NCBI GenBank assembly: GCA_965197885.1
Contig: OZ240231.1
Span: 192,504-256,503 of the forward strand
Length of the DNA stretch: 64,000 nucleotides
Direction: 5' to 3'
Origin: Thermodesulfobacteriota bacterium
GTDB taxonomy: Bacteria > Desulfobacterota_D > UBA1144 > Nemesobacterales > Nemesobacteraceae
In this document: piece after piece, positions 1 through 64,000 of the stretch
Layout: each line of letters opens with the position of its first letter
How positions within the stretch are numbered: position 1 is the first letter of the stretch
Notes under the pieces: model-generated
What the model was told of the DNA's origin: nothing
The model's database searches: none
What the model saw: only the letters and a program-made list of their open reading frames with translations
Position numbers and translations under genes: made by a program

Positions 1-191
1 AAAATCACGCTAAGGATCATGAGTGCTACCAGAATTCCCATCATGTAAAAAGGCACGCTTGTGTTGTATCCCTTTTCTATGTTAGGAACTCTCTTCTGGG
101 ACCAGATTATGGGAGGTGCTTCGTTTTCATCCGGTGCCTCAGCCTCCTGCTCTGCCGTTTCTTCTGTTTTTTGCTCCTCTGTTTCCGCCAT
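1..191 (-). CDS. hypothetical membrane protein, N-terminal fragment (gene continues beyond window start)
   Basis: Minus-strand reading from ATG (complement at 189-191) gives MAETEEQKTEETAEQEAEAPDENEAPPIIWSQKRVPNIEKGYNTSVPFYMMGILVALMILSVI..., with a GGAGA Shine-Dalgarno 7 nt upstream. An acidic N-terminus is followed by a hydrophobic helix. The + strand ORF 61-339 in the track looks like a shadow ORF. Confidence 0.4.
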   Translation of the reverse strand, partial: MAETEEQKTEETAEQEAEAPDENEAPPIIWSQKRVPNIEKGYNTSVPFYMMGILVALMILSVI

Positions 192-320
192 TTTGAGGTC
201 TCCTGGGACTGCGCGTACGGAAAAATTATCACGCAACGCACCCCGAAAATCAAGTTTTCCGACGGGTTGTGACCGTTTTTTGGGCGCTTCCTACATTCAA
301 AATAGATCACTTGACCAAAA

Positions 321-360
321 AAGGGGGAGGGGTAATTAAAAAAGGGGGAGGGGCAATATG
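321..360. repeat. tandem G-rich direct repeat (aaaagggggaggggYaat x2) upstream of the lipoprotein gene
   Basis: Read directly: aaaagggggaggggtaatt then aaaaagggggaggggcaatat, about 60 nt upstream of the ATG at 421 and followed by an aggagga RBS. Confidence 0.5.
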
Positions 361-420
361 GTATAGTAGGTATAAATAGGCAGTTCTAGCAAGCAACATA
401 GGAGGAAAGAGGGGTTAAAA

Positions 421-3400
421 ATGAAAGTAACAACACGCGGGGACGACAACGCTTTTTCTCAACGGAAGGCGAGTATCCTTAGATCTTGCCATGCTTTCTG
501 TGGAATGAGATCAGCTGCGACGTCATTTTTTATTGCTGGCGTGCTTGTCCTCGTTCTGATTCTGGTCGGGTGTGGCAGTGACACCACACCTTCCGAATCT
601 CCCGATCCCGACAATCCCGCGTACAGAGACACTGACCCCGGTGTCCCGCCTCCAACGGTCTCCGACCCCGGTGTCCCGCCGCCAACGGTCCCCGACCCCG
701 ATGTCCCGCCTCCAACGGTCTCCGACCCCGGTGTCCCGCCTCCAACGGTCTCCGACCCCGGTGTCCCGCCTCCAACGGTCTCCGACCCCGGTGTCCCGCC
801 GCCAACGGTTCCCGACCCCGGTGTCCCGCCGCCAACGGTCTCCGACCCCGAGGATCCACCGCCAACGGTCCCCGTGATACACACAACACGACTGGATCAA
901 TCCATCACCTTTAACATACAGGATAGTGACCCTCTGAATGACCGGATTCTGAGGCAACCCCAGCAAGGAACGGTGATTTTGAATGCCGACGGCTCCGTTA
1001 CCTACTCGCCCGCACCCGGGGCTGTGGGAGAAGACAGCTTCGAAATTGAAATTAACGGAATCCCACGGGAGATCACCATTAATAACAACCTCGCTTATGA
1101 AGGCCAGATTGACGGCGGGGTGGACTCCTTCGGGAACGTTGAAGTGCTGTTGACGGGGGACGGAGTATTGGAAACCGCGTCGCCGGACGCTTCCGGCAGG
1201 TTCAGGTTCTACACGTTGCCGGACGGCGACTATGTCGTCAAGGTGCGGAAAGCGGGCTACACGTCATCGCTTGCCCGAGCGTTCAGCCTGGATATCGGGC
1301 AGCATGATTCTTTGCGTGATGGGATCGACCAGTTTGTTCTGGAAGCGATCGATTCGGATACCTTTGTCTATCACTGGGAGGAAGATCAGAGTGCGGCCGG
1401 CTATGATTATGCGGCCCATGTGAACCAACCCGTGGTCGTGGAGTTTCTGGATGAGCAGGTTGAGGTGGTCGACGGAGCGTCAGCCAGCCAGCTCCATCAC
1501 GACTACAACATCCTGCTGGTCGATTCGGAAAGCGGTTCATGGACACAAGAGCATGCCTACCGCCTTCTGGAAACCATGAAGTCCATCCCGCAGAAGCGGC
1601 GGGATCCCTATAAGGAACAGAGCCTTCCCGCAAGCAAGTGGCTCCTTGCTTCCGACCACCTGGAGGATGACATCCGGATTACACATCATCAGGACGAAAA
1701 CTACAGGGCCGTTCTCATTTCCGAAGATGCCTTCGTCAATGCCAGCCCCCGGATCGCCAGGGTTGAAGGCAAGCGAGGCATCTACTACTCACAACGTCTG
1801 CACCACGCGCTGGTGCGCTTCGTCACGGATAACGGCAGGGATGAAGCGGCGTACGAAGGGATTTTCCAGTCGCGTTACGGCGTCACGACTCGCATACCGG
1901 ATTATACCCAGCTCACCAGTTCCACCACCAGCGAGTCCGCGTCGCGCTTTCAGGAATTCCACCCCGAAGAGATCGTCCAATTGATCAATATGTTTGAGGA
2001 AATGCCCAGGGGGATGCACAAACTGCCTGAGCTGCAGTATCTGGTGCGGCGCTTGGACGGCACGCCGCACCCTAGATATCCTACTGCGCCTGCGGTGGCT
2101 TGGCCCGATTACGGCTATATCGAGTTCATGGAAAGCGGGTTCAGCGGGTTTTCCGTTGCCTACGTCCATCGCCTCATCATTCACGAAAAGGCGCATTTCC
2201 TGTGGGCCCATCAGTTCGACGGGCAACTCAAGCAGGACTGGATCGAATTAGGCGGCTGGTACCACGACTCGGAAAGTCTCAATGGTTGGTCGACGAGCAA
2301 GCAAACGGAGTTTGTCTCCGCCTACGCCCACTCAAAAGATCCAAATGAGGACATGGCCGAGTCCATCGCCTACTTCATCGTGAATCCGGACAAGCTGAAA
2401 TCCCGAGCCATCGGCAAGTACGAGTTCGTCCGCGACCGCATCATGCAAGGCAACATCTACATCTCCACCATCCGAGAAGACCTGACCTTTGAGGTATATA
2501 ACCTGTATCCCGACTACGTCTTTCCGGGCAAGATCCGGCGAGTGGATATTGTGGTCGAGGGGGAGGTGGAGGACGACAAAACAATCCATGTGGAAATTGA
2601 GTTACATGCCCTGGATGAGGAGTCAGAAGGAGCGAAACACGCCCTTATGCGCATTTTCAGCGAGACCGGCACCTTGGTGGACCTGTACCTCTACCCCATG
2701 GATGCGAACGGCAACCGGCTGACTCAGGGCACGGTGCTCAAAGGCAGCTTTGCTCTCAGCAAGCACGCCAAGACCGGTTACTGGCGGCCCAACCAGATCG
2801 TCATCACGGATGCGGTTGGCAACGAGCGGTTCGAAGGGGTGAATGACTTTGGGTGGAAACTCTACGTCGGCAACCTGCTTGAGGATCTCACCGCTCCCGA
2901 GTATGTGGGCAGTACGGCGTCACTGAGCAAGAGCGTGACGAGCTTGGAAGGCCGGGAGGTTCAGTTGATTCATGCGACCTGGGAGGTGGATGAGGACACG
3001 GCAATGCGGGGACGGGCACCTTGTTATGCCAGCCTGAATGATGATTTTCTGCAAACCTACAGGTATGAAGAGCATGGTTTGTATGACCCAGCCAGCAGTC
3101 TGTGTCAGGTGGACTTTATTATGCCTCACTACATGCCTAGTTCCATCTACAGGATGAATTACATCATCATGATCGACGAGGCACTGAATAGACAGGGGGT
3201 CTACTTCACCCATCCTGGGCACGGTCTGCGTCCGGAGGAAAGTATCGTGGATGAAACGCCCCAGCAAATTGAGCTGGTAACCGACAATCCGGACCTTGAA
3301 CCCCCTGAGTTGGATATCAACGACATTCAGATCGATGCCGAGCCCACCTATCCGGATGCGCCAAATGGCGAAACCCTGGTGACGATCACCTTTCGTGTCA

Positions 3401-3669
3401 GGGACAACATATCTGGTTACAAGATCGCAAGCATGGAGCTACGCGACCCCCAAGGCATCGAGCATCAAGGCTATCACTATCATGCGGGTCGCTCCCGATT
3501 ATTCCCCGAAGGCGATCCTACCGATTGGACCACTTACACCCAAACGGTGCTCCTGCCGCCGGGTTCCGCACCCGGTACTTGGGGACTGGCCGAGATGACG
3601 ATTAGGGACCGTGCGGGCAACTTCCAGCGCTACGATTTCACCGAGATCATCCACTTCGATGTATATTAG
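421..3669 (+). CDS. secreted lipoprotein with PT-rich decapeptide repeats, a CarboxypepD_reg-like domain and a putative zinc-metallopeptidase HExxH motif
   Basis: 1082-aa ORF. Lipoprotein-type signal (LVLVLILVGCGSD). 8x [ST/P]DPGVPPPTV repeats. GNVEVLLTGDGVLETASPDASGRFRFYTLPDGDYVVKVRKAGY resembles carboxypeptidase regulatory-like domains. IIHEKAHFLW contains HExxH. GC content is visibly higher than the neighbouring genes. Confidence 0.8.
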   Translation: MKVTTRGDDNAFSQRKASILRSCHAFCGMRSAATSFFIAGVLVLVLILVGCGSDTTPSESPDPDNPAYRDTDPGVPPPTVSDPGVPPPTVPDPDVPPPTVSDPGVPPPTVSDPGVPPPTVSDPGVPPPTVPDPGVPPPTVSDPEDPPPTVPVIHTTRLDQSITFNIQDSDPLNDRILRQPQQGTVILNADGSVTYSPAPGAVGEDSFEIEINGIPREITINNNLAYEGQIDGGVDSFGNVEVLLTGDGVLETASPDASGRFRFYTLPDGDYVVKVRKAGYTSSLARAFSLDIGQHDSLRDGIDQFVLEAIDSDTFVYHWEEDQSAAGYDYAAHVNQPVVVEFLDEQVEVVDGASASQLHHDYNILLVDSESGSWTQEHAYRLLETMKSIPQKRRDPYKEQSLPASKWLLASDHLEDDIRITHHQDENYRAVLISEDAFVNASPRIARVEGKRGIYYSQRLHHALVRFVTDNGRDEAAYEGIFQSRYGVTTRIPDYTQLTSSTTSESASRFQEFHPEEIVQLINMFEEMPRGMHKLPELQYLVRRLDGTPHPRYPTAPAVAWPDYGYIEFMESGFSGFSVAYVHRLIIHEKAHFLWAHQFDGQLKQDWIELGGWYHDSESLNGWSTSKQTEFVSAYAHSKDPNEDMAESIAYFIVNPDKLKSRAIGKYEFVRDRIMQGNIYISTIREDLTFEVYNLYPDYVFPGKIRRVDIVVEGEVEDDKTIHVEIELHALDEESEGAKHALMRIFSETGTLVDLYLYPMDANGNRLTQGTVLKGSFALSKHAKTGYWRPNQIVITDAVGNERFEGVNDFGWKLYVGNLLEDLTAPEYVGSTASLSKSVTSLEGREVQLIHATWEVDEDTAMRGRAPCYASLNDDFLQTYRYEEHGLYDPASSLCQVDFIMPHYMPSSIYRMNYIIMIDEALNRQGVYFTHPGHGLRPEESIVDETPQQIELVTDNPDLEPPELDINDIQIDAEPTYPDAPNGETLVTITFRVRDNISGYKIASMELRDPQGIEHQGYHYHAGRSRLFPEGDPTDWTTYTQTVLLPPGSAPGTWGLAEMTIRDRAGNFQRYDFTEIIHFDVY
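631..870 (+). repeat. 8 tandem copies of a 30-bp unit (tccgaccccggtgtcccgcc[tg]ccaacggtc) encoding xDPGVPPPTV
   Basis: Seen directly at 631, 661, 691, 721, 751, 781, 811 and 841; the units differ by only 1-3 nt. Confidence 0.95.
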
Positions 3670-3847
3670 GCGAGAGTTGAACCACTTGCCATCACGTCGC
3701 CATCGCGCGCCAGCGGCGGCCGCTCTTGACCGTCAGCATGGTGTGTGGCCGTGTAGAGAGTAAGTTACATGAGAATGTGGAAGTATTCAGTTTGATATGA
3801 TTTGACCTGTCAATTTAATTTGCTTCCTACATTCCTCGGGCGCTTCC

Positions 3848-3876
3848 TTGAAAACCCGGCTCCGTATATTTATAAT
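3848..3876 (+). promoter_or_regulatory. sigma70-type promoter (TTGAAA - 17 nt - TATAAT) upstream of the rhodanese gene
   Basis: ttgaaa at 3848-3853, 17-nt spacer, tataat at 3871-3876; the first gene ATG is at 3904/3931. Confidence 0.6.
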
Positions 3877-3903
3877 TAACCAAATACAGTAAAAGGTTGC
3901 GCA

Positions 3904-4773
3904 ATGCGCGACCGAACGGAGGTTTTAGAGATGGCGGATTACGCGAACCCGGACGTTCTTGTGAGCACGGACTGGGTAGAAGAGCATATTGACGACCCCG
4001 ATATAGTTATTGTGGAATCGGATGAGGACATACTGCTCTATGAAATAGGTCACATAAGAAATTCAGTAAAATTCGACTGGCAGACCGAGCTTCAGGATCA
4101 GCTTGTAAGGGATTACGTGAGCAGGGAAAACTTCGAGACGCTGCTTTCCGAAAAAGGCATTTCCAATGACCACGCGGTGGTTTTCTACGGAGACAGAAGC
4201 AACTGGTGGGCGTGCTACGCCTTCTGGACCTTCAAGGTTCTCGGACACGAAAAGTGCCTTGTAATGGACGGTGGCAGGCAAAAATGGGCTGATGAGGGAA
4301 GAGAGTTCGTAAAAGATGTTCCCGAAAGACCAAAAACGGATTACAAGGTGTCGGCGATTGATGAGTCCATAAGGGCTTTTCGGAATGAGGTGATGGAGCA
4401 CATGGAGTCTTCAAGGCCGCTTGTCGATGTCCGCTCTCCGAAAGAGTACTCGGGAGAGCTTCTTCACATGGAGGCTTACCCCCAGGAAGGCGCGCTTCGC
4501 GGAGGACATATTCCGGGTGCGGTAAACGTTCCCTGGGCTACTGCTGCCAACGAAGACGGAACTTTCCGTTCGGCCGATGAGCTTGTCGAGATATATGAAA
4601 AGGGACAGGGGCTAAGCAAGGATCAGGACGTGATTGCCTACTGCAGAATAGGAGAGCGCTCTTCTCACACCTGGTTTGTTCTTACCTATCTTCTTGGATT
4701 TGAAAACGTCAGGAATTACGACGGTTCGTGGACCGAGTGGGGAAACCTTGTGAGGGCTCCCATAGAAAGATAA
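3904..4773 (+). CDS. sseA: thiosulfate/3-mercaptopyruvate sulfurtransferase (tandem rhodanese domains)
   Basis: Two rhodanese domains; active-site loop [12 protein letters not shown] is typical of SseA/CysA-type sulfurtransferases. An alternative start at 3931 (MADYANP...) has a better SD (GGAGG 8 nt upstream). Confidence 0.85.
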
Positions 4774-4804
4774 AAGGAGAAGCGTTTTTTATACGGATAA
4801 AAAA

Positions 4805-4840
4805 GGATGTGATCTTACGGGTCCGCATCCTTTTTTTTTT
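4805..4840 (+). terminator. rho-independent terminator-like hairpin followed by T10
   Basis: ggatgtgatcttacgggtccgcatcc stem-loop followed by tttttttttt at 4831-4840, 30 nt after the sseA stop; an A-run upstream allows bidirectional function. Confidence 0.55.
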
Positions 4841-4854
4841 GAGAGCATGCGAAT

Positions 4855-5280
4855 ATGGCCAACATAGAGGAAATAGTAAGGGAATTTCAAGGGGCGGATC
4901 GTCAGGAGATGATAGAGCTCCTGATAGATTATTCGGAAGGTCTTCCTGAAATTCCCAGAAGGTTTGCCGAGCTTGCGGACAGGGACCTCAACAAGGTGCA
5001 CGAGTGCGAAACCCCGGTCTTTATCTGGGTCGAGGTAGAAGACGGGAAGGCAAACATATTTGCCGACGTTCCCGAACCGTTTCCGACCGTGAGGGGGCTT
5101 GTATCGATTCTCGTAAGCGCTTTTGACGGACTCAGCCCGGAGGAGATCGAGTCTGCGCCAACGGACTTTATCTCCCGCCTCGGACTAGCCCAGCAACTGG
5201 GGATAAGAAGGGTCAGGGGTCTAAGCGCGGTTTATGCGAGGATAAAAAGCGAGGTCAGAAGGCACGGCACGGTCACATGA
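4855..5280 (+). CDS. sufE: SufE-like sulfur acceptor protein (Fe-S metabolism associated domain)
   Basis: 141 aa; KVHECETPVFIW matches the conserved Cys region of the SufE/CsdE family; size and acidic character fit. Confidence 0.6.
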   Translation: MANIEEIVREFQGADRQEMIELLIDYSEGLPEIPRRFAELADRDLNKVHECETPVFIWVEVEDGKANIFADVPEPFPTVRGLVSILVSAFDGLSPEEIESAPTDFISRLGLAQQLGIRRVRGLSAVYARIKSEVRRHGTVT

Positions 5281-5666
5281 TTGAAGAAGACAGAATGAAG
5301 ATGATCATGGATCATTACGAGAATCCGAGGAATTTCGGCGCCCTGGACCGCCCCACGGTGACTCTCAGAGGCGGCAACCCCAATTGCGGCGACACCATAA
5401 ATATCTATATCCGCATGGACGGCGAAAACATTATAGAAGATATAAGTTTTGACGGGGAAGGCTGCACAATAAGTCAGGCCGCAGCTTCTCTTCTTACGGA
5501 CTTCGTAAAGGGAAAGACCGTCGAGCGGGTCGGGGAGCTGGATTCCGATTACCTGAAGGAACTTCTTGGCAAGGACATCATGGTAACCCGTCCGAAATGC
5601 AGCCGTCTTGCCCTTGAAACCCTTAAATCCTGGGTCAGAGGTTTTGGGAAGGGAAAAACCGCCTGA
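5277..5666 (+). CDS. sufU: NifU/IscU/SufU-like Fe-S cluster scaffold / sulfurtransferase
   Basis: DHYENPRNFG...NPNCGDTINIY...GEGCTISQAAAS...RPKCSRLALE: the three conserved Cys of the U-type scaffold. ATGA overlap with the sufE stop. Confidence 0.8.
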   Translation: MIEEDRMKMIMDHYENPRNFGALDRPTVTLRGGNPNCGDTINIYIRMDGENIIEDISFDGEGCTISQAAASLLTDFVKGKTVERVGELDSDYLKELLGKDIMVTRPKCSRLALETLKSWVRGFGKGKTA

Positions 5667-5718
5667 TTTTGTGTATAATTCACGGTAATACTCAAGCAGA
5701 CCCAAGGAGATTTAAATA

Positions 5719-7053
5719 ATGAAAAACGGCAAACTAGACAAAACGATTCTAAGTGAGAGAATCGAGGAGGCGCTTAAGTATCCGCTTTTCGATTCCATAT
5801 TCAACAGGCGCTCAAGAAGGTTCGGCCTCGGAATGGAGCTTAAAGACAGCACCCTTGAGTTCAAGTCGAATTACGCCCCCGTACCTCTGAGCGAGGTAGA
5901 GGAAGCGCTTTTGGTATGGGCCGGGACGGGGCTCACCGGGCTTTGCCTCGCCGATCTGCCGCCTGAGAACGGGATAGATCTTCTCTGCCAGTGGACGGGA
6001 AGAACCTGGCCTTCTGCGTGCAACAACCACGGAACAGAACTTTTTTTCACAAACGACGACGGACTCTACCACGTGGACGTGAAAAACATGCTCCCCAAGG
6101 AGCATGAGATTGATCTGTTTTTCAAGCTTTCCCGCGAGGAGAAAATCGCGAGGGTTCTCGAACTTTACAGGGAAAGCCTTAACAAGCTTGAGGACGGAAG
6201 GGCCGACATGCCTGACAAGATGCCCGGGCTCTTTGAGTTTAACCAGTGGAACGCCAACAAGCCCGGAACCACGCTTTTCGTTCCCGTCACCGACGTGACC
6301 GAGGAGTACCTGAATCTTCTCACCCTTTACTGCAGTCACACCTACGGATTCACGATTATCGACGATCTTACCGGAAAGCCCGCGGGCGTCGAGAAGTGGG
6401 TGGAAAAGGGCAGATTAAAGGGTGAAATCAAGCTTTCCCTATTTGATCTCGAGGTAAGGATTCTCACGGGACTTAACGTCGAACAGGCCTTTATAACCCA
6501 GAACATGGCGCTTGCCCTTCAGCCTCTGGGGCTTGCGGGATGGGCGTTTACGGGCTTTATTCCGAGGTTTGCCATGGGAGCCGCTCCGAACCTGTTCAGG
6601 GGACTTGGATTTCGATTTATCCAGCCGAAAAAGGGTACGATCGATCCTCCCACCACCGTTCCCGTAGGAAAAGACGGGGTTTTTGAAGCCTACTGTCCGC
6701 CTTACTATAAAAACATGGACGATGCGATCGATCATTTCTTAGCACATAAATGGAAAGCTTGGGAGTCTGACAAGCCTTTCCCGTACACAGAACCCGACAG
6801 GCATCTCATGAAGGCCCCCAAACCCACGGAAACCACCATGCAGATCGTAAGGGATGTAGCGAACTATATTTATGACACTTACGGCAGATTCCCCGCATTC
6901 GTGGACCCCATGTACATGAGGCTTGTGTTTCAGGCGATGCACATAGATCTGGATTTCTACGACAAGTACTACCCGAAAGGTTCTTATTCGGACAGGCATC
7001 TAAGCACTTTTCTTGAGAATCATCCGGACCAGAGAGAACGGTTCGAAAAATAA
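5719..7053 (+). CDS. uncharacterised 444-aa protein, possibly nitroreductase-fold (SagB/ThcOx-like)
   Basis: N-terminal IFNRRSRRFGLG resembles the RRSxRxF signature of nitroreductase-superfamily proteins; the rest was not recognised. Co-oriented, closely spaced with neighbours. Confidence 0.5.
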   Translation: MKNGKLDKTILSERIEEALKYPLFDSIFNRRSRRFGLGMELKDSTLEFKSNYAPVPLSEVEEALLVWAGTGLTGLCLADLPPENGIDLLCQWTGRTWPSACNNHGTELFFTNDDGLYHVDVKNMLPKEHEIDLFFKLSREEKIARVLELYRESLNKLEDGRADMPDKMPGLFEFNQWNANKPGTTLFVPVTDVTEEYLNLLTLYCSHTYGFTIIDDLTGKPAGVEKWVEKGRLKGEIKLSLFDLEVRILTGLNVEQAFITQNMALALQPLGLAGWAFTGFIPRFAMGAAPNLFRGLGFRFIQPKKGTIDPPTTVPVGKDGVFEAYCPPYYKNMDDAIDHFLAHKWKAWESDKPFPYTEPDRHLMKAPKPTETTMQIVRDVANYIYDTYGRFPAFVDPMYMRLVFQAMHIDLDFYDKYYPKGSYSDRHLSTFLENHPDQRERFEK

Positions 7054-7105
7054 TATCGGCTTGCGGAGAAGCAAACTCGGCTTGCGGTAAGGAAGGAAAC
7101 CAGCC

Positions 7106-8380
7106 ATGCGCGTAGCGATTATCGGAAATGGGGTGACCGGGGTCGCAGCCGCCCTGCGCATACGCAAGCTGCAGCCCGACTGGGAGATCGTCATGATCTC
7201 GGGGGAATCTTCCTTTCACTATTCCCGCCCGGCGCTCATGTACATATTCATGGGTCACATGAGCTACGGGGACACCAAGCCCTACGAAGACAGTGTCTGG
7301 CGGAAAAACCGCATTGATCTGTTAAGGGGCTGGGTTACCGAGATTGATGCCGCCGGAAAAAAACTCATCATGCACGAAAAAGATTCCGTTGCGTTCGATA
7401 AGCTGCTTATCGCCACGGGATCAAAGTCCAACAAGTTCGGGTGGCCCGGTCAGGACCTTAAAGGCGTCCAGGGCCTCTACAGCCTTATGGATCTCAGGCT
7501 TCTTTACGAGAATGTAAAAGGCGCCCGAAGCGCCGTTATAGTCGGGGGAGGACTCATTGGAATTGAGTTTGCCGAGATGCTTCACTCACGCAATATCCAC
7601 GTTACTTTCCTGGTGAGGGAGCAGTCCTACTGGACGAATGTCCTTCCGATGGAGGAATCTCGGATGATAAACCGTGTGATCACCGAACAGGGGATTGATC
7701 TCAAGCTCACCACGGAACTTAAGGAAATAGTAGGGGACGATTCGGGAAGAGTACGGGGAGTTATGACTAATAAAGAGGAATTTATCGAAGCTCAGGTCGT
7801 CGGACTCACCGCGGGAGTAAGTCCCAACACCGCCCTTGCAAAGGCAAGCGATATAAAGACGGGGAGAGGGATACTGGTCGACTGGAGCTTCAGAACGGAT
7901 ATCCCGGATGTGTTTGCCGCGGGGGACTGCGCCGAGATAGTCACGGAAGGGGAGGGGAGGAACCTGATTCAGCAGGTCTGGTATACGGGCAAGAGCCAGG
8001 GAAGAGTGGCAGGAGAGGCTATAGCCGGAAAGCCAAGCGTTTATGACCCTGGAATATGGTATAACTCCGCAAAGTTTTTTGATCTCGAATACCAGACTTA
8101 CGGTACCGTGAGAAACGTTCCATTTGAGGAGGAAACCAATTTTTACTGGGAACACCCTGATCATAAGCGTTCCATAAGGATTGTTACCAGTGGTGAAGTG
8201 GTTTGCGGTATAAACGTCATGGGTCTTCGCTACAGTCACAGGGTCTGCGAGAGGTGGGTAGCGGAGAAAAGGTCCCTTGATTACGTGCTTGACAATCTTG
8301 GGGAGGCCAATTTTGATCCCGAGTTCTACGAAAAATGCGAAACGGAGATAATAAAGGAGATAAGGAAACAGGCTGCCTGA
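7106..8380 (+). CDS. FAD-dependent pyridine nucleotide-disulfide family oxidoreductase (ferredoxin/rubredoxin reductase-like)
   Basis: Two Rossmann dinucleotide motifs (VAIIGNGVTGVAAA and VIVGGGLIGIEFAE) and GDCAEI near the C-terminal third; no N-terminal redox-active Cys pair, so not CoA-disulfide reductase type. Confidence 0.8.
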   Translation: MRVAIIGNGVTGVAAALRIRKLQPDWEIVMISGESSFHYSRPALMYIFMGHMSYGDTKPYEDSVWRKNRIDLLRGWVTEIDAAGKKLIMHEKDSVAFDKLLIATGSKSNKFGWPGQDLKGVQGLYSLMDLRLLYENVKGARSAVIVGGGLIGIEFAEMLHSRNIHVTFLVREQSYWTNVLPMEESRMINRVITEQGIDLKLTTELKEIVGDDSGRVRGVMTNKEEFIEAQVVGLTAGVSPNTALAKASDIKTGRGILVDWSFRTDIPDVFAAGDCAEIVTEGEGRNLIQQVWYTGKSQGRVAGEAIAGKPSVYDPGIWYNSAKFFDLEYQTYGTVRNVPFEEETNFYWEHPDHKRSIRIVTSGEVVCGINVMGLRYSHRVCERWVAEKRSLDYVLDNLGEANFDPEFYEKCETEIIKEIRKQAA

Positions 8381-9774
8381 TGGAACAGAACACGACAGAT
8401 TACGATTTCGACGAAGAAACCCTGGGTTTTGAGGAACCGGAGAAAGCTCCGGCCACGCCGCTTGGCAACGGAGAAAAGCTTTCTCTTGCCGTCTTGGGAT
8501 TCGGAATATTGATGTTTGCGCTGCAGGCGCTGGGTATGCCTCCGGGCGGCACCTGGGCCGGGTTTCTCCTGGTCTTCCTTCCCGTTCTCTTCGGTACGGC
8601 GTTTTACTTCTACCTTGATTTCAAAGGCACCGTCCCGGGGATCAAGCATGATAACATCTACTTCAGGGGAATAACTTCCCGGGGAGCTCTGGGCTGGCTT
8701 ATAGGCGTGGTGTTTACCGGTTTCTACATAGCGCTTTACTGGTTTCCCGAATACCTGGCGGGGGGAATAAGTATTGTAAACCCGCTTTCAATTGCCCTTT
8801 CCGGTTCTCCGGCTAACAACTGGTTTTTCTACGGTTTTCTCTACACCGTAGCAGTTTTTATTTTCGGCATAAGAATGTTCATGAAATACAGGAATAACCG
8901 CTACCAGAAGATAAGAACGGCTTCGGTTATGTTCTTCCAGCTCGGGTTCGCCTTTCTCATCCCAAACATACTTATGCTGTTTAACCAGCCCGAGTTTTAT
9001 CTTAGCTACTTCTGGCCGCTTAAACCCGAATACCTGTTCCCGGGCACTTTAAGCTATTTTGTGAATCATCCCGGCGGTCTCGGGATGTTCCTTATTTTCT
9101 GGGGAGCCGTGATGACTTTTGTGGGCACTCCGCTGCTTACCTACTATTTCGGCAAGAGGTGGTACTGCTCGTGGGTGTGCGGATGCGGAGGGCTTGCGGA
9201 AACCATGGGGGACCCGTGGAGACAGCTCTCTGACAAATCGAAAAAGGCGTGGCGCTTTGAGCGCTGGATAGTACATTCCGTACTGGTGTTTATCGTCGTT
9301 ACAACGGTTCTTCTCTGGATTAACTCCGCGACCTCGGGAGCGGTGTTCGGAGAAGCGTCGATGTCTCTTAAGAAGTGGTACGGGTTCTACATCGGGGCCA
9401 TTTTCTCGGGGGTTATCGGCGTTGGTTTCTACCCCATGATGGGAGCCAGGGTGTGGTGCCGGTTCGGTTGCCCGATGGCGGCTGTGCTCGGGATTTTCCA
9501 GAGGTATCTCTCAAGATTCAGAATTACCACAAACGGCGACCAGTGCATGTCATGCGGGAACTGTTCCACCTACTGCGAGATGGGCATAGACGTCAGGGCT
9601 TACGCCCAGAAGGGCGAGAACATAGTGAGAGCGTCATGCGTCGGATGCGGAGTGTGCTCAGCCGTGTGTCCCAGGGGAGTGCTTAAGCTTGAAAACGGGG
9701 GGACTTTCAAGGACAGGTTCTCCGGGTCGGACAAGCCGCTTGGGGCGCTTATGGATTCGCTCAAACACGTTTAG
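8381..9774 (+). CDS. polytopic membrane polyferredoxin (NapH/MauN-like 4Fe-4S binding protein)
   Basis: Multiple TM helices; CSWVCGCGG motif; two C-terminal 4Fe-4S motifs (CMSCGNCSTYCEMG and CVGCGVCSAVCPRG). Start taken at the ATG right after the upstream stop at 8378-8380 rather than the track's 8335. Confidence 0.75.
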
Positions 9775-10014
9775 CTTTAAGGGAAGGACAGACTAAATAA
9801 GCCTCTGGCAATCAAAATAGTCTGTGGCACAGCACATTACGAGCGTCTCTCGTTCGCTTTCTTCGTGTAGAGTGACTTAAATCGATCCGCACTCTTGATA
9901 ACCAGATCTCTAGGGCTGAGTTGTTTTCCATAGTACGGAGAGAATCATAATCTGCCAAAAGTGTCGCATTCGGAGTTAATGGGAACCATTACCCGAAAAA
10001 ATGCTTATAAAGAA

Positions 10015-11286
10015 TTATCGACATCTTCCACCGGCATGTTCAAAGGCGGTGTTGCAATCGTGAACTCCACGACCCGCATGATCGCAGTCAAGCAGTCTTT
10101 CTTCAGTGCCGTTACAGGCTACATCGTCCAGCAAGAAACTGGTTGGCCCGGTGGTGGTTGTTGATGGCGACATGCTAAGAATAGGCTGCGCCCCTCTTGC
10201 GTCGAACATCTGGTCACACGCGACATCTACATCATAATTCCCCCATTCATCGTCACATATTCCCTTCCATTCCATATCCGTACTGTCATATATTTCAAAT
10301 CTACCTATCTTTTCATTCGCCCCTCCCACTAACCGAAGGTGGCCGTCGAAATAATCAGTATCCTCTTCACTGGGACTGGACCCCAGAGTAACCTCTTCCC
10401 CCGGATGGCTTTGGATCTTTTCTGAATTACCGGCACTATCCATGAAGCTTGCCTTCACCTTGATCTTTTTACCGAAATCTTCACGCCCGATAACATAGGT
10501 GGAATTTGCCGCGCCGGAAATATCGGACTCGTTATTAAGATTGTTAATCAGATGATTAACCCTTACCCACTCATAGCTGAAAGTTACATCCGTCGGAATC
10601 TCGTTGTCGTCCTCTATGTCCGAGACGTCCGCAGTCAGCGTCTGCCCGACCTCGTATTCACCCGTGATTGTCATGAGGCCGGCGGCGGTAGAGTTAGCGC
10701 TGCTGTCTGGAGCGGCACACCTGACGTGAAAATACTCTTGATTGAAGCAAATGTGAACTCCACGTCCTCCATGCCTGCAGTCAAGCAGCTTTCTCTCCGA
10801 ACCCGCGCATTCAAGATCGCTTAGTTCCATCCCCGGCACATTGCGTTGTACGGATGCAGGCGGTGTCCCATGGATGTAGTCATATGTCGTCGTCCCTCCC
10901 AAATAACCTAGCTGACGACATATAACCTCTGCCTCTTCAGTAGCGTACCGGCTATCTTCTATACCATCATCGCATATTCCCTTCCATTCCCCGGTACCGT
11001 CGCCATCCTCATCATCAAATATCTGAGGTCTGCCCGAGTAATCTGTTGAAACAGTGTCAAGTGAGTTTGTTTCCACCAATCGAAGATCGCCATCGCTATC
11101 GTCGGCGCTGGATAGAACTGGACCTCCCAGCAGTAAAAACCCTAGCAGCAGTACCGCCGCCATCGGGCAACCACGCAAGATGTCAAGAATCTTGGCCACC
11201 ACTCCCCCGCGCACACGCAAACGCGTCGCTTCATCATTCATATTTTCAGAACGGATTACCGATTTCCCTAAGCCTGTTTCTAACAT
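10015..11286 (-). CDS. secreted protein with two SRCR (scavenger receptor cysteine-rich)-like domains flanking a central beta-sandwich-like domain (paralog 1)
   Basis: DLRLVE...GRPQIFD...WKGICDDGIED...EAEVICRQLGY...LECAGSERKLLDCRHGGRGVHICF...VRC and HLRLVGG...GRFEIYD...WKGICDDEWG...VACDQM...VACNGTEERLLDCDHAGRGVHDC match the SRCR consensus. Signal peptide MAAVLLLGFLLLGGPVLSSA. Start chosen at the ATG with an AAGGAGG SD (11286). Confidence 0.8.
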   Translation of the reverse strand: MLETGLGKSVIRSENMNDEATRLRVRGGVVAKILDILRGCPMAAVLLLGFLLLGGPVLSSADDSDGDLRLVETNSLDTVSTDYSGRPQIFDDEDGDGTGEWKGICDDGIEDSRYATEEAEVICRQLGYLGGTTTYDYIHGTPPASVQRNVPGMELSDLECAGSERKLLDCRHGGRGVHICFNQEYFHVRCAAPDSSANSTAAGLMTITGEYEVGQTLTADVSDIEDDNEIPTDVTFSYEWVRVNHLINNLNNESDISGAANSTYVIGREDFGKKIKVKASFMDSAGNSEKIQSHPGEEVTLGSSPSEEDTDYFDGHLRLVGGANEKIGRFEIYDSTDMEWKGICDDEWGNYDVDVACDQMFDARGAQPILSMSPSTTTTGPTSFLLDDVACNGTEERLLDCDHAGRGVHDCNTAFEHAGGRCR

Positions 11287-11941
11287 TTTAGAGCCTCCTT
11301 TAAAAACACAACCGATGGCTAGCACTGCCTAGTCACTCCTAGTTTATTCTACTTCCCCACCTTGACCGCTGTCAAGTGGAGAAAGTGTAGGAACCATAAA
11401 TTCAGGCTTCTTGGTCTTGCAGACTGTGGAAGTACCGAGCGTAAAGCAGCAAAAATGTGGATAACGTCTTAAGTTTTTCGCAAATTTAAAAGGGAAGGAA
11501 GACGGCATTCCTTTATAAATCCGGCTAGATAAACAGTGCTCCCCAATTTATTTAACGGGAGGAAACACCGCCATCAGCAATTATACGACGAAGAGCCCCA
11601 AAAAGGTAATTCAGATAAACGAGAAGGAGCCTAGGCTTCACTTAAGCTCCCTTGTGACGGATGCTGAACAATCCTATGGAGGAAATTATCCATGAGATCA
11701 GGAGGCGGCCCCGGGTGGTTGAAGCTTTCCCCGATGGACAGAAAGGAGATAATTGAGGTAAGACAGCAAGATCAGATCAGATTTTTCAGGTTCGGAGACT
11801 CATGAGTCTTTGAACCTGAAACTGAAGAAACGCCAAAAACCCAGATTTGCGAAAAATTCCGAGCGCTGGCCTTTGCTGAGAACAGTTTCAGTGATGTCAT
11901 TTCTCAGTTCTTAGGAGAACCGAAGCGATTTCCCTGAACAT

Positions 11942-12397
11942 TCAGATACGGAGAAATCCAACGGATTTCATGCTTTCTTTGCTTCCGCGGTCAATTCTCT
12001 CGACCACCTCGCCGCTCTTTATGTCAAAAACGAAACAGGATATTCCGGAAAGTATCTCTAGGTTAAACTCCAGGAAATTGTTTACGTACATCTTGGAGTC
12101 TTCAATCGTTTCCTTGGGATCGGCTTTATCCGGGTTTCTTACGAGAATGAAATACGCGCACAGAAAATCCGGAAGGTCAGCGTTATGGGCGAATACAGCT
12201 TTTGAATCGTATTTCAGGATTACATTCTGGTTGAAATAGCGCTGGTATCCGGCGATTAGCGGCTGGTTCAGATGAGAGAGGGCGTAAACGATCGCGCAGG
12301 CGATTTTGTCCTGGTTCTCAATCATGAAATCAAGCGATTCCTTGTTGAACCCCTCGAGTGTTATTTCCGGTTTTTCCTTGTTTCGTGGTTCTCGCAT
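11942..12397 (-). CDS. hypothetical protein (151 aa)
   Basis: Intact ORF downstream of rny on the same strand; no recognisable motif. Confidence 0.5.
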   Translation of the reverse strand: MREPRNKEKPEITLEGFNKESLDFMIENQDKIACAIVYALSHLNQPLIAGYQRYFNQNVILKYDSKAVFAHNADLPDFLCAYFILVRNPDKADPKETIEDSKMYVNNFLEFNLEILSGISCFVFDIKSGEVVERIDRGSKESMKSVGFLRI

Positions 12398-12485
12398 TTC
12401 TTCCTCCTTCAGCAGTTCCCGCTTCCCGGTCTGTTTTTAAGTGCCGGTGTAATATACCACAAAGATCCCGCGTTTGGCGTGTTTT

Positions 12486-14041
12486 CTATGAAGCGTACGC
12501 CGTCGCCCTGCTTTCCCTTATGACCATGATTTTTATCTGTCCCGGATAAACGACCTCTTCTTCTATCTTCTTGGCTATTTCATGCGAGAGAATTGCTCCC
12601 TCCTCATCGCTTACCTGATCGCTTTCCACTATCACCCTTACCTCTCTTCCGGCCTGAATCGCATAGCATCTTTCAACGCCCGGAAAAGAACTCGCGACGC
12701 CTTCTATGCTCTCGATTCTTTTTACGTAGTTTTCATACGTTTCCCTCCTCGCTCCGGGGCGGGCAGCGGAAATAGCGTCGGCTGCCTGAACGAGAAGCGG
12801 CAGAACTCCCTGGGGCTGCGGGTCATGGGTTTTTTCAAGCGCGTCGATGATCTCAGGGGGCTCGCCGTATTTTTTGACGATATTAGTCCCTATGTCCACG
12901 TGGGAACCTTCAACTTCGTGATCAATCGCTTTTCCTATATCGTGGAGCAGGCCGGCCCTTTTCGCGAGCTTTTCGTCGTAGCCGATTTCAGAGGCAAGCA
13001 TTCCGCAGATAAATCCCACTTCAATCGAGTGGTTGAGTATGTTCTGCGAGTAGCTTGTTCTGTATTTAAGCATCCCGAGCTTGCTTATCAGGTCCGGATG
13101 CATGCCGCTTATGCCGAGGTCAAAAAGCGCTTTTTCCCCTTCTTTCTGTATTTCCTTTTCTACTTCCTTTTCAACCTCGGTTACCACTTCCTCAATCCTT
13201 GCGGGATGAATTCTCCCGTCAGCTATCAGCCGCTCAAGCGAAATTTTCGCCACTTCCCGCCTTATGGGATTAAAGCACGAAATCACGACCGTCTCGGGCG
13301 TGTCGTCGATAATGATGTCCACCCCGGTGCGAAGCTCTATGGAGCGGATGTTCCGTCCTTCTCGCCCGATAATCCTTCCTTTTACGTCGTCGCTTGGAAG
13401 ATTGACTACCGACACCGTTTTCTCGCTTGTGTATCTGCCGGAATATCTCTGAATGGCAAGAGATATGATATCCTTTGCCTTCCGCTCGGCGGCGGAATTG
13501 CACTCTTCCTCTATATACTTGAGTTTTTAGCCGCTTCGTGTCTCGCCTCATTTTCTACCAGGCTTACGAGTTCCGCTTTTGCCGCTTCGCGGGTAAGGCC
13601 TGATATCTCCTCTATTTTTCCCTTTATATCTTCAATGTTCTCATCAAGAGTCCTCTGCTTTTTTTCGGCGGCCAGATTCTTGCTTTCGAGTTCCGCCTGC
13701 ATTTCTTCAAGCGCCGCCTCTTTTTTATCAATCTCCTCGTATTTCATGCTGAGGCCATCTTCCCTAGCTTTGAGTTTCTTCTCGGTGGCAGAGAATTCCC
13801 TGCGTTTCTCACTCGACGTTCTCTGCATCTGGGAATTTTTGTCCTTGACGAGTTTCTTCGCCCTGTTCTCCGCCCTGTTTCTTACCTCTTCTGCTTTCTT
13901 CTCGGCCTCTTCGATTATAATCCGGGCCTGGTCCCGGCTTTTACGGACCCTGTTTTTTTCCATAACCATCCTGTAGATGAAATGGGCGGCGAATCCAAGC
14001 CCGAAGAGCAGTAAAAACCATAATGTTGATTGTACTTGCAT
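12486..14041 (-). pseudogene. rny: ribonuclease Y, reading frame broken by a 1-nt shift in an A5 (coding-strand) homopolymer at 13524-13528; may be a sequencing artefact
   Basis: ORF 13511-14041 encodes the TM plus coiled-coil N-terminus ending ...EARHEAAKNSSI*. ORF 12486-13415 encodes the KH and HD domains (VVNLPSDDVKGRIIGREGRNIR...LLHDIGKA). Inserting one A in the gctaaaaactc run gives the continuous read AAKKLKYIEEECNSAAERKAKDIISLAIQRYSGRYTSEKTVSVVNLPSDD, which matches the RNase Y linker. Confidence 0.7.
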
Positions 14042-14042
14042 T

Positions 14043-14816
14043 TCAGTCTCCTTCTTTTCCCAGACAGTCGATTGCTCCGTCTTCGGTGATTATGCGACCC
14101 GTCTTCACGTCGGTTTCTTGCGAAGGGATGCTTTTTAGCACTTGGAACCGGTAAGCCAGTCCGAAGCGGACCTGCCTGGGTATATCTTTTAAAAACCTGT
14201 CATAAAAACCTTCTCCGTACCCTATTCTGTTTCCGGAAAAGTCAAAAGCCACTCCCGGCACGAGCACGAGGTCAAGTTCATCGCTTCGGGCACGCTCGGT
14301 GTCCGCCGGGGGCTCGGGGATGGCGAAAGCACCGGGGGTAAGTTCCTCAATATTCCTTGTTCTTAGAAAAACAAGGTTAGAACCTAGGGTTTTTGGAAAA
14401 AAAACTTTTTTTTCAAGATCGATGCATTTTTTGAATATTCCACGGGTATCGACTTCGCCGTTTACGGGGAAATAAAGAGCGACGCTCGATGCATTGGCAA
14501 AAGCCTTTTCTGAAAGAAGAACCTTGAGGATCAGGCCGGATTTTTCCTGGAGGAGAGATTGAGGAAGGTTTTTTCTTTTCTCGAGAAGGTCTCTTCTCAG
14601 CTTTTCCTTTTTCTCAAGGATTAAATCCCCTGAGCTGGCTCCCAGGGAACTGTCTACGGATGTGGGGCCGGAGTGGGTCTCAGAAGTTGTTTCCTCTTGA
14701 TTTGAAAGGATCTTCGGGGCTTTCTTCAAGAAGGAGGGGTTCTTTCTGGCTTCCGGGTGATTCGAGCAGTCCGACCAGTTCTTCTGTTTTTCTTTTCGCG
14801 GTTCTCTTGAATTCAT
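14043..14816 (-). CDS. 5-formyltetrahydrofolate cyclo-ligase; start uncertain
   Basis: C-terminal LDLVLVPGVAFDFSGNRIGYGEGFYDRFL is the 5-FCL signature. The only in-frame ATG (14816) gives a roughly 70-aa low-complexity N-terminal extension overlapping zapA; the true start is probably further downstream at a non-ATG codon. Confidence 0.6.
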   Translation of the reverse strand: MNSREPRKEKQKNWSDCSNHPEARKNPSFLKKAPKILSNQEETTSETHSGPTSVDSSLGASSGDLILEKKEKLRRDLLEKRKNLPQSLLQEKSGLILKVLLSEKAFANASSVALYFPVNGEVDTRGIFKKCIDLEKKVFFPKTLGSNLVFLRTRNIEELTPGAFAIPEPPADTERARSDELDLVLVPGVAFDFSGNRIGYGEGFYDRFLKDIPRQVRFGLAYRFQVLKSIPSQETDVKTGRIITEDGAIDCLGKEGD

Positions 14817-15027
14817 CAAATTCCCTCTGTAATGCGAAGAAATCATCGACTATCTCAAGAGAAGCCAGAAAAACGGGAGGGGAGACGGTTATCAATACAT
14901 CGTCTCCAGCTGCTTTGGTGATTTTTTGTTCAAGATAATTTACAATATGCATTAGGTAATCTTTTTCGGCGTCCGTGACTACGGAATATTCCTTGCCGAA
15001 GAAAACTACTTTTATCCTGTCTTTCAT
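14680..15027 (-). CDS. zapA: cell division protein ZapA
   Basis: MKDRIKVVFFGKEYSVVTDAEKDYLMHIVNYLEQKI...VFLASLEIVDDFFALQRE fits the ZapA pattern (V.I.G..Y....D.......L...........A.LN...E). Confidence 0.7.
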   Translation of the reverse strand: MKDRIKVVFFGKEYSVVTDAEKDYLMHIVNYLEQKITKAAGDDVLITVSPPVFLASLEIVDDFFALQREFDEFKRTAKRKTEELVGLLESPGSQKEPLLLEESPEDPFKSRGNNF

Positions 15028-15233
15028 ACCGACTCTTCGCCAAGATGCTGTTCGATTGTCCGTATCATGGTGTCGACGCGTGTTCTAAGACGCTCTTTTT
15101 CGGCTTCAAGCGAGGCAACATTTCCTCTGAGCATCTTAATTTCTTCCAGCAATCTGTTGTGTTCTTCAGTCGTTTTGGCGTTTTCGTCTACAAACTCTCT
15201 GATTTTTCTCTCAAGAATCTCTAATGATTCCAT
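15024..15233 (-). CDS. ZapB-like coiled-coil cell division protein
   Basis: 69-aa coiled coil MESLEILERKIREFVDENAKTTEEHNRLLEEIKMLRGNVASLEAEKERLR, immediately upstream of and overlapping zapA by 4 nt. The track ORF extends further upstream into a non-coding region. Confidence 0.5.
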   Translation of the reverse strand: MESLEILERKIREFVDENAKTTEEHNRLLEEIKMLRGNVASLEAEKERLRTRVDTMIRTIEQHLGEESV

Positions 15234-15435
15234 AATAGGCGTAAATTGTATCACTATGATGAAATTATTACAAGAATCACGCTCGAAGAGGCGCTTTCGG
15301 TGATAGAGGGGGGTTTGGCCCACTCCGGGTTTGAAGTTACGGGGTTTCGCACTGAAAATGATCAGATTTACGTCGCCTACGAACCACTGTTTGCTAGCTC
15401 CACTTTCGTCAAGCCGGAGGTGAGGGTGGAATTCG

Positions 15436-15464
15436 GTGCGGGCCCGCCGGACCCGCACCTGGCG
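15436..15464. repeat. GC-rich dispersed repeat fragment (GCGGGCCCRCCGRACCCGCACCTGGCGCT), second copy at 40564-40592
   Basis: Near-identical 29-mer seen at both loci; both lie in short ORF fragments encoding ...AGPP[DN]PHLAL..., suggesting remnants of the same degraded gene or mobile element. Confidence 0.6.
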
Positions 15465-15491
15465 CTTAAGTATTCAGACGCCCGGGCTCCG

Positions 15492-18400
15492 CTACCATCT
15501 GAGGTCGCCCCGGAGCGCCACCGCGTGACTGGAGGGGAGGTCGGGGTTCTCGGTGCGGTCACCCTCAAGGCTGAGGTTAAAGGAGTCGCCGAGCCTAAGG
15601 CGCCATCCCGCCCTGTATCTCCTGTCCCCAGACATGGAGAACCCTCCGTAAGGAGTGATGACTCCTGAGCCCCCAAACGCCCCCATCGCGTAACCCGCCT
15701 CGGCGTCCAGTCGTCCCGGGGCCTGATCGCCTCCTGCAAGCCCCCGCGTATCCCCCATTGCCCAAAGACCCTCAACCCCGCTTGCAGTGGTTCCAACGGA
15801 TGAACCGAGCTTTGCCGAGAATCCCCTCTCCGCTCCCCCTGGAGCGAACTGCAGGGAACCCCCGGCTCCCCATTCTGAGTAGCCGCTTCGCTCATGAGCC
15901 ATGAGCCTTCGCGCTGTAATCTCCACCGTGAGTCCTCTTGAGGGGTTTATGTAGCGCATCGCGCCTCCCATTTCAAAACCCATGCCCCTCTCCGCGTCCC
16001 CTCCGTCTCGTCTCACTCCAAGCTCAACAGACGGGATGAGGGAACTTCCCGAAGCAAATGCAAAGGGTCGGGAACCCTCAAGTACAAGGCGAAGCCTGCT
16101 TACGTCGGCTTCTGTCTCCGTCATCCGGGAGGTTCCCTCTGAAGAGGTTCTCACTAAAAGCGCGTCTGTGCGGGCTGAGATATCAAATCCCCCGGCTGCA
16201 ACCAGGGCGCCCCGGGCCCCGAGGGCCGCCATCTTCATTTCAATATCGGTTTTCTCTCCTCCTCCTTCGTAGGTAAGGGTGAGTTCACCCTTACCGTAGC
16301 CGAGAAGGGTCCAGGCGCTTAAGCGATCGTTTAAGGAGAAGCGAAGGTATGGGTGAGCGCTTGTTATGGAGCTTTTAAGGTCTCCTTTTATATCACCTGA
16401 GTTGTAAGAGCCGTCTCCCGTGCTTCTCGCAAGGGCAAGGCCCAAAAGCACACGGTCCCACGCGCGGTCAACTCCCAGGGTTGCCGTGGTTACGTCTCCG
16501 TCAATTGAGAGGTCGGAATCTCGTCCCGAGAAACTCGTCCGTGCCGCTCCTCCCCACGCCGTCCATCCGGGCCCGGGGTTTTGGGTTGCGTTCTGGGCTA
16601 GGGAAACTTCAAAGGAAGAGCTGAGCAGGAACTCCCGCATCCTGAGGCTATTGAAGTTCTCGGGGCGGCGGTCCTCGGGAACCAGTTCATCCCATGGGGA
16701 TATTTCCGTTATCTCCGTGGCGGGAGGCTCTTTCAGTTCCGCGCCTCCAAGGGTTACTCCGCGTGAGGGCTCTTGGGCGGAGGACATCCTCCCTCTTACG
16801 GCTTCCACAGCGTGGTTTGCCACTGTGCGCCCGAAGCGGGCAAGCCACGCCTTGACGCTCCGCGCCTCCTGGTGGTCGGTCGTCGTGACCATGAACGCCT
16901 GCGTCGCCGTCAGCCCGCCGGGGTCCTGTGCCGTCACCGTCACCGTCGCCGTACCCGGACGCGTCGCGGTCAGCGTCAGCGTCGCGCCGGTGAGGTGCAA
17001 CGCCACTGCCTGATCCGACACGACGGCCGTGTAGTCGAGCGCGTCGCCGTCCCGGTCTGCGAAGAACGGGATCAGATCGAGCGCCACCGGCTCGTCTCCG
17101 ATATCCAGGGTCCGATCGGGGATGACGCCCGCTGCAAGCGGCGGGTCGTTCACCGGCCGCACCGTCACGTCCACCGCCGCCCGGGCCGTCAGTCCCGATC
17201 CGTCGCCCACGACGTAGGTGAAGCTGTCGGTGCCGTGAAAGTCAGGCTCCGGCGTGTACACCACCGCTCCTGTGTCGGTCACCGCCGTGCCGTGCGTCGG
17301 CGCCGATACCTCCACCAGCGCCAGCGCGTCCCCGTCGGGGTCGCTGTCGTTGCTGAGCACGTCGATGGTAACCGGCGTGTCCTCGGGCGTGTCCGCCGCG
17401 TCGTCACCCGCCAGCGGCGGGTCGTCCACCGGCAGCACCGTCACGTCCACCGCCGCCCGGGCCGTCAGTCCCGATCCGTCGCCCACGACGTAGGTGAAGC
17501 GGTCGGTGCCGTGAAAGTCAGGCTCCGGCGTGTACACCACCGCGCCTGTGTCCGACACCACCGCCGTGCCGTGGGTCGGCGCCGATACCTCCACCACCAC
17601 CAGCGTGTTCCTGTCGGGGTCGCTGTCGTTGCCGAGCACGTCGATGGTCACCGGCGTGTCTTCGGGCGTGTCCGCCGCGTCGTCGACCGCCCGCGGCGGG
17701 TTGTTCACCGGCGGCGGCGGGGTCGTCCTGATGCGCCCCGACGGCGACCAGGGACCGGTGCCATCACTATTGGTGGCGCGCACCTGCACCTGGTAGGCGG
17801 TGGGGGCGGCGGTCAGGCCCGCGATCGTGGCGCTGGTGCCGCCCACGCCTTGGGGGCCGGGGGTAAAGTCCCCGCTTGTGCCTTCCCGGTACTGCAGGTC
17901 GTAGCTAGAGATGTCCGGCCGGCCGGTGTTCGAGGGCGCGCTCCAGCTCACCGTCAGGCTGTCGGGCGTGCCGGGGGTCGCCGTGACTCTGGGCGTCGCG
18001 GGCGCCAGCGGCCGCTCGTTGACGTCGTTAGTGAGATCAATCGTCACCGTGACCGTGTCGGTGCCGCCGTTGCCGTCGTCGGCCTTCACGATCACCGTGT
18101 AGCTCGGCGTGGTCTCGTAGTCGTAGGTGACGCCGGGCCTCGTGCGGATCTGGCCGCTGGTCGAGACGATCGAGAACGACGACGCGTCCATGCCGCCCTC
18201 CAGGGTGTAGGTCAGCTGGTCGTTGTTGCCGTCGGTGGCGGTGACGGGGGCGCCGACATCGGTGTTGGCGGGGCTGTTCTCGGCGACGCTACGCGTGGCG
18301 GTCGAGGAGGAGAACGTCGGCGCGGAGTTGCCGGCGGTGTTGGTCTGCCCCGATCCAGACGGCGACCAGGGGCTGTTGCCATCACTATTGGTGGCCCGCA

Positions 18401-20891
18401 CTTGCACCTGGTAGAGGGTGTTCGCGGTTAGGCCCGTGATCGTCGCGCTGGTGCCGGTCTCGTTCTGGGGGCCGTCGATGAAGGTCCCGCTGGTGCCTTC
18501 CCGGTACTGCAGGTCGTAGGTGTCGATGGCGGGACCGGTGTTCGTCGGCGCCGTCCAGGTCACCGACAGGCTGGTGGTGCTGCCGGCGACCGAGGACACC
18601 GAGGGGGCCGCCGGCTGGCCCGGCGGGGTGGGGACGTAGGCGTTGGTCACGGTGGTCGCGGCGCGGGCGAGGTTGCCGTTGCCAGCGGCGTCGTCGACGG
18701 CGTCGGCGGCGAGCGCCACGGTGAGGTTCGTGGCCGAAGCGGTCAGGGCCGTCGTCAGGGTGATTTCGACCTTGGTTCCAACCACGCTCGCCGCGCTCGT
18801 CGCCGCGGTGACGCTGTTGGCCTGGATGGTGATGTCGCTATGACTGACCGCTCCGATGTCCTCGCTGAACACCAGCAACACCGATGCGCCGTTGGCTGAC
18901 GTCGTCGGCGCATCGGTGCCGGTGGTGACGAGCGTCGGGCGGATGCCGTCGACCTTGTGCCCGGCGTCAATGGCGACCGCGGTGTGGTCGAGGGCGGCGC
19001 TGATGGTCGTGCTGCCGGTGGCCGTGATGGTGCCGCTGGTTAGCGTGTTCGCCGCGATCCCGACGCCGTTCGGCGCCGTGTCGCCCACGCCCACCGTGTA
19101 GCTGCACGCCATCGTGGTCGTGTTCATGCCGGTCGCGCAGGTGGCCCCTTTCGCTGTGCCGTCAAAGTCCAGCTCCAGCTCCGGGGTGCCGGTGATGTCG
19201 ACCGCCGCGTCGAAGGTCACCGTCGCCGTGACGGTGTCGCTGATCGCGTAGGTGTTGTCAGTGCCGGGGGTGGAGGTCAGCGCGACCGACGAGACCTCCG
19301 GGCCGTCGGCCGTCAGCGCCAGGCAGACCGCGTAGCCATCGGCCCAGGTGGGGACGTTGCTGTACCAGGAATAGGCGTTCTGGGCGGAGCCGTACAAAGC
19401 ATCCGCCAACTGGTACGTCTGAGTCCCGACGTGAAACACGAGATCGTCCGCGGCGGTCCCGAGTTGCTCAGTGTCTCCGAGGTTGATCTGAAGTTGGACC
19501 GAGTCGACGAATAATGAATCGATTGTGTAGTCGGTGCCACCGAAACTGATCGTTGTGTCATCGAGACTCCCCCCGAAGCTGCTGTAACCGACCGCCAACG
19601 CATTCAGCCTTCCCACGGTCAGGTTTCCCGTCCAGACCTGGTTCGTCATCGAGGCGGCGCTGCACGCGACGGGCACGGCGACGCGAAGCACCCTGACGAT
19701 GTAGGTCTCCGTGGTCGTTGTGTCGGGCGCGGTCACCTTCACCTTGACGGTGTTGGTGCCGACATCGAGGTTGACCTGGAGGCCGGCGGTCATTGTGTCG
19801 GCGTCCGTCAGCGTGGCGTCCGAATCGTCGAGATACTCGACCGTCGCCGTCGTCTCGCTTGTCATCACGGTGATCGTGCTCTGGGTCACCGCATTCGCGA
19901 CCACAGCAAGGTACTCCTCTGGTGTGGTCGTGGCCGTGCCGAACGCCGGGCTAAGCGTCGCGCCGCTCACCGACAGGGCGCTCAGCGTCGCGTCGGTGGC
20001 GTCGCCGACCGTGTTCGCATAGCCAGAGACGATGATGCGAAGCGCCTCGTTGGCCCCGGACTTAAGCATCCAGGTACTGCCGCTCTGCCAGTAGAACTTG
20101 TTTTTGATGCTCCAGTCCGCGAGGCCGAGCGACGTATCTTCTCCGCTGGAGGTGGTGGTGTTGAGCTCCACGCTCGCGGTGCCGCGCTGCGTGACGACCA
20201 CCACGTAGTTGGTGTTCGCCGAGAGGGCGAGGCCGGTGTGCGTGAACGTCGCGATGACCCCGGTCGTGAAGGTCGCCGGCGCCGTCAGGGCCGTGCAGTC
20301 GCCGGCGGTGGTGGATGGAAACTCGTTCGTGGTGCCATCCTCCTCGCAGACCTCGACGTCGAAGGGGTCGTTCTGGGCGTCCTCGGAGTTGACGCGCACG
20401 CTGGTGAGCGTGTAGCCGTTCGTGTTGGCACCCGTGTGGAACAGCTGCGCATGTTTGTTGCCACTGGTGCTGGCGTTGTCATCGGGCCCTTGCGCGGAGT
20501 TGCTCACGAGAATGCGCACCGTCTGCGCCTCCGCCGCGGCCGCCCCGAGGAGCACCAGGCCCAAGACGAGGACGGCGGTGCGGCCTGGACGGGCGTGCCG
20601 CAGGGCGGCACAGCCAAGAAGGAGCACGGCAAGGGCACGCAGTCCGCGCGCGAGGGACGAAAGCGGTTGGGTGGCTTGGGGTCGGGCGGCCGGGCTTCTT
20701 TTGCCCGAAGACCGCGCCCCGGCGGGGACGACGGAAGGCAGCTTGGCCGGGGAGGCCGAATTCAGGCGATAATCTCGGCTCCGTGTATTACAAAAATGGG
20801 GGGGGGGTAGCGCAAAGGATAGTTCTGGAATCCTCCGCGGAATCCATGGCTCTTCCCGGAATATCGCAGCCGGATGATACGGTGAAATCAA
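15492..20891 (-). CDS. giant autotransporter (type Va) adhesin, 1799 aa, with Ig-like, cadherin-like, FN3 and approximately 93-aa tandem repeat passenger domains
   Basis: C-terminal roughly 450 aa has the alternating hydrophobic pattern of an autotransporter beta-barrel and ends in ...LRGDLRW. FN3 domains (LSVTWTAPTNTGPAIDTYDLQYREG...YQVQVRATNSDG). Cadherin-like domain (ATDGNNDQLTYTLEGG...IDLTNDVNERP). Repeats of the TYTPEPDFHGTDSFTYVVGDGSG type. GC content is markedly higher than the flanks (GCC/GGC/GTC-rich codons). The annotated start is a TTG; see the phase-variation finding. Confidence 0.85.
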   Translation of the reverse strand: MISPYHPAAIFREEPWIPRRIPELSFALPPPHFCNTRSRDYRLNSASPAKLPSVVPAGARSSGKRSPAARPQATQPLSSLARGLRALAVLLLGCAALRHARPGRTAVLVLGLVLLGAAAAEAQTVRILVSNSAQGPDDNASTSGNKHAQLFHTGANTNGYTLTSVRVNSEDAQNDPFDVEVCEEDGTTNEFPSTTAGDCTALTAPATFTTGVIATFTHTGLALSANTNYVVVVTQRGTASVELNTTTSSGEDTSLGLADWSIKNKFYWQSGSTWMLKSGANEALRIIVSGYANTVGDATDATLSALSVSGATLSPAFGTATTTPEEYLAVVANAVTQSTITVMTSETTATVEYLDDSDATLTDADTMTAGLQVNLDVGTNTVKVKVTAPDTTTTETYIVRVLRVAVPVACSAASMTNQVWTGNLTVGRLNALAVGYSSFGGSLDDTTISFGGTDYTIDSLFVDSVQLQINLGDTEQLGTAADDLVFHVGTQTYQLADALYGSAQNAYSWYSNVPTWADGYAVCLALTADGPEVSSVALTSTPGTDNTYAISDTVTATVTFDAAVDITGTPELELDFDGTAKGATCATGMNTTTMACSYTVGVGDTAPNGVGIAANTLTSGTITATGSTTISAALDHTAVAIDAGHKVDGIRPTLVTTGTDAPTTSANGASVLLVFSEDIGAVSHSDITIQANSVTAATSAASVVGTKVEITLTTALTASATNLTVALAADAVDDAAGNGNLARAATTVTNAYVPTPPGQPAAPSVSSVAGSTTSLSVTWTAPTNTGPAIDTYDLQYREGTSGTFIDGPQNETGTSATITGLTANTLYQVQVRATNSDGNSPWSPSGSGQTNTAGNSAPTFSSSTATRSVAENSPANTDVGAPVTATDGNNDQLTYTLEGGMDASSFSIVSTSGQIRTRPGVTYDYETTPSYTVIVKADDGNGGTDTVTVTIDLTNDVNERPLAPATPRVTATPGTPDSLTVSWSAPSNTGRPDISSYDLQYREGTSGDFTPGPQGVGGTSATIAGLTAAPTAYQVQVRATNSDGTGPWSPSGRIRTTPPPPVNNPPRAVDDAADTPEDTPVTIDVLGNDSDPDRNTLVVVEVSAPTHGTAVVSDTGAVVYTPEPDFHGTDRFTYVVGDGSGLTARAAVDVTVLPVDDPPLAGDDAADTPEDTPVTIDVLSNDSDPDGDALALVEVSAPTHGTAVTDTGAVVYTPEPDFHGTDSFTYVVGDGSGLTARAAVDVTVRPVNDPPLAAGVIPDRTLDIGDEPVALDLIPFFADRDGDALDYTAVVSDQAVALHLTGATLTLTATRPGTATVTVTAQDPGGLTATQAFMVTTTDHQEARSVKAWLARFGRTVANHAVEAVRGRMSSAQEPSRGVTLGGAELKEPPATEITEISPWDELVPEDRRPENFNSLRMREFLLSSSFEVSLAQNATQNPGPGWTAWGGAARTSFSGRDSDLSIDGDVTTATLGVDRAWDRVLLGLALARSTGDGSYNSGDIKGDLKSSITSAHPYLRFSLNDRLSAWTLLGYGKGELTLTYEGGGEKTDIEMKMAALGARGALVAAGGFDISARTDALLVRTSSEGTSRMTETEADVSRLRLVLEGSRPFAFASGSSLIPSVELGVRRDGGDAERGMGFEMGGAMRYINPSRGLTVEITARRLMAHERSGYSEWGAGGSLQFAPGGAERGFSAKLGSSVGTTASGVEGLWAMGDTRGLAGGDQAPGRLDAEAGYAMGAFGGSGVITPYGGFSMSGDRRYRAGWRLRLGDSFNLSLEGDRTENPDLPSSHAVALRGDLRW
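17151..17709. repeat. intragenic tandem duplication (approximately 279-bp period) inside the autotransporter gene
   Basis: caccggc[ca]gcaccgtcacgtccaccgccgcccgggccgtcagtcccgatccgtcgcccacgacgtaggtgaagc... occurs at about 17151 and again at about 17431 with more than 95% identity. Confidence 0.85.
20798..20807. repeat. G10 homopolymer (C10 on the coding strand) in the 5' region of the autotransporter gene; candidate slipped-strand phase-variation tract
   Basis: Ten consecutive G at 20798-20807. It encodes PPP/PPH in two overlapping frames (see finding). Confidence 0.9.
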
Positions 20892-21305
20892 GCATTGTTC
20901 GAAAACCTCCGTAGGGAATCAGCTTCTTTGGGAGTATAACATACACCGACCGGTTATACCAAGTCATTTTACGCCGCAAGGATTTTTTGGTTCCGATTTC
21001 CGCAGCGATAGCGGGACCGGCACGGCATCGGCCCGCATTCCGGCAATCTGACGGTCATGCTGCCTGATTCAGACAGAATACGGCATCGATTCCCGCGGAA
21101 CCGGCAATCCTCACCGACCAGCGGACGCAGCAACCCCTTCAGGGTTGCCTGCAGCTAAAATTGTTTTGCTTGATTCAAGCTTCAAAGAGAAGTACTGGGT
21201 AAAAAGTTTTTCGCCCCCTGCGAAAACCCTTGCTCTATATGCGTATACTCAACAGCGTAAATGCCTCTCGAAGCGTCTATACACGGAGTCGCAAAGACGA
21301 TTTTT

Positions 21306-21335
21306 TTTACATTTTGAGAACTTTTTGTCTATAAT
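21306..21335 (+). promoter_or_regulatory. putative sigma70 promoter upstream of prfA (TTTACA - 18 nt - TATAAT)
   Basis: tttaca at 21306-21311 and tataat at 21330-21335, 8 nt before the prfA ATG (near-leaderless). Confidence 0.4.
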
Positions 21336-21343
21336 TCCCTGCC

Positions 21344-22432
21344 ATGCAAGCAAGTCCCGTCGAAGATAAGAAGCTGTTTGAAAAACTCGAAGAGCTTGAG
21401 CGGAAGTTCATTGAGCTTGAGAAGGCGCTCAGCGACCCGGATATCTCCGCCCAGCGGAGAATCAAGTGTTCAAAGGAGCGGGCGGAACTTGAGGACGTGG
21501 TCTCCGTTTACAGACGACTTAAGGAAGTTGTGGAGACAGCCGAGGAGAACCGCAAGCTGCTTGATGACAGGGAACTTGCGTCTCTTGCCCGCGAGGAGCT
21601 CGATGAGCTTTCGGAGGAGAAAAACGGACTTGAAGAGAGGCTCAGGGAACTTCTTCTTCCCAAAGATCCGAATCTTGGGAAAAACGTTTTCCTCGAGATA
21701 AGGGCCGGAGCCGGAGGGGAGGAGGCGGCGCTTTTCGCGGCTGACCTTCTCAGGATGTACTCAAGGTACTGTGAGGATCGCCGCTGGAAGGTCGACACCA
21801 TAACCATGAATGAAACCGGGATCGGAGGAATAAAGGAACTTGTGGTAAAAATTGAAGGAAGAGATGTTTACGGAAAGCTCAGGTATGAAAGCGGGGTTCA
21901 CAGGGTCCAGCGAATACCCTCGACGGAGGCCGGCGGGAGAATACATACATCCACGGCAACCGTCGCCGTGCTGCCGGAGGCCGACGAGGTTGACGTGGAA
22001 GTGGACGAGAAGGAACTCAAGGTGGATACTTTCAGGTCTTCGGGGCCGGGGGGTCAGCACGTCAACAAAACGGATTCCGCGATAAGGATAACCCACCTTT
22101 CCACGGGAATAGTCGTTCAGTGCCAAGATGACCGCTCGCAGCAGAAAAACAGGGTTCACGCCATGGGTATGCTCCGCGCGAAACTTTACGAAATGGAGGA
22201 GCGCAAGCGCGCAAGCGAAATTTCGCGCACCAGGAAAACCCAGGTCGGAAGCGGGGACAGAAGCGAAAAGATAAGAACCTACAACTTTCCCCAGGGAAGA
22301 ATAACCGACCACAGAATAGGGCTCACTCTCCATAAGCTTGATGCGGTGCTGGGAGGAGATCTTGATCCTCTGCTGGAGCCGCTCGCAGCTCATTTTCAGG
22401 CGGAAAGTCTTAAGAATCTCTCGGAGGGCTGA
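21344..22432 (+). CDS. prfA: peptide chain release factor 1
   Basis: PST tripeptide in RIPSTEAGGRIHTS (RF1-type PxT, not the SPF of RF2); GGQHVNKTDSAIRITHL GGQ motif; no frameshift site. Confidence 0.92.
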   Translation: MQASPVEDKKLFEKLEELERKFIELEKALSDPDISAQRRIKCSKERAELEDVVSVYRRLKEVVETAEENRKLLDDRELASLAREELDELSEEKNGLEERLRELLLPKDPNLGKNVFLEIRAGAGGEEAALFAADLLRMYSRYCEDRRWKVDTITMNETGIGGIKELVVKIEGRDVYGKLRYESGVHRVQRIPSTEAGGRIHTSTATVAVLPEADEVDVEVDEKELKVDTFRSSGPGGQHVNKTDSAIRITHLSTGIVVQCQDDRSQQKNRVHAMGMLRAKLYEMEERKRASEISRTRKTQVGSGDRSEKIRTYNFPQGRITDHRIGLTLHKLDAVLGGDLDPLLEPLAAHFQAESLKNLSEG

Positions 22433-22483
22433 CGGCTCTTCCTGACTTGTATTTGCCGGTCCGCGCAATACAATATACCTTCA

Positions 22484-23287
22484 ATGAAGGTTATCTATAT
22501 TATTTCCGCCCTTTACCTGCTTTCCTCCCTTCTCTACGGAACGTACCTTTGGTCGCAGAAAAGAAAAATCTCCCGGGCGGGAGTTTATTTCGCCGTTGCG
22601 GGAGTGCTCGTTCATACCGCCTTGCTCGTTGTTTTCCTCGTGCGCGGGGATATACTGGCCGGAAGCACTTCAAGGCCTCTTTTTATTTTTTCGTGGTTAA
22701 TAGCGCTTGTCTTCCTCGTCTCGCAGCTAAGGTTCAGGACCCCGGTGCTCGGCGCGTTCGTGCTCCCTGTGGCCTTTCTTGGAACCCTGCCCTACGTGAT
22801 CATTCCTGACGGGATGATCACCCAGGATCCTACGCTTAGCAACCCCTGGGTACTCGCGCATATACTGTCCATTTTCCTTGGGGAGGCGTTTTTCGCGATA
22901 TCGTTTCTCGCGGGCGCGATCTACATATTTCAGGAAAACCAGCTAAAGTCTAAAAGAATCGGAAGCCATCTGAAAAAACTCCCTTCCCTGATAACCCTTG
23001 ACAGGATAAACCACCTTAGTCTTCTGCTCGGGTTTCCCCTTCTGACCGTGAGTCTCATAATCGGTTTCATACTGGCAAGGGAGATATGGAGTGAGGGGTG
23101 GATATGGGGAGCCAAGGAGACGTGGTCGACGGTTACGTGGCTTCTTTACGCTTTTTTGATAAACGGACGCCTTTCGCTTGGGTGGAGAGGCAGAAGGGCC
23201 GCGGTCGGAGCGGTGATCGGATTCTGCATTGTGGTGGTGACGTTTGTGGTGGGATATGTCTTCCCGGGGCAGCACAGATTTGAGTGA
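22484..23287 (+). CDS. cytochrome c assembly protein family membrane protein (CcsA/HemX-like)
   Basis: Polytopic membrane protein with a Trp-rich segment WSEGWIWGAKETWSTVTWLLY reminiscent of the CcsA/ResC WWD-like region. Confidence 0.55.
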   Translation: MKVIYIISALYLLSSLLYGTYLWSQKRKISRAGVYFAVAGVLVHTALLVVFLVRGDILAGSTSRPLFIFSWLIALVFLVSQLRFRTPVLGAFVLPVAFLGTLPYVIIPDGMITQDPTLSNPWVLAHILSIFLGEAFFAISFLAGAIYIFQENQLKSKRIGSHLKKLPSLITLDRINHLSLLLGFPLLTVSLIIGFILAREIWSEGWIWGAKETWSTVTWLLYAFLINGRLSLGWRGRRAAVGAVIGFCIVVVTFVVGYVFPGQHRFE

Positions 23288-23378
23288 GGTTACCGGCTGT
23301 TTTGCGTAATTCAGGTATACAAAAATCCGGAAATGACGTTATAATATATCTCCTAAATCGCAACAACAACACTGTCTT

Positions 23379-23594
23379 ATGGAGGAAACAATGGCTGTAG
23401 CTAGAGTAACGGAAGTGATAGGATCATCCGATAAGTCATGGGATGACGCTGTGCAGGAGGCTCTTGACAGGGCGAACAAGACGATAAGGGGCCTTACCGG
23501 AATCGAAGTGACTAAAATGAACGCCCGCATAGAGGACGGGGAGATTACCGAATACCGCTCCCACGTCAGAATCACTTTTATTCTGGAAGATTAG
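23379..23594 (+). CDS. dodecin (flavin-binding) family protein
   Basis: MAVARVTEVIGSSDKSWDDAVQEALDRANKTIRGLTGIEVTKMNARIEDGEITEYRSHVRITFILED aligns with bacterial dodecins (…YRVIEIVGTSPDGVDAAIQ…FQVTMKVGFRLED). The start may be the internal ATG at 23391. Confidence 0.8.
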   Translation: MEETMAVARVTEVIGSSDKSWDDAVQEALDRANKTIRGLTGIEVTKMNARIEDGEITEYRSHVRITFILED

Positions 23595-23633
23595 TATTTT
23601 TTCCCGGAACATTTTCCCAGAACTGAAAACGAC

Positions 23634-24512
23634 GTGATGAACAGTTTTGTAAAATCACATGGATTGGGAAATGATTATATTGTCTTAGACAGCGCCGACA
23701 TAGATTTTGAGCTCGGCAAAAACGCAATAGAACTCATATGCCATAGGAACTACGGCGTAGGTTCAGACGGGATACTGCTCCTGGTACCCCCTGGCAGCGG
23801 GGATTTCGGGCTCAGGATTCTCAATCCCGACGGGAGTGAAGCGGAGAAAAGCGGAAACGGGCTCAGAATTTTCGCCAAGTATCTTTACGAGAAAGGGCAT
23901 GCTTCTGGCAAGACTTTCTCCATAGATACTCCCGGCGGTCTTGTTACGGCCGAAGTCGAGGAAAAAGACGGAAAGGTACACCACGTCACGGTCGAGATGG
24001 GCAGGGCGACTTTCAGGGCGGATGAAATACCGGTAGATATTGAAAAAGAAGAAGTGGTGGCGCAGCGCCTCACGCTCGGGGGAGGGGAATTTGATTTTAC
24101 GGCCGTTTCAGTGGGTAATCCGCACTGCGTTATTTTCTTTGATGAACTTAGAGAAGATCTCATAAGGGAACTTGGACCCGAGATAGAGAACCACCCTGTT
24201 TTTCCGAACAGAACAAATGTTCAGTTCGCTCAGGTGATTTCGCGCGACAGCGTCCGTATTCTCATCTGGGAGAGAGGGGCCGGTTATACTCTTGCCTCTG
24301 GGAGCAGTTCCTGCGCGGTTGCGGCCGCGTGCGTAAAATCTGGTCTTACGGGTCGCCAGCTTCGGGTTATGATGCCCGGCGGGCGTCTTGACATAAACGT
24401 CGGGGATGACTGGTCAATCACGATGCGCGGTGAAGTGGAAGAGGTTTTTTCCGGAATCTTAAGCGACGACCTGCTTTACAAGCTAAGAAATCCCTCCGCG
24501 ATAAACTTTTAG
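23634..24512 (+). CDS. dapF: diaminopimelate epimerase
   Basis: HGLGNDYIVLD N-terminus; SVGNPHCVIF active-site Cys region; SGSSSCAVAAA second catalytic Cys. Confidence 0.9.
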   Translation: MMNSFVKSHGLGNDYIVLDSADIDFELGKNAIELICHRNYGVGSDGILLLVPPGSGDFGLRILNPDGSEAEKSGNGLRIFAKYLYEKGHASGKTFSIDTPGGLVTAEVEEKDGKVHHVTVEMGRATFRADEIPVDIEKEEVVAQRLTLGGGEFDFTAVSVGNPHCVIFFDELREDLIRELGPEIENHPVFPNRTNVQFAQVISRDSVRILIWERGAGYTLASGSSSCAVAAACVKSGLTGRQLRVMMPGGRLDINVGDDWSITMRGEVEEVFSGILSDDLLYKLRNPSAINF

Positions 24513-24526
24513 AGCGCTCCGTTTTC

Positions 24527-25786
24527 TTGATGAAAAAACTGCTTTTAACGGCGGACTTTGTGGTTCCGGTAAGTTCAGAACCGATTCGCAACGGAGCAGT
24601 CGTCGTGGATGGTGGGCGTATCGTTGACATCGGAACATCGGGAGAAATCGAGGCTGCCTACCCCGACTTTCAGAAAATAAGAAAACCGAACTCTATAATA
24701 CTCCCCGGGTTCGTAAACGCCCACACACATCTTGAGCTCAGCTGGACGAAGGGAAAGATCAGGGGTTTTGAAGATTTTACCGGATGGCTTGAGCGGTTAA
24801 TCACCCTTAAGGCCGACGGGATTGATCAAGGCCTCATGGAAGATTCAATGAAGACGGGGCTTCGCGATGTCATAGAAAGCGGAGTTACAACCGTTGGGGA
24901 AATATCCTCTTTGGATTTCGGGGGAAGGGAGATCCTCAAAAATTCGGGGATGAGGATTATTGCGTTTCTCGAACTTTTTGACCGGGTTTCACCAAGGCTT
25001 CCCTCGCTTGAATTTCAAAGCGAAGACCTCTATGAGGAAAGACCCTTTCCGCACGCGCCTTATTCCTGCGGCCCGGAACTTCTGGATGCGGTTTTCGCCT
25101 GCGCGCGCGAAAACGCGGTTGCGGCAGGAATCCACCTGGGCGAGAGCCCTGATGAAGTCGATTTTCTGCGAAACCTGCCCAACAAATTTGAACGGAAAAT
25201 CTTTCCGCTTATAGGGAAAAAACCCTTCGAGAGGCCAGGGGCCGAGACACCGACGCGCTACATAGACGGATTTCTGCGTGGAGGAGACGTAAGACTCTCC
25301 GCCGTTCATATGGTCCAGGTGGTGGCCGGAGACATGGAGATAGTCCGAAGCGCCGATATCGGCATTATTCTTTGTCCCAGGAGCAATGTTTTTCTTAAAG
25401 TGGGGAAACCGAACCTCCGGCAGATGCTTGATTATGAAAGGGTAGGGCTCGGGACCGACGGGCTTTCGAGCAACTCGGATCTTGATTTCTTTCGGGAAAT
25501 AAGATTCCTCCGTGACATTATGGCCGAGCAGGGAATACGGCAAAGCGCCCGTCTGGCAGTTTGTTTCGCGACTCTCGGTGGGGCAAAGGCTCTTTTTATC
25601 GAAGAGAAGACAGGAAGTCTTGAGATAGGAAAAAGTGCCGACATCATATGCGTTGACTGCGAAGGGGAAATTGCTCCCGATCCCTATTCTTGCATAGTGT
25701 CTTCGGGGCCGGAGAATCTTCGGTTCTCAATGGTAGGGGGGAATTTCATCTACCGCAAAGACTCCTGTGCCTCTTGTGAGCATTAG
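24527..25786 (+). CDS. metal-dependent amidohydrolase, MtaD / aminodeoxyfutalosine deaminase-like
   Basis: ILPGFVNAHTHLELS metal-binding motif of the chlorohydrolase/MTA-SAH deaminase family; located about 1 kb from mqnD/mqnA. Confidence 0.7.
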   Translation: MMKKLLLTADFVVPVSSEPIRNGAVVVDGGRIVDIGTSGEIEAAYPDFQKIRKPNSIILPGFVNAHTHLELSWTKGKIRGFEDFTGWLERLITLKADGIDQGLMEDSMKTGLRDVIESGVTTVGEISSLDFGGREILKNSGMRIIAFLELFDRVSPRLPSLEFQSEDLYEERPFPHAPYSCGPELLDAVFACARENAVAAGIHLGESPDEVDFLRNLPNKFERKIFPLIGKKPFERPGAETPTRYIDGFLRGGDVRLSAVHMVQVVAGDMEIVRSADIGIILCPRSNVFLKVGKPNLRQMLDYERVGLGTDGLSSNSDLDFFREIRFLRDIMAEQGIRQSARLAVCFATLGGAKALFIEEKTGSLEIGKSADIICVDCEGEIAPDPYSCIVSSGPENLRFSMVGGNFIYRKDSCASCEH

Positions 25787-25804
25787 TTCTCTACTGTATC
25801 CCCG

Positions 25805-26872
25805 ATGACCGAATCGAAGCCCCAAAAGCTTTTTGTCTATGGAACCCTGCGAAAGGGCGGGACGAGAAGCGGGCACCTTGAGCGATGCAGGCTGCTTGGG
25901 ATGATGAAAGTTCCCGGCGCTCTTTACCGTACGCCTCTTGGTTATCCGGCAGCCGTGTTTGACGAGACTTCCTCTCTTACTGTCCAGGGAGAGCTCTATG
26001 ATCTTCCCCCGGATTCCGAAGTTTTTATCAGGAGCGTGGACCGCCTGGAGGGCGTGGATGAAAAGCTTTTTTCAAGATCGGTCATCCGCTGTGAACAAGA
26101 ATCTTTTTATTCCTATGAACCGGGCCCGGATCTCAGAAGGCGGGTCAGCGATACGGACATAATAAAAAGCGGCAACTGGTTCTCCGGTCCCGCCCTCTGC
26201 GGCGAGGACCCTTTTTCTTTTGCCGTTGCTTTTGAGAACATCCAGAAACAGTACTACAGAATGAAACCCGACGGTCACGCGGAAGAGAACATCTTTCTTG
26301 AAGGCACGGTCCCGGTTCTTGTGACCTGTCCGCACTCAACCGCCCATACGAGAATGGGGAAACTGAAACGCCATGAATTCTACACCGCCGCCCTCGGCGC
26401 CGTGGCGCATCTGGTTCTCGGCTGCCACTGTCTTTACGCGAACAGGGAACAGGAAACAGACCCTAATTACTATGATGACTGCGGTTTTAAGACCGCGCTT
26501 GGAAAAATTCTATCCGAGACGAAAATAGATCTCGTCGTGGATATACACGGTACCGGAAACGAGAGGCCCGAGGATCTGTTTCCGGGGGTGGGGACGGAGA
26601 GGGAATTCCTTCTTTCGGCCCCGGATGTTCTTGATAAGTTTTATCTGACCGCGGAGGAACATGGAATTGCTGCCGGAAGCGCAGGTATTTTTCCCGCGGC
26701 AAGGCAGATGACCGTGGCGAAGTTTGCCGCGAACCGGTTTTCGGTTCCTGCGATCCAGATCGAGATAAGCGACAGGCTCAGGATGCCGTGGCGGCGGGAA
26801 AAAGAATTTCGCCGCCTCTTAGGGTTTCTTCTGGGGTTTGTCGAAAAAGTAATTTCAGAGAAAGTGGGCTAG
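25805..26872 (+). CDS. fusion protein: N-terminal gamma-glutamyl cyclotransferase (AIG2/GGCT-like) domain plus uncharacterised C-terminal domain
   Basis: KLFVYGTLRKGG... is the GGCT/AIG2 signature; C-terminal about 200 aa (VLVTCPHSTAHTRMG...VDIHGTGNE) not confidently assigned. Confidence 0.55.
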   Translation: MTESKPQKLFVYGTLRKGGTRSGHLERCRLLGMMKVPGALYRTPLGYPAAVFDETSSLTVQGELYDLPPDSEVFIRSVDRLEGVDEKLFSRSVIRCEQESFYSYEPGPDLRRRVSDTDIIKSGNWFSGPALCGEDPFSFAVAFENIQKQYYRMKPDGHAEENIFLEGTVPVLVTCPHSTAHTRMGKLKRHEFYTAALGAVAHLVLGCHCLYANREQETDPNYYDDCGFKTALGKILSETKIDLVVDIHGTGNERPEDLFPGVGTEREFLLSAPDVLDKFYLTAEEHGIAAGSAGIFPAARQMTVAKFAANRFSVPAIQIEISDRLRMPWRREKEFRRLLGFLLGFVEKVISEKVG

Positions 26873-26909
26873 GGCGGATAACGCGCTGTGTTTCTGCAGG
26901 CCGAAAAAA

Positions 26910-27743
26910 TCAGCCGCAGAGAATATCAAGCCTTGGACTCTCGGCTATGATTCCCTTTCTGCGAGCTTTCTCAAAAAGATGCTCAAGCGCCCCGGTTCCG
27001 CTTTCTCCAAGATCTCTTGTCCATTCATTTACGTACATTAAAACGAACTTCTCCCCGGTATCTTCGCTCATCCCCCTTCCAAAGCGCATCGCGTAATCAA
27101 GAGCTTCTTTTTTGTTTGAAAGGGCATATTCTATGCTTTCTCTGTGTACCCGAAGAACTTCAGTGTCAAGCCCCCGGGGTATGTCTCTTCTAAGGACGTT
27201 TAGCCCAAGCGGCATCGGAAGGTCGGTTTCCTCTGCCCACATCACTCCGAGGTCGAGCAGAAGCTCAAGCTCCATCTCTTCGTAGGTAAGCTGCCCCTCA
27301 TGTATAAGAAGGCCCGCGTCCACTTCTCCGGTGAGCACTTTGTCCATGATCTCGTCAAAAGGTGCTTCCACAGGAATGAAATCATCCGCGTAGAGACGGA
27401 GAAGAAGATACGCGGTCGTGAGTTTTCCGGGTACCGCGACGGTTCTTCCCCTGAGGTCGGAAATTTTCTCCCTGGCGACCACTATGGGTCCGTAGCCTTT
27501 CCCCATGCTGGCTCCGCAGGATAGAATCCGGTAGCGGTCCTGCACGCTCAGGTATCCGTGGGCGGAGATTGCCGTGGTTTCAAGTTCCGCTTTCATGGCT
27601 CTTTTGTTAAGGGATTGTATGTCTTCGATCACGTGCTCAAAGTCGATTTCCTCGGAAACCACCTTTCCGCTCGCTATGGCGTAGAACATGAACGCGTCGT
27701 CCGCGTCGGGACTGTGGCCCAGTTTCATGATCCGTTTCTCCAT
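26910..27743 (-). CDS. mqnD: 1,4-dihydroxy-6-naphthoate synthase (futalosine pathway, PF02621 family)
   Basis: LGHSPDADDAFMFYAI matches the MqnD-type (SPxxxDxF) N-terminal motif of the periplasmic-binding-like menaquinone biosynthesis family. Confidence 0.7.
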   Translation of the reverse strand: MEKRIMKLGHSPDADDAFMFYAIASGKVVSEEIDFEHVIEDIQSLNKRAMKAELETTAISAHGYLSVQDRYRILSCGASMGKGYGPIVVAREKISDLRGRTVAVPGKLTTAYLLLRLYADDFIPVEAPFDEIMDKVLTGEVDAGLLIHEGQLTYEEMELELLLDLGVMWAEETDLPMPLGLNVLRRDIPRGLDTEVLRVHRESIEYALSNKKEALDYAMRFGRGMSEDTGEKFVLMYVNEWTRDLGESGTGALEHLFEKARRKGIIAESPRLDILCG

Positions 27744-27766
27744 CTTCGTCTCCTTCTGGGTTTTGT

Positions 27767-28576
27767 TTACGACGGGTCCGCGTAGAAGTGGATTTCGTTT
27801 TTCTTCTCTATTTCGTTTAGCTCAAAAAGAAGGTCGCGATATTTTATCAGTCCTTCAATCTTGGGGCCGTCAAGGTCGTATTTTATTCTTTCTTCGAGGT
27901 AAGTCAGGCACTGCTCTTTGGTAAGCCCCAGTTTTTCAGATTCGATATCCACTATTTCCGAAATGAGCTTCACTCCTTCTTCTCTGATCAAAGGAAAACA
28001 TTTGCAGCTCTCGCCGGCGCTATCATCTCCCTTTTTGATCGCCATTACGGCGTATACGAAAGGAAGGGCTGTTTCCTTCGTCCAGAGTTCCCCTAGGTCA
28101 TACGTGAAAGCATATCTGTCGGCAAAGAGATGGCGGGCCTGGAGGCCAGCGTTGCCGATAAGCATCCCGCCGTCAACTCCCTCAAGGAAACCGTTTCCGG
28201 GTTCTCTTTTTACGTATTCGGGCTTAAGACCCAAAAAAAGCTCAAGAACGATTCTGAGCAGGGCCGTCGAGCTCCTGGACCTGCTGTCAACCGATACGCT
28301 TTTAATTTCCGTTATTTCTTTGCGCGCCTTAAGTATCACGCTGTCAACTTTCCCGAAAGAGGATATGGAAATATCGGGCAGAATGGAGTAGCTGTCGGTT
28401 CTTAGAAATTCGATTGAAGGAATGGGTGCGACATCCACGACTCCTTCCGACAGATTCTCGGAAAGGAGGGAAGGGTCAAAATACATTATATTGAAGCTGT
28501 GCTCCACGACCCCTTTTTCCAGAGGGTAAATGAGCGGGCGCATGTTAAGGAAAGGCGCTGCCCCGAGATTTATCAA
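27767..28576 (-). CDS. mqnA: chorismate dehydratase (futalosine pathway)
   Basis: LGAAPFLNMRPLIYPLEKG matches the MqnA-type (G.V.YLNA.PL) N-terminus of the same family; adjacent to mqnD. Confidence 0.7.
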   Translation of the reverse strand: MINLGAAPFLNMRPLIYPLEKGVVEHSFNIMYFDPSLLSENLSEGVVDVAPIPSIEFLRTDSYSILPDISISSFGKVDSVILKARKEITEIKSVSVDSRSRSSTALLRIVLELFLGLKPEYVKREPGNGFLEGVDGGMLIGNAGLQARHLFADRYAFTYDLGELWTKETALPFVYAVMAIKKGDDSAGESCKCFPLIREEGVKLISEIVDIESEKLGLTKEQCLTYLEERIKYDLDGPKIEGLIKYRDLLFELNEIEKKNEIHFYADPS

Positions 28577-28598
28577 TGACCGGTCCCCCTTTTTTTGT

Positions 28599-29777
28599 TC
28601 ATAGGTATGCGTCCCGTATTCCCTGACCTTTTGTCCATCTGCTCGGAAGAAATGTCTTCTGGTAAAGCGAGAGCGCGTAAAGATCGGACATTCCCGCTAT
28701 AAAGTCGCATACGGCTCTTTGCAGCGTCTCATCCTCGCGTGCGGGCATTTTGCAGAAGCTCTCGCGGAAGATCTTCTCGTTCTCGCAGAAATACAAGTAG
28801 AGTTCCTTTACGACTTTTTTGGATTTGTTGTGAAGCGAGAGCAGCCGCTCGCTTACGTAGACATTCTCGTAGAGATATCCTCTGAGGCCCAGAAGCGCTT
28901 CGAACACCCCCCCGCTCATCAAAATTTTCATCTCGCCTCTTGCGATGGTCTGCTCCACGATGTCAACTACCATCGTGTTTATTCTTTGTGAGGCCGTTTC
29001 TCCGAGAACCGAGACATATTCTGCGGGAACATCGCCGGGCGATATGATACCCGAGCGGACCGCGTCATCAAGATCGTGATTTGTGTAAGCGACAAGGTCC
29101 GAGATTTTCGTTACCTGACCTTCCATGGTAAGCGGCCTGTTCTCCTCGGTTTCTATTCCCTCTTTGCCCCATCCCTTGGAATGTTTTGCTATTCCCTCCC
29201 TGACTTCATGCGTAAGGTTAAGTCCCGCTCCGTCGCGCTCAAGTACTTCCACAATCCTTACGCTTTGGAGAACATGTTTGAACCCGCCGGGAAAAACCTC
29301 GTCCAGCCCTTCTTCGCCGGAGTGACCGAAAGGAGTGTGACCGAGGTCATGACCGAGCGCTATTGCTTCGGTCAGGTCTTCATTGAGCATAAGGGCTTTC
29401 GATATGGTTCTTGCTATCTGCGAGACTTCTATTACGTGCGTGAGTCTCGTGCGGTAGTGATCGTTGGTTGGAGAAATGAATACCTGGGTTTTGTGCTTGA
29501 GTCTCCTGAAGGCCTTGGAATGGATTATCCTGTCCCGGTCCCTCTGAAAGCATGTCCTTATGTCGCATTCACGCTCGGGGTTTACTCTTCCCTCGGATTC
29601 GCAGCTCAGAGTCGCCCCCGGACTAAGCAGTTTTTTTTCGTTTTCCTCGGTCTGTTCTCGTATCAGCAAGATGTTTCGAACCTCTTTTACGGCAGTCTTA
29701 CCAGCACTCCCATCTCTGACAGGAATTCCTTTGCCTCGTTTATTGAGTACTTGCCGTAATGAAAAATCGAGGCGCAC
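28599..29777 (-). CDS. dgt: dGTP triphosphohydrolase-like HD-domain protein
   Basis: [21 protein letters not shown]...[17 protein letters not shown]...[14 protein letters not shown] is the dGTPase-family HD motif. The annotated start overlaps hisF by 90 nt, so the true start is probably downstream. Confidence 0.85.
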
Positions 29778-30448
29778 AAAACGGCGTCCGCCCGTCCCGC
29801 TTCCACGGCTTCAAGCAGATGTTCAAGCCGCCCCGCGCCTCCCGAAGCTATGACGGGAATACCAACGATTCCGGAGATAGCTCTTGTGAGTTCAAGGTCG
29901 TACCCGTCCTCGGTACCGTCCCTGTCCATGCTCGTAAGAAGAATTTCGCCCGCTCCGAAATCCTCCATCTTGGCGGCCCAGCCGACTGCGTCTATTCCCG
30001 TCGGATTGCGTCCGCCGTGGGTGAAAACCTCCCAGCCTCCGTCGTTTCTTCTCCTCGCGTCTATCGCGACCACTATGCACTGGCTTCCGAACCTCTGAGA
30101 AGCCCTCCTTACGAAATCGGGGTCCGCTATGGCCGCCGTGTTGATCGTAATCTTGTCCGCCCCCGCCAGCAGAAGTTCCCTTACGTCCTCCACGGTTCTC
30201 AGTCCCCCTCCGACGGTCAGGGGAACGAAGACCTCGCTCGCGGTCCGCTCGACAACGTCTATCATCGTCTTTCTCTTTTCGTGTGAGGCGGTGATATCAA
30301 GGAACGTTATCTCGTCGGCACCCTCTTCGCTGTACTTCTTCGCCACTTCAACCGGGTCTCCCGCGTCCCTGAGATTAACGAAACGCACCCCCTTTACCAC
30401 TCTTCCGTCCTTTACGTCAAGACACGGTATTATCCTTTTTGAAACCAT
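29687..30448 (-). CDS. hisF: imidazole glycerol phosphate synthase cyclase subunit
   Basis: [39 protein letters not shown]... is canonical HisF; start set at MVSK rather than the upstream ATG in the track. Confidence 0.92.
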
Positions 30449-30449
30449 G

Positions 30450-31172
30450 CTATTGAAACCTTCGTATGCTGTCTTCAAGATCTATGGAGCCCGAGTAAAG
30501 CGATTTCCCTAGTATCGCTCCCACCAGGTCGCCATTCCCGATGGACTGTATCTCGCTCAGGTCGGCAAGCGAGGCGATACCTCCCGAAACGATTACCGGG
30601 AGCGGGCACAGGGAAAGAAAGCTTTTTACTGAATCCGCGTCTATTCCCTCCATCGTGCCGTCCCTGTCAACGTTTGTGTGGATAACAAGCGACACGCCGA
30701 TATCGCGGAATTCAAGCATCGACCCGGCAATGCTTGTGTCTATTGTTTCTTTCCATCCCCGAAGAGCTATCTTTCCTCCCTTGGTATCAACTCCGACGGC
30801 TATTTTCCCGGGAAATCTCCCGCATACATCCCTGAGAAACCCCCTGTCGGTGAAAGCCGAAGTGCCTATTATCACCCTCTTTACGCCAATTTCGAGGTAC
30901 TTCTCCACGGCGGCGATATTTCTTATCCCGCCTCCGACCTGGATGTTTGAGGAAACGGACCACACTATTTCCCTTACCGCTTCGAAATTTCTGGGGTCTC
31001 CCCTGAAGGCTCCGTCAAGATCCACGACGTGGATCCACTCGGCTCCGCACCGCTCCCACCTCTTGGCGGTGTCCGGGGGGCTGTTTGAAAATACGGTCTC
31101 CGTTCCCTCCTCTCCCTTGAGAAGTCGCACGCAGTTTCCGTTTTTTAAGTCTACGGCGGGGATTATGAGCAA
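30450..31172 (-). CDS. hisA: phosphoribosylformimino-5-aminoimidazole carboxamide ribotide isomerase
   Basis: [23 protein letters not shown]... is canonical HisA; adjacent to hisF. Confidence 0.92.
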
Positions 31173-31275
31173 TTCAGAACCTCATTTAACTAAAAGCCAC
31201 GGGAAATAATACACAAATCGAGAGGTTATTATAAGAATATTTCGAAAAAATACCGATTTAGATCCACTCTTCTAC

Positions 31276-32265
31276 TTAGCCTGGAGAATCACGCAGTATT
31301 TCCTCCCTGATTTCCCTAAGCGTGAATCTGCGTGATTTAAGTTCATTTATTAATTTTATTCTTTCGACCATCTCCTGTGTGTAGAGTTGGTACCCGGCGT
31401 CGGTAACTTCGGCGACTTCAAGCAAACCTTCCTTGGTCCAGTGGCGTATGGCGGAATTTCTTTGGTTGACCAGTTTTGCCAGTTCGCCGATTTTAAGCAG
31501 AGGACCCTTGTTATCACCTGTATCCGTTCTGCCTTCAGCTGCCTTGAGATATATATCAAGTGAACGGTCAACTGCCCGCGCGATAATTTTCATGTAAGCG
31601 TCTTTAGAGCCGCCCAGCTGCGCTTTTTCAAGCGAGTCGATATAAGCCAACCGGTCACGTTTGCGTATTATTGCTGCCGGATAACCCGACATGAGCAGGA
31701 TCATGTTCATTAGGAGTCGTGCCGCGCGGCCGTTACCATCGGTAAACGGGTGGATGGTAACCAGGCGGTAATGAGCTTCCGCAGCCAATTCTACCGGGTG
31801 CAGGTCGATTGCCAGCTTGAGCCATTTCGCTAACCCGTTCATCAGGTCCGGCACTTTGCGCGGATTTGGCGGCACCACCATCGAACCGGAGATTCGCACC
31901 GGCGTCACGCGATAACGACCGGCATTTAGATCATCAATGCCTTTCATAATAAGATAGTGGATATGCAGGATGTCCTCTTCGGTCAGCGAACGCGTCCCGC
32001 GTTTGGCTTGTTCTTTCACCCAGTCCAGGGCACGGACGTGGTTTACGGCTTCCATGTGCTCCAGAAGTGATTTCCCCCCGATGGTGAGACCTTTTTCGAC
32101 CACCAGCGCGGTTTCACGGCGACCTAGCGTATTTCCTTCAATTGCGTTACTCGTGTAGGTCAACTCAACCCGAAACCATCCATCCAGATTGCTTAGGAGT
32201 GCGTCAGGCAGCGGTCCATACTCATCCAGCAACCTTTTTTTTGCGGTCAGGTTTTCGTATTTCAT
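31276..32265 (-). CDS. Fic-family protein (AMPylator-type HPFxxGNGR motif) with C-terminal MerR-like HTH
   Basis: HPFTDGNGRAARLLMNMILLMSGYP Fic motif; C-terminal IGELAKLVNQRNSAIRHWTKEGLL...LREI resembles a MerR-type HTH. Confidence 0.85.
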   Translation of the reverse strand: MKYENLTAKKRLLDEYGPLPDALLSNLDGWFRVELTYTSNAIEGNTLGRRETALVVEKGLTIGGKSLLEHMEAVNHVRALDWVKEQAKRGTRSLTEEDILHIHYLIMKGIDDLNAGRYRVTPVRISGSMVVPPNPRKVPDLMNGLAKWLKLAIDLHPVELAAEAHYRLVTIHPFTDGNGRAARLLMNMILLMSGYPAAIIRKRDRLAYIDSLEKAQLGGSKDAYMKIIARAVDRSLDIYLKAAEGRTDTGDNKGPLLKIGELAKLVNQRNSAIRHWTKEGLLEVAEVTDAGYQLYTQEMVERIKLINELKSRRFTLREIREEILRDSPG

Positions 32266-32276
32266 GAGACGAACTA

Positions 32277-32298
32277 TAAACCATAACGTTATGGTTTA
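32277..32298. promoter_or_regulatory. 22-bp perfect palindrome (TAAACCATAACGTTATGGTTTA), candidate operator 12 nt upstream of the Fic-HTH start codon
   Basis: The reverse complement of taaaccataac is gttatggttta; a perfect dyad was seen directly. Confidence 0.6.
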
Positions 32299-32693
32299 CA
32301 AGTTAGATTGAAATCGAGTAACTTCTGCGCTGTTGACGGGCAGGCTGAGACGGATTGAGGAGCGATATAACAGTCAATTGGGTGAACAGCCCCAGGCGAC
32401 ATACGGTCTCCCACAGTTAGATGGTGACGGTTGGCGCGCTTTTCTCGCGAAATTCAGGCGTGATTTCTTTCCCGGAATAACGAATCGGACCGCTATGATC
32501 TGTTCTTTCGGTATAAACCGGGCCACCAGTCCGGATAGTCTTTGTTTATATCCTCGGTGAAACGTCTCTCCATGTCCCGCTCCCAGTTCACCGAACTCAG
32601 CACCTCGTACGTGCGCGGACTGCTGCTAAAAATGGGTTCCTTTAAAAAATTTCCGTTATCCTGAGAAACTCCTGCTAGGATCTTTCCGTATTT

Positions 32694-34109
32694 TTAAAGC
32701 CCCTGCCGTGCTTGGCCGCTAATCCTGTCTTTTCTGTGTTTTCCAACGGAACGCCTTTTGGACGAGATTGCCAAAAACAGGGCGGATACGACCAAGAACA
32801 AGTTGAATACAGTGCTTTCAGGCGCACCCTCCGCTCCCGCCGCGACAATCGCGCACCCTCCACCGCCATCCTCAACCTCTGATTCCAAGTAAATCCCTGA
32901 ACCAAACACATAAACAGGTGCGTCAGGATCTTCCTTGAGAAGCGGGTTAAGTGTAACGGCTTTTGCGTAGGCAAGCTTGGGCGAAGTGCCGCCAGCACCG
33001 CCGCCGGGGGGATCGTCATTCGAATCCGCCGGATCGTCCCAGTTGTAATTGACAAAGCCTCCAACAAACCCTCCGTGTTCGTCCCGCGTCTTCGCCGCCG
33101 CGATGATCCTCTGAATGGTGTCAACTAAAGTCGGGTCTTGGCTTTGTAGCAAGTTTGTCTGCTCAATCTTTCTGTTGGCACCGTTAAATATAACGTTGCC
33201 CCTCCCATCCATTATATAGATGTAGGTGGAACCATCTCTCCAGGGCCCGCCTTCAGTCCTGAAAAGTTCCCGTAATTGTATGACGTCAATCTCGGGTCGG
33301 CTCAAGGCTTTGAGAAAGAAATGAATTGCCTCTTCTACAAACAGCTTCAGCAGTCCCCGATCTTCTTTCTCTTTCACATTTTTAGCCGAATTGGTAGGGT
33401 TTATCGAAAAACCAATACGGCCGAGTTTTATCTTGCCCTGACTAATGCTAATGGGAGTAGGGTCAACTCCATCCTCCAGGTTGAAACCACCGACCAGAAC
33501 AAATCTTTGCCGCCCGGGCGCGGTTGGATTGGTAAGCGGGATGGATGATAGACCGGCGAATGAAAGCGCGTAACTCACCCTGGGGCTTTGATCGTCTTGC
33601 CCATAATACATAACGGAGTCTCCATCCTCCTCGTCTGCGGCCAGAAAATACTCCCCGACGGGGTTTAGCTTGCCATCTACAAGTCTAGACCAGTCTTGGT
33701 CTTCCAGTTCTCTGTTGGGGTGAACATAGACGCCGCCACCGGGGGGAAGGAATAGGAATGAACAACCAATATCTAGGGCTTCATCCGGTGTACAGGTGGC
33801 GGGACCTGTGAGAAGAATGAGGTATGTGTCTTTATGCTTCCAATATCCTTCCTTCCTGAAATCGTTAAAGATTTCGGTTGCTTGTTCAAGAGTGCTGGTA
33901 ATCCCCAAGTGGTATGCCGCGTCTTTCACGAACTTCTCCAACAGCTCCATTCGCTCTATATTGTCAGCTGCCTCTGCCACGTCCTTCGCCATCGTGCCTT
34001 CATGGGCAACGGCTGTGCGAACACTGGAGAATACACCGGCCAGCGCAAGCGCACAGCAGAAAAGAATCAACGACTTTACAGTTTTTATTATAATATCCTC
34101 CTTTGCCAC
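32694..34109 (-). CDS. secreted tandem Cache/PDC-like domain protein with Gly-rich region and Cys-containing C-terminal hydrophobic tag (paralog A)
   Basis: Signal peptide LILFCCALALAGVFSSVRTAVA; two ...Y..L....GGVYVHPNRELEDQDWS / TYIYIMDGRGNVIFNGANR segments typical of Cache-like ligand-binding folds; DDPPGGGAGGTSPKL; C-terminus GCAIVAAGAEGAPESTVFNLFLVVSALFLAISSKRR. Confidence 0.7.
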   Translation of the reverse strand: MAKEDIIIKTVKSLILFCCALALAGVFSSVRTAVAHEGTMAKDVAEAADNIERMELLEKFVKDAAYHLGITSTLEQATEIFNDFRKEGYWKHKDTYLILLTGPATCTPDEALDIGCSFLFLPPGGGVYVHPNRELEDQDWSRLVDGKLNPVGEYFLAADEEDGDSVMYYGQDDQSPRVSYALSFAGLSSIPLTNPTAPGRQRFVLVGGFNLEDGVDPTPISISQGKIKLGRIGFSINPTNSAKNVKEKEDRGLLKLFVEEAIHFFLKALSRPEIDVIQLRELFRTEGGPWRDGSTYIYIMDGRGNVIFNGANRKIEQTNLLQSQDPTLVDTIQRIIAAAKTRDEHGGFVGGFVNYNWDDPADSNDDPPGGGAGGTSPKLAYAKAVTLNPLLKEDPDAPVYVFGSGIYLESEVEDGGGGCAIVAAGAEGAPESTVFNLFLVVSALFLAISSKRRSVGKHRKDRISGQARQGL

Positions 34110-34577
34110 AAGGCAGATCTTTGTCTATCACGCCCTACACCAGCGTGTTCATTAGCATTGCAATCGAGCATTCCGGATTTCCGTAGGCTTGTTTCTAACA
34201 TTTCGAAAAACTCTCTAAAAAAAAGGCTGCCTGCCCATATTAGCACTATCCGGTTGCTTCTAATCTTCAATTTAACTGTACTTCCTAGTCCTATCTGCTG
34301 TCAAGGAGAATAAGTGGCATTTGCGATGTAGCGATTTTGATTTCTGGTTTCCGGTACGCTTTATGAAGTTTTGATTTAGAGGAAAATTTAAGAATCGAGT
34401 TTAATAAAAATTCACGGGTCGTTCGACCGAATGACCCGTGTTTCTATTTAAACCTTAATTTCGCTGAAAAAAAACTGAAGGAATGGTGCTGGAAGTTCGT
34501 GCCCAAGAGCACCAGTACTGGATCAGACAACCATCACGGCAGACCCAATCATAACACTATGGAGGTATTGCTTTATC

Positions 34578-34718
34578 ATGAACAATGATAAGACACTATT
34601 TTCTGCAGGTGTTGACTGGGGGCGAGGGTCCCACCAAGTCTGCGTTATCGATCAGGAAGGTTCCGTCATTGGAGAAGAATCCTTCAAGCACACCGGAAAT
34701 GCCGTATTGCCAAGTTGA
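34578..34718 (+). mobile_element. IS110-family transposase 5' remnant (46-codon N-terminal fragment only)
   Basis: MNNDKTLFSAGVDWGRGSHQVCVIDQEGSVIGEESFKHTGNAVLPS* matches the conserved N-terminus of IS110-family DEDD transposases (GVDWAxxxHxVxxxDxxG...). It stops after 46 codons and no catalytic core follows. Confidence 0.65.
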
Positions 34719-34780
34719 ATCCGGACTTTTCCATACGATAAGTCCTTGCCCGGGAACAGGGTATACCGAGTTGGGTACCC

Positions 34781-36037
34781 CTAGTTCGAACATCTGACTT
34801 TAGCATACTCCGGTCTCCATGAGCTACAATCGTGCACCCCACGGGTTCCATGCTCACAATCAAGCAGTTCATCTTCACCCCCATCGCATACCACCTCGTC
34901 AAGCAAGAAAGTTCTGGGTGCACTAATTCCTGATGAGTGTAGGGTTGGAGACGGGGTGTTTCCCGAGAAGCCTAACTGACTACACACGACCCCTGCCTCT
35001 TCTGACCCCCATCCGCTGTTAGCACATACCGACTCCCATCCTGTACCATCGCCATCGTCGGTTTTGCCATCGAATATTTCAACTCTGCCTTCAAGCTCAT
35101 TAACTCCTGCCGCCAGTCGAATCCGGCCGTCGTAGTTCGCAGCATCAGCAGCACTAACAGGGCCCGTTACCCGGCTTCGTACCTCTTCTTTATTTCCGGT
35201 GGGGGTAGCTTCATCGGTGAAACTCAGTTCAAGCTTGATACTTTTACCGAAATCCGCATCTGCAAGAACATAAGTGGAACTTGTCCCCCCGGAAATCTCA
35301 GTCTCGTTATCATCAGTATTAAGTCGGGTATTAACCCTGACCCACTGATAACTGAAGGTTGACGTCGCCGGAAGACCGTCGTCGTCCTCTATGTCCGAGA
35401 CGTCGGCGGTCAGAGTCTGCCCCACCTCCAGAGTGCCCGTGATTCCCAGCAGACCTTTGGCGGTGGAACTGGCACCTGACTCACAAGCAACTGTGAATAT
35501 CTCTCCATTGTAGCAATTATGCTTATCACGTCCTCCGTGCTCACAATCAAACACTCTTTTTTCCGAACCCGTGCACAGCAGATTGTCTATTACCATGTCG
35601 GGAAAATTCGCTGACACGCCTGAATCATAGGAAACGTCGTGAGTTATCTCTCCTCCCGAACACCCTAGCTGGCGGCATATTACGGCTGCTTCTTCTTTAG
35701 ACACATCATGTGAAAGTAAGCCATCATCACATATCCCCCTCCACGTGCCGTTCCCGTCATTATCCGGCTCATTGAATATCTCCGTCCTGCCCTCTCCTGA
35801 GCAAGCTGCTGTTCCTGTCACAACCGTGCCCGTCGCATCTAGTCTCCTTAATCGAAGGTCGCCGTCGGACTGCGCATTTACCTCCGCAGAACCTCCCAGC
35901 AGCAAAAACAGCAGTGACGCTACCAAGAGGGGTTTGCTCAAGAAATCCAAGGCTTTTATGATCCCCGTCCCGTGCGAGCAAACCACGCTGTTACTGTTAA
36001 AAAGCCTTCCAGGTTTCGTTAAGTATTTTTCCATCAT
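34781..36037 (-). CDS. secreted tandem-SRCR-like domain protein (paralog 2)
   Basis: Same architecture as paralog 1: DGDLRLRRLDATGTVVTG...GRTEIFN...WRGICDDGLLSHDVSKEEAAVICRQLGCSGG...LLCTGSEKRVFDCEHGGRDKHNC; central ITGTLEVGQTLTADVSDIEDDDGLPA domain; second SRCR ...WESVCANSGWGSEEAGVVCSQLG...VVCDGGEDELLDCEHGTRGVHDC. GAAGGAGG SD upstream of the ATG at 36037. Confidence 0.8.
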   Translation of the reverse strand: MMEKYLTKPGRLFNSNSVVCSHGTGIIKALDFLSKPLLVASLLFLLLGGSAEVNAQSDGDLRLRRLDATGTVVTGTAACSGEGRTEIFNEPDNDGNGTWRGICDDGLLSHDVSKEEAAVICRQLGCSGGEITHDVSYDSGVSANFPDMVIDNLLCTGSEKRVFDCEHGGRDKHNCYNGEIFTVACESGASSTAKGLLGITGTLEVGQTLTADVSDIEDDDGLPATSTFSYQWVRVNTRLNTDDNETEISGGTSSTYVLADADFGKSIKLELSFTDEATPTGNKEEVRSRVTGPVSAADAANYDGRIRLAAGVNELEGRVEIFDGKTDDGDGTGWESVCANSGWGSEEAGVVCSQLGFSGNTPSPTLHSSGISAPRTFLLDEVVCDGGEDELLDCEHGTRGVHDCSSWRPEYAKVRCSN

Positions 36038-36576
36038 CCTCAGAACCTCCTTCTGAACTTTTCTGTGTCCTAGGTCTAACCGCTTGGTCTAGATATAACC
36101 ATTCCACCCTATATTGTATATGTAAATTTAGCCCCGTCAATTTTTTCTTGGCGGCTTGATATTCAGGTGTTCTCTGTCGGTCCCCGTTCCACTAAAAATC
36201 TTCACGCATGCCACGTTAGGGCTTAGTTCCAGGCCGCACTCCGGATCTTTGCATGGGGTGTTCATCTCGACACTCCTTTGACACACATCTCCCCGGGAGA
36301 CACTTAAAGATGGCGGACCAACCGAGGCATTCGTTGATCAAATGGACAGTAACTTTAACTCAAATCAATTTTGCGCTGAGTAAAAGCCCTTAGGAAGGTA
36401 GAGGATTATAATCAGTTGAGAACCACGGGAAATAGCGGGGAATTGTGTACACAGCCAGTCACCCTCGTAGCGCGTAATTCCTGAGATGTCTCAACCTTAA
36501 TTCGGGAAGGTCACTTGTCTTCAAGATGTGCTTGCCCCTGACAATTGAGCATTCGGGTCGTGGAATGAGTGATTGC

Positions 36577-36620
36577 TTTTGTACCGAACATTCGGTTATA
36601 TTGTACCGAACATTCGGTTA
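36577..36620. promoter_or_regulatory. two tandem 22-bp direct repeats each containing the dyad ACCGAAcaTTCGGT; candidate operator upstream of Cache-like paralog B
   Basis: ttttgtaccgaacattcggtta (36577-36598) and tattgtaccgaacattcggtta (36599-36620), 49 nt before the ATG at 36669. Confidence 0.65.
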
Positions 36621-36668
36621 CAAGGTGTAACTGGACAAGGGCTTATCGTATATGAAGGAGAATGTGTC

Positions 36669-37991
36669 ATGAAAAATTTAAAGTCATCGTTTTTTTTCCG
36701 GTTTTGCTGTGTGCTTGTGCTGGCAAGCGTTTTTTTCGGTACGCGTCCCGCCGTTGCCCATGAAGGTACGACGGACGCCGCGACGGCGGAGGACGTGGCG
36801 AAGGCGACCGCCGATATGAAGCGGGATGTTCTGAGCGAATTCGTGGAACACGCGGCAGAGCACTTCGAGGGTGCCCAAAGCTTCGAACAGGCGGCCCAGC
36901 TCTTTGATGGGTTTCGGAACGAGAGAAGTTGGAATTATGAAGGTGTATACATCGTCCTTCTTACTGCTCGTGGCGGCGTGTACGTCCACCCCAACAGGGA
37001 GCTTGAGGATCAGGACTGGTCTGCCCTTCCGGATGAGGAGGGAAAAAACGTCGGGAAGCAGTTTCTGGCCGCAGGCGAGGATGGAGACTTCGTTATGTAT
37101 TATGGGCAAGACGATCAAAGCCCCAGAGTGAGTTACGTGCGACCGGTTGTCAATCCGTCTGTTCCGCTTAGCAACCCGAGCGCACCTGACCGGCAGAAAT
37201 TTATTCTGCTCGGCGGCTTCGATCAGGAGCACGGATTTCCGGATCCTCCCTACGATCCCGAGCAGGGTATAAAACTTCACGGTCAAGATTTCCCTGCACT
37301 TCCTGGAGTACAGGCTAAAGATGTGACGGAAGAAGGCGATCCGGAACGGAGAGAAGAGGAGCTGAGACAGTTTGTACGCGATGCGATTCACTTCTTTCTG
37401 ACAGCCTTGGATGGAGGTGAAGTTGACGTCATACAGTTGCGCAGACTCTTCAGGCTGGACGACGGGCCCTGGAGGCATCGCTCCACCTATATATATATCA
37501 TGGATGAAAGGGGCAACGTGATATTTAACGGGGCCAACAGAGGTATTGAGCAGACAAACTTGTGGGATTTTACTCCTCCTGACAGTGACGATACATTTAT
37601 TCAGAGGATCATAGCCGCGGCGGAGATGCCCGGCGGAGGCTTTATCAATTACAACTGGAACGATCCGGAGGATCCGAATGATGATCCTCCCGGTGGCGGT
37701 GCTGGCGGTACTTCGCCCAAGCTTGGTTTTGCCGAAGCCGTTTCACTTGACAGGCACGATCATTTGTCTCCCGTCTACGTGTTTGGTTCAGGGATTTATT
37801 TGGGGTCGCAGGATGATGATATGGAACTGCAGGGTGACGATGATGACGGAGCGTGTGCGATTGCGGGAGCGGGGAATACGCTTGAAAGCACCGCATTCAA
37901 TTTCTTCCTGCTTGTATCCGCCCTGTTTTTGGCAGTTTCGTTTAAAAGACATTTAACTGGAAGACGGAAGGAGCAACGCCAAAATCTGTAG
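36669..37991 (+). CDS. secreted tandem Cache/PDC-like domain protein with Cys-containing C-terminal tag (paralog B)
   Basis: Start at MKNLKSSFFFRFCCVLVLASVFFGTRPAVA with an AAGGAG SD; strongly similar throughout to paralog A (GGVYVHPNRELEDQDWS, MYYGQDDQSPRVSY, DDPPGGGAGGTSPKL). C-terminus GACAIAGAGNTLESTAFNFFLLVSALFLAVSFKRH. Confidence 0.7.
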   Translation: MKNLKSSFFFRFCCVLVLASVFFGTRPAVAHEGTTDAATAEDVAKATADMKRDVLSEFVEHAAEHFEGAQSFEQAAQLFDGFRNERSWNYEGVYIVLLTARGGVYVHPNRELEDQDWSALPDEEGKNVGKQFLAAGEDGDFVMYYGQDDQSPRVSYVRPVVNPSVPLSNPSAPDRQKFILLGGFDQEHGFPDPPYDPEQGIKLHGQDFPALPGVQAKDVTEEGDPERREEELRQFVRDAIHFFLTALDGGEVDVIQLRRLFRLDDGPWRHRSTYIYIMDERGNVIFNGANRGIEQTNLWDFTPPDSDDTFIQRIIAAAEMPGGGFINYNWNDPEDPNDDPPGGGAGGTSPKLGFAEAVSLDRHDHLSPVYVFGSGIYLGSQDDDMELQGDDDDGACAIAGAGNTLESTAFNFFLLVSALFLAVSFKRHLTGRRKEQRQNL

Positions 37992-38572
37992 AGTCGAAGA
38001 GAAGCGGACCCTTGAGAGGAGAGTGCGCCAATAAGGGCCGAGCACGGCGCGGACAGAGAAGTCGTATTCCGTCAGGGAAGAGAAGCGGGCCGGAAGGAAT
38101 CTCGGACTTCATCGACGCTAATGCGCTTTGGGTTACGATTACCGCAAGGCTTTCGGTCACAAGTTCTAACACTTCACAGGATTCCCCAGTCGGGTTTTAC
38201 TTACGTGGCGTGCTCAGAAGTGGCTGTGCGGGTGCTACATAAAGATGGCGGCTTCGGGCAAGAGCGCCAAGGGTGATAACGGTGGCCATCGCCAGGGAGC
38301 TTGTGCGGGTTTCATCCGGGACATAATCCGCCGCGAGATGGGCACAATAAAGGGGTCGACGGCGTAGGGAGAAGAACGCAAACAGAATAATCGTGTCAGG
38401 ACGAGGCGCGAGAGCGGAGAATCTCTGTTCTCAGTCTACGGGCACCTCGTTGACCCGTGCTATTGAGTCAAAGGTCAGTTCTGCGACTTAAGTGGACCCA
38501 AGCGACACCCGATCCGGTACCTTTATCAAAAGCCTGAATCAAGCGAAAAAATTAAAAATCAAGTTTAATTTT

Positions 38573-38690
38573 TTCACGGGTATCGACTGGGGACGAGAAT
38601 CCCACCGGATCTGCCATTGGAGAAAAATCCTTCAAGCACACCGGAAGTGCCGTATTGCTAAGTCAAATCCGGACCTTTCTATACGATAAG
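38573..38690 (+). mobile_element. second, more degraded copy of the IS110-family 5' remnant
   Basis: ...TGIDWGRESHRIC then frame lost; DNA aligns with 34600-34720 except for a roughly 22-nt deletion (gttatcgatcaggaaggttccgt) and a roughly 150-bp deletion upstream. Confidence 0.6.
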
Positions 38691-38729
38691 GTTCTTGCCC
38701 GGGAACAGGGCATACCGAGTTGAGTCCCC

Positions 38730-40448
38730 TTAGCTCCCTCCAGGCGAACATGTGACTTTAGCATAGTCCGGGTTCCATGAGCTGCAATCGTGCTCTCCAC
38801 GGGTTCCATGGTCACAATCAAGCAGTTCATCTTCATCCCCATCGCAGTCCACGGAGTCAAGCAAGAAAGTCCTGGGTGGACTAATGCTTGATAAGCTTAT
38901 GCCTTCTGCAGACGAGGTATTCCCCGATGCGCCTAACTGACGACACACGACCCCCGCCTCTTCCGATCCCCATCCGCTGTTAGCACATACTGACTCCCAT
39001 CCCGTACCATCGCCATCGTCGGTTTTGCCATCGAATATTTCAACTACGCCTCTAAGCTCATTATCTCCCGCCGCCAGTCGAATAGAACCGTCGTACTCCG
39101 CGGCATCAGCAGCACTGACAGTAACGGGGCCCATTACCCGACTTCGTACATCTTCTTCATTTCCGTCGTCATCGGCGAAACTCAGTTCAAGCTTGATACT
39201 TTTACCGAAATCCGCATTCTGAAGAACATAGGTGGAATTTACCGCATCGGAAATATCGGACTCGTTATCAGGAGTATCAAGCCGGGTATTAACCCTGACC
39301 CACTGGTAACTGAAGGTTGACTCCGCCGGAAGACCGTCTTTATCATCTATGTCCGAGACGTCAGCGGTCAGAGTCTGCCCCACCTCCGAAGTGCCCGTGA
39401 TTTTCAGCAGACCGGAGGCGGTGGAGTTGTCACCTGGAGGATCACAAGAGACTGTGAATATCTCTTTCTTGAAGCAATTATGATTTCCACGGCCTGCATG
39501 CTCACAATCAAGCACACTGTTTTCCGAACCCGTGCATACCAGATTGTCTATTAACATGTCGGGGAAATTCGCTATCACGCCTGAACCATAGAAAACGTCG
39601 TGAGTTATACTTCCTCCCGAACATCCCAGCCGGCGACATATTACGGCTGCCTCTTCTTTAGACACATCGTTTGAAGTTAAGCCATCATCACATATCCCCC
39701 TCCAATTGCCGGTCCCGTCATCGTCCGGATCATTGAATATCTCCGGCCTGCCCGAATCTGAGCAAATCGAGTCGCCTGTCAAAACCGTGCCGTCCGCATC
39801 TAGTTCCGTTAACCTGAGGTCGCCGTCTTTGTTGGAGTTTATAGGAGATGAAGGACCGGTTATACGAACTACGGCATTTTCGTGATGGGTAGTCCAACCG
39901 GCGTTCGTTCCGTCCCACGCATAAATACCCTCGACAAACCTATCCCGATCGCGGAGATTAAAAGTCTGATGCTCGGTATAACCAGAATCAGTATCATTCT
40001 GAGTCCCCGTATGCACATCATATCTGTCTAAGGGTTCCCCCTCCGGCGGAAAATCCGGCTTTATCCAAATTTTAAAACTGCCGGCGTTCACTCCACCCGA
40101 ACTAATAATTGCAATTTCGTAAGTATTATTTCCAAACTCAAAGAACCTGTCATCATTTGACGAGAAGGCCCCATTGGGAGCAGCACTAGTGCCATAGTGA
40201 GTTGTGGTCTCGGCTCCCTGACCTTGATCCACCTGAAATTCCAGCCGAGCAAGTTCCGTGTCCCCCGCCCATAAATCGCCGACGCTCAATAATGAGAATG
40301 CTAAGAAAACGGCCAGAATACCCGCGCTGCGGAGCACGGAAGGAACTTGCCGCCTCCGGGAAGCGGTTTCCCCGTTCCTCTTATTCCGAGATACTTGAAG
40401 ATTTATACCCTGAAAGCAATTTACATTCCCTGCACTTGGTTTACTCAT
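38730..40448 (-). CDS. secreted tandem-SRCR-like domain protein with additional about 170-aa N-terminal domain (paralog 3)
   Basis: C-terminal 400 aa collinear with paralog 2 (DGDLRLTELDADGTVLTG...WRGICDDGLTSNDVSKEEAAVICRRLGCSGG...; ITGTSEVGQTLTADVSDIDDKDGLPA; WESVCANSGWGSEEAGVVCRQLG). AGGAGGA SD upstream of the ATG at 40448. Confidence 0.8.
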   Translation of the reverse strand: MSKPSAGNVNCFQGINLQVSRNKRNGETASRRRQVPSVLRSAGILAVFLAFSLLSVGDLWAGDTELARLEFQVDQGQGAETTTHYGTSAAPNGAFSSNDDRFFEFGNNTYEIAIISSGGVNAGSFKIWIKPDFPPEGEPLDRYDVHTGTQNDTDSGYTEHQTFNLRDRDRFVEGIYAWDGTNAGWTTHHENAVVRITGPSSPINSNKDGDLRLTELDADGTVLTGDSICSDSGRPEIFNDPDDDGTGNWRGICDDGLTSNDVSKEEAAVICRRLGCSGGSITHDVFYGSGVIANFPDMLIDNLVCTGSENSVLDCEHAGRGNHNCFKKEIFTVSCDPPGDNSTASGLLKITGTSEVGQTLTADVSDIDDKDGLPAESTFSYQWVRVNTRLDTPDNESDISDAVNSTYVLQNADFGKSIKLELSFADDDGNEEDVRSRVMGPVTVSAADAAEYDGSIRLAAGDNELRGVVEIFDGKTDDGDGTGWESVCANSGWGSEEAGVVCRQLGASGNTSSAEGISLSSISPPRTFLLDSVDCDGDEDELLDCDHGTRGEHDCSSWNPDYAKVTCSPGGS

Positions 40449-40905
40449 CGTATTGTCCTCCTGCGTGCAATAAGGTATTAACAGTCGGCCCTAGAAAGAA
40501 CCGTTCGGTATAGTACCTCGATATCCCTACATCGTCAAGCAGGTGTCCCGGTGCCGAAGACTGCACTCCGCGCGGGCCCACCGAACCCGCACCTGGCGCT
40601 ATGGTATGCGCGACGGGAAAAACCTAGCCGTCGTTGCTTCCGCTTAAGACATCGGGGAAGTGTCCCGACGCCCGGGCCCTGCTGCCATAGGATTCCCCGG
40701 TCGGGGTTTACTTGCGTGGCGGTGATGACTGGAAGAAAACGCCGGTCGGCATTCCCGGGGAATGTGGTACCCACAGCTTTTCGAACTTTCATAAAGGCGA
40801 AGACGAAGACGTGACTTGAAGTTGGGGGAACTTGTGCTCTCACTATGCGATGTGGAGAGAGTGCGGGGTTGAATCCATGTTGCTTCCCGCTATATTGATC
40901 AGATA

Positions 40906-41319
40906 ATGAACCACTGGCTTGTTAAATCCGAACCGTTTAAATATTCATGGGAGGAATTTCTCCGCGACGGCTGGACATACTGGGACGGAGTGAGAAACTA
41001 CCAGGCGAGAAACAACCTCAAGGGCATGAAAGAGGGCGACCTGGTTCTTTTCTATCACAGCAACAAGGGTCTTGAAGTAGTAGGCATATCCGAGGTTATA
41101 AGGGAATATTACCAGGATCCTACGACGGAAGACGAAAGGTGGGTCGTGGTGGACCTGAAACCTGTGGAAACACTGGAGAATCCGGTATCTCTTAAGCGGA
41201 TCAAGGGCGACGAAAGACTCAAGGACATCGCGCTTGTGAGGCAAAGCAGACTGTCGGTCATGCGGATTGAAAAGAAGCATTTCGACACAATCGTCGACCT
41301 TGGAAGGGAAAACGCCTGA
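40906..41319 (+). CDS. EVE (PUA-like) domain protein
   Basis: MNHWLVKSEPFKYSWEEFLRDGWTYWDGVRNYQARNNLKGMKEGDLVLFYHS is the EVE-domain N-terminal signature. Confidence 0.85.
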   Translation: MNHWLVKSEPFKYSWEEFLRDGWTYWDGVRNYQARNNLKGMKEGDLVLFYHSNKGLEVVGISEVIREYYQDPTTEDERWVVVDLKPVETLENPVSLKRIKGDERLKDIALVRQSRLSVMRIEKKHFDTIVDLGRENA

Positions 41320-41420
41320 CTTCCACAAGGATGCGTAGAACCCGTCTGCTTCCTCATACAGTCGCGGAGGAAATTCATTTCTGTGAAACGCCGAAATGAG
41401 GACTCAACCGGCCGGCAAGT

Positions 41421-42841
41421 TTAATTGTTAATAGCACGCCATCTGTCCGGAAGTATAGCACGCCTTTTGTCCGGTTTTGCAGTAGAGCGATTGTCTTGAT
41501 TTATCTTCTCCATAAAGGAGGAGATAGCCATGGACCAGACAAGGTTTCTACAGAGAGTCAGGATGAACCAGTTCGAGCGAGTATACCAGAGATGGAAGGA
41601 GAAGAAGCTGACACAAACAGAGGCGGCCGGGCAGCTCGGGATCACGGAGAGGACATTTCGTCGTTACACAGTCCGATACAGGGACGAAGGTATGCAAGGG
41701 CTTTTAGACCGCCGTCTGGGAGCAGTTTCGCACAATCGGGCATCACGGCAGGAGACCTCGGAGGTGGTAGCGCTCTACAAGGGGGTTTACCCGGACCGTA
41801 ACGTGGCTCACTTCTACGAAGCGTACACCGAGCACCACGGAGGCCGTCGCTGCTACAACTGGGTTAAGAGGTGTCTTTACTCGGCAGGGGTGGCGAGAAG
41901 GCCCCGGGGCGGGGGAGTGCACCGTGAGCGCAGGGAGCGCAAGGAGCAGTCTGGGATGATGATACACCAGGACGCAAGCACTCACAGGTGGGTTCCCCAG
42001 GAGGTGTGGGATCTGGTGGTTACGATGGATGATGCCACAGGGGAGATATACAGCGCTTTTTTCGTTTGGGAGGAAGGGACATGGAGCAGCATGAGGGGTG
42101 TAAGGGATGTGTTGGAGAGAGAGGGTATATTCACAAGTTTTTACAGTGACAGGGGACCTCACTACTGGAGTACTCCCAAGATGGGAGGCCGCGTGGATAA
42201 AGACAATCCCACGCAGTTCGGAAGAGCGATGGCGGAACTGGGGGTGGTGATGATACCGGGATACTCCCCTGAGGCTCGGGGGCGCAGCGAGAGGATGTTC
42301 GGTACTTTGCAGGGGAGGCTGCCCGCGGAGCTGTGTGAGCGTGGTATAGTGGAGATGGAAGAGGCGAACAGGTTTCTCGCGGAGAGTTTCATTGAGGATT
42401 TCAACAGGCGTTTCATGGTGGCTCCCGCAGAGGAGGGAGAAGCGTTTGTGCCGCTGTTAGATGCCAAGCTCGACGACATACTGTGTTTGAAGTACCCCAG
42501 GGTAGTGGGCAATGACAACTGCGTTAGGTACAAGGGTATGAGTCTGCAGATCCCGGCGGTTGAGGATCGTCACCACTTCGTGAGGGCCAGGGTAATGGTG
42601 CACGAGCATGGGGACGGGAGCATGTCCGTATACCATGGGAAGCGTAAATTGGGTAAATATGACAAGGAAGGCAGATTGAAAAACAAAGGAGGAGTAAGCA
42701 GGCCGAAGGTTAACGTGGGCAAGCACCGCAGTTTCACATCAGCCTCTTCGGGCTACGCCCTGCGAGGCTGAAGTGAAGAAAGCAAAAGCGGACAACCCGC
42801 GTGCTATAAAACCGGTCAGTTCGTTTGCTATTAACATTTAA
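41421..42841 (+). mobile_element. apparently complete IS element, ISNCY (IS1202-like) family candidate, about 1.42 kb with 16-bp imperfect terminal inverted repeats
   Basis: Left end TTAATTGTTAATAGCA (41421-41436) and right end TGCTATTAACATTTAA (42826-42841) form a 15/16 inverted repeat. One long transposase ORF lies in between. Subterminal direct repeats atagcacgccNtNtgtccgg x2 at 41431-41470. GC higher than the flanks. Confidence 0.7.
41530..42771 (+). CDS. DDE transposase (rve/integrase-core type with N-terminal HTH), ISNCY/IS1202-like
   Basis: N-terminal HTH (LTQTEAAGQLGITERTFRRY); integrase-core-like block IHQDASTHRW...FYSDRGPHYWS...E; family assignment from memory of IS1202-group transposases, moderate. 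Confidence 0.7.
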   Translation: MDQTRFLQRVRMNQFERVYQRWKEKKLTQTEAAGQLGITERTFRRYTVRYRDEGMQGLLDRRLGAVSHNRASRQETSEVVALYKGVYPDRNVAHFYEAYTEHHGGRRCYNWVKRCLYSAGVARRPRGGGVHRERRERKEQSGMMIHQDASTHRWVPQEVWDLVVTMDDATGEIYSAFFVWEEGTWSSMRGVRDVLEREGIFTSFYSDRGPHYWSTPKMGGRVDKDNPTQFGRAMAELGVVMIPGYSPEARGRSERMFGTLQGRLPAELCERGIVEMEEANRFLAESFIEDFNRRFMVAPAEEGEAFVPLLDAKLDDILCLKYPRVVGNDNCVRYKGMSLQIPAVEDRHHFVRARVMVHEHGDGSMSVYHGKRKLGKYDKEGRLKNKGGVSRPKVNVGKHRSFTSASSGYALRG

Positions 42842-42906
42842 TTTTTCCATATCAGGTACTTACAGTTATGTTTACCTAGATAACTGGCTTATCATTTTAA
42901 TATCCT

Positions 42907-44400
42907 ATGAACACTCAACTTATCATCAACTCGCTTTTTAACGAAACGAGAATAGCTGTTTTGGAGAAAAGCAGACTGAGCGAGCTTTTCATCGAAAGAA
43001 AATCCAGTTCTTCCATGGTGGGGAACATCTACAAGGGGAAAGTCGAAAAGATAATCCCCGGAATGCAGGCGGCGTTTGTAGGTATAGGAGACGGCAGGTC
43101 TGGGTTTCTTTCCGCAGAGGATGTGTATGAGGAATCGCTGAGCGAGCTTTTTCTTGAAGAGGAAGAGACCACAAAGGCCTCAAGAAAAAACCACCAGCCG
43201 ATACAGGACGTGCTGCGTCAAGGTCAGGAAGTGATGGTTCAGGTCACAAAGGAACCCACCGGAAACAAGGGGCCAAAGCTGACCTCTCACGTCGGGATAC
43301 CGGGCAAGTATCTTGTTCTGCTTCCTGGGTCAGATTCTATAAACGTGTCCCGGAAAATAAAGGATAGAAAACGCAGGAAGAAATTCTCCGAAATCATGCA
43401 GGATAAGCCCGACGACATGGGTTTTATAGTAAGAACGGCGTGTGTGGGTGCGGAGGAGAAAGATATCAAGACCGAAATGAGGGTGCTTGTAAGAAAGTGG
43501 AGAAGAATAAAGAAAAAATATGAAGATTCGAAAACCCCGGGCGTCATACACGAAGAAGCCGATACCTGTATCAGGGTTGTCAGGGACTTGATGGGAAACG
43601 GTCTTAAGAAAATTGTTGTAGATTCCCCCAAAGCATACGACCAGATCAGCAAGTATTTTTCCGACAAGATTGAGAAGGATGACTTCAAAGTCGATATGTA
43701 CGATAAAAACGAACCCATATTCGACAGGTACGGAATTGAGAACCAGATCGAGAAAATGTACAGAAAAAAGGTGTGGATGAAGTCCGGAGGTTCCCTGATC
43801 ATAGATGAGGCCGAGGGGCTTACCGTTATAGACGTGAACTCGGGGAAACTCGTCGGAGAGGAATTTCACAAAGAAACAATAATGAAAACAAATGAAGAAG
43901 CCGCCGTCGAAGCCGCGAGGCAGATAAAGCTTCGCAACCTAGTCGGAATCATAGTCATCGATTTCATAGACATGCAGGCCATTAAATCCAGAAGGAGGAT
44001 AGAGTCGCTTTTTGCCGCTGAGATGAAAAAGGACAAGGCGAGGACTACGATCCAGAAAATATCATCTTTCAGCGTACTCCAGCTCACTAGGCGCAGAGTC
44101 AGGGAAAGCATACTTTCCGACCTGACCGAAACCTGCGATATTTGCGAGGGAAGCGGAAGAGTGAAATCGATATATACCACCTGTTATGAAATACTGAGGG
44201 ACGTTGATCAATGGACAAAGGAAAGTGGCGAAGGACCGCTTGTCGTGCACGCCAACAAGAAGGTGATAGAGAAGCTCAGGGAGATAGAAGGAAGATCCAT
44301 AAGAAAAATTCAGAGAGAGATGGGGATCAAAATAAAGTTCAAATCGACCGATGATCTTCTCGAAAAATTCACCATTTCCAGGGAAAAAAGTTCCGGTTAG
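42907..44400 (+). CDS. rng: ribonuclease G/E family endoribonuclease
   Basis: S1 domain GNIYKGKVEKIIPGMQAAFVGIGDGRSGFL; DNase I-like/RNase E catalytic core through ...IIDEAEGLTVIDVNSGK...VIDFIDM. Confidence 0.88.
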   Translation: MNTQLIINSLFNETRIAVLEKSRLSELFIERKSSSSMVGNIYKGKVEKIIPGMQAAFVGIGDGRSGFLSAEDVYEESLSELFLEEEETTKASRKNHQPIQDVLRQGQEVMVQVTKEPTGNKGPKLTSHVGIPGKYLVLLPGSDSINVSRKIKDRKRRKKFSEIMQDKPDDMGFIVRTACVGAEEKDIKTEMRVLVRKWRRIKKKYEDSKTPGVIHEEADTCIRVVRDLMGNGLKKIVVDSPKAYDQISKYFSDKIEKDDFKVDMYDKNEPIFDRYGIENQIEKMYRKKVWMKSGGSLIIDEAEGLTVIDVNSGKLVGEEFHKETIMKTNEEAAVEAARQIKLRNLVGIIVIDFIDMQAIKSRRRIESLFAAEMKKDKARTTIQKISSFSVLQLTRRRVRESILSDLTETCDICEGSGRVKSIYTTCYEILRDVDQWTKESGEGPLVVHANKKVIEKLREIEGRSIRKIQREMGIKIKFKSTDDLLEKFTISREKSSG

Positions 44401-44418
44401 CCAAAGGGGGCATTTTCA

Positions 44419-44841
44419 TTGAGTAAAGACGGATTTCTTTATCATGTGGCGATTGCCGTAAACGATATCAAGAAGGCTGAAGAGATGTACTCGAAATTGA
44501 TCGGGCTTCGGGTTATACACAGAGAGGACGTGGTTAACCAGGGAGTCAAAACGTCAATGCTTCGCTCCGAATCGGGGGAGGGTACCGCGGTAGAGCTTAT
44601 CGAACCTCTGGATGAGAATTCCCCGATTTCGGAATTTCTGAAGAAAAAGGGGGAGGGCGTTCATCACATCTGCTTTCTCGTGGATGATATAGAATCTTCC
44701 CTTCAAGCACTCAAAGAAGAAGGGGTCAGGCTTATTGATGAACATCCTAGGCCTGGGTCTTACAACTCAAAAGTCGCTTTCATACACCCCAAGTCAATGA
44801 ACGGAGTGCTGGTGGAACTTGCGGAGATGAAAAAGGACTGA
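44419..44841 (+). CDS. mce: methylmalonyl-CoA epimerase (VOC/glyoxalase family)
   Basis: FLYHVAIAVNDIKKAEEMY...GEGVHHICFLVDDIESSLQALKEEGVRLI...IHPKSMNGVLVELAE matches methylmalonyl-CoA epimerase. Confidence 0.8.
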   Translation: MSKDGFLYHVAIAVNDIKKAEEMYSKLIGLRVIHREDVVNQGVKTSMLRSESGEGTAVELIEPLDENSPISEFLKKKGEGVHHICFLVDDIESSLQALKEEGVRLIDEHPRPGSYNSKVAFIHPKSMNGVLVELAEMKKD

Positions 44842-44859
44842 GAAGGAGAGGGCTTTTGA

Positions 44860-45039
44860 TTAGGTGCCGTTCTGTTTCTCTTCCTTATCGCCTGAATCGT
44901 CGTCTTTTAGGGATTTTCTGAACCCGCTTATTCCCTTGCCCAGCGAAGACCCAAGATCTCCGAGCCTGCTCGGACCGAAGATTATGAGCAGGATTGCCAG
45001 TATCAGGATTAATTCCCATATGCCGAATTGCCCGAACAT
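44860..45039 (-). CDS. tatA: twin-arginine translocase subunit TatA/E (59 aa; absent from the ORF track, below its length cut-off)
   Basis: Minus-strand translation [59 protein letters not shown] has the TatA TM helix, the FGP hinge and an amphipathic tail. Confidence 0.8.
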
Positions 45040-45161
45040 GTTGCAGAAATGATACCTTAATCTATTAGTATCTCAAACATTTTTAAAGTGATGTTGGGAG
45101 AACAAGGAGATCTTCGGATGCCCTTTATCCCTCGGGGCTCGGGCTTTTGGTCTGTTGCGGA

Positions 45162-47252
45162 TTAAATTTTTGAGAAATCGGCGATCATGAAAAACAGATC
45201 TTTTATTTCATTGAGCAAAGCCAGGCGGTTGTCTCTGATCTTCTGGTCTTTGTCCATGACCATCACCGCGTCAAAGAACTGATCTATGGGGTTTGCAAGT
45301 GTTTTTATGGACTCAAGGGAACTCAGGTAATCGCCTTGCCCGGGAGCTTTTTCGGAATCGGCCAGTCTTTTTAGAACCGCGGTCTGTGTCTTGGTAAAAG
45401 CTCTATGGAGATCCTTTTCCGCCTTTTGCTTGAACAGTTTTTTATCAAGTGGCGAAGACGGCCTGGTTTTCGCTATGTTGAAAACCCTTTTAAAGCCCGT
45501 CGCCAGCGTATCAAAATCCTTGCGCCTCGCGAATTTTCCAAGTGCATTTATTCTATGGTAGGCGTCAAGGGGGTTGTCAAAACCGGCCGAGATAACGGAT
45601 TCGACGATATTTCTCTCATAGCCCGACTCCGTCATTAAGTTGCGGAACCTCTCGGAGAAAAATGCCAGAATGTTTTCTTTAAGTTTCTCCTCGGACAGTT
45701 TCCCCCTGCGAGTCTTTTGCGCGTCCGTGGAGTCAAGGACAAGCTTGATATTGCGCTCAAGGATTGCGGAAAGGGAAACATCAAACTTTTTCTCTATGGC
45801 GATCCTTATTATCCCGAGGGTCTGTCTTCTCAGTGCATAGGGATCAGAAGACCCTGTAGGTACGAGATCCGCGATGAAACAGGAGCAGATGTTATCCGTT
45901 TTGTCCACGATGCTTAAAAGCGCTCCGGTTCTCGTTCGTGGGAGTTCACCGGTTCTCGTAAGCGGCATGTATTGCTCTTCGATCGCGTTTGCGACGGCTT
46001 TTTTCTCCCCGGAGGCAAGCGAGTAATACTTGCCCATCACACCTTGGAGTTCGGCGAATTCAAAGACCATCTGGGTTGCGAGATCAGACTTTGAAAGTTG
46101 GGCGGCTCTCTCAAGGGCGGGATTGGCGAACATGTCGGCTGCAAGCGCCCTCATCCGCTCGACTTTTCCCCTGTAGCTTCCTATATCCGATAGAAACACC
46201 ATGCTCTCAAGCTCTTCTGTATAGTCGCCTAGGTTCTTTTTCGTGTCTTCAGAGAAAAAGAATTCGGCGTCGTTAAGTCTTGCCCTTATTACGCGTTCGT
46301 TCCCCCTTACAACCACCTTTTTATCTTTAACCGGGGTTCCGCAGACAAAGATGAAACTGGAAAGCAGTTTTCCGGTCTTCTCCGAATAAACGGGGAAATA
46401 TTTCTGGTGGTTCTTCATTACGCTTATAAGCACTTCCTCGGGCAAACTCAGGTATTTTTTCTCGAACTCTCCCACAAGAACCGTTGGATGCTCCACCAGA
46501 TTTACTACGGTTTCAAGCAACTCGGGATCCTCTTTTACCACTCCGCCTATCTTTTTCGCCGCCGTCTCGGTATCCCTTTCTATTACTTCCTTTCTTTTCC
46601 CGGGATCCGGTACTACGTTGTTTTTTTCAAGGGTTTTCAGATAATTTTCCCAGGATGCCACTCGAAACGACTTTGGAGAAGTGAACCTGTGACCGAAGCT
46701 TTGATCTGAGCTTTTGATGTTTTCAACACTGAATCTGACGGGTTTGCCGTCATAGACCGCCGCTATCCATCTTATGGGTCTTGCGAAGGTTAATTTTCCG
46801 CTGCCCCATCTCATTGATTTCCGGAAGGGGACCGAAGAGATGACTCCCGGAAGAATTTCTTTTAGGACAGATGAAGTTTTTCTTCCTTTTACGGTTCTCC
46901 TTACGCAGAGGAACTCTCCGTTATCCCTTTTTGCGATAACAAGTTCCTCGACATCAACTTTCTGGGATCTCGCGAAACCCAACGCGGCCTTGGTGGGTTC
47001 TCCGCTCTCGTCAAACGCTATCCGCTTGGGCGGTCCGAAGTTCTCGGTCGTTCGGTCCTTCTGCTTTCTCTCAAGTCCGCTTACCCTTACAGAAAGCCTT
47101 CTCGGGGTGTAGAGGATTTCCATTTCCCCTAACTCAATACCCTTGTCGCAAAGTTCTCCGCTCAGGATACTGCCCAGATCCTCCCGGGCTTTTTCAAGGA
47201 AAAGAGCAGGTATTTCCTCCGTTCCGATCTCGAGTATCAGTTCTTTTTCCAT
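45162..47252 (-). CDS. glyS: glycine--tRNA ligase beta subunit
   Basis: [25 protein letters not shown]... N-terminus and length are typical of GlyS; start set at MEKELIL (overlapping the glyQ stop) rather than the upstream in-frame ATG. Confidence 0.9.
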
Positions 47253-48133
47253 GGGTTGCTTTTCAGAAGAGGAAATCCCAGATTTTCTCTTGTCTGCAGA
47301 TACGAACTTGCGCACAGGTTCGCAAGTGCCCTTACCCTAGCTATGTATGACGCCCGCTCCGCTACCCCTATTGCCCCTCTTGCATCAAGGAGGTTGAAGG
47401 TGTGCGAACTTTTAAGACAGTATTCGTAAGCTGGGAGAGAAAGCTGCTTTTCGATAAGGGATCTGCATTCCCGCTCGTACATGTTGAACAGTTCGCTAAG
47501 CATCGCGGGGTCGGATTCCTCGAAGTTGTATTTTGAGAACTGGACTTCGCTCTGGTGATGAATCTCTCCGTACGTTATTCCCTTTGTCCACTCAAGATCG
47601 TAAACGCTTTCGACTTCCTGCAGGTACATCGCTATTCTTTCGGTTCCGTAGGTGATCTCGGCGGATATCGGGTCAAGATCTATTCCGCCCGCCTGCTGGA
47701 AGTAGGTGAACTGCGTTATTTCCATGCCGTCAAGCCACACCTCCCAGCCAAGTCCCCACGCTCCGAGAGTCGGGGATTCCCAGTCGTCTTCAACGAACCT
47801 TATGTCGTGCTCAAGCGGGTTTATTCCGAAGGACTTGAGACTGTCGAGGAAAAGCTCCTGAATGTCGTCGGGAGAAGGCTTTATTATCACCTGGAACTGG
47901 TAGTAGTGCTGAAGCCTGTTGGGGTTATCGCCGTATCTTCCGTCCGTCGGTCTCCTTGAAGGTTCGACGTACGCCACGTGCCAGGGTTCCGGGCCGAGAC
48001 ACCGCAGGAAAGTGGCCGGATGAAAAGTTCCGGCGCCTTTTTCTATGTCGTAAGGCTGGACTACAAGGCATCCCTTGGATGACCAGTAATCCTGGAGGGC
48101 TAGAATCAGTTCCTGGTAAGTCATGACCGGCAA
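47237..48133 (-). CDS. glyQ: glycine--tRNA ligase alpha subunit
   Basis: [48 protein letters not shown] is canonical GlyQ. Confidence 0.95.
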
Positions 48134-48225
48134 AATATTACCATTAAAACAGAAGAATCAAATACGCCGGCCCGTTTGTAAGGACTTTACCCGCAGGTGC
48201 TTTCGATGATCTGTAGGAATGGTTG

Positions 48226-49392
48226 CTATGAGGTTGTTTGTTGACCGGTTGGTTTCTGCCGGTACGGCTCCTCGAATGGGGGTAGATTGAGCCGGTAGCG
48301 TGTGTGGCGTCGCTGTCCGGTTCTGTGAAGCGCGCCCATGGCGACTAGATTGGCGAGATCGCGCGTTGCCGTTGAAGCCGGCGCCCCAGTTGTTCTTTGA
48401 TAATTATGCGCGCTGAGTCCGCCCTTGAAACCATCTGGTTCAGCGTCAAAGAGTCGCAGAAGCATTTTCTCCTGACGTGGGTTCAACAAGCCACGGAGCC
48501 GATCAAATAACTGTGTCTGCTGAATTGACCGGATCAGACGGCGTTCGCTCCAAATCTGGGCGTCCAGCACAGTCCCCGCAAACCATGTCAGCCAGTCAGT
48601 GATATCAAGTGGCCTGCAGCTGTTATCCAGAATGTCATAGTAGTCCTTGCGCCGTCGGGCGATGGTATGGGAAAGCGCAATCAGACTCGGTTCGCCGAGC
48701 GACTGAGCGAGAGCTTTTTCAGCTAGGGCGCGGGCTATACGGCCATTTCCGTCCTCGAAGGGATGAATACGCACAAAGTACAAATGTGCAATTCCCGCCC
48801 AGGTCAAAGAGGACAGCCTGTCCCCGATGGACGCGGTCTCACCATACCATGCTATGAAACGTTCCATCTCCTCTGTCATCCGCTCCGAAGGCGGTGCTTC
48901 ATAGTGAACCTTGGGTTTATAATCGGGCCCGGAAACAACCTGCATAGCTTCAGGATGTCGACGATATCCGCCGACAACCTCTAGGTGTCCACGGTTGTGC
49001 ATAAGCATCCGGTGCCAGTCCCACAGCGTTTTGTGGTCCAGCGGGCGGTCAAACTCGAGGTAGAGCGCTACCATCATCTCAGCCACTCCTTCTTCCTCCG
49101 GTGAAGCTGTCTTCCGGCTGGCGGTTAACCCAAACCGTCGGCGGATGGAAGATTGCACTGACTCCCGGTCGAGAATTTCACCTTCAATTGCTGAGGTCTC
49201 AACAGCTTCGCCGCTCAGCCACTTGACCCGCAGTTCGGACTGATTTTCATAGGTGAGCTGGCGCCAAGCACCGATCCTGCGGCCCGACTCGTGCAGGAAA
49301 CGTTCCTCGAGAGGTATCAGAACAGACCGGTCCCATGTGAAGTTTGGCCAGTCAGAATGTTGCCATACCCACTTCATGAGCGATAAAAACAC
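48226..49392 (-). CDS. Fic-family protein with N-terminal Fic/DOC-associated domain and C-terminal winged-helix region
   Basis: HPFEDGNGRIARALAEKALAQ Fic motif; GC-rich relative to glyQ and trmFO. Start ambiguous (GTG at 49392 abuts AGGAGG; the ATG at 49377 is 14 nt from the SD). Confidence 0.8.
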   Translation of the reverse strand: MFLSLMKWVWQHSDWPNFTWDRSVLIPLEERFLHESGRRIGAWRQLTYENQSELRVKWLSGEAVETSAIEGEILDRESVQSSIRRRFGLTASRKTASPEEEGVAEMMVALYLEFDRPLDHKTLWDWHRMLMHNRGHLEVVGGYRRHPEAMQVVSGPDYKPKVHYEAPPSERMTEEMERFIAWYGETASIGDRLSSLTWAGIAHLYFVRIHPFEDGNGRIARALAEKALAQSLGEPSLIALSHTIARRRKDYYDILDNSCRPLDITDWLTWFAGTVLDAQIWSERRLIRSIQQTQLFDRLRGLLNPRQEKMLLRLFDAEPDGFKGGLSAHNYQRTTGAPASTATRDLANLVAMGALHRTGQRRHTRYRLNLPPFEEPYRQKPTGQQTTS

Positions 49393-49396
49393 CTCC

Positions 49397-49430
49397 TATA
49401 GCCCATATTTTTACCTATTTTCGGGCTATA
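49397..49430. promoter_or_regulatory. inverted repeat TATAGCCC-N18-GGGCTATA immediately upstream of the second Fic gene
   Basis: Seen directly; 8-bp perfect arms. Confidence 0.4.
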
Positions 49431-49528
49431 GACAAGTGCTACGGTTCTGGCGACAAAGAATGCTTTCTCAATGCCAAGCTCATCCGCTTTTTTTTGAGCC
49501 TGTCAATCAGCACTGCAATGGTAAGCAG

Positions 49529-50863
49529 TTACGCGGACACATGGTGAAGAAGATCGTACGCACGTATGCTCTCAATGGCTCTTTGAGCAATGATTTGACG
49601 CTTTTTTTCCTTTCCCATCCTCCCTTCCACCTTGGGAAAAAGTCCGAAGTTTATGTTCATCGGCTGAAACCCGCTTTTTCCGGGAGCCGAGATGTACTCA
49701 AGCAGGGAGCCTATGGACGTTTCCCTCGGAACGGGTGCAGGCGCAAGTCCGAGCGCTTTTCTCGAGGCATTTATTCCGCAGACGATTCCAGTTGCCGCGG
49801 ACTCGACGTATCCTTCAACTCCCGTTATCTGTCCGGCGAAGAAAACGCTTGGACGGGATTTTAGGGAAAGATTTTTCTCAAGCAGCCTCGGGGAATCTAT
49901 GTACGTGTTTCTGTGTACGCTTCCGTATCTTAAAAATTCCGCCCCCTCAAGCCCCGGAACCTTTCTGAAAACGGCTCTTTGCTGCGGGTATCTGAGCTTT
50001 GTCTGAAAACCCACCATGTTATACATTGTCTCCTCACTGTTCTCCGTTCTTAGCTGCAGGACAGCAAAGGGGGTCTTGCCAGTTTTCGGATTAACAAGGC
50101 CGACGGGTTTCAGGGGGCCGAACCGGAGCGTATCCTTTCCTCTCTCGCACATGACCTCAACCGGCATACAGCTTTGAAAATAAATCGCTTTCTCAAACTC
50201 TCTGGTTTCCACTTTTTCTCCGTGAATCAGATTGTCCACGAGCTCGTAGTACTGATTCTCCGAGAGCGGACAGTTGAGATAATCCCCCTCCTCCGAGTCC
50301 CCGCGTTCGTATCTCGATCCCCTGAAGATCTTGGAGCGGTCGATTGTATCCGCATCGATTATCGGCGAGATAGCGTCGTAGAAGTAAAGATATTCGGATT
50401 CCGTAAGCGAGGAGATCTCAGCGCAGAGCGCATCCGAGGTGAGCGGGCCGGTGGCTACGATCACGATGCCATCTTCGGGTATTCTCGTTACCTCCTCTCT
50501 TCTTAAGTCTATAAGTTCGTTACCTTGGATTTTTCGCGTTATGTAATCCGAGAATATCTCCCTGTCTACCGCAAGGGCTTTTCCGGCCGGAACCTTTGAC
50601 GCTTCGGCCGCCTCAATGACAAGTGAGCCAAGAGATTTCATTTCCTCTTTCAGTATTCCCGAGGCGTTCTCCATGGATGCCGATTTCAGGGAGTTGCTGC
50701 ACACAAGCTCAGCGAGACCCGAGGTTCTGTGCGCGGCGGTTTTCTTGCGGGGCCTCATTTCGTAGAGGGTTGTCCTTATTCCGAACTTCGTTATCTGGTT
50801 CGCGGCTTCGACTCCTGCGAGTCCCGCGCCGATTATGGTTATCGATGGCTGTTTTCCGTTCAT
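49529..50863 (-). CDS. trmFO: methylenetetrahydrofolate--tRNA-(uracil-5-)-methyltransferase TrmFO
   Basis: ITIIGAGLAGVEAANQITKFGIRTTLYEMRP... and overall collinearity with the TrmFO/Gid family. Confidence 0.9.
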   Translation of the reverse strand: MNGKQPSITIIGAGLAGVEAANQITKFGIRTTLYEMRPRKKTAAHRTSGLAELVCSNSLKSASMENASGILKEEMKSLGSLVIEAAEASKVPAGKALAVDREIFSDYITRKIQGNELIDLRREEVTRIPEDGIVIVATGPLTSDALCAEISSLTESEYLYFYDAISPIIDADTIDRSKIFRGSRYERGDSEEGDYLNCPLSENQYYELVDNLIHGEKVETREFEKAIYFQSCMPVEVMCERGKDTLRFGPLKPVGLVNPKTGKTPFAVLQLRTENSEETMYNMVGFQTKLRYPQQRAVFRKVPGLEGAEFLRYGSVHRNTYIDSPRLLEKNLSLKSRPSVFFAGQITGVEGYVESAATGIVCGINASRKALGLAPAPVPRETSIGSLLEYISAPGKSGFQPMNINFGLFPKVEGRMGKEKKRQIIAQRAIESIRAYDLLHHVSA

Positions 50864-51087
50864 AAGAAGAATCCCGAAATGGTCTGTTTCTGGTCTAGAT
50901 GCCGGCTATCTAGTCTAGAGCAGTTTTCTGGTTTTGAGAAATCATATTATCATTGTGAAGTGACGGGGAATCAAAAACATGGTTGCTTGGGACCTTGGTT
51001 TCTGACCACAGAATTTGGGTTGCTAGTGTAAAAACAAATTGTTTTCTTTGGGTATTATATTCCCACTCTTTGATTAAGTGCAGAACT

Positions 51088-51747
51088 ATGAGCTACGGAG
51101 CAGTTGTATTTGATCTTGACGGAACCCTGATTGACTCTCTTGAGGATCTTGCTGATGCCGTGAATCAGGCACTCAGCATAAACGGGTTTCCACCGCGCGC
51201 GACCGGGTGTTTCAAGTACTTTATAGGAAAAGGCCCCAAGACCATGGTGGCCAGGGCTCTTCCCGAGGATAAAAAAGACGATGAAGACATCGTTGAAAAG
51301 TGCCTTGACGATTTCAACAGCATCTACAGCTGTGCCTTCAATGTGAAAACCAGGCTTTATGACGGCATACCGGATCTTCTGGATGAACTTTCCGAAAGAG
51401 GTGTAAAGAAGGCGATTCTTACCAACAAGCCGCATGTGTTTACCGAAAAATACGTGGAGAATCTGCTTGCAGACTGGAATTTCGAGATAGTCATAGGCCA
51501 GAGGGATGAACTTCCGAGAAAACCCGATCCCTCCGGAGCGCTTCGGATATCAAAGGAGCTCGGGATTGAGTCATCGCGGATGGTTTACCTGGGAGACTCC
51601 GGGGTGGACATGCTTACAGCAGTCGGGGCAGGCATGCTTCCGGTAGGAGTCCTCTGGGGGTTTCGAACGGGCGACGAACTTCGCGAAAATGGAGCTGAGC
51701 ACCTTATAGAAACTCCGATGGAGTTGCTTTCGATTGTTGACTTGTAG
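51088..51747 (+). CDS. HAD-superfamily phosphatase (phosphoglycolate phosphatase-like)
   Basis: AVVFDLDGTLIDS motif I; LTNKP motif II; GDSGVDM motif III/IV. Start at MSYGAVVFDLDG rather than the upstream extension in the track. Confidence 0.8.
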   Translation: MSYGAVVFDLDGTLIDSLEDLADAVNQALSINGFPPRATGCFKYFIGKGPKTMVARALPEDKKDDEDIVEKCLDDFNSIYSCAFNVKTRLYDGIPDLLDELSERGVKKAILTNKPHVFTEKYVENLLADWNFEIVIGQRDELPRKPDPSGALRISKELGIESSRMVYLGDSGVDMLTAVGAGMLPVGVLWGFRTGDELRENGAEHLIETPMELLSIVDL

Positions 51748-51756
51748 TTTCCGTGC

Positions 51757-52911
51757 ATGATGGATATGGATTTTGAACAGGTAAAACTGGGGATTCTCGG
51801 AGGCGGGCAGCTGGGGAAAATGCTTTGTCTCGTTGCAAGCAACTGGAACCTCAGCACCTATGTGCTTGACCCTTCCTCAGATTGTCCGGCGGCATCTGTG
51901 TGCACCGGGTTTTCCCATGGTAATTTCAGGAATTACGAGGATGTTTACGCGTTTGGCAAAAACGTTGACATTCTGACCATAGAGATTGAGCATGTGAACC
52001 TGCAGGCGCTTTTCCGCCTGCAGGAAGAAGGAGTCGTTATAAGGCCCGAGCCCCACGCGCTTGAACTTATACAGGACAAGGCCAGGCAGAAGAGGTTCTA
52101 CACTTCAAAGGGGCTCCCCACTGCGGACTTTTCGGTTTTTCCGGGAAAAGAGGCGATAGTTGCAGCCATCGAGTCCGGGGAAATAAGAATTCCTTTCGTT
52201 CAGAAACTTTCAAAGACGGGTTATGACGGAAGGGGAGTGTACGTCGTAAGGGGAAAAGAGCAGCTCAGCGATCTTTTGGAGGGGGAATCCGTCGTCGAGG
52301 ATCTTGTTGACGTGGAAAAGGAGATTTCCGTTATAGTGTCACATAATTCCGCCGGAGAAACGAAATGCTTTCCTCCGGTTGAGATGGTGTTTAACAGCCA
52401 CGCCAACATAGTTGAATTCCTGATAAGTCCCTGTGAGCTTGACGATGCGCTATCTGTTCGTGCGTGCGAGCTTGCCGAGCGTACGATAAAATCTTTTGAC
52501 ATGTGTGGAATCCTTGCGGTTGAGATGTTTCTTTCCAAAAAAGGCGACATTCTCATAAACGAATCCGCTCCGAGACCGCATAACAGTGGACATCACACGA
52601 TTGACGCCGCACGAACCTCGCAGTACGAACAGTGTCTGAGATCGATTCTGGATCTTTCTCCAGGCGATACTGAAATAAAAACTCCTTCCGTTATGATTAA
52701 CATTCTCGGGCAGCCGGGTTTCGAGGGTCAGGTAAGATACGAAGGGCTTCGCGGATGCATGGGGGTTGAGGGAGCCAAGTTTCACATATACGGTAAAACC
52801 CAGACTAAGCCATACAGGAAGATGGGACATGTAACTGTGCTTGACGACGATATTGCAAGCGCGCTTGAAAAGGCAAAGTTCATAATGAATAATCTGAGGG
52901 CGATAGCATGA
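51757..52911 (+). CDS. purK: N5-carboxyaminoimidazole ribonucleotide synthase
   Basis: [18 protein letters not shown]-terminus; ATP-grasp core; C-terminal ...[25 protein letters not shown] typical of PurK. Confidence 0.9.
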
Positions 52912-53450
52912 AACCTGTTCTAGTAAGCGTTATCATGGGTTCTGACTCGGACCTTGCGGTCATGGGGGAAGCGGTCGAGGTTCTGGAACGATTCGGCATA
53001 GGGCATGAAGTTACTATAGTCTCTGCGCACAGAACTCCGGAGCGTCTTGTCGATTTTTCGAAAAAAGCTCACAAAAGAGGAATCAAAGTCATAATAGCCG
53101 GAGCGGGAGGCGCCGCGCATCTTCCGGGAATGGTAGCTTCCGTTTCTCCTCTCCCGGTCATAGGGGTTCCAATAAAATCCTCAAATTCGATTGACGGATG
53201 GGATTCCGTACTTTCCATCCTGCAGATGCCCTCAGGTGTTCCGGTTGCTACAGTCGCTTTAGGCGGGGCTAAAAACGCCGGCATCCTCGCCGTTGAGATT
53301 CTTTCGGTTGCCGACCCCGAGCTTTCACGCGCGGTGGCTGAGTACAAGAAGAAGCTTTCTTCTGAGGTAAAGAAAAAGGCCGTGCGGCTCGAAAAGCTGG
53401 GCGCCTCGGTCTATCTTGAGCGAATGAAGGCAGAGGAAGAGACTTCCTGA
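52908..53450 (+). CDS. purE: N5-carboxyaminoimidazole ribonucleotide mutase
   Basis: [17 protein letters not shown]...[17 protein letters not shown]... is canonical PurE; overlaps the purK stop. Confidence 0.92.
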
Positions 53451-53458
53451 AGTTCCAC

Positions 53459-53881
53459 TTACTGTATTGTCTTGTTACCCGGCTCGTAGCCCCGTACGGG
53501 AATTGGCGAGGCGTGATGAAAGATCATAAGCCATCTGTCGCCTTGCTTCTCGAATATGTTGGTTGACTGCGAGAGATTGAACATGACCGGGTCTCTTTTT
53601 ATGTATACCATCTCCTGCAGGCAGGTCACCCAGGCGATGTTGTCGCTTATGTCCACGGTCACGTTTGAAATGCTGATGTCGACTTGATCCTCGGGGTCAA
53701 AGACGCTCTCCCAGCTCTGCCTGATGGCTTGCCAGTTGCGAAGAGCGGTCCATCCCGGATGAACGCAGCCGGACCTCGAGTCCTTTATCCAGATCTCTCC
53801 CATAAGCTCGAGATTCCTGGTTCCCAAGGCCTCGTAAAAAAGGTTGTTGATCCTGAGTATTTCCTCGTTGTCCTTTTTCAT
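53459..53881 (-). CDS. NTF2-like (SnoaL/DUF4440-type) small protein
   Basis: 140 aa; composition and pattern (INNLFYEAL...WIKDSRSGCVHPGW...) consistent with the NTF2-like fold; low-specificity call. Confidence 0.5.
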   Translation of the reverse strand: MKKDNEEILRINNLFYEALGTRNLELMGEIWIKDSRSGCVHPGWTALRNWQAIRQSWESVFDPEDQVDISISNVTVDISDNIAWVTCLQEMVYIKRDPVMFNLSQSTNIFEKQGDRWLMIFHHASPIPVRGYEPGNKTIQ

Positions 53882-53900
53882 AGTCTAATCCTGAATAATT

Positions 53901-55487
53901 TTACCGGAAAAGATCGAGAATTCTGCCGAACTGCGAGAATATGTCTCCACGCATCCTCAGAATGTCGTTATACAGGGCTGCCGCCATGATGAAAATAAGA
54001 AAGGAAAATCCGATTCGCTGGGTTATCTCAAGGGTCTTTACGCTAAGCGGCTTTCTCTTTATTTTTTCAATGCCCAGATAGAGCAGATGTCCTCCGTCAA
54101 GCATAGGTATGGGGAGAAGGTTGATTAACGCGAGATTTATGCTTATAAGCGAGGTGAACTGAAGGAGATTCGATATGCCGCTTTGAGCGACATCCCCCGA
54201 CACTTTGGCTATCAGAAGAGGCCCCGCTACCGTTTTGCCGGCAGTGGCAAGCGCTATTTTCCCGGTTACGAGCTTGAATAGAAACCCGAAGAAAAGAATG
54301 GTGATTTCAACCGTCATGCGTGCCGCTTCGGCTATTCCCCTGCGAATCGATTCGAAAAAGCCGTATTTTTTAAGCACGCTGTCCGTACGGGGAGTAATGC
54401 CGATTATATAGCGCTCAATGCCTTGTTCCATTTCCGCTGCCAGGAGAAAATTCATCTCATCTCCACCGCGCTCAATCGTAAAATCAAGCCTTTTGCCCCC
54501 GCTTTCGGCTATTATGTCAGACATATGGTTCCAGTCCGTAACCTCTACGCCATCTATTGCCTTTATCTTGTCTCCCGGACGTATGCCTGCCTCCCAGGCG
54601 GGGCGGCCCTCGGATACCTGCTCTATGGTCGCGGCTATGGGCCTTGCAAATCCGGTCTCTACCCTGCCGTCGGAACCGGCTTCTGCGAAAAGAGCGAGAG
54701 TCCTGGTCTCGCTTCCGGTTCTCACCCTGAATTCAAGCAGCGAATCGGGGTTTGAGTGAACGCCAATGTTTACGTCTCTCCAGCTCTTGACCTCTTTTCC
54801 GTTTATGCTGAGTATCCTGTCACCCGCGGCGAATCCCGAGAGATGGGCGGGGGAATCTTTTTTTACGTAAGTTATGTCCGGAGGATCTTCCAGATAACCG
54901 GAGACGCTTATGCCGAACATGAACACGAGAGGCATGAAGAAGAAGGGGATTATGAAATTCATAGCCGGCCCCGCTATGACCACCAGGAACCTGTCGGTAA
55001 TGGACTTGGCGGAGAATCCTCTCTGGTAGTCCTTTTCGTAATAGGCTTCTATATCGTGGAGGGCCGAGTGGTTGATGAGGAAAGAGTAGATCTTCCCACC
55101 TCTTTCCACTTCAAGTTCTTTTTGCTGATTCGAGTCTGATCTTAGGACGTAGAGAAGCTTCTCCCAGCTTGGGTACTTCTCAAGACTGAATCCCTTTATC
55201 CCGATAATTCTGTCTCCTGAGGCAAGTGGCGATTCTGTGTCCGCGACGCTTTCGACAATTATGTTTCCCTCTTTTCCCTCGCCGTACATCTTCACGTATC
55301 CGCCGATGGGAAGGGCTGAAATGAGATATTCCGTTTCGCCTCTTACGAAAGAAACAAGTTTCGGGCCGAAACCCAGAGAGAATTGCTCGACCCTGATATT
55401 GCTTCTTTTCGCGAGCAGAAAATGCCCCAGTTCGTGAAAGAAGACTAGAATTCCTATTACGAAGATAAAAGCTAGGATTGTGATCAT
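53901..55487 (-). CDS. rseP: site-2 protease RseP (zinc metalloprotease with PDZ domains)
   Basis: ILAFIFVIGILVFFHELGHFLLAKR HExxH in the first TM; PDZ domains; C-terminal LPIPMLDGGHLL motif. Start set at the Met preceding the first TM helix. Confidence 0.9.
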   Translation of the reverse strand: MITILAFIFVIGILVFFHELGHFLLAKRSNIRVEQFSLGFGPKLVSFVRGETEYLISALPIGGYVKMYGEGKEGNIIVESVADTESPLASGDRIIGIKGFSLEKYPSWEKLLYVLRSDSNQQKELEVERGGKIYSFLINHSALHDIEAYYEKDYQRGFSAKSITDRFLVVIAGPAMNFIIPFFFMPLVFMFGISVSGYLEDPPDITYVKKDSPAHLSGFAAGDRILSINGKEVKSWRDVNIGVHSNPDSLLEFRVRTGSETRTLALFAEAGSDGRVETGFARPIAATIEQVSEGRPAWEAGIRPGDKIKAIDGVEVTDWNHMSDIIAESGGKRLDFTIERGGDEMNFLLAAEMEQGIERYIIGITPRTDSVLKKYGFFESIRRGIAEAARMTVEITILFFGFLFKLVTGKIALATAGKTVAGPLLIAKVSGDVAQSGISNLLQFTSLISINLALINLLPIPMLDGGHLLYLGIEKIKRKPLSVKTLEITQRIGFSFLIFIMAAALYNDILRMRGDIFSQFGRILDLFR

Positions 55488-55489
55488 CG

Positions 55490-56647
55490 CTAAGACAGAA
55501 AGCTCTCCATTACCGAACCGGCAGTTCTCCTCGACCACCTGTCCGCCTCTAATATATTGTCAAGACAACCCGAGTCAAGTTTGTCGTGACGCTCAAGTGC
55601 TTCTCTGACAATCGGGATTATGTCGGTAAATCTTATCCTCTCGTCAAGAAACGCGTTTACGGCCACTTCGTTTGCCGCATTCAGCACGGTCGGGTAAGTG
55701 CCGCCCATCCTGAGACATTCAATTGCAATTGCGGGAGCCTCGAATTTATCTGTATCAAGTTTTTCAAACGTAATGTCCGACAGGTCGTCCGGCGAGGCGG
55801 CAGTGTGTCCGAGATCAAGCCTCTCGGGATAGGAAAGCGCACGGGCTATCGGTATTTTCATGTCCGAGGCGGAAAGATGAGTTATGAACGAGCCATCAAT
55901 ATATTCAAGGATTGAATGAACGATGCTCTGGGGATGTACCCAGATCGATATTTTTTCGGTGGGTATGTCAAAAAACCACCTTGCCTCTATAATTTCAAAT
56001 CCCTTGTTCATTAGCGTCGCCGAATCTATGGTTATCTTGGTTCCCATTTTCCATGTGGGATGGCAAAGCGCGGCGGCGACCGTGACTTTTTCCAGATCTT
56101 CTTTCGGTGTTTTGCGAAACGGTCCGCCAGACGCCGTTATAATAACCCGTTTGAGGAATTTACGGTCTTTTTCCCGGAGCGTCTGGAAAACGGCGCTGTG
56201 TTCACTGTCCACGGGAAGCAGAGTAACGCCCTGATTTTCTGCCTCGGAAATAAGAAGTCCTCCAGCGACCACCAGAGATTCTTTGTTGGCTATTGCCACA
56301 TCTCTTCCGGCCTGTATTGCGCAGAGGGTGGGCAGAAGACCCGGAAAACCTACCATGGAAGATATCACCAGATCGCAGTCCCCTTCTGTCGCAACCGCGA
56401 TATTCCCCTCGTCTCCGTAATGTATCTTGGTTTTCGGAGCGGCTATTCTCTTTAGTCGCTCCGAGTCTTCTTTTCGGGTGACCGATACGACATTCGGAGC
56501 GAATTCCTTTACCTGCTCTGCCAGAAGATCAATGTTTTTCCCCGCGCAAAGACCCGTAACCTCGAACTTTTCGGGAAATCTTCGTATTATCTCAAGCGTC
56601 TGCGACCCGATCGAACCGGTTGATCCGAGTATGGAGATTTTTTTCAA
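55490..56647 (-). CDS. dxr: 1-deoxy-D-xylulose 5-phosphate reductoisomerase
   Basis: KKISILGSTGSIGSQTLEIIRRFPEKFEV... is canonical Dxr. Confidence 0.93.
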   Translation of the reverse strand: MKKISILGSTGSIGSQTLEIIRRFPEKFEVTGLCAGKNIDLLAEQVKEFAPNVVSVTRKEDSERLKRIAAPKTKIHYGDEGNIAVATEGDCDLVISSMVGFPGLLPTLCAIQAGRDVAIANKESLVVAGGLLISEAENQGVTLLPVDSEHSAVFQTLREKDRKFLKRVIITASGGPFRKTPKEDLEKVTVAAALCHPTWKMGTKITIDSATLMNKGFEIIEARWFFDIPTEKISIWVHPQSIVHSILEYIDGSFITHLSASDMKIPIARALSYPERLDLGHTAASPDDLSDITFEKLDTDKFEAPAIAIECLRMGGTYPTVLNAANEVAVNAFLDERIRFTDIIPIVREALERHDKLDSGCLDNILEADRWSRRTAGSVMESFLS

Positions 56648-56648
56648 T

Positions 56649-57389
56649 CTAGCGCCCTTTCTCCCGTATCTGCTCTCCTGTCAGTCCGAACCTTCTTTCC
56701 CTGGTGCGGTAATTGGCGATGGCTTTTAGCAGGTGTCTTTTTCTGAAATTCGGCCAGAGAGTTTTCGTAACGTATATTTCGGCATAAGCCAGTTGCCACA
56801 GCAGAAAATTGGAAAGTCTCATCTCTCCCCCGGTCCTTATGAGCAGATCCGGTTCCGGCAGTTGGGATGTATATAGATATTTCTGGAAATCCTCCTCGGT
56901 TACCGTTTTTTCCCCTCTCTCCGCGATTATGTTGTTCACGGCGTTGATTATTTCCTCCCTGCCCCCGTAGCTGAGCGCCAGGGTTATCGTCAGGGAATTG
57001 CATTTCTCCGTCATTTTCATCACGCGCCCGAGAAGTTCACGTATGTCCGGTGGGAGGTTGGAGAGGTTCCCGATCGCGTTTAGCCTCGTGTTTTGCGCAA
57101 GAAGTTTTTCGCCTTCATTTGACAGGTAGTGTCTTAAAAGATCCATCAGCGCGAGGACTTCTTTCCCCGGTCTTTTCCAGTTCTGGGCGGAAAACGCGTA
57201 GAGGGTTACGTACTCTATTCCAATTTCCCTCGCGGCCCGGACCACCGATCTTGTCGATTTCATTCCTTCTCTGTGACCGCTAAGCCTGTCAAGATTCTTC
57301 CGCCGTGCCCATCTTCCGTTGCCATCCATTATTATGACGACGTGTCGGGGAATAGGCCCCGGCGAGGGAATGTCAAGATCTTTCTGCAT
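56649..57389 (-). CDS. uppS: undecaprenyl diphosphate synthase (isoprenyl transferase)
   Basis: HVVIIMDGNGRWARRKNLDRLSGHREG... is canonical UppS. Confidence 0.93.
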   Translation of the reverse strand: MQKDLDIPSPGPIPRHVVIIMDGNGRWARRKNLDRLSGHREGMKSTRSVVRAAREIGIEYVTLYAFSAQNWKRPGKEVLALMDLLRHYLSNEGEKLLAQNTRLNAIGNLSNLPPDIRELLGRVMKMTEKCNSLTITLALSYGGREEIINAVNNIIAERGEKTVTEEDFQKYLYTSQLPEPDLLIRTGGEMRLSNFLLWQLAYAEIYVTKTLWPNFRKRHLLKAIANYRTRERRFGLTGEQIREKGR

Positions 57390-57429
57390 TACGAGACACT
57401 GTTTGTGAGCTTCGCCGACGGCCGTCGCT

Positions 57430-57648
57430 TCAATTCGCTGCCCCGTAGATATACGAAACGGGATATGCGATCAAAACGACCGTAATAATTACCGCCATGG
57501 CCACGAGCAGGGCGACCGGGTATACGAGAAGCGCCCCAAGGTAGAAAAGAGCTCTTTTCAGCGGGAGCCATTCCCGGGATACTTCGGGAAGGTCGGAAAC
57601 ACAGCTTTTGACAAATCCTGATATTATTCCAGTAAAAAGTGTAGACAT
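57430..57648 (-). CDS. small hydrophobic hypothetical protein (72 aa), doubtful
   Basis: ORF with one or two predicted TM helices upstream of uppS; no SD seen. Confidence 0.25.
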   Translation of the reverse strand: MSTLFTGIISGFVKSCVSDLPEVSREWLPLKRALFYLGALLVYPVALLVAMAVIITVVLIAYPVSYIYGAAN

Positions 57649-57773
57649 ATGAGTGAACCGATCTGCCGTAAACCTATCTTATTTCCCTTTTTTCATCAAG
57701 GGCAAAAGCCGCTCTTTATCCGCTTTGTCCAAAAAATTTCCTTTCAGGTAAACTACCGAAAACGTAAACCGCG

Positions 57774-58913
57774 ATGAGAAGATTCCGCTTTTTTTTCATA
57801 GTATGCGCATTAGTTCCGGCTTTCCTTTTTTCAGGACCCCTTTTAGCAAAAGAAGACACATACAGAGGTCTTTCCGACTTCGCAAAGGCCCTGAACCTCA
57901 TAGAGAGAAACTATGTGGAAGAGGTTTCCTCCGAGCAGCTGACCCGAAGCGCTATAAAAGGCATGTTTGATTCCCTTGATCCCTATTCGGTTTATCTCTC
58001 ATCTGAAAGCCTGAGGAACCTTGAGATAGGAACGATGGGGGAGTTTGAGGGCATAGGAGTCGAGATTACGGTGCGAGACGGGCTTTTGACCGTTATATCC
58101 CCGATTGAGGGAGGTCCGGCGCAGGAAGCCGGAGTGAAATCTGGAGACATAATCGTCTCCATAGACGGAGAGAGTACCGGGAAAACCAACATAGTTGACG
58201 CTTTGGACCGCATAAGGGGGAGAGAGGGGACTAAAGTGGACATCGTTGTCAGAAGAGACGGGACCGAGGAAGACCATAAATTCACCATCACAAGACGGAT
58301 AGTGAAACTCAGAAGCGTTGAGTCCAGGCTGGTTGAAAAAGACATAGGATATATAAAGCTGTCACAGTTCCACAGGCACTCTGCGGACGAGTTCCTCAGT
58401 TCTTACAGGGGGCTTGAAAAAGAAAACGGCGCGAAGCTCGGAGGACTTGTGCTTGACCTCAGGAACAACCCCGGAGGATTGCTTGAACAGGCGCTTGCGC
58501 TTTGTGACATGTTCATTGATAAAGGACTTATCCTGAACGTGAAGGGGAGGTCCGAGCAGACCTCGAAGGAATATTTCGCCAGAAAGGGTATGGAGATACC
58601 GACCAATCACGTTGCCGTAATCGTAAACCGGGGAAGTGCGAGTGCTTCCGAAGTTCTCGCCGGGGCCCTCAAAGACAGCGGCAGGGCGAAGATAGTCGGT
58701 ACTAGGACATTCGGCAAGGGTTCTGTTCAGTCCGTAATAGAACTCTCCGGGGAAACAGGAGTGAAGATAACCACGGCAAGACTTTTCACTCCCAACGGGA
58801 TTCTCATAGATGACAAGGGCATAGAACCTGATATTTTTGTTGAAGGTGGCGAGAAGGATGCCCCTTCCGACCCGCAGCTTGCAAGAGCCTTGGAAACGGT
58901 AAAACGCATGTGA
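57774..58913 (+). CDS. ctpA: carboxyl-terminal processing protease (S41 family)
   Basis: Signal peptide, PDZ domain, NPGGLLEQALALCDMF and GSASASEVLAGALKDSGRAKIVGTRTFGKGSVQ S41 catalytic blocks. Confidence 0.9.
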   Translation: MRRFRFFFIVCALVPAFLFSGPLLAKEDTYRGLSDFAKALNLIERNYVEEVSSEQLTRSAIKGMFDSLDPYSVYLSSESLRNLEIGTMGEFEGIGVEITVRDGLLTVISPIEGGPAQEAGVKSGDIIVSIDGESTGKTNIVDALDRIRGREGTKVDIVVRRDGTEEDHKFTITRRIVKLRSVESRLVEKDIGYIKLSQFHRHSADEFLSSYRGLEKENGAKLGGLVLDLRNNPGGLLEQALALCDMFIDKGLILNVKGRSEQTSKEYFARKGMEIPTNHVAVIVNRGSASASEVLAGALKDSGRAKIVGTRTFGKGSVQSVIELSGETGVKITTARLFTPNGILIDDKGIEPDIFVEGGEKDAPSDPQLARALETVKRM

Positions 58914-58927
58914 GGAGATAAGGGGCC

Positions 58928-59818
58928 TTGAGTCAGAAGAGACGAACGAGAAAAAAACCGTCTGCCGGAAGAACCGGCGGCAAAAAAAACACGGCGAAAC
59001 TTTCCCACGCGGTCTTGGTTCTGCTTTTCTTTTTCGCCTTTTCGATCTTCGGCCTCCGGTATGTCGAGAAATTCCTTGACGAATGGTCACCCCGTGAGGT
59101 TACGCCTACTGTCGCTGACAAGATTGCGGAGAAAAAGCCCAAGCGTCCCGGAGTTGTTCTTATAATAGATGATCTGGGCGGCGACAGAGAATCGATTGAC
59201 ACGCTCCTCAAGATCAGGCAGCCGATCAACTTAGCTGTGCTTCCGCATCTTCCCCATTCCCGGTATGCTGCACGCGCCGCTTACCGCGGAGGGATGGACG
59301 TGATACTCCACCTTCCCATGGAACCCAAGGATGCTTCCGGTTACACGGCCGATGACGCTGGAGAAGGAGTCTTGCTGCTCGGCTTCTCGATAGACCAGAT
59401 AAGGAAGGAACTCAGAAGAAACATCATGGCGGTTCCCAATGTCGCCGGAGTCAACAACCATATGGGTTCCAAGTTCATGGAGAATGAAGAACCGGTAAGA
59501 ACGGTGATGCAGGAACTGAAGTCCAGGGATCTTTATTTTGTTGACAGCCTTACGACCCCGGACTCCCGTGGATACAGCGTGGCGAAACAACTTGGAGTAA
59601 AGACACTTAAAAGGGATGTCTTTATTGACCAAAAAGAGCGGGGCAAGGAATATACCATAAGGCAGCTTGATAAACTGGTAAGGATCGCCGAGAAAAAAGG
59701 CATAGCAGTAGGTATAGGTCATCCTTATCCGCCGACAATAGAGGCTCTTGCGGAGTACATGCCCAAGATTGAAGAAAAAGTGGAATTCATGAAAATATCC
59801 GCGGCCGCTTTGAACTGA
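58928..59818 (+). CDS. divergent polysaccharide deacetylase family protein (YibQ-like)
   Basis: TM anchor then VVLIIDDLGGDRESIDTLLKIRQPINLAVLPHLPHS...DVILHLPME is characteristic of the divergent polysaccharide deacetylase family. Confidence 0.75.
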   Translation: MSQKRRTRKKPSAGRTGGKKNTAKLSHAVLVLLFFFAFSIFGLRYVEKFLDEWSPREVTPTVADKIAEKKPKRPGVVLIIDDLGGDRESIDTLLKIRQPINLAVLPHLPHSRYAARAAYRGGMDVILHLPMEPKDASGYTADDAGEGVLLLGFSIDQIRKELRRNIMAVPNVAGVNNHMGSKFMENEEPVRTVMQELKSRDLYFVDSLTTPDSRGYSVAKQLGVKTLKRDVFIDQKERGKEYTIRQLDKLVRIAEKKGIAVGIGHPYPPTIEALAEYMPKIEEKVEFMKISAAALN

Positions 59819-59854
59819 GACGGTTGCTGAGGAAAAACCAGAAAGAGGATAGTC

Positions 59855-60043
59855 ATGGGACTTGTAGATGAGATAAGAAACAGAAGAGATTCATGGAGCC
59901 GGAGGCTTGAGGAGCAGAGGGCTTCCCAGGAGCCGTACGACTATGAATTCGAGAAGCGAAATTCCCGCAGAATCGAAGAAGAAATAAAAAAGAACCGGGA
60001 GATGGTCGGAAAATTCCCATCCGCGGAAAAACTATCAGAATAA
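59855..60043 (+). CDS. small basic hypothetical protein (62 aa)
   Basis: ORF with an upstream gaaagagga SD-like sequence; no motif recognised. Confidence 0.35.
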   Translation: MGLVDEIRNRRDSWSRRLEEQRASQEPYDYEFEKRNSRRIEEEIKKNREMVGKFPSAEKLSE

Positions 60044-60133
60044 TCGGCGAGAAGGAGGGGTTTAAAGGTGATTTGACAACGCTTTTTATATCCTTTAGGA
60101 TTTTCTTCCCCGTGAGGATGGAGGTTTAATTTT

Positions 60134-60325
60134 TTGCCAGGAATAACAGTAGGTAGCAGCGAAAGTATTGACAGCGCTTTAAAAAGGTTTAAAAAACAGG
60201 TTGAGAAGGGTGGGGTTCTTTCTGAAGTAAGGAAGAGAGAATACTACGAAAAACCGAGCGAAAAGAAAAAAAAGAAGCTGTTTGCTGCCAAAAAGCGCAG
60301 TTCAAGCAGCAGAAAAAGAAGATAG
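60134..60325 (+). CDS. rpsU: 30S ribosomal protein S21 (TTG start)
   Basis: [47 protein letters not shown] matches S21; first gene of the rpsU-dnaG-rpoD operon. Confidence 0.9.
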
Positions 60326-60394
60326 ACCGTTTTAATTTGCGTGGTTTTCACCTGAAGTTCTTTCTAAAGATCCCACCGAACTAAGTCGCTTTGA

Positions 60395-62188
60395 ATGAAG
60401 AATCCTTCTTTCACATCAGCGATAGCGGATATAAAGGCAAGGCTCAGTATAGCAGATGTCATACAGGGCTTTGTTTCCCTTAAAAAATCTGGAAAAAACC
60501 ATATCGGGCTTTGCCCGTTCCACGACGACAACAACCCTTCCATGCACGTAAATGATGAGAAGGGCTTTTTCCATTGCTTCAGTTGCGGAGCCGGAGGGGA
60601 TGTCTTCGGCTTCCTGATGAGGTACAGCAATATAGGTTTCCACGAGGCCTTAAAAGAACTTGCGCGGAAAGCCGGAGTCAGGCTTCCCGCCCCGCGTCCG
60701 CGCACGGAAAGCGCAAAGAAAAAAGAGATCGCCGCGGCGAGATTTTTTGAGATAAATTCCCTCGTCTGTTCGTTTTACAGCAAGAACCTTCTCCATTCTG
60801 GAAGGGACTCCGCGCAGGCCAGAGAGTATCTTAAATCGAGGGGGATCACTTCGGAGATAAACGAGGAATTCAAACTCGGCTTCGCTCCCGACAGCTGGGA
60901 CGCCGTCGTAAAATTTGCTTCCGGAGATAATATCAGTATCAAGGAGCTTGAAAAGCTTGGACTTGTCGTTGCGAGGGAGAGAGGAAGCGGGCACTATGAC
61001 CGGTTTCGAAACAGGATCGTTTTTCCCATAACCGATATAACGGGGCGAATTTGCGGTTTCGGCGGCAGAACCCTGACGGAAGACGAACCGAAACAGCCGA
61101 AATACATGAATTCCCCCGAATCCCCGGTTTTTGACAAAAAAAACGTTCTTTACGGACTTTACCACTCGAAAAATGAAATTGGAAGAAAACGTAAAGCCGT
61201 TCTGGTTGAGGGCTACATGGATTTCATAAAGCTCTACGCAAATGGAACGCGCAACGTGGTTGCCACATTGGGAACGGCCTTTACGAATGAGCACGCCAGG
61301 CTTCTTCGACGTTTCTGCGAAGAGGTAGTGATTGCCTACGACGGCGATGCAGCGGGGATACGTTCTGCCGTCCGGGCCGGAGAAATTCTTCTTGAACAGG
61401 GGATTTCTTCAAGTATCTGCCGCATTCCCGACGGACTTGATCCCGATGATTACCTGGAAGCGTATGGTCCGGAAAGTCTCGGCGAACTGATTGCGGACGC
61501 CGTTGATGTCTCCGATTTCATTATTGACGACACTTTCGCAAGATACAGGGAAAAGAAAATGTCTTCCGGAGAGTCGATGAGATTTCTCGCGGACATGGTT
61601 TCGAAAATAAAAGACCCGGTTCGAAGGGCCGAAGCTGTTTCCAAGGCAACCGGGATTTTCGGGATAAGGGAATCTGAGTTTCTTTCTATGATAAAAACTT
61701 CGGATTCTGGTAAAAACCGCGGATCACTTGCGCCGGTCTCCTTGATCCCGAAAAAAAGCGTTCATGAGAGAGAAATTGTAAGGATACTGCTTAAATTCCC
61801 CCACCTGCTTAGCGCTGAGAAAATCGAAAATGTCGGAGAGGATTTTGAAAATAATGATTTAAAGGTTATTCTCAAGCATGTGGGTGAAGGGGAGTTTACC
61901 GAGGTTTCCTCCCTGATGAGTTCTTTTGAAAAAATCGAGATGCAGCAGTTGCTGGGCGAGTTAATTTTTTCTTCGGATGATTTGATAGACGAGACGACTT
62001 CGGAGAAAATACTAAGTGGCTGCGTGAGAGAGCTTGAACTGAGAAACATAGCTTTTAAGCGTAACGAGGTAATGGATAGAATCCGCAAGCAGCGCGGTTC
62101 TTCGGATAAAAGCCTTGAAAGAGAGCTTGTTGAACAATACAGGAATCTGGTGAGAATAGAAAAAACCATAAAAGGAACTGTCAGTTGA
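60395..62188 (+). CDS. dnaG: DNA primase
   Basis: Zinc-ribbon [36 protein letters not shown]; TOPRIM block [12 protein letters not shown]...IAYDGDAAG. Confidence 0.95.
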
Positions 62189-63687
62189 ACCCAAACGACG
62201 AAACTAACGGGTTAGGGGGCGAAATCAGCGGGCAGGACGAAGGGGAATTCTCTGAATCCGTACAGGCACAGGGTTTTCAAAATGCCCCGGCTGATTCTCA
62301 GGCCGAAGACAGTCTCAAGAACGTAAAGAGTCAAGATGCCGACCAAGACCCTATAAGATCGTACATTCTCGCTATTGCACAGCACTCCCTCCTTTCCAAG
62401 GAGGAAGAGGTTGAGATAGCAAGACAGATTGAAAAAGGTAAAAAAATAATTGCGAGAATGATAATTGACAACCCTTTCATGATGAAAAAGGTTCTCAAAC
62501 TCGAAGAAGAGATCAAAGATGGGAGACTTGGCGCGGGTGATGTCTCCTACCAGGGCGAGGACATCGAATCCTCCACTGATGGCGAAGCATATCGCAATTC
62601 TATAAAGAATTTTCTTCCGATCAGACAGCTTTTTGCCGAGAACCAGGAACTGAGAAAGAAGCTCGGTACTCTGACACTTCCAGATGACGATAAAGCGAAG
62701 ATCTCAAGGAAAATCAGGAAAAACAACGAAAGGACTGTAGAACTTCTTGACGAAATTGATTTTTCCTCGGCACAGGCCAACAGGATATACAGTCTGGCCG
62801 TCGAGTATGTGGACAGAGTCGAGAGTGGGGTCTGTGACGACTGTATGATGGATGGTTCAGATGACGCTATTGGCAATGGTTCGGAATCTGAATATTCCGA
62901 GGAGAAACTCGCTTCGCTTAAAAGGGTGCTTGGGAGGTTTGAAAAAGCAAAGAAAGCTACTAAGAAAGCCAGAAAAAAACTTATCGAATGCAACCTTAGA
63001 CTTGTCGTCAGTATAGCGAGAAAATACATTAACAGAGGACTGCCGTTTCTTGACCTGGTTCAGGAAGGCAATATGGGGTTGATGAAAGCGGTTGAAAAGT
63101 TTGAACATGGAATGGGATACAAGTTTTCAACCTGTGCCACATGGTGGATAAAGCAGGCCATTACGCGTGCGATAGCCGATCAGGGAAGTCTTATAAGAGT
63201 TCCTGTTCACATGACCGAGAACATAAACAGGCTAAACAAGATCTCAAGATCCCTCATGCAGAAATTGGGTAGAGAACCCAAACCAGAGGAGATAGCCGAA
63301 GCAATGGATATACCCCTTGAGAAGGTATTGAAAATCATGAAGGTGTCACGCGACCCGATTTCGCTTGAATCTCCGATTGGTGAGGACGATTGCAGGCTGA
63401 TGGATATTATCTCGGACCCGACTTCCTCTTCTCCGCTTGACATGCTCGAAACCAAGGAATTGAACCGGATCATGCGCAACGCACTCTGCACCAATCTCAG
63501 TAACGGAGAGGAAGGAGTTGTCAAAATGCGTTTCGGTATAGATGAAGACAAGGAATATACCCTTGAAGAAATAGGAAAAAAATTAAATGTTACCCGCGAG
63601 AGGATAAGACAGATCGAGGTAAAGGCTATTAAGAAGCTAAAAAGGTTCGGAAGAGCTCTTCCAATAAGGGGTTTTAACTCTGACTGA
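62185..63687 (+). CDS. rpoD: RNA polymerase sigma factor RpoD (sigma-70), probable TTG start overlapping the dnaG stop
   Basis: Region 1.2 [29 protein letters not shown]; region 2 [53 protein letters not shown]; region 4 [19 protein letters not shown]. Confidence 0.93.
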
Positions 63688-63732
63688 TATTCCCGCTTGA
63701 CATTATTTTTTCCGATGATACTTTTCTGCGTC

Positions 63733-63845
63733 TAGGGTGGCTATGCTAAAGGGGAAGCACCCGGTCCCATCCCGAACCCGGAAGTTAAGTCCTTACAGGC
63801 CGATGATACTGCTCCTTTCAGGAGTGGGAAAGTAGGTAGCTGCCC
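63733..63845 (+). rRNA. rrf: 5S ribosomal RNA (not adjacent to a 23S gene within this window)
   Basis: ...ccggtcccatcccgaacccggaagttaagt...gccgatgatactg...gggaaagtaggtagctgcc reproduces the universally conserved 5S loop sequences; 5' GGTGGCTA pairs with 3' TAGCTGCC (two G-U pairs) to form helix I. A T-run follows. Confidence 0.85.
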
Positions 63846-63886
63846 TTTTTTTCTTTCCTTGTTTTCTCTAGTTCCCGGTGCCTGCG

Positions 63887-64000
63887 ATGCCAAAGACCAA
63901 TGTTGCCGTGTTTGTTTCCGGAAGCGGAACCAATCTTCAGGCGGTGATAGATTCTGGTATAGAATCCGCAAACATAGCCGTGGTTGTCTGCGATACCCCA
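63887..64000 (+). CDS. purN: phosphoribosylglycinamide formyltransferase, N-terminal fragment (continues beyond window end)
   Basis: MPKTNVAVFVSGSGTNLQAVIDSGIESANIAVVVCDTP matches the PurN N-terminus (AVLISGxGSNLQAIID). Confidence 0.75.
   Translation, partial: MPKTNVAVFVSGSGTNLQAVIDSGIESANIAVVVCDTP

Follow-up and report, generated by a model that had tools for sequence, protein, structure and literature searches.

The six-gene region analyzed here comes from a sponge-type Dadabacteria genome and lies in a 64-kb stretch of DNA (the window). With moderate confidence, we read it from its sequence features as a patchwork of two transcription units with a long-shared neighborhood in Dadabacteria and not as one obligate six-gene pathway. 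The likely layout begins with a promoter (P1), a rhodanese gene, and a terminator (T1), behind which the genes of a SufE-like and a SufU-like protein would be reached by read-through (unit A). A second promoter (P2) would then serve the genes of a 444-aa protein, an FAD reductase, and a membrane polyferredoxin (unit B). This two-unit layout was drawn from the conserved terminator behind the rhodanese gene and the conserved TATAAT before the 444-aa gene.

All six ORFs were found on the plus strand within positions 3931 to 9774, where a first, sequence-only reading of this DNA had placed them. The protein assignments made in that reading were borne out by Pfam and NCBIfam profiles and, for the nitroreductase fold of the 444-aa protein, by Foldseek. 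Its proposal of a co-transcribed six-gene module held in part: P1, the common strand, and both gene overlaps were confirmed, but the conserved terminator after the rhodanese gene and the conserved TATAAT before the 444-aa gene speak against it. Its suggestion of one or two operons was supported. A weak terminator-like hairpin 3′ of the last gene (9839 to 9856, plus strand) was seen in the consensus scan only.

Unit A: a rhodanese and two sulfur carriers

P1 (TTGAAA-17 nt-TATAAT; 3848 to 3876, plus strand) matches the consensus at 11 of 12 positions and is kept in 24 relatives, which confirms the sigma70 promoter proposed earlier. A conserved 5′-UTR hairpin (3895 to 3913) lies directly 5′ of the ribosome binding site GGAGG (3918 to 3922). 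Six pairs were predicted for it by RNAalifold from 23 sequences, three of them with changes on both sides, and a search of Rfam gave no match. The rhodanese gene (3931 to 4773) encodes a two-domain, thiosulfate-sulfurtransferase-like protein of 280 aa (Pfam Rhodanese in two stretches; E value, 3.6e-35) with its catalytic Cys in the loop YCRIGERSS. Its most likely start is ATG 3931, behind the conserved GGAGG, rather than 3904; the latter, the first ATG of the ORF, falls within the conserved hairpin.

Between the rhodanese and SufE-like genes, a predicted intrinsic terminator (T1; 4799 to 4840, plus strand) consists of an A-tract, a GC-rich hairpin (4805 to 4830), and a run of 10 T residues (4831 to 4840), and it ends 14 nt 5′ of the next ATG. 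The fold of positions 4771 to 4857, which span T1, has a dG of -23.3 kcal/mol (z, -3.2), and relatives, L024/L025 and L032/L033 among them, keep T1 through compensatory changes. Both T1 and the TATAAT box at 5674 to 5679 had been overlooked in the first reading.

The SufE-like sulfur acceptor (4855 to 5280; 141 aa; Pfam SufE E value, 7.6e-25) scored 87.5 bits against PF02657 (cut-off, 27), which places it in the SufE fold, and has Cys51 as its single Cys. It scored below the equivalog cut-offs of the SufE and CsdE models (32 to 36 bits versus 136 to 160). Its gene shares a 4-bp ATGA (5277 to 5280), as reported before, with that of the SufU/IscU-like U-type protein (5277 to 5666; 129 aa; Pfam NifU_N E value, 4.9e-27). 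The latter reached 96.1 bits against the SufU model TIGR01994 (cut-off, 92.5) in an alignment that spans only residues 8 to 91, the N-terminal two thirds. It contains Cys37, Cys63, Cys108, and an NPNCGD motif, and the three cluster/zinc-ligand Cys residues and the CGD Asp are retained in every clade. The 45 residues between Cys63 and Cys108 are an IscU-like spacing rather than that of the SufU-specific insertion (about 62 residues between the second and third Cys in Bacillus subtilis SufU). Identity of the U-type protein between clades is 36 to 57%, where the rhodanese holds 69 to 79%. The protein falls in a U-type lineage linked to rhodanese (group A). Other Dadabacteria carry a canonical desulfurase/U-type pair, and their desulfurase-linked U-type proteins form a distinct lineage (group B).

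No cysteine desulfurase was found in the 64-kb window by tblastn with a Dadabacteria Aminotran_5 protein as the query, and no Aminotran_5 cluster lay within 10 kb on either side in 24 syntenic relatives. A Pfam scan detected no SufBCD among the six genes or the other large ORFs of the window. The earlier remark that SufS/IscS and SufBCD are missing nearby thus held for the whole window, which shows neither a SufS next to the acceptor nor SufB, SufC, and SufD in the cluster. Thiolation enzymes of the ThiI, MnmA, MoeB, or TusA type were likewise absent from the six-gene cluster.

Read-through of T1 would be the sole route to the two carrier genes and would lower their output. The rhodanese would load sulfane sulfur, most likely from thiosulfate, on the Cys of its CRIGERS loop. 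The SufE-like protein may dock on the rhodanese and accept the persulfide at Cys51, as Mycobacterium tuberculosis SufE does with SseA, and would hand the sulfur over to the three-Cys SufU-like protein. In this manner, unit A may provide sulfur for the building or repair of Fe-S clusters without a cysteine desulfurase. The coupling of SufE to a dedicated U-type protein points to an Fe-S-type acceptor further down the relay, which could end at Fe-S clusters, at thio-cofactors, or in detoxification. A sulfane-sulfur relay, as previously proposed for the carrier part, is supported, and experiments on M. tuberculosis SseA-SufE offer a precedent (PMC12375888).

Unit B: the 444-aa protein and its redox neighbors

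The putative promoter P2 (TGTG plus TATAAT; 5670 to 5679, plus strand) has an extended -10-like box at 5674 to 5679 and a weak -35 region. TATAAT or TATACT is kept 5′ of the 444-aa gene in relatives of all clades, including the clade of 70% identity, and about half of the relatives have the canonical TGnTATAAT at this position. The box would act as a second promoter driving all three genes of unit B.

The 444-aa protein (5719 to 7053) belongs to an unannotated family. It had no match above threshold in Pfam or NCBIfam and did not reach the gathering score of PF00881; a few relatives gave subthreshold PF00881 matches (E values, 0.007 to 0.08) in the central helix only, and hhalign against Escherichia coli NfsA returned a probability of 15%. 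Its sequence contains an RRSRRFG motif at residues 30 to 36 and a QNMALALQPLGLAGW helix. A structure model (pLDDT, 91.4; pTM, 0.91) retrieved nitroreductases as the top five Foldseek matches in the PDB (E values, 2.7e-5 to 3.7e-4; probability, 1.0), followed by ThcOx, BmdC, 3eo7, and McbC. On this model, the protein is of the nitroreductase fold, a predicted FMN-binding alpha+beta fold, in agreement with the first assignment as nitroreductase-like.

We collected 2,239 homologs, which form 1,627 clusters at 50% identity; 461 species genomes were matched in the scan. Paralogs usually neighbor a PerR-like regulator gene, which lies directly 5′ in 28 loci and at most five genes away in 33. Some of the paralog loci contain peroxide-defense genes as well (rubrerythrin, cytochrome c peroxidase, and OsmC). 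A redox-stress role of the 444-aa protein may be suggested by these neighbors. In a third subfamily, a member overlaps an Fe-S (CCG) gene that is followed by an FAD_binding_4 gene; these are analogous, nonhomologous redox partners of that relative.

The spacer behind the 444-aa gene holds the direct repeat noticed before, two copies of TCGGCTTGCGG at 7056 to 7066 and 7077 to 7087 (plus strand), with no T-run after it. Its two copies are identical in the window alone; L003 shows a single mismatch, and the remaining relatives have diverged versions. In most close relatives, this spacer measures about 51 to 56 nt and lacks a T-run; in L072 and L022, the 444-aa gene instead overlaps the oxidoreductase gene.

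The next gene (7106 to 8380) encodes an FAD/NAD(P)H oxidoreductase of the ferredoxin/rubredoxin-reductase type (Pyr_redox_2; E value, 5.8e-51). Its 174 bits against PF07992 place it in the FAD plus NAD(P)H Rossmann class. It has a YSRPAL motif and no redox-active Cys pair; Cys residues occur only at 275, 367, 381, and 411, and neither an N-terminal CxxxxC nor a CoADR-type Cys is present. The best NCBIfam matches (HcaD, CoA-disulfide reductase, NorW, and NirB) all fell far under their cut-offs (HcaD, 146 bits versus 450). The polyferredoxin gene (8380 to 9774) encodes a membrane protein with about seven transmembrane spans, Fer4_5 motifs, and a 2x[4Fe-4S] domain; CSWVCGC, CRFGCP, and two CxxCxxCxxxC motifs occur in its sequence. 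Starting at ATG 8380 gives 464 aa, the length of the closest homologs; the first ATG of the ORF is at 8335. With this start, the 1-bp overlap (TGATG) between the two genes noted earlier holds. The protein scored 56.9 bits against the NapH/MauN model TIGR02163 (cut-off, 213) and falls outside that family, with about seven transmembrane spans rather than four, a single CX3CP, a single CX3CGC, and two complete 4Fe-4S motifs. The pair is an autonomous unit: three other phyla (Engelhardtia, Zixibacteria, and Acidobacteriota) have it with a 4-bp overlap in unrelated contexts, where the 444-aa gene and sulfur carriers are absent. Electrons would pass from NAD(P)H to the FAD of the reductase, to the [4Fe-4S] clusters of the polyferredoxin, and on to the membrane quinone pool and/or the predicted FMN of the 444-aa protein.

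Gene linkage and rival explanations

Linkage was counted in the 80 closest species genomes, all of them Ca. Dadabacteria/Thermodesulfobacteriota. The six genes stood together in 26 of 80 loci, 24 of which belong to the window's own clade (at least 90% identity), and 24 of 25 close relatives have them in one orientation with short gaps. Outside this clade, the complete set was present in 2 of 55 related species genomes (L032/L033, about 85% identity). Opposite-strand genes lie between the SufU and 444-aa genes in L029, L032, L033, L038, and L048. The rhodanese, SufU, and 444-aa genes occurred without the redox pair in 12 loci, the 444-aa gene with the redox pair (including polyferredoxin) and without the carriers in 5, and neither partner set lay near the 444-aa gene in 19 of 60 informative loci; the rhodanese-SufE pair was found in 29 of 80. 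The order rhodanese-SufU-444-aa gene was retained in 8 of 8 loci of the deepest clade, despite entirely different downstream genes from clade to clade, and the three genes were also close together in the metagenome loci L155, L158, L160, and L161. In several loci of 75 to 83% identity, the three genes of unit B follow differing upstream genes (L062, L071, and L072; the polyferredoxin gene is degraded in L074), and many Dadabacteria carry the 444-aa gene alone, between sigma/anti-sigma and IHF/def genes. The flanks (C7, C10, C14; C8, RNase Y, and 5-FTHF cyclo-ligase) were syntenic over the same 24 genomes, and the conservation of the six-gene region is therefore shallow. C7, a small upstream gene, goes along with the rhodanese gene in both distant clades.

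Since the six genes occur together only in one subclade, we regard them as neighboring modules and not as one proven pathway. The single conserved pathway suggested by the sequence-only reading was not supported, in view of the 2 of 55 loci outside the clade, the autonomous redox pair, the solitary 444-aa gene, and the conserved terminator with a putative second promoter. The refuting condition set in that reading, loss of linkage to the carriers in most relatives, came out largely against such a pathway. Pairwise links do recur, and the adjacency is therefore not wholly fortuitous. It is unlikely that the six gene products make up a single route of reductive sulfur transfer or Fe-S assembly/repair in place of cysteine desulfurase, with S0 brought by rhodanese, SufE, and SufU and the electrons or Fe(II) for turning persulfide into cluster sulfide coming from the nitroreductase-fold enzyme and the NAD(P)H-FAD-polyferredoxin chain. 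Such a route would fit the compact order in close relatives and L032/L033, the 444-aa gene near rhodanese and SufU in the deepest clade and the metagenome loci, the window without a desulfurase, and the ISC system, in which a ferredoxin/ferredoxin-reductase pair is known to reduce persulfide. It is opposed by the scarcity of the set outside the clade, the independent life of the redox pair in other phyla and of the 444-aa gene in many genomes, the division by terminator and separate promoter box, the opposite-strand genes between the units, and the canonical desulfurase/U-type pair of other Dadabacteria. A self-contained, desulfurase-free Fe-S assembly/repair system, fed with thiosulfate sulfur through the rhodanese, SufE-like, and SufU-like proteins and reduced by the nitroreductase-fold enzyme and NAD(P)H/polyferredoxin, appears very doubtful; if true, the 444-aa family would represent a new Fe-S/peroxide-stress enzyme class in hundreds of species.

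The shallow synteny of the flanks, the position of C7, and the 19 loci with neither partner set would agree with mere inherited synteny of unrelated units, in which the 444-aa protein is a housekeeping or stress flavoenzyme that carriers and redox pair flank by chance in one lineage. We consider this improbable: unit B is found behind different upstream genes (with overlap of its first two genes in L072), the rhodanese-SufU-444-aa order survives wholly different downstream genes, and an analogous Fe-S/flavoprotein pair overlaps a relative of the 444-aa gene in another lineage. Unit A may have no part in Fe-S metabolism and act in cyanide/persulfide detoxification, H2S/redox signaling, or cofactor/tRNA thiolation, as the fast evolution of the U-type protein, its partial coverage by the SufU model, and M. 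tuberculosis SseA-SufE, assayed as a thiosulfate:cyanide sulfurtransferase and tied to oxidative-stress resistance, might indicate. The invariant Cys and Asp residues, the lack of a thiolation enzyme in the cluster, and the usual association of SufE and U-type proteins with Fe-S assembly make this highly improbable. Within the preferred reading of two neighboring units, the rhodanese-SufU-444-aa order up to the 70% identity clade and the six genes in L032/L033 could reflect a real coupling of units A and B. Both units plausibly share the theme of thiol, Fe-S, and redox homeostasis, with a coupling that is not obligatory.

Comparison with known systems

The 444-aa protein shares its core fold with the nitroreductase (FMN) superfamily, especially with BF3017/BT_0217-type and large SagB/ThcOx-type members, as well as an N-terminal RRSxR phosphate-binding-type motif and a central QN..LA..GLG helix. 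It differs in scoring under the Pfam threshold, in its about 440 aa (twice the size of classic members), and in motifs of its own (GRTWP.ACN, PGLF.FN.WN, and YGRFPAF.DPM). The family is sizeable and without a Pfam/NCBIfam model; because its fold is now assigned and the PerR-type neighborhood of its paralogs is reproducible, it is a ready target for functional work. With NapH, MauN, CcoG, and YccM, the polyferredoxin shares a multispan membrane domain, CX3C(P) motifs, and a 2x[4Fe-4S] ferredoxin domain at the C terminus. In contrast to these, it is always partnered by a ferredoxin-reductase-type flavoprotein and not by NapG or cbb3-oxidase genes, in a widespread two-gene unit kept across phyla.

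With the SUF systems (SufS-SufE of E. coli and SufS-SufU of Bacillus), unit A has in common a SufE-fold acceptor with an active Cys (Cys51 in E. coli) and a U-type protein with three Cys residues and Asp that scores above the SufU cut-off. Here, however, a rhodanese takes the donor position, SufS and SufBCD are missing from the cluster and the window, the U-type protein lacks the full length of the insertion before the third Cys of SufU, and SufE and SufU, which are usually alternatives, occur together. Unit A constitutes a compact system to test desulfurase-independent sulfur supply.

The closest parallel is M. tuberculosis SseA (Rv3283) and SufE_Mtb (Rv3284), for which a 1:1 complex with sulfurtransferase activation was described in 2025 (PMC12375888). 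SseA has a regulatory loop at residues 185 to 201; the authors favor a cyanide-detoxification/redox role of the pair over Fe-S biogenesis, link it to oxidative-stress resistance, and suggest that the activator requirement is peculiar to mycobacteria (PMC12375888). Our rhodanese and SufE-like proteins, as putative partners, match this pair. In both cases, a two-domain rhodanese with a C-terminal catalytic Cys adjoins a stand-alone SufE-like gene with a conserved Cys, no suf operon includes the pair, and its function is linked to redox stress. The present pair differs by the SufU-like gene translationally coupled to the SufE-like gene, the terminator between rhodanese and SufE, and its phylum. 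The gene pair behind the rhodanese-SufE partnership, which was first demonstrated experimentally only in 2025, recurs in a phylum unrelated to mycobacteria.

Gene content and transcription signals of the cluster

The six successive plus-strand ORFs that the sequence-only reading had taken for one co-transcribed-looking module were all found in place, and their products were assigned by HMM annotation with Pfam and NCBIfam. The first three encode a two-domain rhodanese (g1; 3904 or 3931 to 4773) with the catalytic loop YCRIGERSS, a SufE-fold protein (g2; 4855-5280) with a single cysteine at residue 51, and a NifU_N/SufU-like protein (g3; 5277-5666) with Cys37, Cys63 and Cys108. The last scored 96.1 bits against TIGR01994 (cut-off 92.5), the aligned part being residues 8-91 only. 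The 444-aa product of the fourth ORF (g4; 5719-7053) matched no Pfam or NCBIfam family. It is followed by a Pyr_redox_2 flavoprotein without a redox-active cysteine pair (g5; 7106-8380), for which the best matches, all sub-threshold, included ferredoxin/rubredoxin reductases (HcaD, NorW), CoA-disulfide reductase and NirB. The sixth product (g6; 8335 or 8380 to 9774) lies in the membrane and combines Fer4_5 motifs and a 4Fe-4S dicluster domain with approximately seven hydrophobic spans; its 13 cysteines form the motifs CX3CGC, CX3CP and, twice, CxxCxxCxxxC. It reached 56.9 bits against the NapH/MauN model (cut-off 213). g2 and g3 do overlap by ATGA, and the 1-bp TGATG overlap of g5 and g6 holds if g6 starts at 8380, from where it measures 464 aa, the same length as its closest homologues. 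Also confirmed were the two copies of the repeat TCGGCTTGCGG (7056-7066 and 7077-7087) and the absence of a cysteine desulfurase and of SufBCD from the 64-kb window.

The predicted promoter upstream of g1 (P1, TTGAAA-17-TATAAT, 3848-3876) was kept in 24 relatives. It is followed by a small 5′-UTR hairpin and a GGAGG box, which place the likely start of g1 at 3931. The hairpin (3895-3913, plus strand) lies directly before the ribosome-binding site, has some compensatory changes in a comparison of 23 genomes and matches no Rfam family; known RNAs were absent from the cluster, the sole Rfam match in the window being a 5S rRNA at 63733. The g1-g2 spacer contains a predicted intrinsic terminator (T1; 4799-4840, plus strand) in which an A-tract leads into a GC-rich hairpin and a run of ten T (dG of -23.3 kcal/mol, z of -3.2). 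The element also occurs in relatives, including the more distant loci L032 and L033, with compensatory stem changes. Since T1 leaves a gap of just 14 nt to the start codon of g2, the g2-g3 pair would be reachable by read-through only, and we infer that it is transcribed in this way. A perfect TATAAT with TGTG in front (5674-5679, plus strand) forms the putative promoter P2 in the g3-g4 spacer; TATAAT or TATACT upstream of g4 was kept in every clade examined, often as a canonical TGnTATAAT. The 52-nt g4-g5 spacer is devoid of a T-run, and g4 and g5 overlap in two related loci (L072 and L022). The most economical reading of these signals would be two units, P1-g1-T1-(g2 g3) and P2-g4-g5-g6.

Fold and genomic contexts of the 444-aa protein

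The claim that g4 is nitroreductase-like stood at the level of the fold, by Foldseek, but not as family membership by sequence. A word-indexed search returned 2239 homologues, every one unnamed or "hypothetical", and an exhaustive profile search gave 1627 50%-identity clusters at E <= 1e-3 (180 at E <= 1e-30). Nitroreductase matches by sequence methods were sub-threshold only, the g4 alignment used as a profile against PDB sequences found no meaningful match, and hhalign against E. coli NfsB and NfsA aligned the central helix alone, with 15% probability. A first structural model from 15 sequences (pLDDT 65, Foldseek E of 0.1 only) was replaced by one built on 77 aligned sequences, a third g4 subfamily among them (pLDDT 91.4, pTM 0.91). 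The top PDB structures for this model were all of the nitroreductase superfamily, led by 3hoi (E of 2.7e-5, probability 1.0, TM of 0.63 on the target), then 3hj9 and 8cqs, and then ThcOx, BmdC, 3eo7 and McbC. Cys101 was rejected as a catalytic residue: the two closest subfamilies keep it without exception, yet the family as a whole does not. The fusion partners among g4 relatives came to one MPAB_Lcp_cat fusion, which gave no clue to function.

Immediately 5′ of a g4 paralogue of 55% identity, 28 loci carry a co-directional Fur-family gene that scores best as PerR, and 33 loci have it no more than five genes away, which amounts to roughly three quarters of those with sequence upstream of the paralogue. 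This arrangement was seen in L085, L086 and L090 (about 5746-11563), in L002 (9401-11305) and in 28 metagenome loci. Some loci add genes for rubrerythrin, cytochrome c peroxidase, OsmC or a luciferase-like protein, and these clusters resemble a regulon for peroxide stress, for which they are a candidate. Often the paralogue is followed by a gene for an unannotated protein of approximately 106 aa, which is also part of such clusters. We searched by eye for a Fur/PerR operator common to the paralogue loci and the window promoters and found no convincing palindrome, the only likeness being a TGTGTAAT-type -10 region. In a Thermoanaerobacter-labelled MAG (L083, 6618-9358), a full-length g4 relative has two DUF2148 ferredoxin-domain genes in front, and behind it come a 107-aa gene and a truncated second g4-family gene (336 aa). 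Of the third subfamily, one member shares an overlap with an Fe-S (CCG) gene that has an FAD_binding_4 gene behind it, two related gammaproteobacterial members are divergent to soxXYZAB, and the contexts of two others were uninformative. The recurring picture is of a redox enzyme family linked to peroxide or redox stress that tends to adjoin Fe-S and flavin electron carriers.

Conservation of the neighbourhood

When one genome per species was scanned with a g4 alignment, 461 genomes proved to encode a relative; the best 80 of these were labeled nearly all as Candidatus Dadabacteria or Thermodesulfobacteriota MAGs, the closest being 97% identical. We sorted the 80 related loci by g4 identity, and the resulting counts are not phylogenetically independent. 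At identities of at least 90%, rhodanese, SufE and SufU genes lay upstream in 24 of 25 loci, and the FAD reductase and polyferredoxin genes lay downstream in all 25. Between 83 and 90% (7 loci), the corresponding numbers were 4-5 and 2. Between 75 and 83% (40 loci), rhodanese and SufU were found without SufE in two loci and the downstream pair in four; the context of many loci was ECF sigma, anti-sigma, g4, IHF-HU and peptide deformylase. Below 75%, all eight loci (marine TMED58-type) had rhodanese and SufU only, without SufE, and none had the downstream pair. Neither partner set was present in 19 of 60 loci with informative flanks. Opposite-strand genes separate SufU from g4 in five loci (L029, L032, L033, L038 and L048), three others (L062, L071 and L072) have g4-FAD-polyferredoxin behind an unrelated upstream set, and in L074 the g5 and g6 matches are partial or displaced.

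Homologues of g6 at approximately 60% identity are plentiful in many phyla. In Engelhardtia mirabilis (L087, 4661-7422), a Zixibacteria MAG (L088, 4733-7449) and an Acidobacteriota MAG (L089, 3445-6155), a YccM/NapH-like polyferredoxin gene has a Pyr_redox_2 gene in front with a 4-bp overlap, and the neighbours are unrelated, with neither g4 nor a sulfur carrier nearby. Therefore, g5-g6 constitutes an autonomous, widespread two-gene unit. From its architecture, electrons would be expected to run from NAD(P)H via FAD to membrane-bound Fe-S clusters; the literature on such pairs yielded no functional assignment.

Elsewhere in the window, three SRCR (scavenger-receptor cysteine-rich) proteins are encoded on the minus strand (10015-11325, 34781-36037 and 38730-40448; E of about 1e-28 each), a domain that is eukaryote-like and characteristic of symbionts living with a host (sponge); none of the 80 related loci has the copy at 10015. 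A minus-strand ORF of 1799 aa with cadherin, fn3, Big_9 and PKD domains (15492-20891) occurs in the window only among related loci and has a GC content of 66-67% versus about 50% elsewhere; it has the look of an adhesin gene on a compositional island. Together, these proteins fit a host-associated, sponge-type member of this bacterial group. A 1082-aa protein (421-3669, plus strand) that has PGVPPPTVSD-type repeats in tandem close to its N-terminus, as well as Big_9/cadherin-like domains, is shared only with L007; its gene takes the place of C7, a small gene found ahead of the rhodanese gene in most relatives. RNase Y (12486-14041, minus strand), approximately 518 aa in relatives, is split here into 309 aa (12486-13415) and 176 aa (13511-14041), which could reflect a frameshift, a pseudogene or an assembly error. 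Two minus-strand Fic/DOC-domain proteins (31276-32265 and 48226-49392) were also found, one fused to a MerR HTH and one with DUF4172.

A probable sulfur relay beside a putative redox operon

Alignment of the U-type proteins of the fetched loci separated two groups. Group A is rhodanese-linked, includes g3 and carries the motif RPxC; it is fast evolving with all ligands kept. Group B is desulfurase-linked (L002, L041 and L073), with the motif PIRxKC, and therefore at least some Dadabacteria own a conventional desulfurase/U-type pair. By this alignment, g3 represents a distinct rhodanese-associated U-type lineage. These genes are not discussed in the Dadabacteria genomics paper.

We hold with moderate confidence that the cluster is a mosaic in which a sulfane-sulfur relay adjoins a g4-g5-g6 redox operon with a promoter of its own, and is no obligate six-gene pathway. 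In the relay, sulfane sulfur would be donated by the rhodanese and passed to the SufE-like and then the SufU-like protein. The two parts share an old neighbourhood and probably a redox/Fe-S homeostasis theme. A truly integrated, desulfurase-independent route of Fe-S assembly or repair is unlikely: all six genes occur together in 26 of 80 loci, just two of which lie outside the window's own clade. At identities of at least 90% the flanking genes are syntenic too, so that the conservation there is shallow. Inherited synteny without meaning we consider equally unlikely; the deepest clade keeps rhodanese-SufU-g4 while its downstream genes differ entirely. Less probable still is a relay ending elsewhere than in Fe-S clusters.

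The mosaic reading has a parallel for its first two genes in Mycobacterium tuberculosis, where the rhodanese SseA forms a 1:1 complex with, and is activated by, the product of the adjacent gene, Rv3284, which is SufE-like and has the conserved cysteine (2025, PMC12375888). Its authors thought this arrangement peculiar to mycobacteria (PMC12375888); g1 and g2 are organised alike in a different phylum.

Follow-up and report, generated by a model that had tools for sequence, protein, structure and literature searches.

The adhesin gene described here is best explained as encoding a recombinant surface protein, in which a passenger from high-GC bacteria is set between a 5' leader and a linker-plus-barrel that are host-like, the whole unit lying in a variable slot of the genome; we put the probability of this reading at about 70%. 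The window, that is, the whole stretch of DNA that was analysed, is 64,000 nucleotides long and belongs to contig OZ240231.1 of a Thermodesulfobacteriota bacterium. The following features carry the argument.

15492–20891, minus strand: maximal ORF of the adhesin, which opens with a TTG, has 1799 codons and ends in the stop codon TAG at 15492–15494
20892–21245, minus strand: conserved 5' leader or promoter region, GC ~0.53, 98% identical to positions 6183–7060 of the paralogous locus L081
16779–16865, minus strand: linker helix ARSVKAWLARFGRTVANHAVEAVRGRMSS (aa ~1343–1371), recombination junction and GC3 switch point
15275–21332, no strand: the full insert, as delimited by blastn synteny with the two nearest relatives at species level

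The gene had been predicted from its letters to be far richer in GC than its backbone, and both windowed GC and codon usage bear this out. GC is 0.66 in the ORF vs ~0.50 in the remaining window, 300-bp windows ranging from 0.61 to 0.73 within the gene, 0.42 to 0.56 in the flanks and 0.45 to 0.56 in the other 58 kb, while whole-gene GC3 is 0.81 vs 0.41–0.65 in neighbouring genes; GC1 and GC2 are likewise elevated. Measured against the GC3 of 34 host ORFs (0.563 ± 0.050), the passenger (codons 89–1345) stands at 0.896 (z = +6.7), the linker and barrel (codons 1346–1799) at 0.619 (z 1.1), and the 5' leader is host-like at ~0.60–0.62. The step from 0.90 to ~0.60–0.63 falls at codon ~1350, inside ~10 codons of the linker. 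By composition the gene is a mosaic and not a single foreign module; of the original prediction that the adhesin module was acquired whole, the foreign origin is supported for the passenger but not for the barrel and leader.

At the 5' end of the gene we noted four features.

20526–20627, minus strand: candidate start GTG (20627–20625) and Sec signal peptide, (V/M)LLLGCAALRHARPGRTAVLVLGLVLLGAAAAEA/QT, read from the sequence
20962–20933, minus strand: predicted sigma70-like site, from a promoter scan of the leader
20895–20893, minus strand: ATG of an upstream ORF start (GGAGG-ATG), out of frame with the main adhesin ORF
20798–20807, minus strand: C10 homopolymer in the leader, the sole G/C run of at least 8 in the 64 kb window

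Translation likely starts at the GTG, and the ~88 codons that precede it in the maximal ORF probably belong to the 5' leader. The candidate signal peptide, identified by eye, shows a hydrophobic core behind a basic n-region, followed by an AEA/QT site, and the h-region and this site are kept in adhesin homologues of other genomes; judged by sequence, the protein would thus possess the N-terminal Sec signal peptide of type Va. The main frame holds no in-frame ATG and is separated by the C10 tract from the ATG that has a ribosome binding site, such that the loss of one C would fuse the two. Phase variation through this tract was considered and rejected, its length being equal at three loci (the window, L081 and the frame of P0127). 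Homology of the leader with L081 ends sharply at ~21244; DNA comparison found no counterpart of it in the high-GC loci, and an Rfam search for a known RNA element returned chance matches below threshold only. The stretch 20892–21300, earlier taken as gene-free, is occupied by a conserved leader.

The passenger was resolved into the following domains.

20052–20480, minus strand: choice-of-anchor-R-like N-terminal domain (aa 138–280; NCBIfam NF041539, E 3e-14)
19683–19985, minus strand: Cadherin-like beta-sandwich (aa 303–403; Pfam PF12733)
18600–19682, minus strand: segment without family assignment (aa ~404–764), containing the most recombinogenic stretch, 19358–19799
18357–18599, minus strand: fn3 domain 1 (aa 765–845; Pfam PF00041)
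18033–18290, minus strand: Cadherin domain (aa 868–953; Pfam PF00028, E 2e-7)
17737–17974, minus strand: fn3 domain 2, from a second Pfam fn3 stretch and the DNA repeat pair
17130–17712, minus strand: tandem-95/Big_9/Cadherin_5 repeats, a 279-bp unit x2.1, ~93 aa each
16887–17069, minus strand: PKD/Ig-like domain adjoining the linker (aa 1275–1335; Pfam PF00801, E 3e-6)

Pfam/NCBIfam and TRF, the latter reporting the 279-bp unit x2.1 at 17137–17712 with 92% matches, recovered the FN3, cadherin-like and ~93-aa tandem repeat domains that had been predicted, and the DNA of fn3 domain 1 repeats that of fn3 domain 2 at 78.6%. DxNDxP linkers of the Ca2+-binding type are visible in the sequence. All the assigned passenger domains are beta-sandwich domains and none is beta-helical, a beta-helix being typical of type Va though not obligatory.

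Beyond the linker lies the C-terminal domain, which was modelled with AF2.

15846–16565, minus strand: 12-strand autotransporter-like beta-domain unit (aa 1443–1682, end WGAGGSLQF), by AF2 and Foldseek
15495–15824, minus strand: conserved C-terminal extension (aa 1690–1799) with six more predicted strands, by DSSP of the AF2 model (pLDDT ~88–94)

A classical autotransporter barrel has 12 strands. DSSP of the model places a helix at aa 1359–1371 in the linker, separated from strand 1 by a 55-residue low-confidence insert, and the model of aa 1419–1687 (pLDDT 90.7, pTM 0.83) contains 12 strands. Its top 20 Foldseek matches in the PDB were all type Va beta-domains (E ~1e-7, TM 0.6–0.7), the best being EspP, BrkA, EstA, Hbp, NalP and AIDA-I, and the model therefore indicates an autotransporter barrel fold. 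As predicted, this C-terminal barrel ends in W: the last residues are HAVALRGDLRW, the terminal RW is kept in the family consensus, and the sequence would accordingly carry a type Va C-terminal beta-signal with an aromatic end. The family is large: the 360-aa C-terminal domain is matched by thousands of 50%-identity cluster representatives, the best 150 of which all cover query positions 1–360 with their C-termini.

The prediction of a type Va autotransporter nevertheless stood only in part, for the architecture is autotransporter-like but there is no direct PF03797 match and the predicted strands number ~18, not 12. At E<=10 neither PF03797 nor TIGR01414 matched the C-terminal 442 aa of the adhesin, for which OMP_b-brl was the sole match (E 1.4e-3, 19 bits vs a cut-off of 28.7), whereas homologues at 40–48% identity reach 35–60 bits with PF03797 vs a gathering cut-off of 26; since these homologues pass and the adhesin itself fails, its homology to PF03797 is transitive. 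A PDB search with the single sequence gave no match, and with a profile it gave only Calx-beta columns contributed by homologues and no autotransporter. Membership of type Va thus rests on homologues and fold and not on a direct Pfam match. The full C-terminal model has ~18 predicted strands and its Foldseek matches mix autotransporters, TonB-dependent receptors and LptD; therefore, going by the model, the barrel topology may differ from that of classical type Va. TM vs BrkA is only slightly higher for the truncated 12-strand unit (0.68–0.70) than for the full model (0.59–0.61). Mean-field DCA (266 sequences, Meff 140) scored the pair S1–S12 at 0.446 and S1–S18 at 0.364, the non-adjacent background being 0.27 ± 0.11, and an internal-duplication test of the extension vs strands 7–12 gave a weak hhalign match (E 1e-3, probability 21%).

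It is unlikely, though it deserves serious thought, that the protein is not self-translocating and that its C-terminal domain, a distant relative of autotransporter barrels, belongs to a separate class of larger outer-membrane anchors or pores with ~18 strands, the passenger being exported by a route unlike classical type Va. The strand count, together with a conserved 110-aa extension past a complete 12-strand unit whose own end, SLQF, is beta-signal-like, points that way, as do the comparable matches of the full model to 22-strand receptors and to autotransporters, a passenger that is entirely beta-sandwich and the missing direct match to PF03797. Against this, both homology and fold make strands 1–12 autotransporter-like, a linker helix lies directly upstream of them, and the layout of N-terminal signal and C-terminal barrel is that of type Va.

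The mosaic reading draws further evidence from relatives of the passenger. In at least three high-GC genomes, among them a Gemmatimonadota-like one, adhesin genes share 82–93% DNA identity with the first 2 kb of the passenger, the homology starting at 20605: identity is 87.9% over 1.8 kb with L084, 84.2% over 2.0 kb with L086 and 82.7–84.9% with L085. At 19500–19799 the high-GC L084 matches at 93.3% over 300 bp, while the alignments with the conspecific contig L088 (87.7%) and with L081 (85.4%) extend over just 188 bp and 185 bp, respectively; the block at aa 413–552 is only 44% identical to L081. The barrels behave otherwise. In L086 protein identity to the adhesin is 73% in the passenger vs 40% in the barrel, the barrel of L083 is 46% identical, and the DNA of the adhesin's barrel and leader finds matches solely in related backbones of ~0.50–0.55 GC. 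The same barrel (88–91%) lies under Calx-beta passengers in P0005–P0007 and L082, paralogues with such passengers meeting it exactly at KAWLARFGRT, and copies whose barrels are at least 90% identical occur elsewhere, in other contexts, on related backbones. With a backbone GC3 of ~0.65, L081 and L082 may represent a related species and not the same genome.

In the high-GC genomes GC3 is 0.78–0.88 in the flanking genes sampled, 0.87–0.89 in the adhesin genes and 0.87–0.88 in the barrels. All three adhesin genes of L084–L086 adjoin tyrosine integrases, and conjugation genes stand beside the adhesin in two of the three (L084 and L085); the neighbours overall comprise tyrosine integrases, AlpA excisionase, or ArdC with type IV secretion (ICE) genes. 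An E1-beta protein of L086 is 85–89% identical to named Gemmatimonadales proteins, and in this sequence comparison L086 resembles Gemmatimonadota. The direction of passenger transfer, from the high-GC bacteria, we infer from composition only.

Comparison with related genomes showed the adhesin locus to be an insertion relative to L001 and L003. By blastn L001 aligns to window position 15274 and again from 21333, and L003 to 15234 and again from 21382. Between the zapB-like gene, which probably starts at ATG 15233, and prfA, L001 has a HindIII-type restriction–modification pair and L003 a 437-aa RTX/collagen-repeat gene; this intergenic slot is variable. Elsewhere in the window, rny carries a frameshift at ~13526. 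Look-ups of the exact protein sequences of P0125 and of the window's PrfA returned no record. The conspecific contigs L087 and L088 have the same insert and the same AbiEii scar, and in 500-bp bins they are 95–100% identical to the window in the flanks and 79–99% in the adhesin. L088 runs as a single contig from prfA through the adhesin to the zapB-like gene (79–100% in 500-bp bins), and L087 independently crosses the 3' junction, AbiEii scar included. Thus, of the proposed recent horizontal acquisition, the horizontal exchange has real evidence, but the event is neither unique nor very recent, as L087 and L088 share the insert. An integrase-borne genomic island or ICE in the window was rejected: no recombinase occurs within 15275–21332, no att repeats, flanking direct repeats or target duplications were found at the insert ends, and neither an integrase nor a tRNA was found in the 64 kb window.

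Debris at the 3' side was identified as follows.

15435–15459, minus strand: GC-rich 3' hairpin with an 11-bp stem, 33 nt past the adhesin stop codon
15285–15440, plus strand: AbiEii toxin gene remnant, 52 codons, corresponding to aa 125–176 of a 342-aa protein
40549–40720, minus strand: degenerate copy of the 3' end of the adhesin family (last codons, hairpin region and a 48-bp insertion)

The repeat debris predicted at the flanks was confirmed as the AbiEii remnant and the family's 3' hairpin, and the downstream stretch 15234–15491, called gene-free before, proved to contain the AbiEii pseudogene fragment. By tblastn the remnant matches at 79% identity (E 2e-21) an AbiEii gene that is intact in L081 and lies there 1.4 kb downstream of the adhesin. 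The 28-nt hairpin motif occurs only behind adhesin genes (L081, L087 and L088), and a genome-wide REP element was rejected on that ground. The GC-rich fragment said to recur near 40564–40592 does so: 15438–15466 matches 40572–40600 (29 bp, 93%, E 1.5e-5), and via L081 the match lengthens to 40549–40600. In this distant copy the stop TAG is changed to CAG; the copy is situated on the upstream side of an SRCR-domain gene, with an IS481-like gene nearby.

That the whole 5.4 kb gene, barrel included, came as one recent foreign module from a GC-rich donor we regard as improbable. The slots of L001 and L003 do lack the whole unit, whole-gene GC is 0.66 vs 0.50, and there is debris at the flanks; but the barrel and leader have GC3 of 0.60–0.62, within the host range, where the barrels of the high-GC genomes have 0.87–0.88, their DNA finds matches only on the ~0.50–0.55 GC backbones, and the insert is common to the conspecific contigs. 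Very improbable, in our view, is that no transfer between lineages brought the passenger, which would have gained its high GC in situ, whether by GC-biased gene conversion between repeats and paralogues or through an amino-acid composition rich in T/A/G/D/V/P, and would have been passed from here to the high-GC genomes. It is true that the gene family is multi-copy and plainly undergoes segmental recombination, and that GC1 and GC2 are raised too. Amino-acid composition, however, cannot account for a GC3 of 0.90, which matches the GC3 native to the high-GC genomes (0.78–0.88), where the genes stand beside integrase or ICE genes, and the barrel of the same gene, although also multi-copy, remains at host GC3. 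That the assembly falsely joined two organisms' contigs, a possibility which the original prediction had itself raised and to which the metagenome source, the rny frameshift and related contigs ending inside or near the adhesin might point, is effectively refuted by L088 and L087, which carry the junctions, by the synteny of both flanks with L001 and L003 and by the intact ORF of 1799 codons.

According to the recombinant reading, the product would be a surface adhesin of ~1,711 aa with type V autotransporter topology, running from a Sec signal through a rod of choice-of-anchor-R-like, cadherin-like, fn3, cadherin, tandem-95/Big_9 and PKD-like domains to a helical linker and the barrel. By analogy with type V biology, Sec export would come first, followed by barrel insertion with the assistance of BAM, and the passenger would then be threaded and displayed outward from its C-terminal end, the cadherin/fn3/Big_9 rod holding the N-terminal domain out to bind a host or matrix ligand. 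The 5' leader and the linker-plus-barrel, both host-like in codon composition, recur at 90% identity or more under different passengers in related backbones, and between them lies a passenger cassette with the codon composition of high-GC bacteria. The assembled unit, now in the zapB-like/prfA slot, carried along a fragment of AbiEii, an intact copy of which neighbours the adhesin in L081, and in conspecific contigs it keeps diverging by segmental replacement.

The adhesin would be a clean natural case of modular evolution across phyla, in which the anchor is inherited and the binding rod swapped horizontally, with a breakpoint that can be read straight from codon composition. A wider proposal, which we hold to be doubtful, is that the C-terminal domain represents a very large uncharacterised type V-like branch whose 12-strand core has widened to ~18, its passenger cassettes being traded across phyla on ICEs inside a single host-associated community. 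If true, the ~18-strand barrel would be suited to exporting long cadherin/fn3/Big_9/Calx-beta rods, and passengers recombined at the linker helix onto the translocator of each lineage would amount to a community-wide 'plug-in' adhesin system. A six-strand extension on a barrel family of thousands, combined with passengers that are not beta-helical, raises the question of how beta-sandwich rods cross the outer membrane. The eukaryote-like cadherin/fn3/SRCR genes and the Poribacteria MAGs among the prfA matches, several of which bear uuid-style isolate names resembling those of L001 and L003, suggest a host-associated community, and if so, unrelated symbionts could converge on one host-binding surface.

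Among known systems, the adhesin resembles type Va autotransporters (AIDA-I, Ag43, BrkA, EspP) in having a signal peptide, passenger, helical linker, C-terminal barrel and terminal aromatic residue, and differs from them in its passenger, a chain of cadherin/fn3/Big_9 beta-sandwiches instead of a beta-helix, in the six additional predicted strands of its barrel domain and in the insert between helix and strand 1. With type Ve (intimin, invasin) it shares an outer-membrane barrel that presents a rod of Ig-like/Big domains, and by this analogy export through sequential folding of beta-sandwiches is plausible; but the barrel is N-terminal in type Ve and C-terminal here, for which reason an inverse autotransporter was rejected, and the adhesin is without LysM or a periplasmic domain. 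Like the T1SS RTX adhesins (LapA, SiiE, FrhA, MpIBP), it has tandem-95/VCBS-like, Big_9 and cadherin-like extenders, with Calx-beta in paralogues, and the BapP family of Pseudoalteromonas tunicata (PMC12153261) uses the same vocabulary of extender domains. Unlike all of these, it is built with a Sec signal at the N-terminus and a barrel at the C-terminus, and a T1SS RTX adhesin was rejected as Pfam gave no HemolysinCabind match or RTX nonapeptides and there is no C-terminal T1SS signal. Strain-by-strain diversification of passengers through recombination and horizontal transfer has been described for the mosaic autotransporter adhesins of Fusobacterium (PMC10995627), Campylobacter (PMC7168839) and Bartonella (BadA, PMC8859334). 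In contrast to these pathogen mosaics, the exchange seen here spans phyla, involving Thermodesulfobacteriota-like and Gemmatimonadota-like backbones, and is marked by a sharp codon-composition breakpoint at the linker, each lineage keeping its own barrel.

The adhesin gene is a compositional mosaic. Its maximal ORF (15492..20891, minus strand, 1799 codons, C-terminal end ...LRGDLRW) had a GC content of 0.61-0.73 in 300-bp windows, against 0.42-0.56 in the immediate flanks and 0.45-0.56 in all remaining 1-kb bins of the window, so that the original prediction of a gene far more GC-rich than its backbone held. GC3 was compared with that of 34 non-overlapping host ORFs, each of at least 250 aa (0.563 ± 0.050, range 0.48-0.68). 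The signal peptide and passenger (codons 89-1345) gave 0.896 (z +6.7 vs host) and the linker and barrel (codons 1346-1799) 0.619 (z +1.1). In 60-codon windows GC3 dropped from 0.90 at codons 1291-1350 to 0.63 at codons 1351-1410, coinciding with the linker helix ARSVKAWLARFGRTVANHAVEAVRGRMSS, and host-like GC (about 0.53) was also noticed at the 5' end of the maximal ORF, over its initial 88 codons and the 350 bp upstream. The domains predicted earlier were recovered by Pfam and NCBIfam, and a DNA tandem repeat (279-bp unit x 2.1, 92% matches) lies at 17137-17712.

Domains of the adhesin (Pfam/NCBIfam; protein residues)
138-280, choice-of-anchor-R-like domain
303-403, Cadherin-like (PF12733)
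765-845 and about 973-1052, two fn3 domains
868-953, Cadherin (PF00028)
about 1062-1254, Big_9 / Cadherin_5 / tandem-95
1275-1335, PKD-like domain

Relatives of the passenger's N-terminal 636 aa (60-87% identity) occur on contigs of 1-7 Mb, from which three loci were fetched: L084 (4.93 Mb circular contig, locus GC 0.63), L085 (6.99 Mb circular contig, 0.69) and L086 (955 kb contig, 0.65). Their DNA was 82.7-87.9% identical to the window from 20605 to about 18620; at 19500-19799, L084 matched at 93.3% over 300 bp, while the conspecific contig L088 matched at 87.7% over just 188 bp. Because GC3 in these loci is 0.78-0.88 in sampled flank genes and 0.87-0.89 in the adhesin genes, the passenger composition is native to high-GC genomes. 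The L086 barrel is distinct (40% identical only, GC3 0.87), and the E1-beta dehydrogenase subunit of this locus shares 85-89% identity with proteins named Gemmatimonadales or Gemmatimonadetes; the window PrfA shares 77-79% with PrfA of Thermodesulfobacteriota MAGs. The passenger cassette is thus common to different phyla, each lineage retaining its own barrel.

The C-terminal 442 aa have relatives of 88-98% identity on several metagenome contigs, joined to Big_9 passengers in some and Calx-beta passengers in others, the junction lying precisely at KAWLARFGRT. L082, a locus in a related backbone, has only the barrel in common with the window (91%), and barrels beyond this group of close relatives share 40-54% protein identity. 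Scanned directly, the domain failed against PF03797, the gathering score of which was passed by nine of ten scanned homologues (35-60 bits). An AF2 model (87-sequence alignment; pLDDT 83.9, pTM 0.76) predicted a helix followed by 17-18 strands, of which strands 1-12 finish with WGAGGSLQF; six further strands, confidently predicted, terminate in the beta-signal-like ...ALRGDLRW, and the 18 strands may or may not close into a single wider barrel. Modelled by itself, the 12-strand unit reached pLDDT 90.7, and all of its top 20 PDB matches were type Va beta-domains. A search with the 360-aa C-terminal domain matched 7,640 cluster representatives, 3,546 of them at E<=1e-30; each of the best 150 spans it in full and carries it C-terminally, the longest protein having 4,888 aa. 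The adhesin is a member of a large subfamily, so far uncharacterised, with kinship to autotransporters. The horizontal acquisition proposed for the adhesin stands for the passenger, but not for the gene as a whole, in which resident and foreign parts have been recombined.

DNA synteny with the nearest species-level relatives, L001 and L003, bounded the insert at 15275-21332, between the zapB-like gene and prfA. This slot holds different cargo in each genome, namely a HindIII-type R-M pair in L001 (8040-9914; GC 0.41-0.50 within a 0.60-GC genome) and a 437-aa RTX/collagen-repeat gene in L003, and has repeatedly served as an integration site for foreign DNA. The insert at 15275-21332 showed neither a recombinase nor an att site or target duplication. 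The same insert was found in two conspecific contigs, across both junctions in L088 and across the 3' junction in L087, which excludes a chimeric assembly of the locus and makes the insertion older than the divergence of the conspecific variants. Against the window their flanks were 95-100% identical and the adhesin 79-99% per 500-bp bin, so passenger remodelling is ongoing.

L081, from another related backbone, matched window 15438-21245 at 92-98% DNA identity, yet in a different genomic context (purA-hisS-serA-AMP ligase at one end; HepT/MNT, AbiEii, HipA and a transposase at the opposite end). Directly past the adhesin stop codon is a GC hairpin with an 11-bp stem, followed at 15285-15440 (plus strand) by a 52-codon AbiEii toxin gene fragment. 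The fragment corresponds to aa 125-176 of the AbiEii gene that is intact in L081 (79% identity, E 2e-21), where 1.4 kb separate it from the adhesin upstream. The unit therefore derives from an L081-like arrangement and then lost ~1.4 kb. The predicted recurrence of a short GC-rich downstream fragment was confirmed, 15438-15466 matching 40572-40600; the latter falls within a degenerate 3' end of another adhesin-family copy (40549-40720; last codons with TAG -> CAG, hairpin region, 48-bp insertion), upstream of an SRCR gene and close to an IS481-like gene. An EVE-domain gene and an IS481-like HTH gene (40906-42771) adjoin this remnant, which suggests a further rearranged mobile-DNA patch. Eukaryote-type SRCR (scavenger receptor cysteine-rich) bacterial genes occur in two or three places.

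Other features of the window
10015-11325, minus strand, SRCR; within a 2.2 kb segment (9775-11960) missing from L001, the corresponding L003 interval holding an RTX/collagen-repeat gene
~35234-35575, SRCR
38730-40448, minus strand, SRCR
63733-63848, plus strand, 5S rRNA gene (Rfam, 86.9 bits), at the end of the window

In both L084 and L085 the adhesin gene is preceded by a GerE regulator together with a divergently oriented tyrosine recombinase, and ArdC comes after it; L085 additionally carries the T4SS genes TrbC, VirB3, VirB4, TraG, CagX and TrbI. This arrangement is an ICE layout. The regulator, the divergent 323-327-aa recombinase and the adhesin (L084 6701-12121, L085 6772-12805) could form an invertible-promoter type switch, or just the integrase end of the ICE. 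A 4.7 kb insert with MerT/HMA and an Arm-type integrase splits the L084 adhesin gene (12104-16825), window homology picking up again exactly at the break point past it. In L086, AlpA and an integrase follow the adhesin gene, and the island interrupts a 2-oxoacid dehydrogenase operon.

Residue 96 is where homology of the adhesin with other genomes starts; a plausible candidate for the Sec signal is the conserved motif ...RPARPGR-AVLVLGLLLLGAAAAEA|QT, and GTG 20627 is the likely start codon. A C10 tract (20798-20807), the sole G/C homopolymer of at least 8 in the 64-kb window, sits between a GGAGG-ATG start (ATG 20893-20895) and the main frame, and one C fewer would fuse the frames; this putative phase-variation tract had the same length in the three loci compared. 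The leader, which may be regulatory, carries a repeated GATTGCCGG...GATGCCGT motif (21000-21130, minus strand) and is 97-98% identical between loci, the coding region being less conserved; it had no match in Rfam. The RNase Y gene (12486-14041, minus strand), intact in L087 (518 aa), is broken in the window by a frameshift near 13526, beside an A5 run. It is a strain-specific pseudogene or else the product of an assembly indel, and homopolymer lengths in the window are therefore not to be trusted.

By analogy with type V biology, the adhesin would be exported by Sec and its barrel inserted by BAM, the passenger emerging C-terminal end first to give a Ca2+-stiffened rod displaying the N-terminal domain. 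Passenger export would probably be powered by sequential beta-sandwich folding, as proposed for inverse autotransporters.

What the first reader, a model, noticed from the sequence alone, without database searches (positions are those of the whole stretch)
20760..20900. C10/G10 homopolymer arranged as a frame-switch between a well-positioned ATG and the 1799-aa autotransporter ORF: candidate phase-variation (contingency) locus
On the coding (minus) strand an ATG (complement of 20894-20896) sits 10 nt downstream of a GGAGG Shine-Dalgarno. In this assembly it opens a 35-codon frame (MLDFTVSSGCDIPGRAMDSAEDSRTILCATPPPFL*) that terminates two codons after the C10 tract. The 1799-aa autotransporter ORF is in the +1 frame and is reachable only from a TTG 4 nt further on, with poor SD spacing. 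I checked by hand that removing one C (C9), or adding two, fuses the ATG-initiated peptide in frame to the giant ORF (...CATPPHFCNTRSRDY...). Length variation of the tract would therefore switch expression of the adhesin between ON and OFF, the classic slipped-strand mechanism of Neisseria, Haemophilus and Bordetella surface-protein genes. The ORF's signal peptide (RTAVLVLGLVLLGAAAAEA) lies about 100 codons further downstream. The tract could alternatively sit in a 5' leader; it would still be a contingency tract.
Basis: partly seen in the sequence, partly recalled or inferred. Interest (0 to 1): 0.8.

Follow-up and report, generated by a model that had tools for sequence, protein, structure and literature searches.

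The report
Poly-C switch ahead of symbiont adhesin
A run of ten C's sits in the translated 5' leader of a giant secreted adhesin gene, and relatives of this gene in probable sponge symbionts from six bacterial phyla carry length-variable simple repeats at the same spot, so it looks like an on/off (phase-variation) switch, although this lineage's copy is fixed at ten C's in all 13 copies examined.

Summary
C10 lies at 20798-20807 on the minus strand. That ATG opens a 35-codon ORF ending at TAA 20790-20788. The 1799-aa ORF is in the +1 frame, and C9 or C12 fuses the two.

A C/G run of 10 or more somewhere in this window is not unusual by composition (29% of shuffles). Its position is the unusual part. 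In 21 related loci from six phyla, 11 of 12 perfect simple repeats fall in the 350 nt before the signal-peptide cleavage site (p about 5e-15). The repeats are poly-C of 10-38, (TC)16, (AGCCG)n, (AGAGCCG)n and (ACCGCAG)20. Lengths differ between close relatives: C16 vs C12, about 5 vs 15 units, about 7 vs 27 units. Repeat-free relatives start at an SD-preceded codon that is in frame 52-123 codons upstream, which matches the predicted fusion.

Against active switching here: all 13 window-type copies carry exactly C10, which is out of frame with the ATG. All six repeat-bearing coding-type loci share that same +1 register.

Verdict: partly supported. This is a probable Opa-like translational switch and a new member of a known kind. 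Switching in this lineage is not shown.

The parts
20933..20962 (-). Sigma70-like promoter: -35 TTGGTA (20962-20957), 18-nt spacer, TG-extended -10 TATACT (20938-20933). It puts the transcription start about 30 nt upstream of the ATG, so the C tract is transcribed at roughly +120.
   Evidence: Consensus scan, (2 sites found against 0.4 expected). Both hexamers are retained in L013 (TTGGCA / TGTTATACT) while the spacer, the discriminator and everything upstream diverge. Function is inferred, not shown.
20906..20910 (-). Shine-Dalgarno GGAGG, 10 nt upstream of ATG1 and 14 nt upstream of the TTG.
   Evidence: Invariant in all aligned copies.
20788..20895 (-). 35-codon leader ORF (ATG1 20895-20893 to TAA 20790-20788) that reads through the tract as Pro-Pro-Pro. 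A second in-frame ATG lies at 20847-20845, preceded by GGGAAGAG. That second ATG is homologous to the SD-ATG start of the Acidobacteriota/Gemmatimonadota relatives.
   Evidence: Gene callers elsewhere called this frame as a 59-aa product in 9 contigs. Leu-Asp at codons 2-3 varies synonymously across lineages (CTT GAT / CTT GAC / CTC GAC). Within the lineage, 0 of 6 substitutions are synonymous in this frame.
20889..20891 (-). TTG, the only canonical start codon in frame with the big ORF upstream of the tract at C10. SD spacing is poor (14 nt).
   Evidence: There is no TTG at the homologous place in L020 (CTCGAC).
20798..20807 (-). C10 homopolymer (G10 on the + strand), the candidate slipped-strand switch. 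The G+C content rises from about 50% to about 66% around here.
   Evidence: The homologous tract is C10 in L013, C12 in L021, C13 in L018, C14 in L019 and C16 in L020 (alignment A3). L025 has C38.
20759..20780 (-). Post-tract leader motifs. AGCCGAG (20780-20774) is a 1.5-unit vestige of the (AGCCG)n/(AGAGCCG)n repeats found at this place in relatives. CCTGAATT (20766-20759) contains a TGA (20764-20762) that closes the third frame. It aligns with the uORF stop/ATGA start motif of L018 and L020.
   Evidence: and comparison with L006, L014, L046 and L047 and with L018 and L020. The homology was judged by eye on short motifs.
20526..20627 (-). Signal-peptide-like segment. The in-frame GTG at 20627 has no SD and would give MLLLGCAALRHARPGRTAVLVLGLVLLGAAAAEA. 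The predicted cleavage AEA|QT lies between 20526 and 20525.
   Evidence: Some gene callers used this GTG (P0009, P0014, P0051). AEAQT is invariant in the family alignment A2. No signal-peptide predictor was available.
15492..20797 (-). Main adhesin ORF downstream of the tract. It contains a choice-of-anchor R domain (about 20052-20480), a Cadherin-like domain, fn3 x2, a cadherin domain, Big_9/tandem-95 repeats, a PKD domain and a C-terminal beta-barrel-like domain (about 15492-16640).
   Evidence: Pfam. NCBIfam (NF041539, 53.3 bits against a cut-off of 30). For the C-terminus. The ORF is intact over about 1770 codons.

Best explanation
The C10 run is this genome's version of a simple-repeat switch carried in the 5' leader of a horizontally spread family of secreted 'choice-of-anchor R' adhesins. 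The family is found in bacteria that are probably sponge-associated.

Proposed mechanism:
1. The mRNA starts at a conserved sigma70-like promoter about 30 nt upstream of the only strong ribosome-binding site (inferred).
2. Ribosomes initiate at ATG 20895 and read the C run as prolines (inferred).
3. With 10 C's they terminate at TAA two codons later. With 11 C's they terminate at the TGA of GCCTGAAT. With 9 or 12 C's they continue into the 1,800-aa pre-protein. Its 120-residue N-terminal leader matches the long leaders of repeat-free relatives. (Shown in silico.)
4. Slipped-strand gain or loss of a C during replication therefore turns the adhesin ON or OFF, as the CTCTT repeats in the leader-peptide region do for Neisseria opa. 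(Inferred by analogy and from family-wide repeat polymorphism.)
5. In the OFF register the 170-nt C-rich untranslated stretch downstream would probably also be exposed to Rho-dependent polarity. (Speculative.)

As assembled, this copy and all its close relatives are in the OFF (+1) register. Expression would need a C9/C12 subpopulation, rare +1 slippage of tRNA-Pro on the C run, or weak use of the TTG.
For: 1. Anatomy and frame logic were verified.
2. There is a conserved promoter and SD upstream, and no SD before the alternative GTG at 20627.
3. Of 11 repeat-free relatives, 10 have an SD-preceded ATG/GTG/TTG in frame and open to the main ORF, 156-370 nt upstream of the cleavage site. Long translated leaders are therefore the family norm. 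The window's second ATG (20847) is homologous to that start.
4. Perfect repeats whose unit length is not a multiple of three recur at this position in six phyla: C10-C38, (TC)16.5, (AGCCG)5.6 and about 15, (AGAGCCG)7.3 and about 27, (ACCGCAG)20.4. Eleven of 12 repeats lie in the leader (p about 5e-15).
5. Lengths differ between close relatives. L020 and L021 are 99.2% identical over 8.5 kb yet carry C16 and C12. Flank alignment places the poly-C at a homologous position, with lengths 10, 10, 12, 13, 14 and 16.
6. L019 (C14) is in the fused register.
7. A second C10 inside the coding region of L013 splits that ORF by one base. This is the same type of tract in the same gene.
8. Several paralogues per genome carry different repeat states, for example L008 and L014 in one MAG.
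9. The main ORF is intact over about 1770 codons, so the gene is not decayed.
Against: 1. There is no length variation in this lineage. C10 was read directly in 10 copies and inferred in 3 more. These span three loci, two samples and one MAG, and include L013, whose leader is about 5% diverged. Selection for mere OFF would also allow C8 or C11.
2. All six repeat-bearing 'coding-type' loci (W, L013, L006, L046, L014, L047) share the same +1 register despite different copy numbers. This suggests the short-ORF configuration is itself selected.
3. In L018, L020, L021 and L025 the main gene has its own SD+ATG 20-36 nt after the tract, with a stop in between. Fusion cannot be the family-wide mechanism.
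4. A 120-residue extension before a Sec-type hydrophobic core is atypical.
5. Substitutions in the leader show no synonymous excess: 0 synonymous to 6 non-synonymous in the ATG frame, and about 6 to 9 between the tract and the GTG.
6. Only assembly consensus was available. There are no reads and no expression data.
Confidence: 0.47

Rival explanations
1. Fixed regulatory leader ORF. The 35-codon ORF is the functional state, not an OFF state. Ribosomes translating Pro-Pro-Pro at its end pause in an EF-P-dependent way and/or mask a C-rich Rho loading site. This sets how much transcription or translation reaches the adhesin ORF. The adhesin ORF then starts downstream, at GTG 20627 or by re-initiation, for example at the in-frame CTG 20765. 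Tract length is conserved because the register matters.
For: - C10 is invariant in 13 of 13 copies.
- Six of six repeat-bearing coding-type loci are in the same +1 register, each with a short ORF ending soon after the repeat.
- In L018, L020, L021 and L025 an SD-led short ORF reads through the poly-C just upstream of a separate SD+ATG. In L018 its stop overlaps the start as ATGA.
- A C run encodes proline in every frame.
- The leader downstream of the stop is C-rich and G-poor.
Against: - Pure C runs of 12-38, and 5- or 7-nt repeats at the same site, look like products of slippage rather than selected Pro codons.
- The peptide is not conserved within the lineage: 0 of 6 substitutions are synonymous.
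- No terminator/antiterminator fold was found: leader MFE z = +0.33, and no Rfam match.
- GTG 20627 has no SD.
- Repeat-free relatives use one long in-frame ORF.
Confidence: 0.22
2. The TTG at 20891 is the real start. The 1799-aa ORF is translated as annotated by some gene callers. C10 simply encodes Pro-Pro-Pro in a long N-terminal leader, and the overlapping ATG ORF is incidental. The tract is held at C10 by purifying selection on the reading frame.
For: - The TTG ORF is open only at C10, which would explain the invariance.
- Gene callers chose this start for P0001-P0003.
- Two of 6 leader substitutions are synonymous in the TTG frame, against 0 of 6 in the ATG frame.
Against: - TTG is 14 nt from the SD and 4 nt after a better-placed ATG.
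- The TTG is absent at the homologous site of L020, whereas Leu-Asp in the ATG frame varies synonymously across lineages.
- By homology with Acidobacteriota relatives, the coding frame upstream of the repeat is the ATG frame.
- The substitution counts are too small to discriminate.
Confidence: 0.1
3. Programmed or leaky +1 recoding. The gene is constitutively expressed at a set low level because tRNA-Pro slips +1 on ACC-CCC-CCC-CCA (or RNA polymerase slips on the run). This joins the ATG frame to the adhesin frame without any DNA change.
For: - The required shift is +1.
- CCC-C is the classic +1-prone proline site (PMC7577736, PMC4519876).
- All six repeat-bearing coding-type loci need exactly +1.
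- C10 is invariant.
Against: - The 5- and 7-nt-repeat loci have no conserved slippery proline site before their stops; a CCC-C is present only in L006.
- There is no prfB-like stimulator, meaning an SD 3 nt upstream or a stop in the A site.
- Efficiency is unknown.
Confidence: 0.08
4. Artefact or decay. Either the true tract length differs from the assembled C10 because of long-read homopolymer error, or the 5' region is a decaying, non-functional remnant of horizontal transfer in which repeats expand neutrally.
For: - The related data are long-read metagenome assemblies (contig names).
- Many ENA alleles of the gene are split into several frames.
- L013 has a one-base frame break at a second C10.
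Against: - Thirteen independent consensus sequences at 7-64x coverage agree on C10, while the same kind of data resolves C12-C38 elsewhere.
- The frame-breaking indels between L028 and the window are not in homopolymers.
- The window ORF is intact over about 1770 codons.
- The leader is more conserved (95-99%) than the mature protein (71-88% aa).
Confidence: 0.08

Closest known systems
Neisseria opa genes: (CTCTT)n repeats in the leader-peptide-coding region (PMC3960869)
   Same: A multi-copy outer-membrane adhesin family. A simple repeat whose unit is not a multiple of three sits between the start codon and the signal-peptide core. Repeat number sets the reading frame, so translation is ON or OFF. 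Paralogues in one genome are in different states.
   Different: Here the repeat is a homopolymer in this lineage; relatives have 2-, 5- or 7-nt units. The leader is far longer, at about 120 codons. The hosts are uncultured, probably sponge-associated bacteria of six phyla rather than a human pathogen. No length variation was seen in this lineage. Switching has not been measured.
Poly-C/G tracts in Neisseria autotransporter genes (nalP, ausI/mspA; own knowledge) and in the opc promoter (PMC3960869); Bordetella fim promoter C-stretch (own knowledge)
   Same: A C/G homopolymer of about 9-14 is associated with an autotransporter or surface-protein gene. It acts either by frame (coding tracts) or by promoter geometry.
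   Different: In the window the tract lies about 120 nt downstream of the predicted promoter, so a spacer role is unlikely. It lies in a leader ORF far upstream of the signal peptide. In L018, L020 and L025 it lies between a short ORF and the main start, an arrangement not described for those genes.
Haemophilus influenzae HMW1A adhesin: (ATCTTTC)n in the transcribed 5'-UTR, RNase III-processed hairpin (PMC12721329)
   Same: A heptanucleotide or other repeat lies in the transcribed leader of a large secreted adhesin. Expression depends on repeat length without any frame change. This is the closest model for L024, which has TTGACA-17-CACAAT followed by (ACCGCAG)20, and possibly for L018, L020, L023 and L025.
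   Different: No stable long hairpin is predicted for the window leader (z = +0.33). The window tract is inside an SD-led ORF.
Leader-peptide control with proline codons or ribosome pausing (mgtL/mgtP, tnaC-Rho, EF-P-dependent polyproline; own knowledge)
   Same: A short SD-led ORF ends in consecutive prolines just upstream of the regulated gene. C-rich RNA lies downstream of its stop.
   Different: No alternative terminator structures were found. The peptide is not conserved. The proline codons form a pure, length-variable homopolymer across lineages, which points to slippage.

Membership tests
Simple-sequence-repeat (slipped-strand) phase-variable contingency locus | A perfect repeat tract long enough to be hypermutable (G/C homopolymer of about 8-9 or more) | tested here: met
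   C10 at 20798-20807. It is the only G/C run of 8 or more in the 64 kb.
Simple-sequence-repeat (slipped-strand) phase-variable contingency locus | The tract is placed so that a length change alters expression (5' coding region or promoter) | tested here: met
   In-silico editing: C9 or C12 gives an 1800/1801-aa ORF from the SD-ATG. C10 and C11 give 35 and 44 aa.
Simple-sequence-repeat (slipped-strand) phase-variable contingency locus | Tract length polymorphic among strains or copies of the same lineage | tested here: not met
   All 13 window-type copies are C10 (10 read directly, 3 inferred). They span three loci, two ENA samples and one MAG. Alternative-register products are not in the collection. 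This is consensus level only.
Simple-sequence-repeat (slipped-strand) phase-variable contingency locus | Homologous tracts polymorphic across the gene family | tested here: met
   The homologous poly-C is 10, 12, 13, 14 or 16 long. L020 and L021 are 99.2% identical but carry C16 and C12. AGCCG is present at 5.6 and about 15 copies, AGAGCCG at 7.3 and about 27. SSR enrichment in the leader has p about 5e-15.
Simple-sequence-repeat (slipped-strand) phase-variable contingency locus | Within-population length heterogeneity and reversible ON/OFF expression | not testable with these tools
   This needs read pile-ups, amplicon sequencing and expression assays.
Type Va (classical) autotransporter | C-terminal autotransporter beta-domain (PF03797) | tested here: inconclusive
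   The protein itself gives only OMP_b-brl at E = 1.2e-3, below the cut-off, and has no PDB sequence match. Homologues of the last 382 aa at 35-53% identity carry PF03797, and two are named autotransporter by NCBI. The protein ends in ...LRGDLRW.
Type Va (classical) autotransporter | N-terminal Sec signal peptide and a passenger domain | tested here: inconclusive
   Passenger domains are present: choice-of-anchor R, Cadherin-like, fn3, Big_9 and PKD. A signal-peptide-like h-region and an AEA|QT site are seen in the sequence. The true start codon is unresolved and no predictor was available.
Choice-of-anchor R domain proteins (NCBIfam NF041539) | Match to the family model above its curated cut-off | tested here: met
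   53.3 bits against a cut-off of 30, E = 2.9e-14, at residues 50-192 of the GTG-start protein.
Leader-peptide transcription attenuator | A short SD-led ORF plus mutually exclusive terminator/antiterminator structures before the regulated gene | tested here: not met
   The SD-led 35-codon ORF is present. However, the leader fold is no more stable than shuffles (z = +0.33). The only terminator-like hit in the leader is weak: 5 bp with a T-poor tail, at 20640-20624. There is no Rfam match. A Rho-dependent variant cannot be tested.
Programmed +1 ribosomal frameshift site (prfB-like) | A slippery P-site codon, plus a slow or stop A-site codon and an upstream SD-like stimulator at the correct spacing | tested here: inconclusive
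   The slippery CCC-C run is present and the needed direction is +1. There is no stop in the A site and no SD-like element 3 nt upstream. Efficiency is untestable here.

The most novel reading that the evidence does not exclude
The repeat-bearing leader is a portable control module. It moves horizontally together with the choice-of-anchor R adhesin among probable sponge symbionts of at least six phyla, and the repeat unit turns over at one site (C, TC, AGCCG, AGAGCCG, ACCGCAG). Every coding-type copy sits in the same +1 register, and C10 is fixed in 13 of 13 copies. Together these would mean the module is not a simple stochastic ON/OFF switch. It would instead be a selected short-ORF/recoding device, acting by regulated +1 frameshifting or by termination-reinitiation coupled to proline decoding, that tunes adhesin output in the host.
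Probability: 0.15. Interest if true: 0.8.

Novelty: new member of a known kind. Interest (0 to 1): 0.6.

Why it matters
Repeat-driven phase variation is mostly known from small-genome, host-adapted pathogens (the abstract of PMC11475388 says as much). Three searches of the held literature found no paper linking sponge symbionts with repeat-mediated phase variation.

If the switch is real, several things follow:
- A horizontally shared adhesin family in uncultured Acidobacteriota, Gemmatimonadota, Chloroflexota, Actinomycetota, Thermodesulfobacteriota and Gammaproteobacteria would be under contingency-type control. These bacteria are probably sponge-associated. The sponge link is inferred from the genus names Poriferisodalis and Spongiisocius and was not verified from sample metadata.
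- Surface variation, whether for evasion of host phagocytosis, phage evasion or niche switching, would then be a general feature of animal-microbe mutualism.
- These repeats would give a direct, sequence-readable marker of adhesin expression state in long-read metagenomes.
- Annotation is affected too. Gene callers placed the start of this gene in at least four different places.

Tried and rejected
- DNA uptake sequences. The ~51% G+C and poly-C suggested Neisseria or Pasteurellaceae, but the DUS/USS motifs are essentially absent: one chance-level hit each for two of the eleven motifs tested.
- Rfam scan of the leader on both strands at E up to 1: nothing.
- RNA fold of the 367-nt leader: not more stable than shuffles (z = +0.33). 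There is only a local hairpin just before the tract. A riboswitch-like or HMW-like long hairpin is not supported.
- Exact look-up of the neighbouring RF-1 protein to fetch other copies of the locus: not on record.
- Homologue search with the hypothetical C9 fusion N-terminus: 649 candidates, none scored. Even P0001-P0003, which share about 90 identical residues, did not score, so the result is uninformative. A composition filter is the probable cause.
- Exact look-up of ten hypothetical C7, C8, C11 and C13 leader products: none in the collection. This is only a weak negative.
- Metagenome-contig scan with the 22-nt flank: no match. The protein-pattern scan returned only distant Cadherin-like hits plus one internal domain copy (L031), with no new leaders.
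- Synonymous/non-synonymous counting in the leader to decide which frame is translated: too few substitutions.
- Homopolymer error as the cause of fragmented alleles: the frame-breaking indels between L028 and the window are not in homopolymers.
- A promoter-spacer role for the window tract: rejected, because the conserved promoter lies about 120 nt upstream. This role remains possible for L018, L020, L023 and L025.
- A conserved slippery site for +1 frameshifting in the 5- and 7-nt-repeat loci: not found.

Full report
**1. What is there**

All positions in this section are on the minus strand.
- GGAGG lies at 20910-20906 and is followed by a 10-nt spacer.
- The ATG lies at 20895-20893.
- A run of exactly ten C's lies at 20807-20798.
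- The ATG frame reads MLDFTVSSGCDIPGRAMDSAEDSRTILCATPPPFL and stops at TAA 20790-20788.
- A TTG at 20891, 14 nt from the SD, opens the 1799-aa ORF 15492..20891 in the +1 frame.

Editing the tract in silico gives the following:
- C9 and C12 fuse the ATG to the big ORF, giving 1800 and 1801 aa.
- C10 gives 35 aa, C11 gives 44 aa and C8 gives 43 aa.
- The TTG ORF is open only at C10.

A sigma70-like promoter (TTGGTA-18-TGtTATACT, 20962-20933) lies about 30 nt upstream of the ATG. The tract is the only G/C homopolymer of 8 or more in the window. However, 29% of block-shuffled windows contain such a run, because the gene is 63-72% G+C in a roughly 50% G+C context. The tract's existence is therefore not significant in itself.

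**2. The gene**

- The ORF encodes a choice-of-anchor R domain (NF041539, 53 bits against a cut-off of 30). It also has Cadherin-like, fn3, cadherin, Big_9/tandem-95 and PKD domains.
- The C-terminal 380 aa reach only OMP_b-brl at E = 1e-3 on their own and match no PDB sequence.
- Homologues of that C-terminus at 35-53% identity carry PF03797, and two are named autotransporter. 'Autotransporter' is therefore likely but only indirectly supported.
- Neighbours are prfA (transcribed divergently), ccsB-like, 5-formyl-THF cyclo-ligase and an RNase Y fragment.

**3. Close relatives: the tract does not vary**

Homologues of the first 520 aa are all from metagenome assemblies. The window-type leader was read in nine further contigs or MAG loci: L001-L003, L013 and L026-L030. 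They lie at three different genomic sites:
- next to prfA, as in the window;
- next to yjbQ;
- at a third site in the Thermodesulfobacteriota MAG OZ252213.1.

They come from two ENA samples plus that MAG.

Every one has exactly C10. Three more contigs carry a 59-aa call ending ...TPPPFL, which requires C10. Ten hypothetical products of other registers are absent from the protein collection. That is only a weak negative.

From the -35 element to the signal peptide, the leader is 95-99% identical. The mature N-terminal region is only 71-88% identical in amino acids, and the gene bodies of the six alleles compared with the window copy are 87-94% identical in DNA.

Substitution patterns do not settle which frame is read. 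In the ATG frame 0 of 6 substitutions are synonymous, and in the TTG frame 2 of 6. Between the tract and GTG 20627 there are about 6 synonymous and 9 non-synonymous changes.

**4. The wider family: repeats recur at this spot and do vary**

A scan of species-representative genomes found 22 loci at 30-79% identity. Taxonomy was checked. The hosts are:
- Acidobacteriota: Vicinamibacterales/Vicinamibacteria, Terriglobia and Ca. Versatilivoraceae;
- Gemmatimonadota: Longimicrobiales;
- Thermodesulfobacteriota;
- Actinomycetota: Ca. Poriferisodalis and Ca. Spongiisocius;
- Chloroflexota: Dehalococcoidia;
- Gammaproteobacteria.

This distribution, together with a 66% G+C gene in a 50% G+C genome, indicates horizontal spread. 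The sponge association is inferred from the genus names only.

Ten of 21 loci have a perfect simple repeat within 350 nt upstream of the AEA|QT site:

| Locus | Repeat |
|---|---|
| L013 | C10 |
| L021 | C12 |
| L018 | C13 |
| L019 | C14 |
| L020 | C16 |
| L025 | C38 |
| L023 | (TC)16.5 |
| L006 | (AGCCG)5.6 |
| L014 | (AGAGCCG)7.3 |
| L024 | (ACCGCAG)20.4 |

Only one other such repeat occurs in 177 kb of flanks. It is a second C10 inside the L013 gene, and it breaks the frame by one base. The enrichment has binomial p = 4.7e-15.

Lengths differ between close relatives:
- L020 and L021 are 99.2% identical over 8.5 kb but carry C16 and C12.
- AGCCG is present at 5.6 copies in L006 and about 15 in L046.
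- AGAGCCG is present at 7.3 copies in L014 and about 27 in L047.

Flank alignment shows the poly-C tracts of the window, L013 and L018-L021 are at a homologous position. The window also keeps a 1.5-unit vestige (AGCCGAG, 20780-20774) of the pentamer/heptamer repeat.

**5. Where translation starts in the family**

Ten of 11 repeat-free loci have an SD-preceded ATG/GTG/TTG that is in frame and open to the main ORF, 156-370 nt (52-123 codons) upstream of the cleavage site. Long translated leaders are therefore normal here, and the window's C9 fusion (120 codons) fits.

The window's second ATG (20847, in the same frame as ATG1) aligns with the start of the Acidobacteriota group, GGGAGAAAAGTcATG. 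Leu-Asp after ATG1 varies synonymously between the window, L019 and L020, and the TTG is not conserved in L020. Both points favour the ATG frame.

In repeat-bearing loci of this type the SD-ATG is out of frame, and always by +1. This holds for W, L013, L006, L046, L014 and L047. Only L019 is in frame.

In L018, L020, L021 and L025 a separate SD+ATG+signal peptide lies 20-36 nt after the tract, with a stop in between. An SD-led short ORF reads through the tract. In L018 its stop overlaps the start as ATGA. In L024 the heptamer array follows directly after TTGACA-17-CACAAT, so it lies at the start of the 5'-UTR.

**6. Interpretation**

The most economical reading is that the family carries a slippage-prone repeat in its leader as an expression switch. 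In the window it would act on the reading frame, in the manner of opa (PMC3960869). In some relatives it would act through the 5'-UTR or a short-ORF coupling, in the manner of hmw1A (PMC12721329).

Two facts keep this from being a firm call for the window:
- C10 is strictly invariant in 13 copies.
- All out-of-frame loci share the +1 register.

Both facts would also be expected under three other models:
- the short-ORF configuration is itself functional, as a fixed regulatory leader;
- the TTG is the real start;
- tRNA-Pro slips +1 on the C run, since CCC-C sites are intrinsically +1-prone (PMC7577736, PMC4519876).

No RNA family or unusually stable fold supports a riboswitch- or hairpin-type element.

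**7. Novelty**

Repeat-mediated phase variation of adhesins is a well-known kind of system, and the window's tract would be a new member of it. Three searches of the held literature found no paper linking sponge symbionts with repeat-mediated phase variation. What is less ordinary:
- the probable sponge-symbiont setting across six phyla;
- the turnover of repeat unit types at one homologous site of a horizontally spread gene;
- the uniform +1 register.

Read-level tract lengths from the existing HiFi data would decide the main question.

Noticed in passing
L004-L025; window 15492-20891: The N-terminal choice-of-anchor R region of this adhesin occurs at 50-79% amino-acid identity in MAGs of six phyla. 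Genus names (Poriferisodalis, Spongiisocius) suggest sponge association. Often there are two paralogues per genome. In the window the gene is 63-72% G+C against about 50% in the flanks. Together this points to recent cross-phylum horizontal transfer.
   Followed up: partly
L013:5031-5040: A second C10 tract lies inside the coding region of the orthologue in Thermodesulfobacteriota MAG OZ252213.1 (...EFTSTPPP|NPAYAIG...). It splits the ORF into a 469-codon and a 1322-codon frame. C11 or C8 would restore the frame. The window has no tract at that place.
   Followed up: partly
W, L013, L006, L046, L014, L047: All six repeat-bearing loci whose SD-ATG lies upstream of the repeat are out of frame by the same +1 nt, despite very different repeat copy numbers. 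Random OFF states would be split between +1 and +2. This is unexplained.
   Followed up: partly
window about 19360-19580; L001-L003, L026-L030: A hypervariable stretch follows the conserved ...NRIWTGNLTVG motif. Many alleles in the ENA contigs are broken into several reading frames there, and the frame-breaking indels checked (L028 vs the window) are not in homopolymers. The window's own copy is intact. Possible causes are mosaic recombination, pseudogenes or strain-mixture assembly.
   Followed up: partly
window 21060-21076 (minus strand): An imperfect palindrome, CTGTCTGA-A-TCAGGCAG, lies at the 5' edge of the roughly 520-nt block that is near-identical between the prfA-adjacent and yjbQ-adjacent copies. 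The shared block begins about here. It could be an operator or a recombination boundary.
   Followed up: no
L006:3856-3861, L014, L046, L047, L024:3700-3705: A perfect TTGACA hexamer lies about 25-35 nt upstream of the repeat array in all five 5-/7-nt-repeat loci. In L024 the arrangement is TTGACA-17-CACAAT followed by the array. In the others it falls inside the conserved 'K-x-L-T' codons of the leader ORF. It is therefore unclear whether this is a promoter element or coding conservation.
   Followed up: no
window 634-850 and 317-357: A 30-nt unit is repeated 7.2 times (10-aa repeats, in frame) near the 5' end of another large Big_9/cadherin-like ORF (421-3669, 1082 aa). Just upstream of that ORF is a 21-nt direct repeat, AAAAAAGGGGGAGGGGCAATT, present twice.
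   Followed up: partly
window 4831-4840: A T10 homopolymer, the only other run of 10 in the window, lies just after the ORF 3904-4773.
   Followed up: no
window 17137-17712: A 279-nt unit is repeated 2.1 times at 92% identity inside the adhesin gene (the Big_9/tandem-95 domain pair). Copy number of this unit differs among alleles, for example extra copies in L003.
   Followed up: no
L024:2881-2984; L023:3722-3729: Further repeats lie near family members. L024 has a 33-nt unit repeated 3.2 times about 750 nt upstream of its heptamer array. L023 has a G8 run about 115 nt upstream of its (TC)16 array.
   Followed up: no
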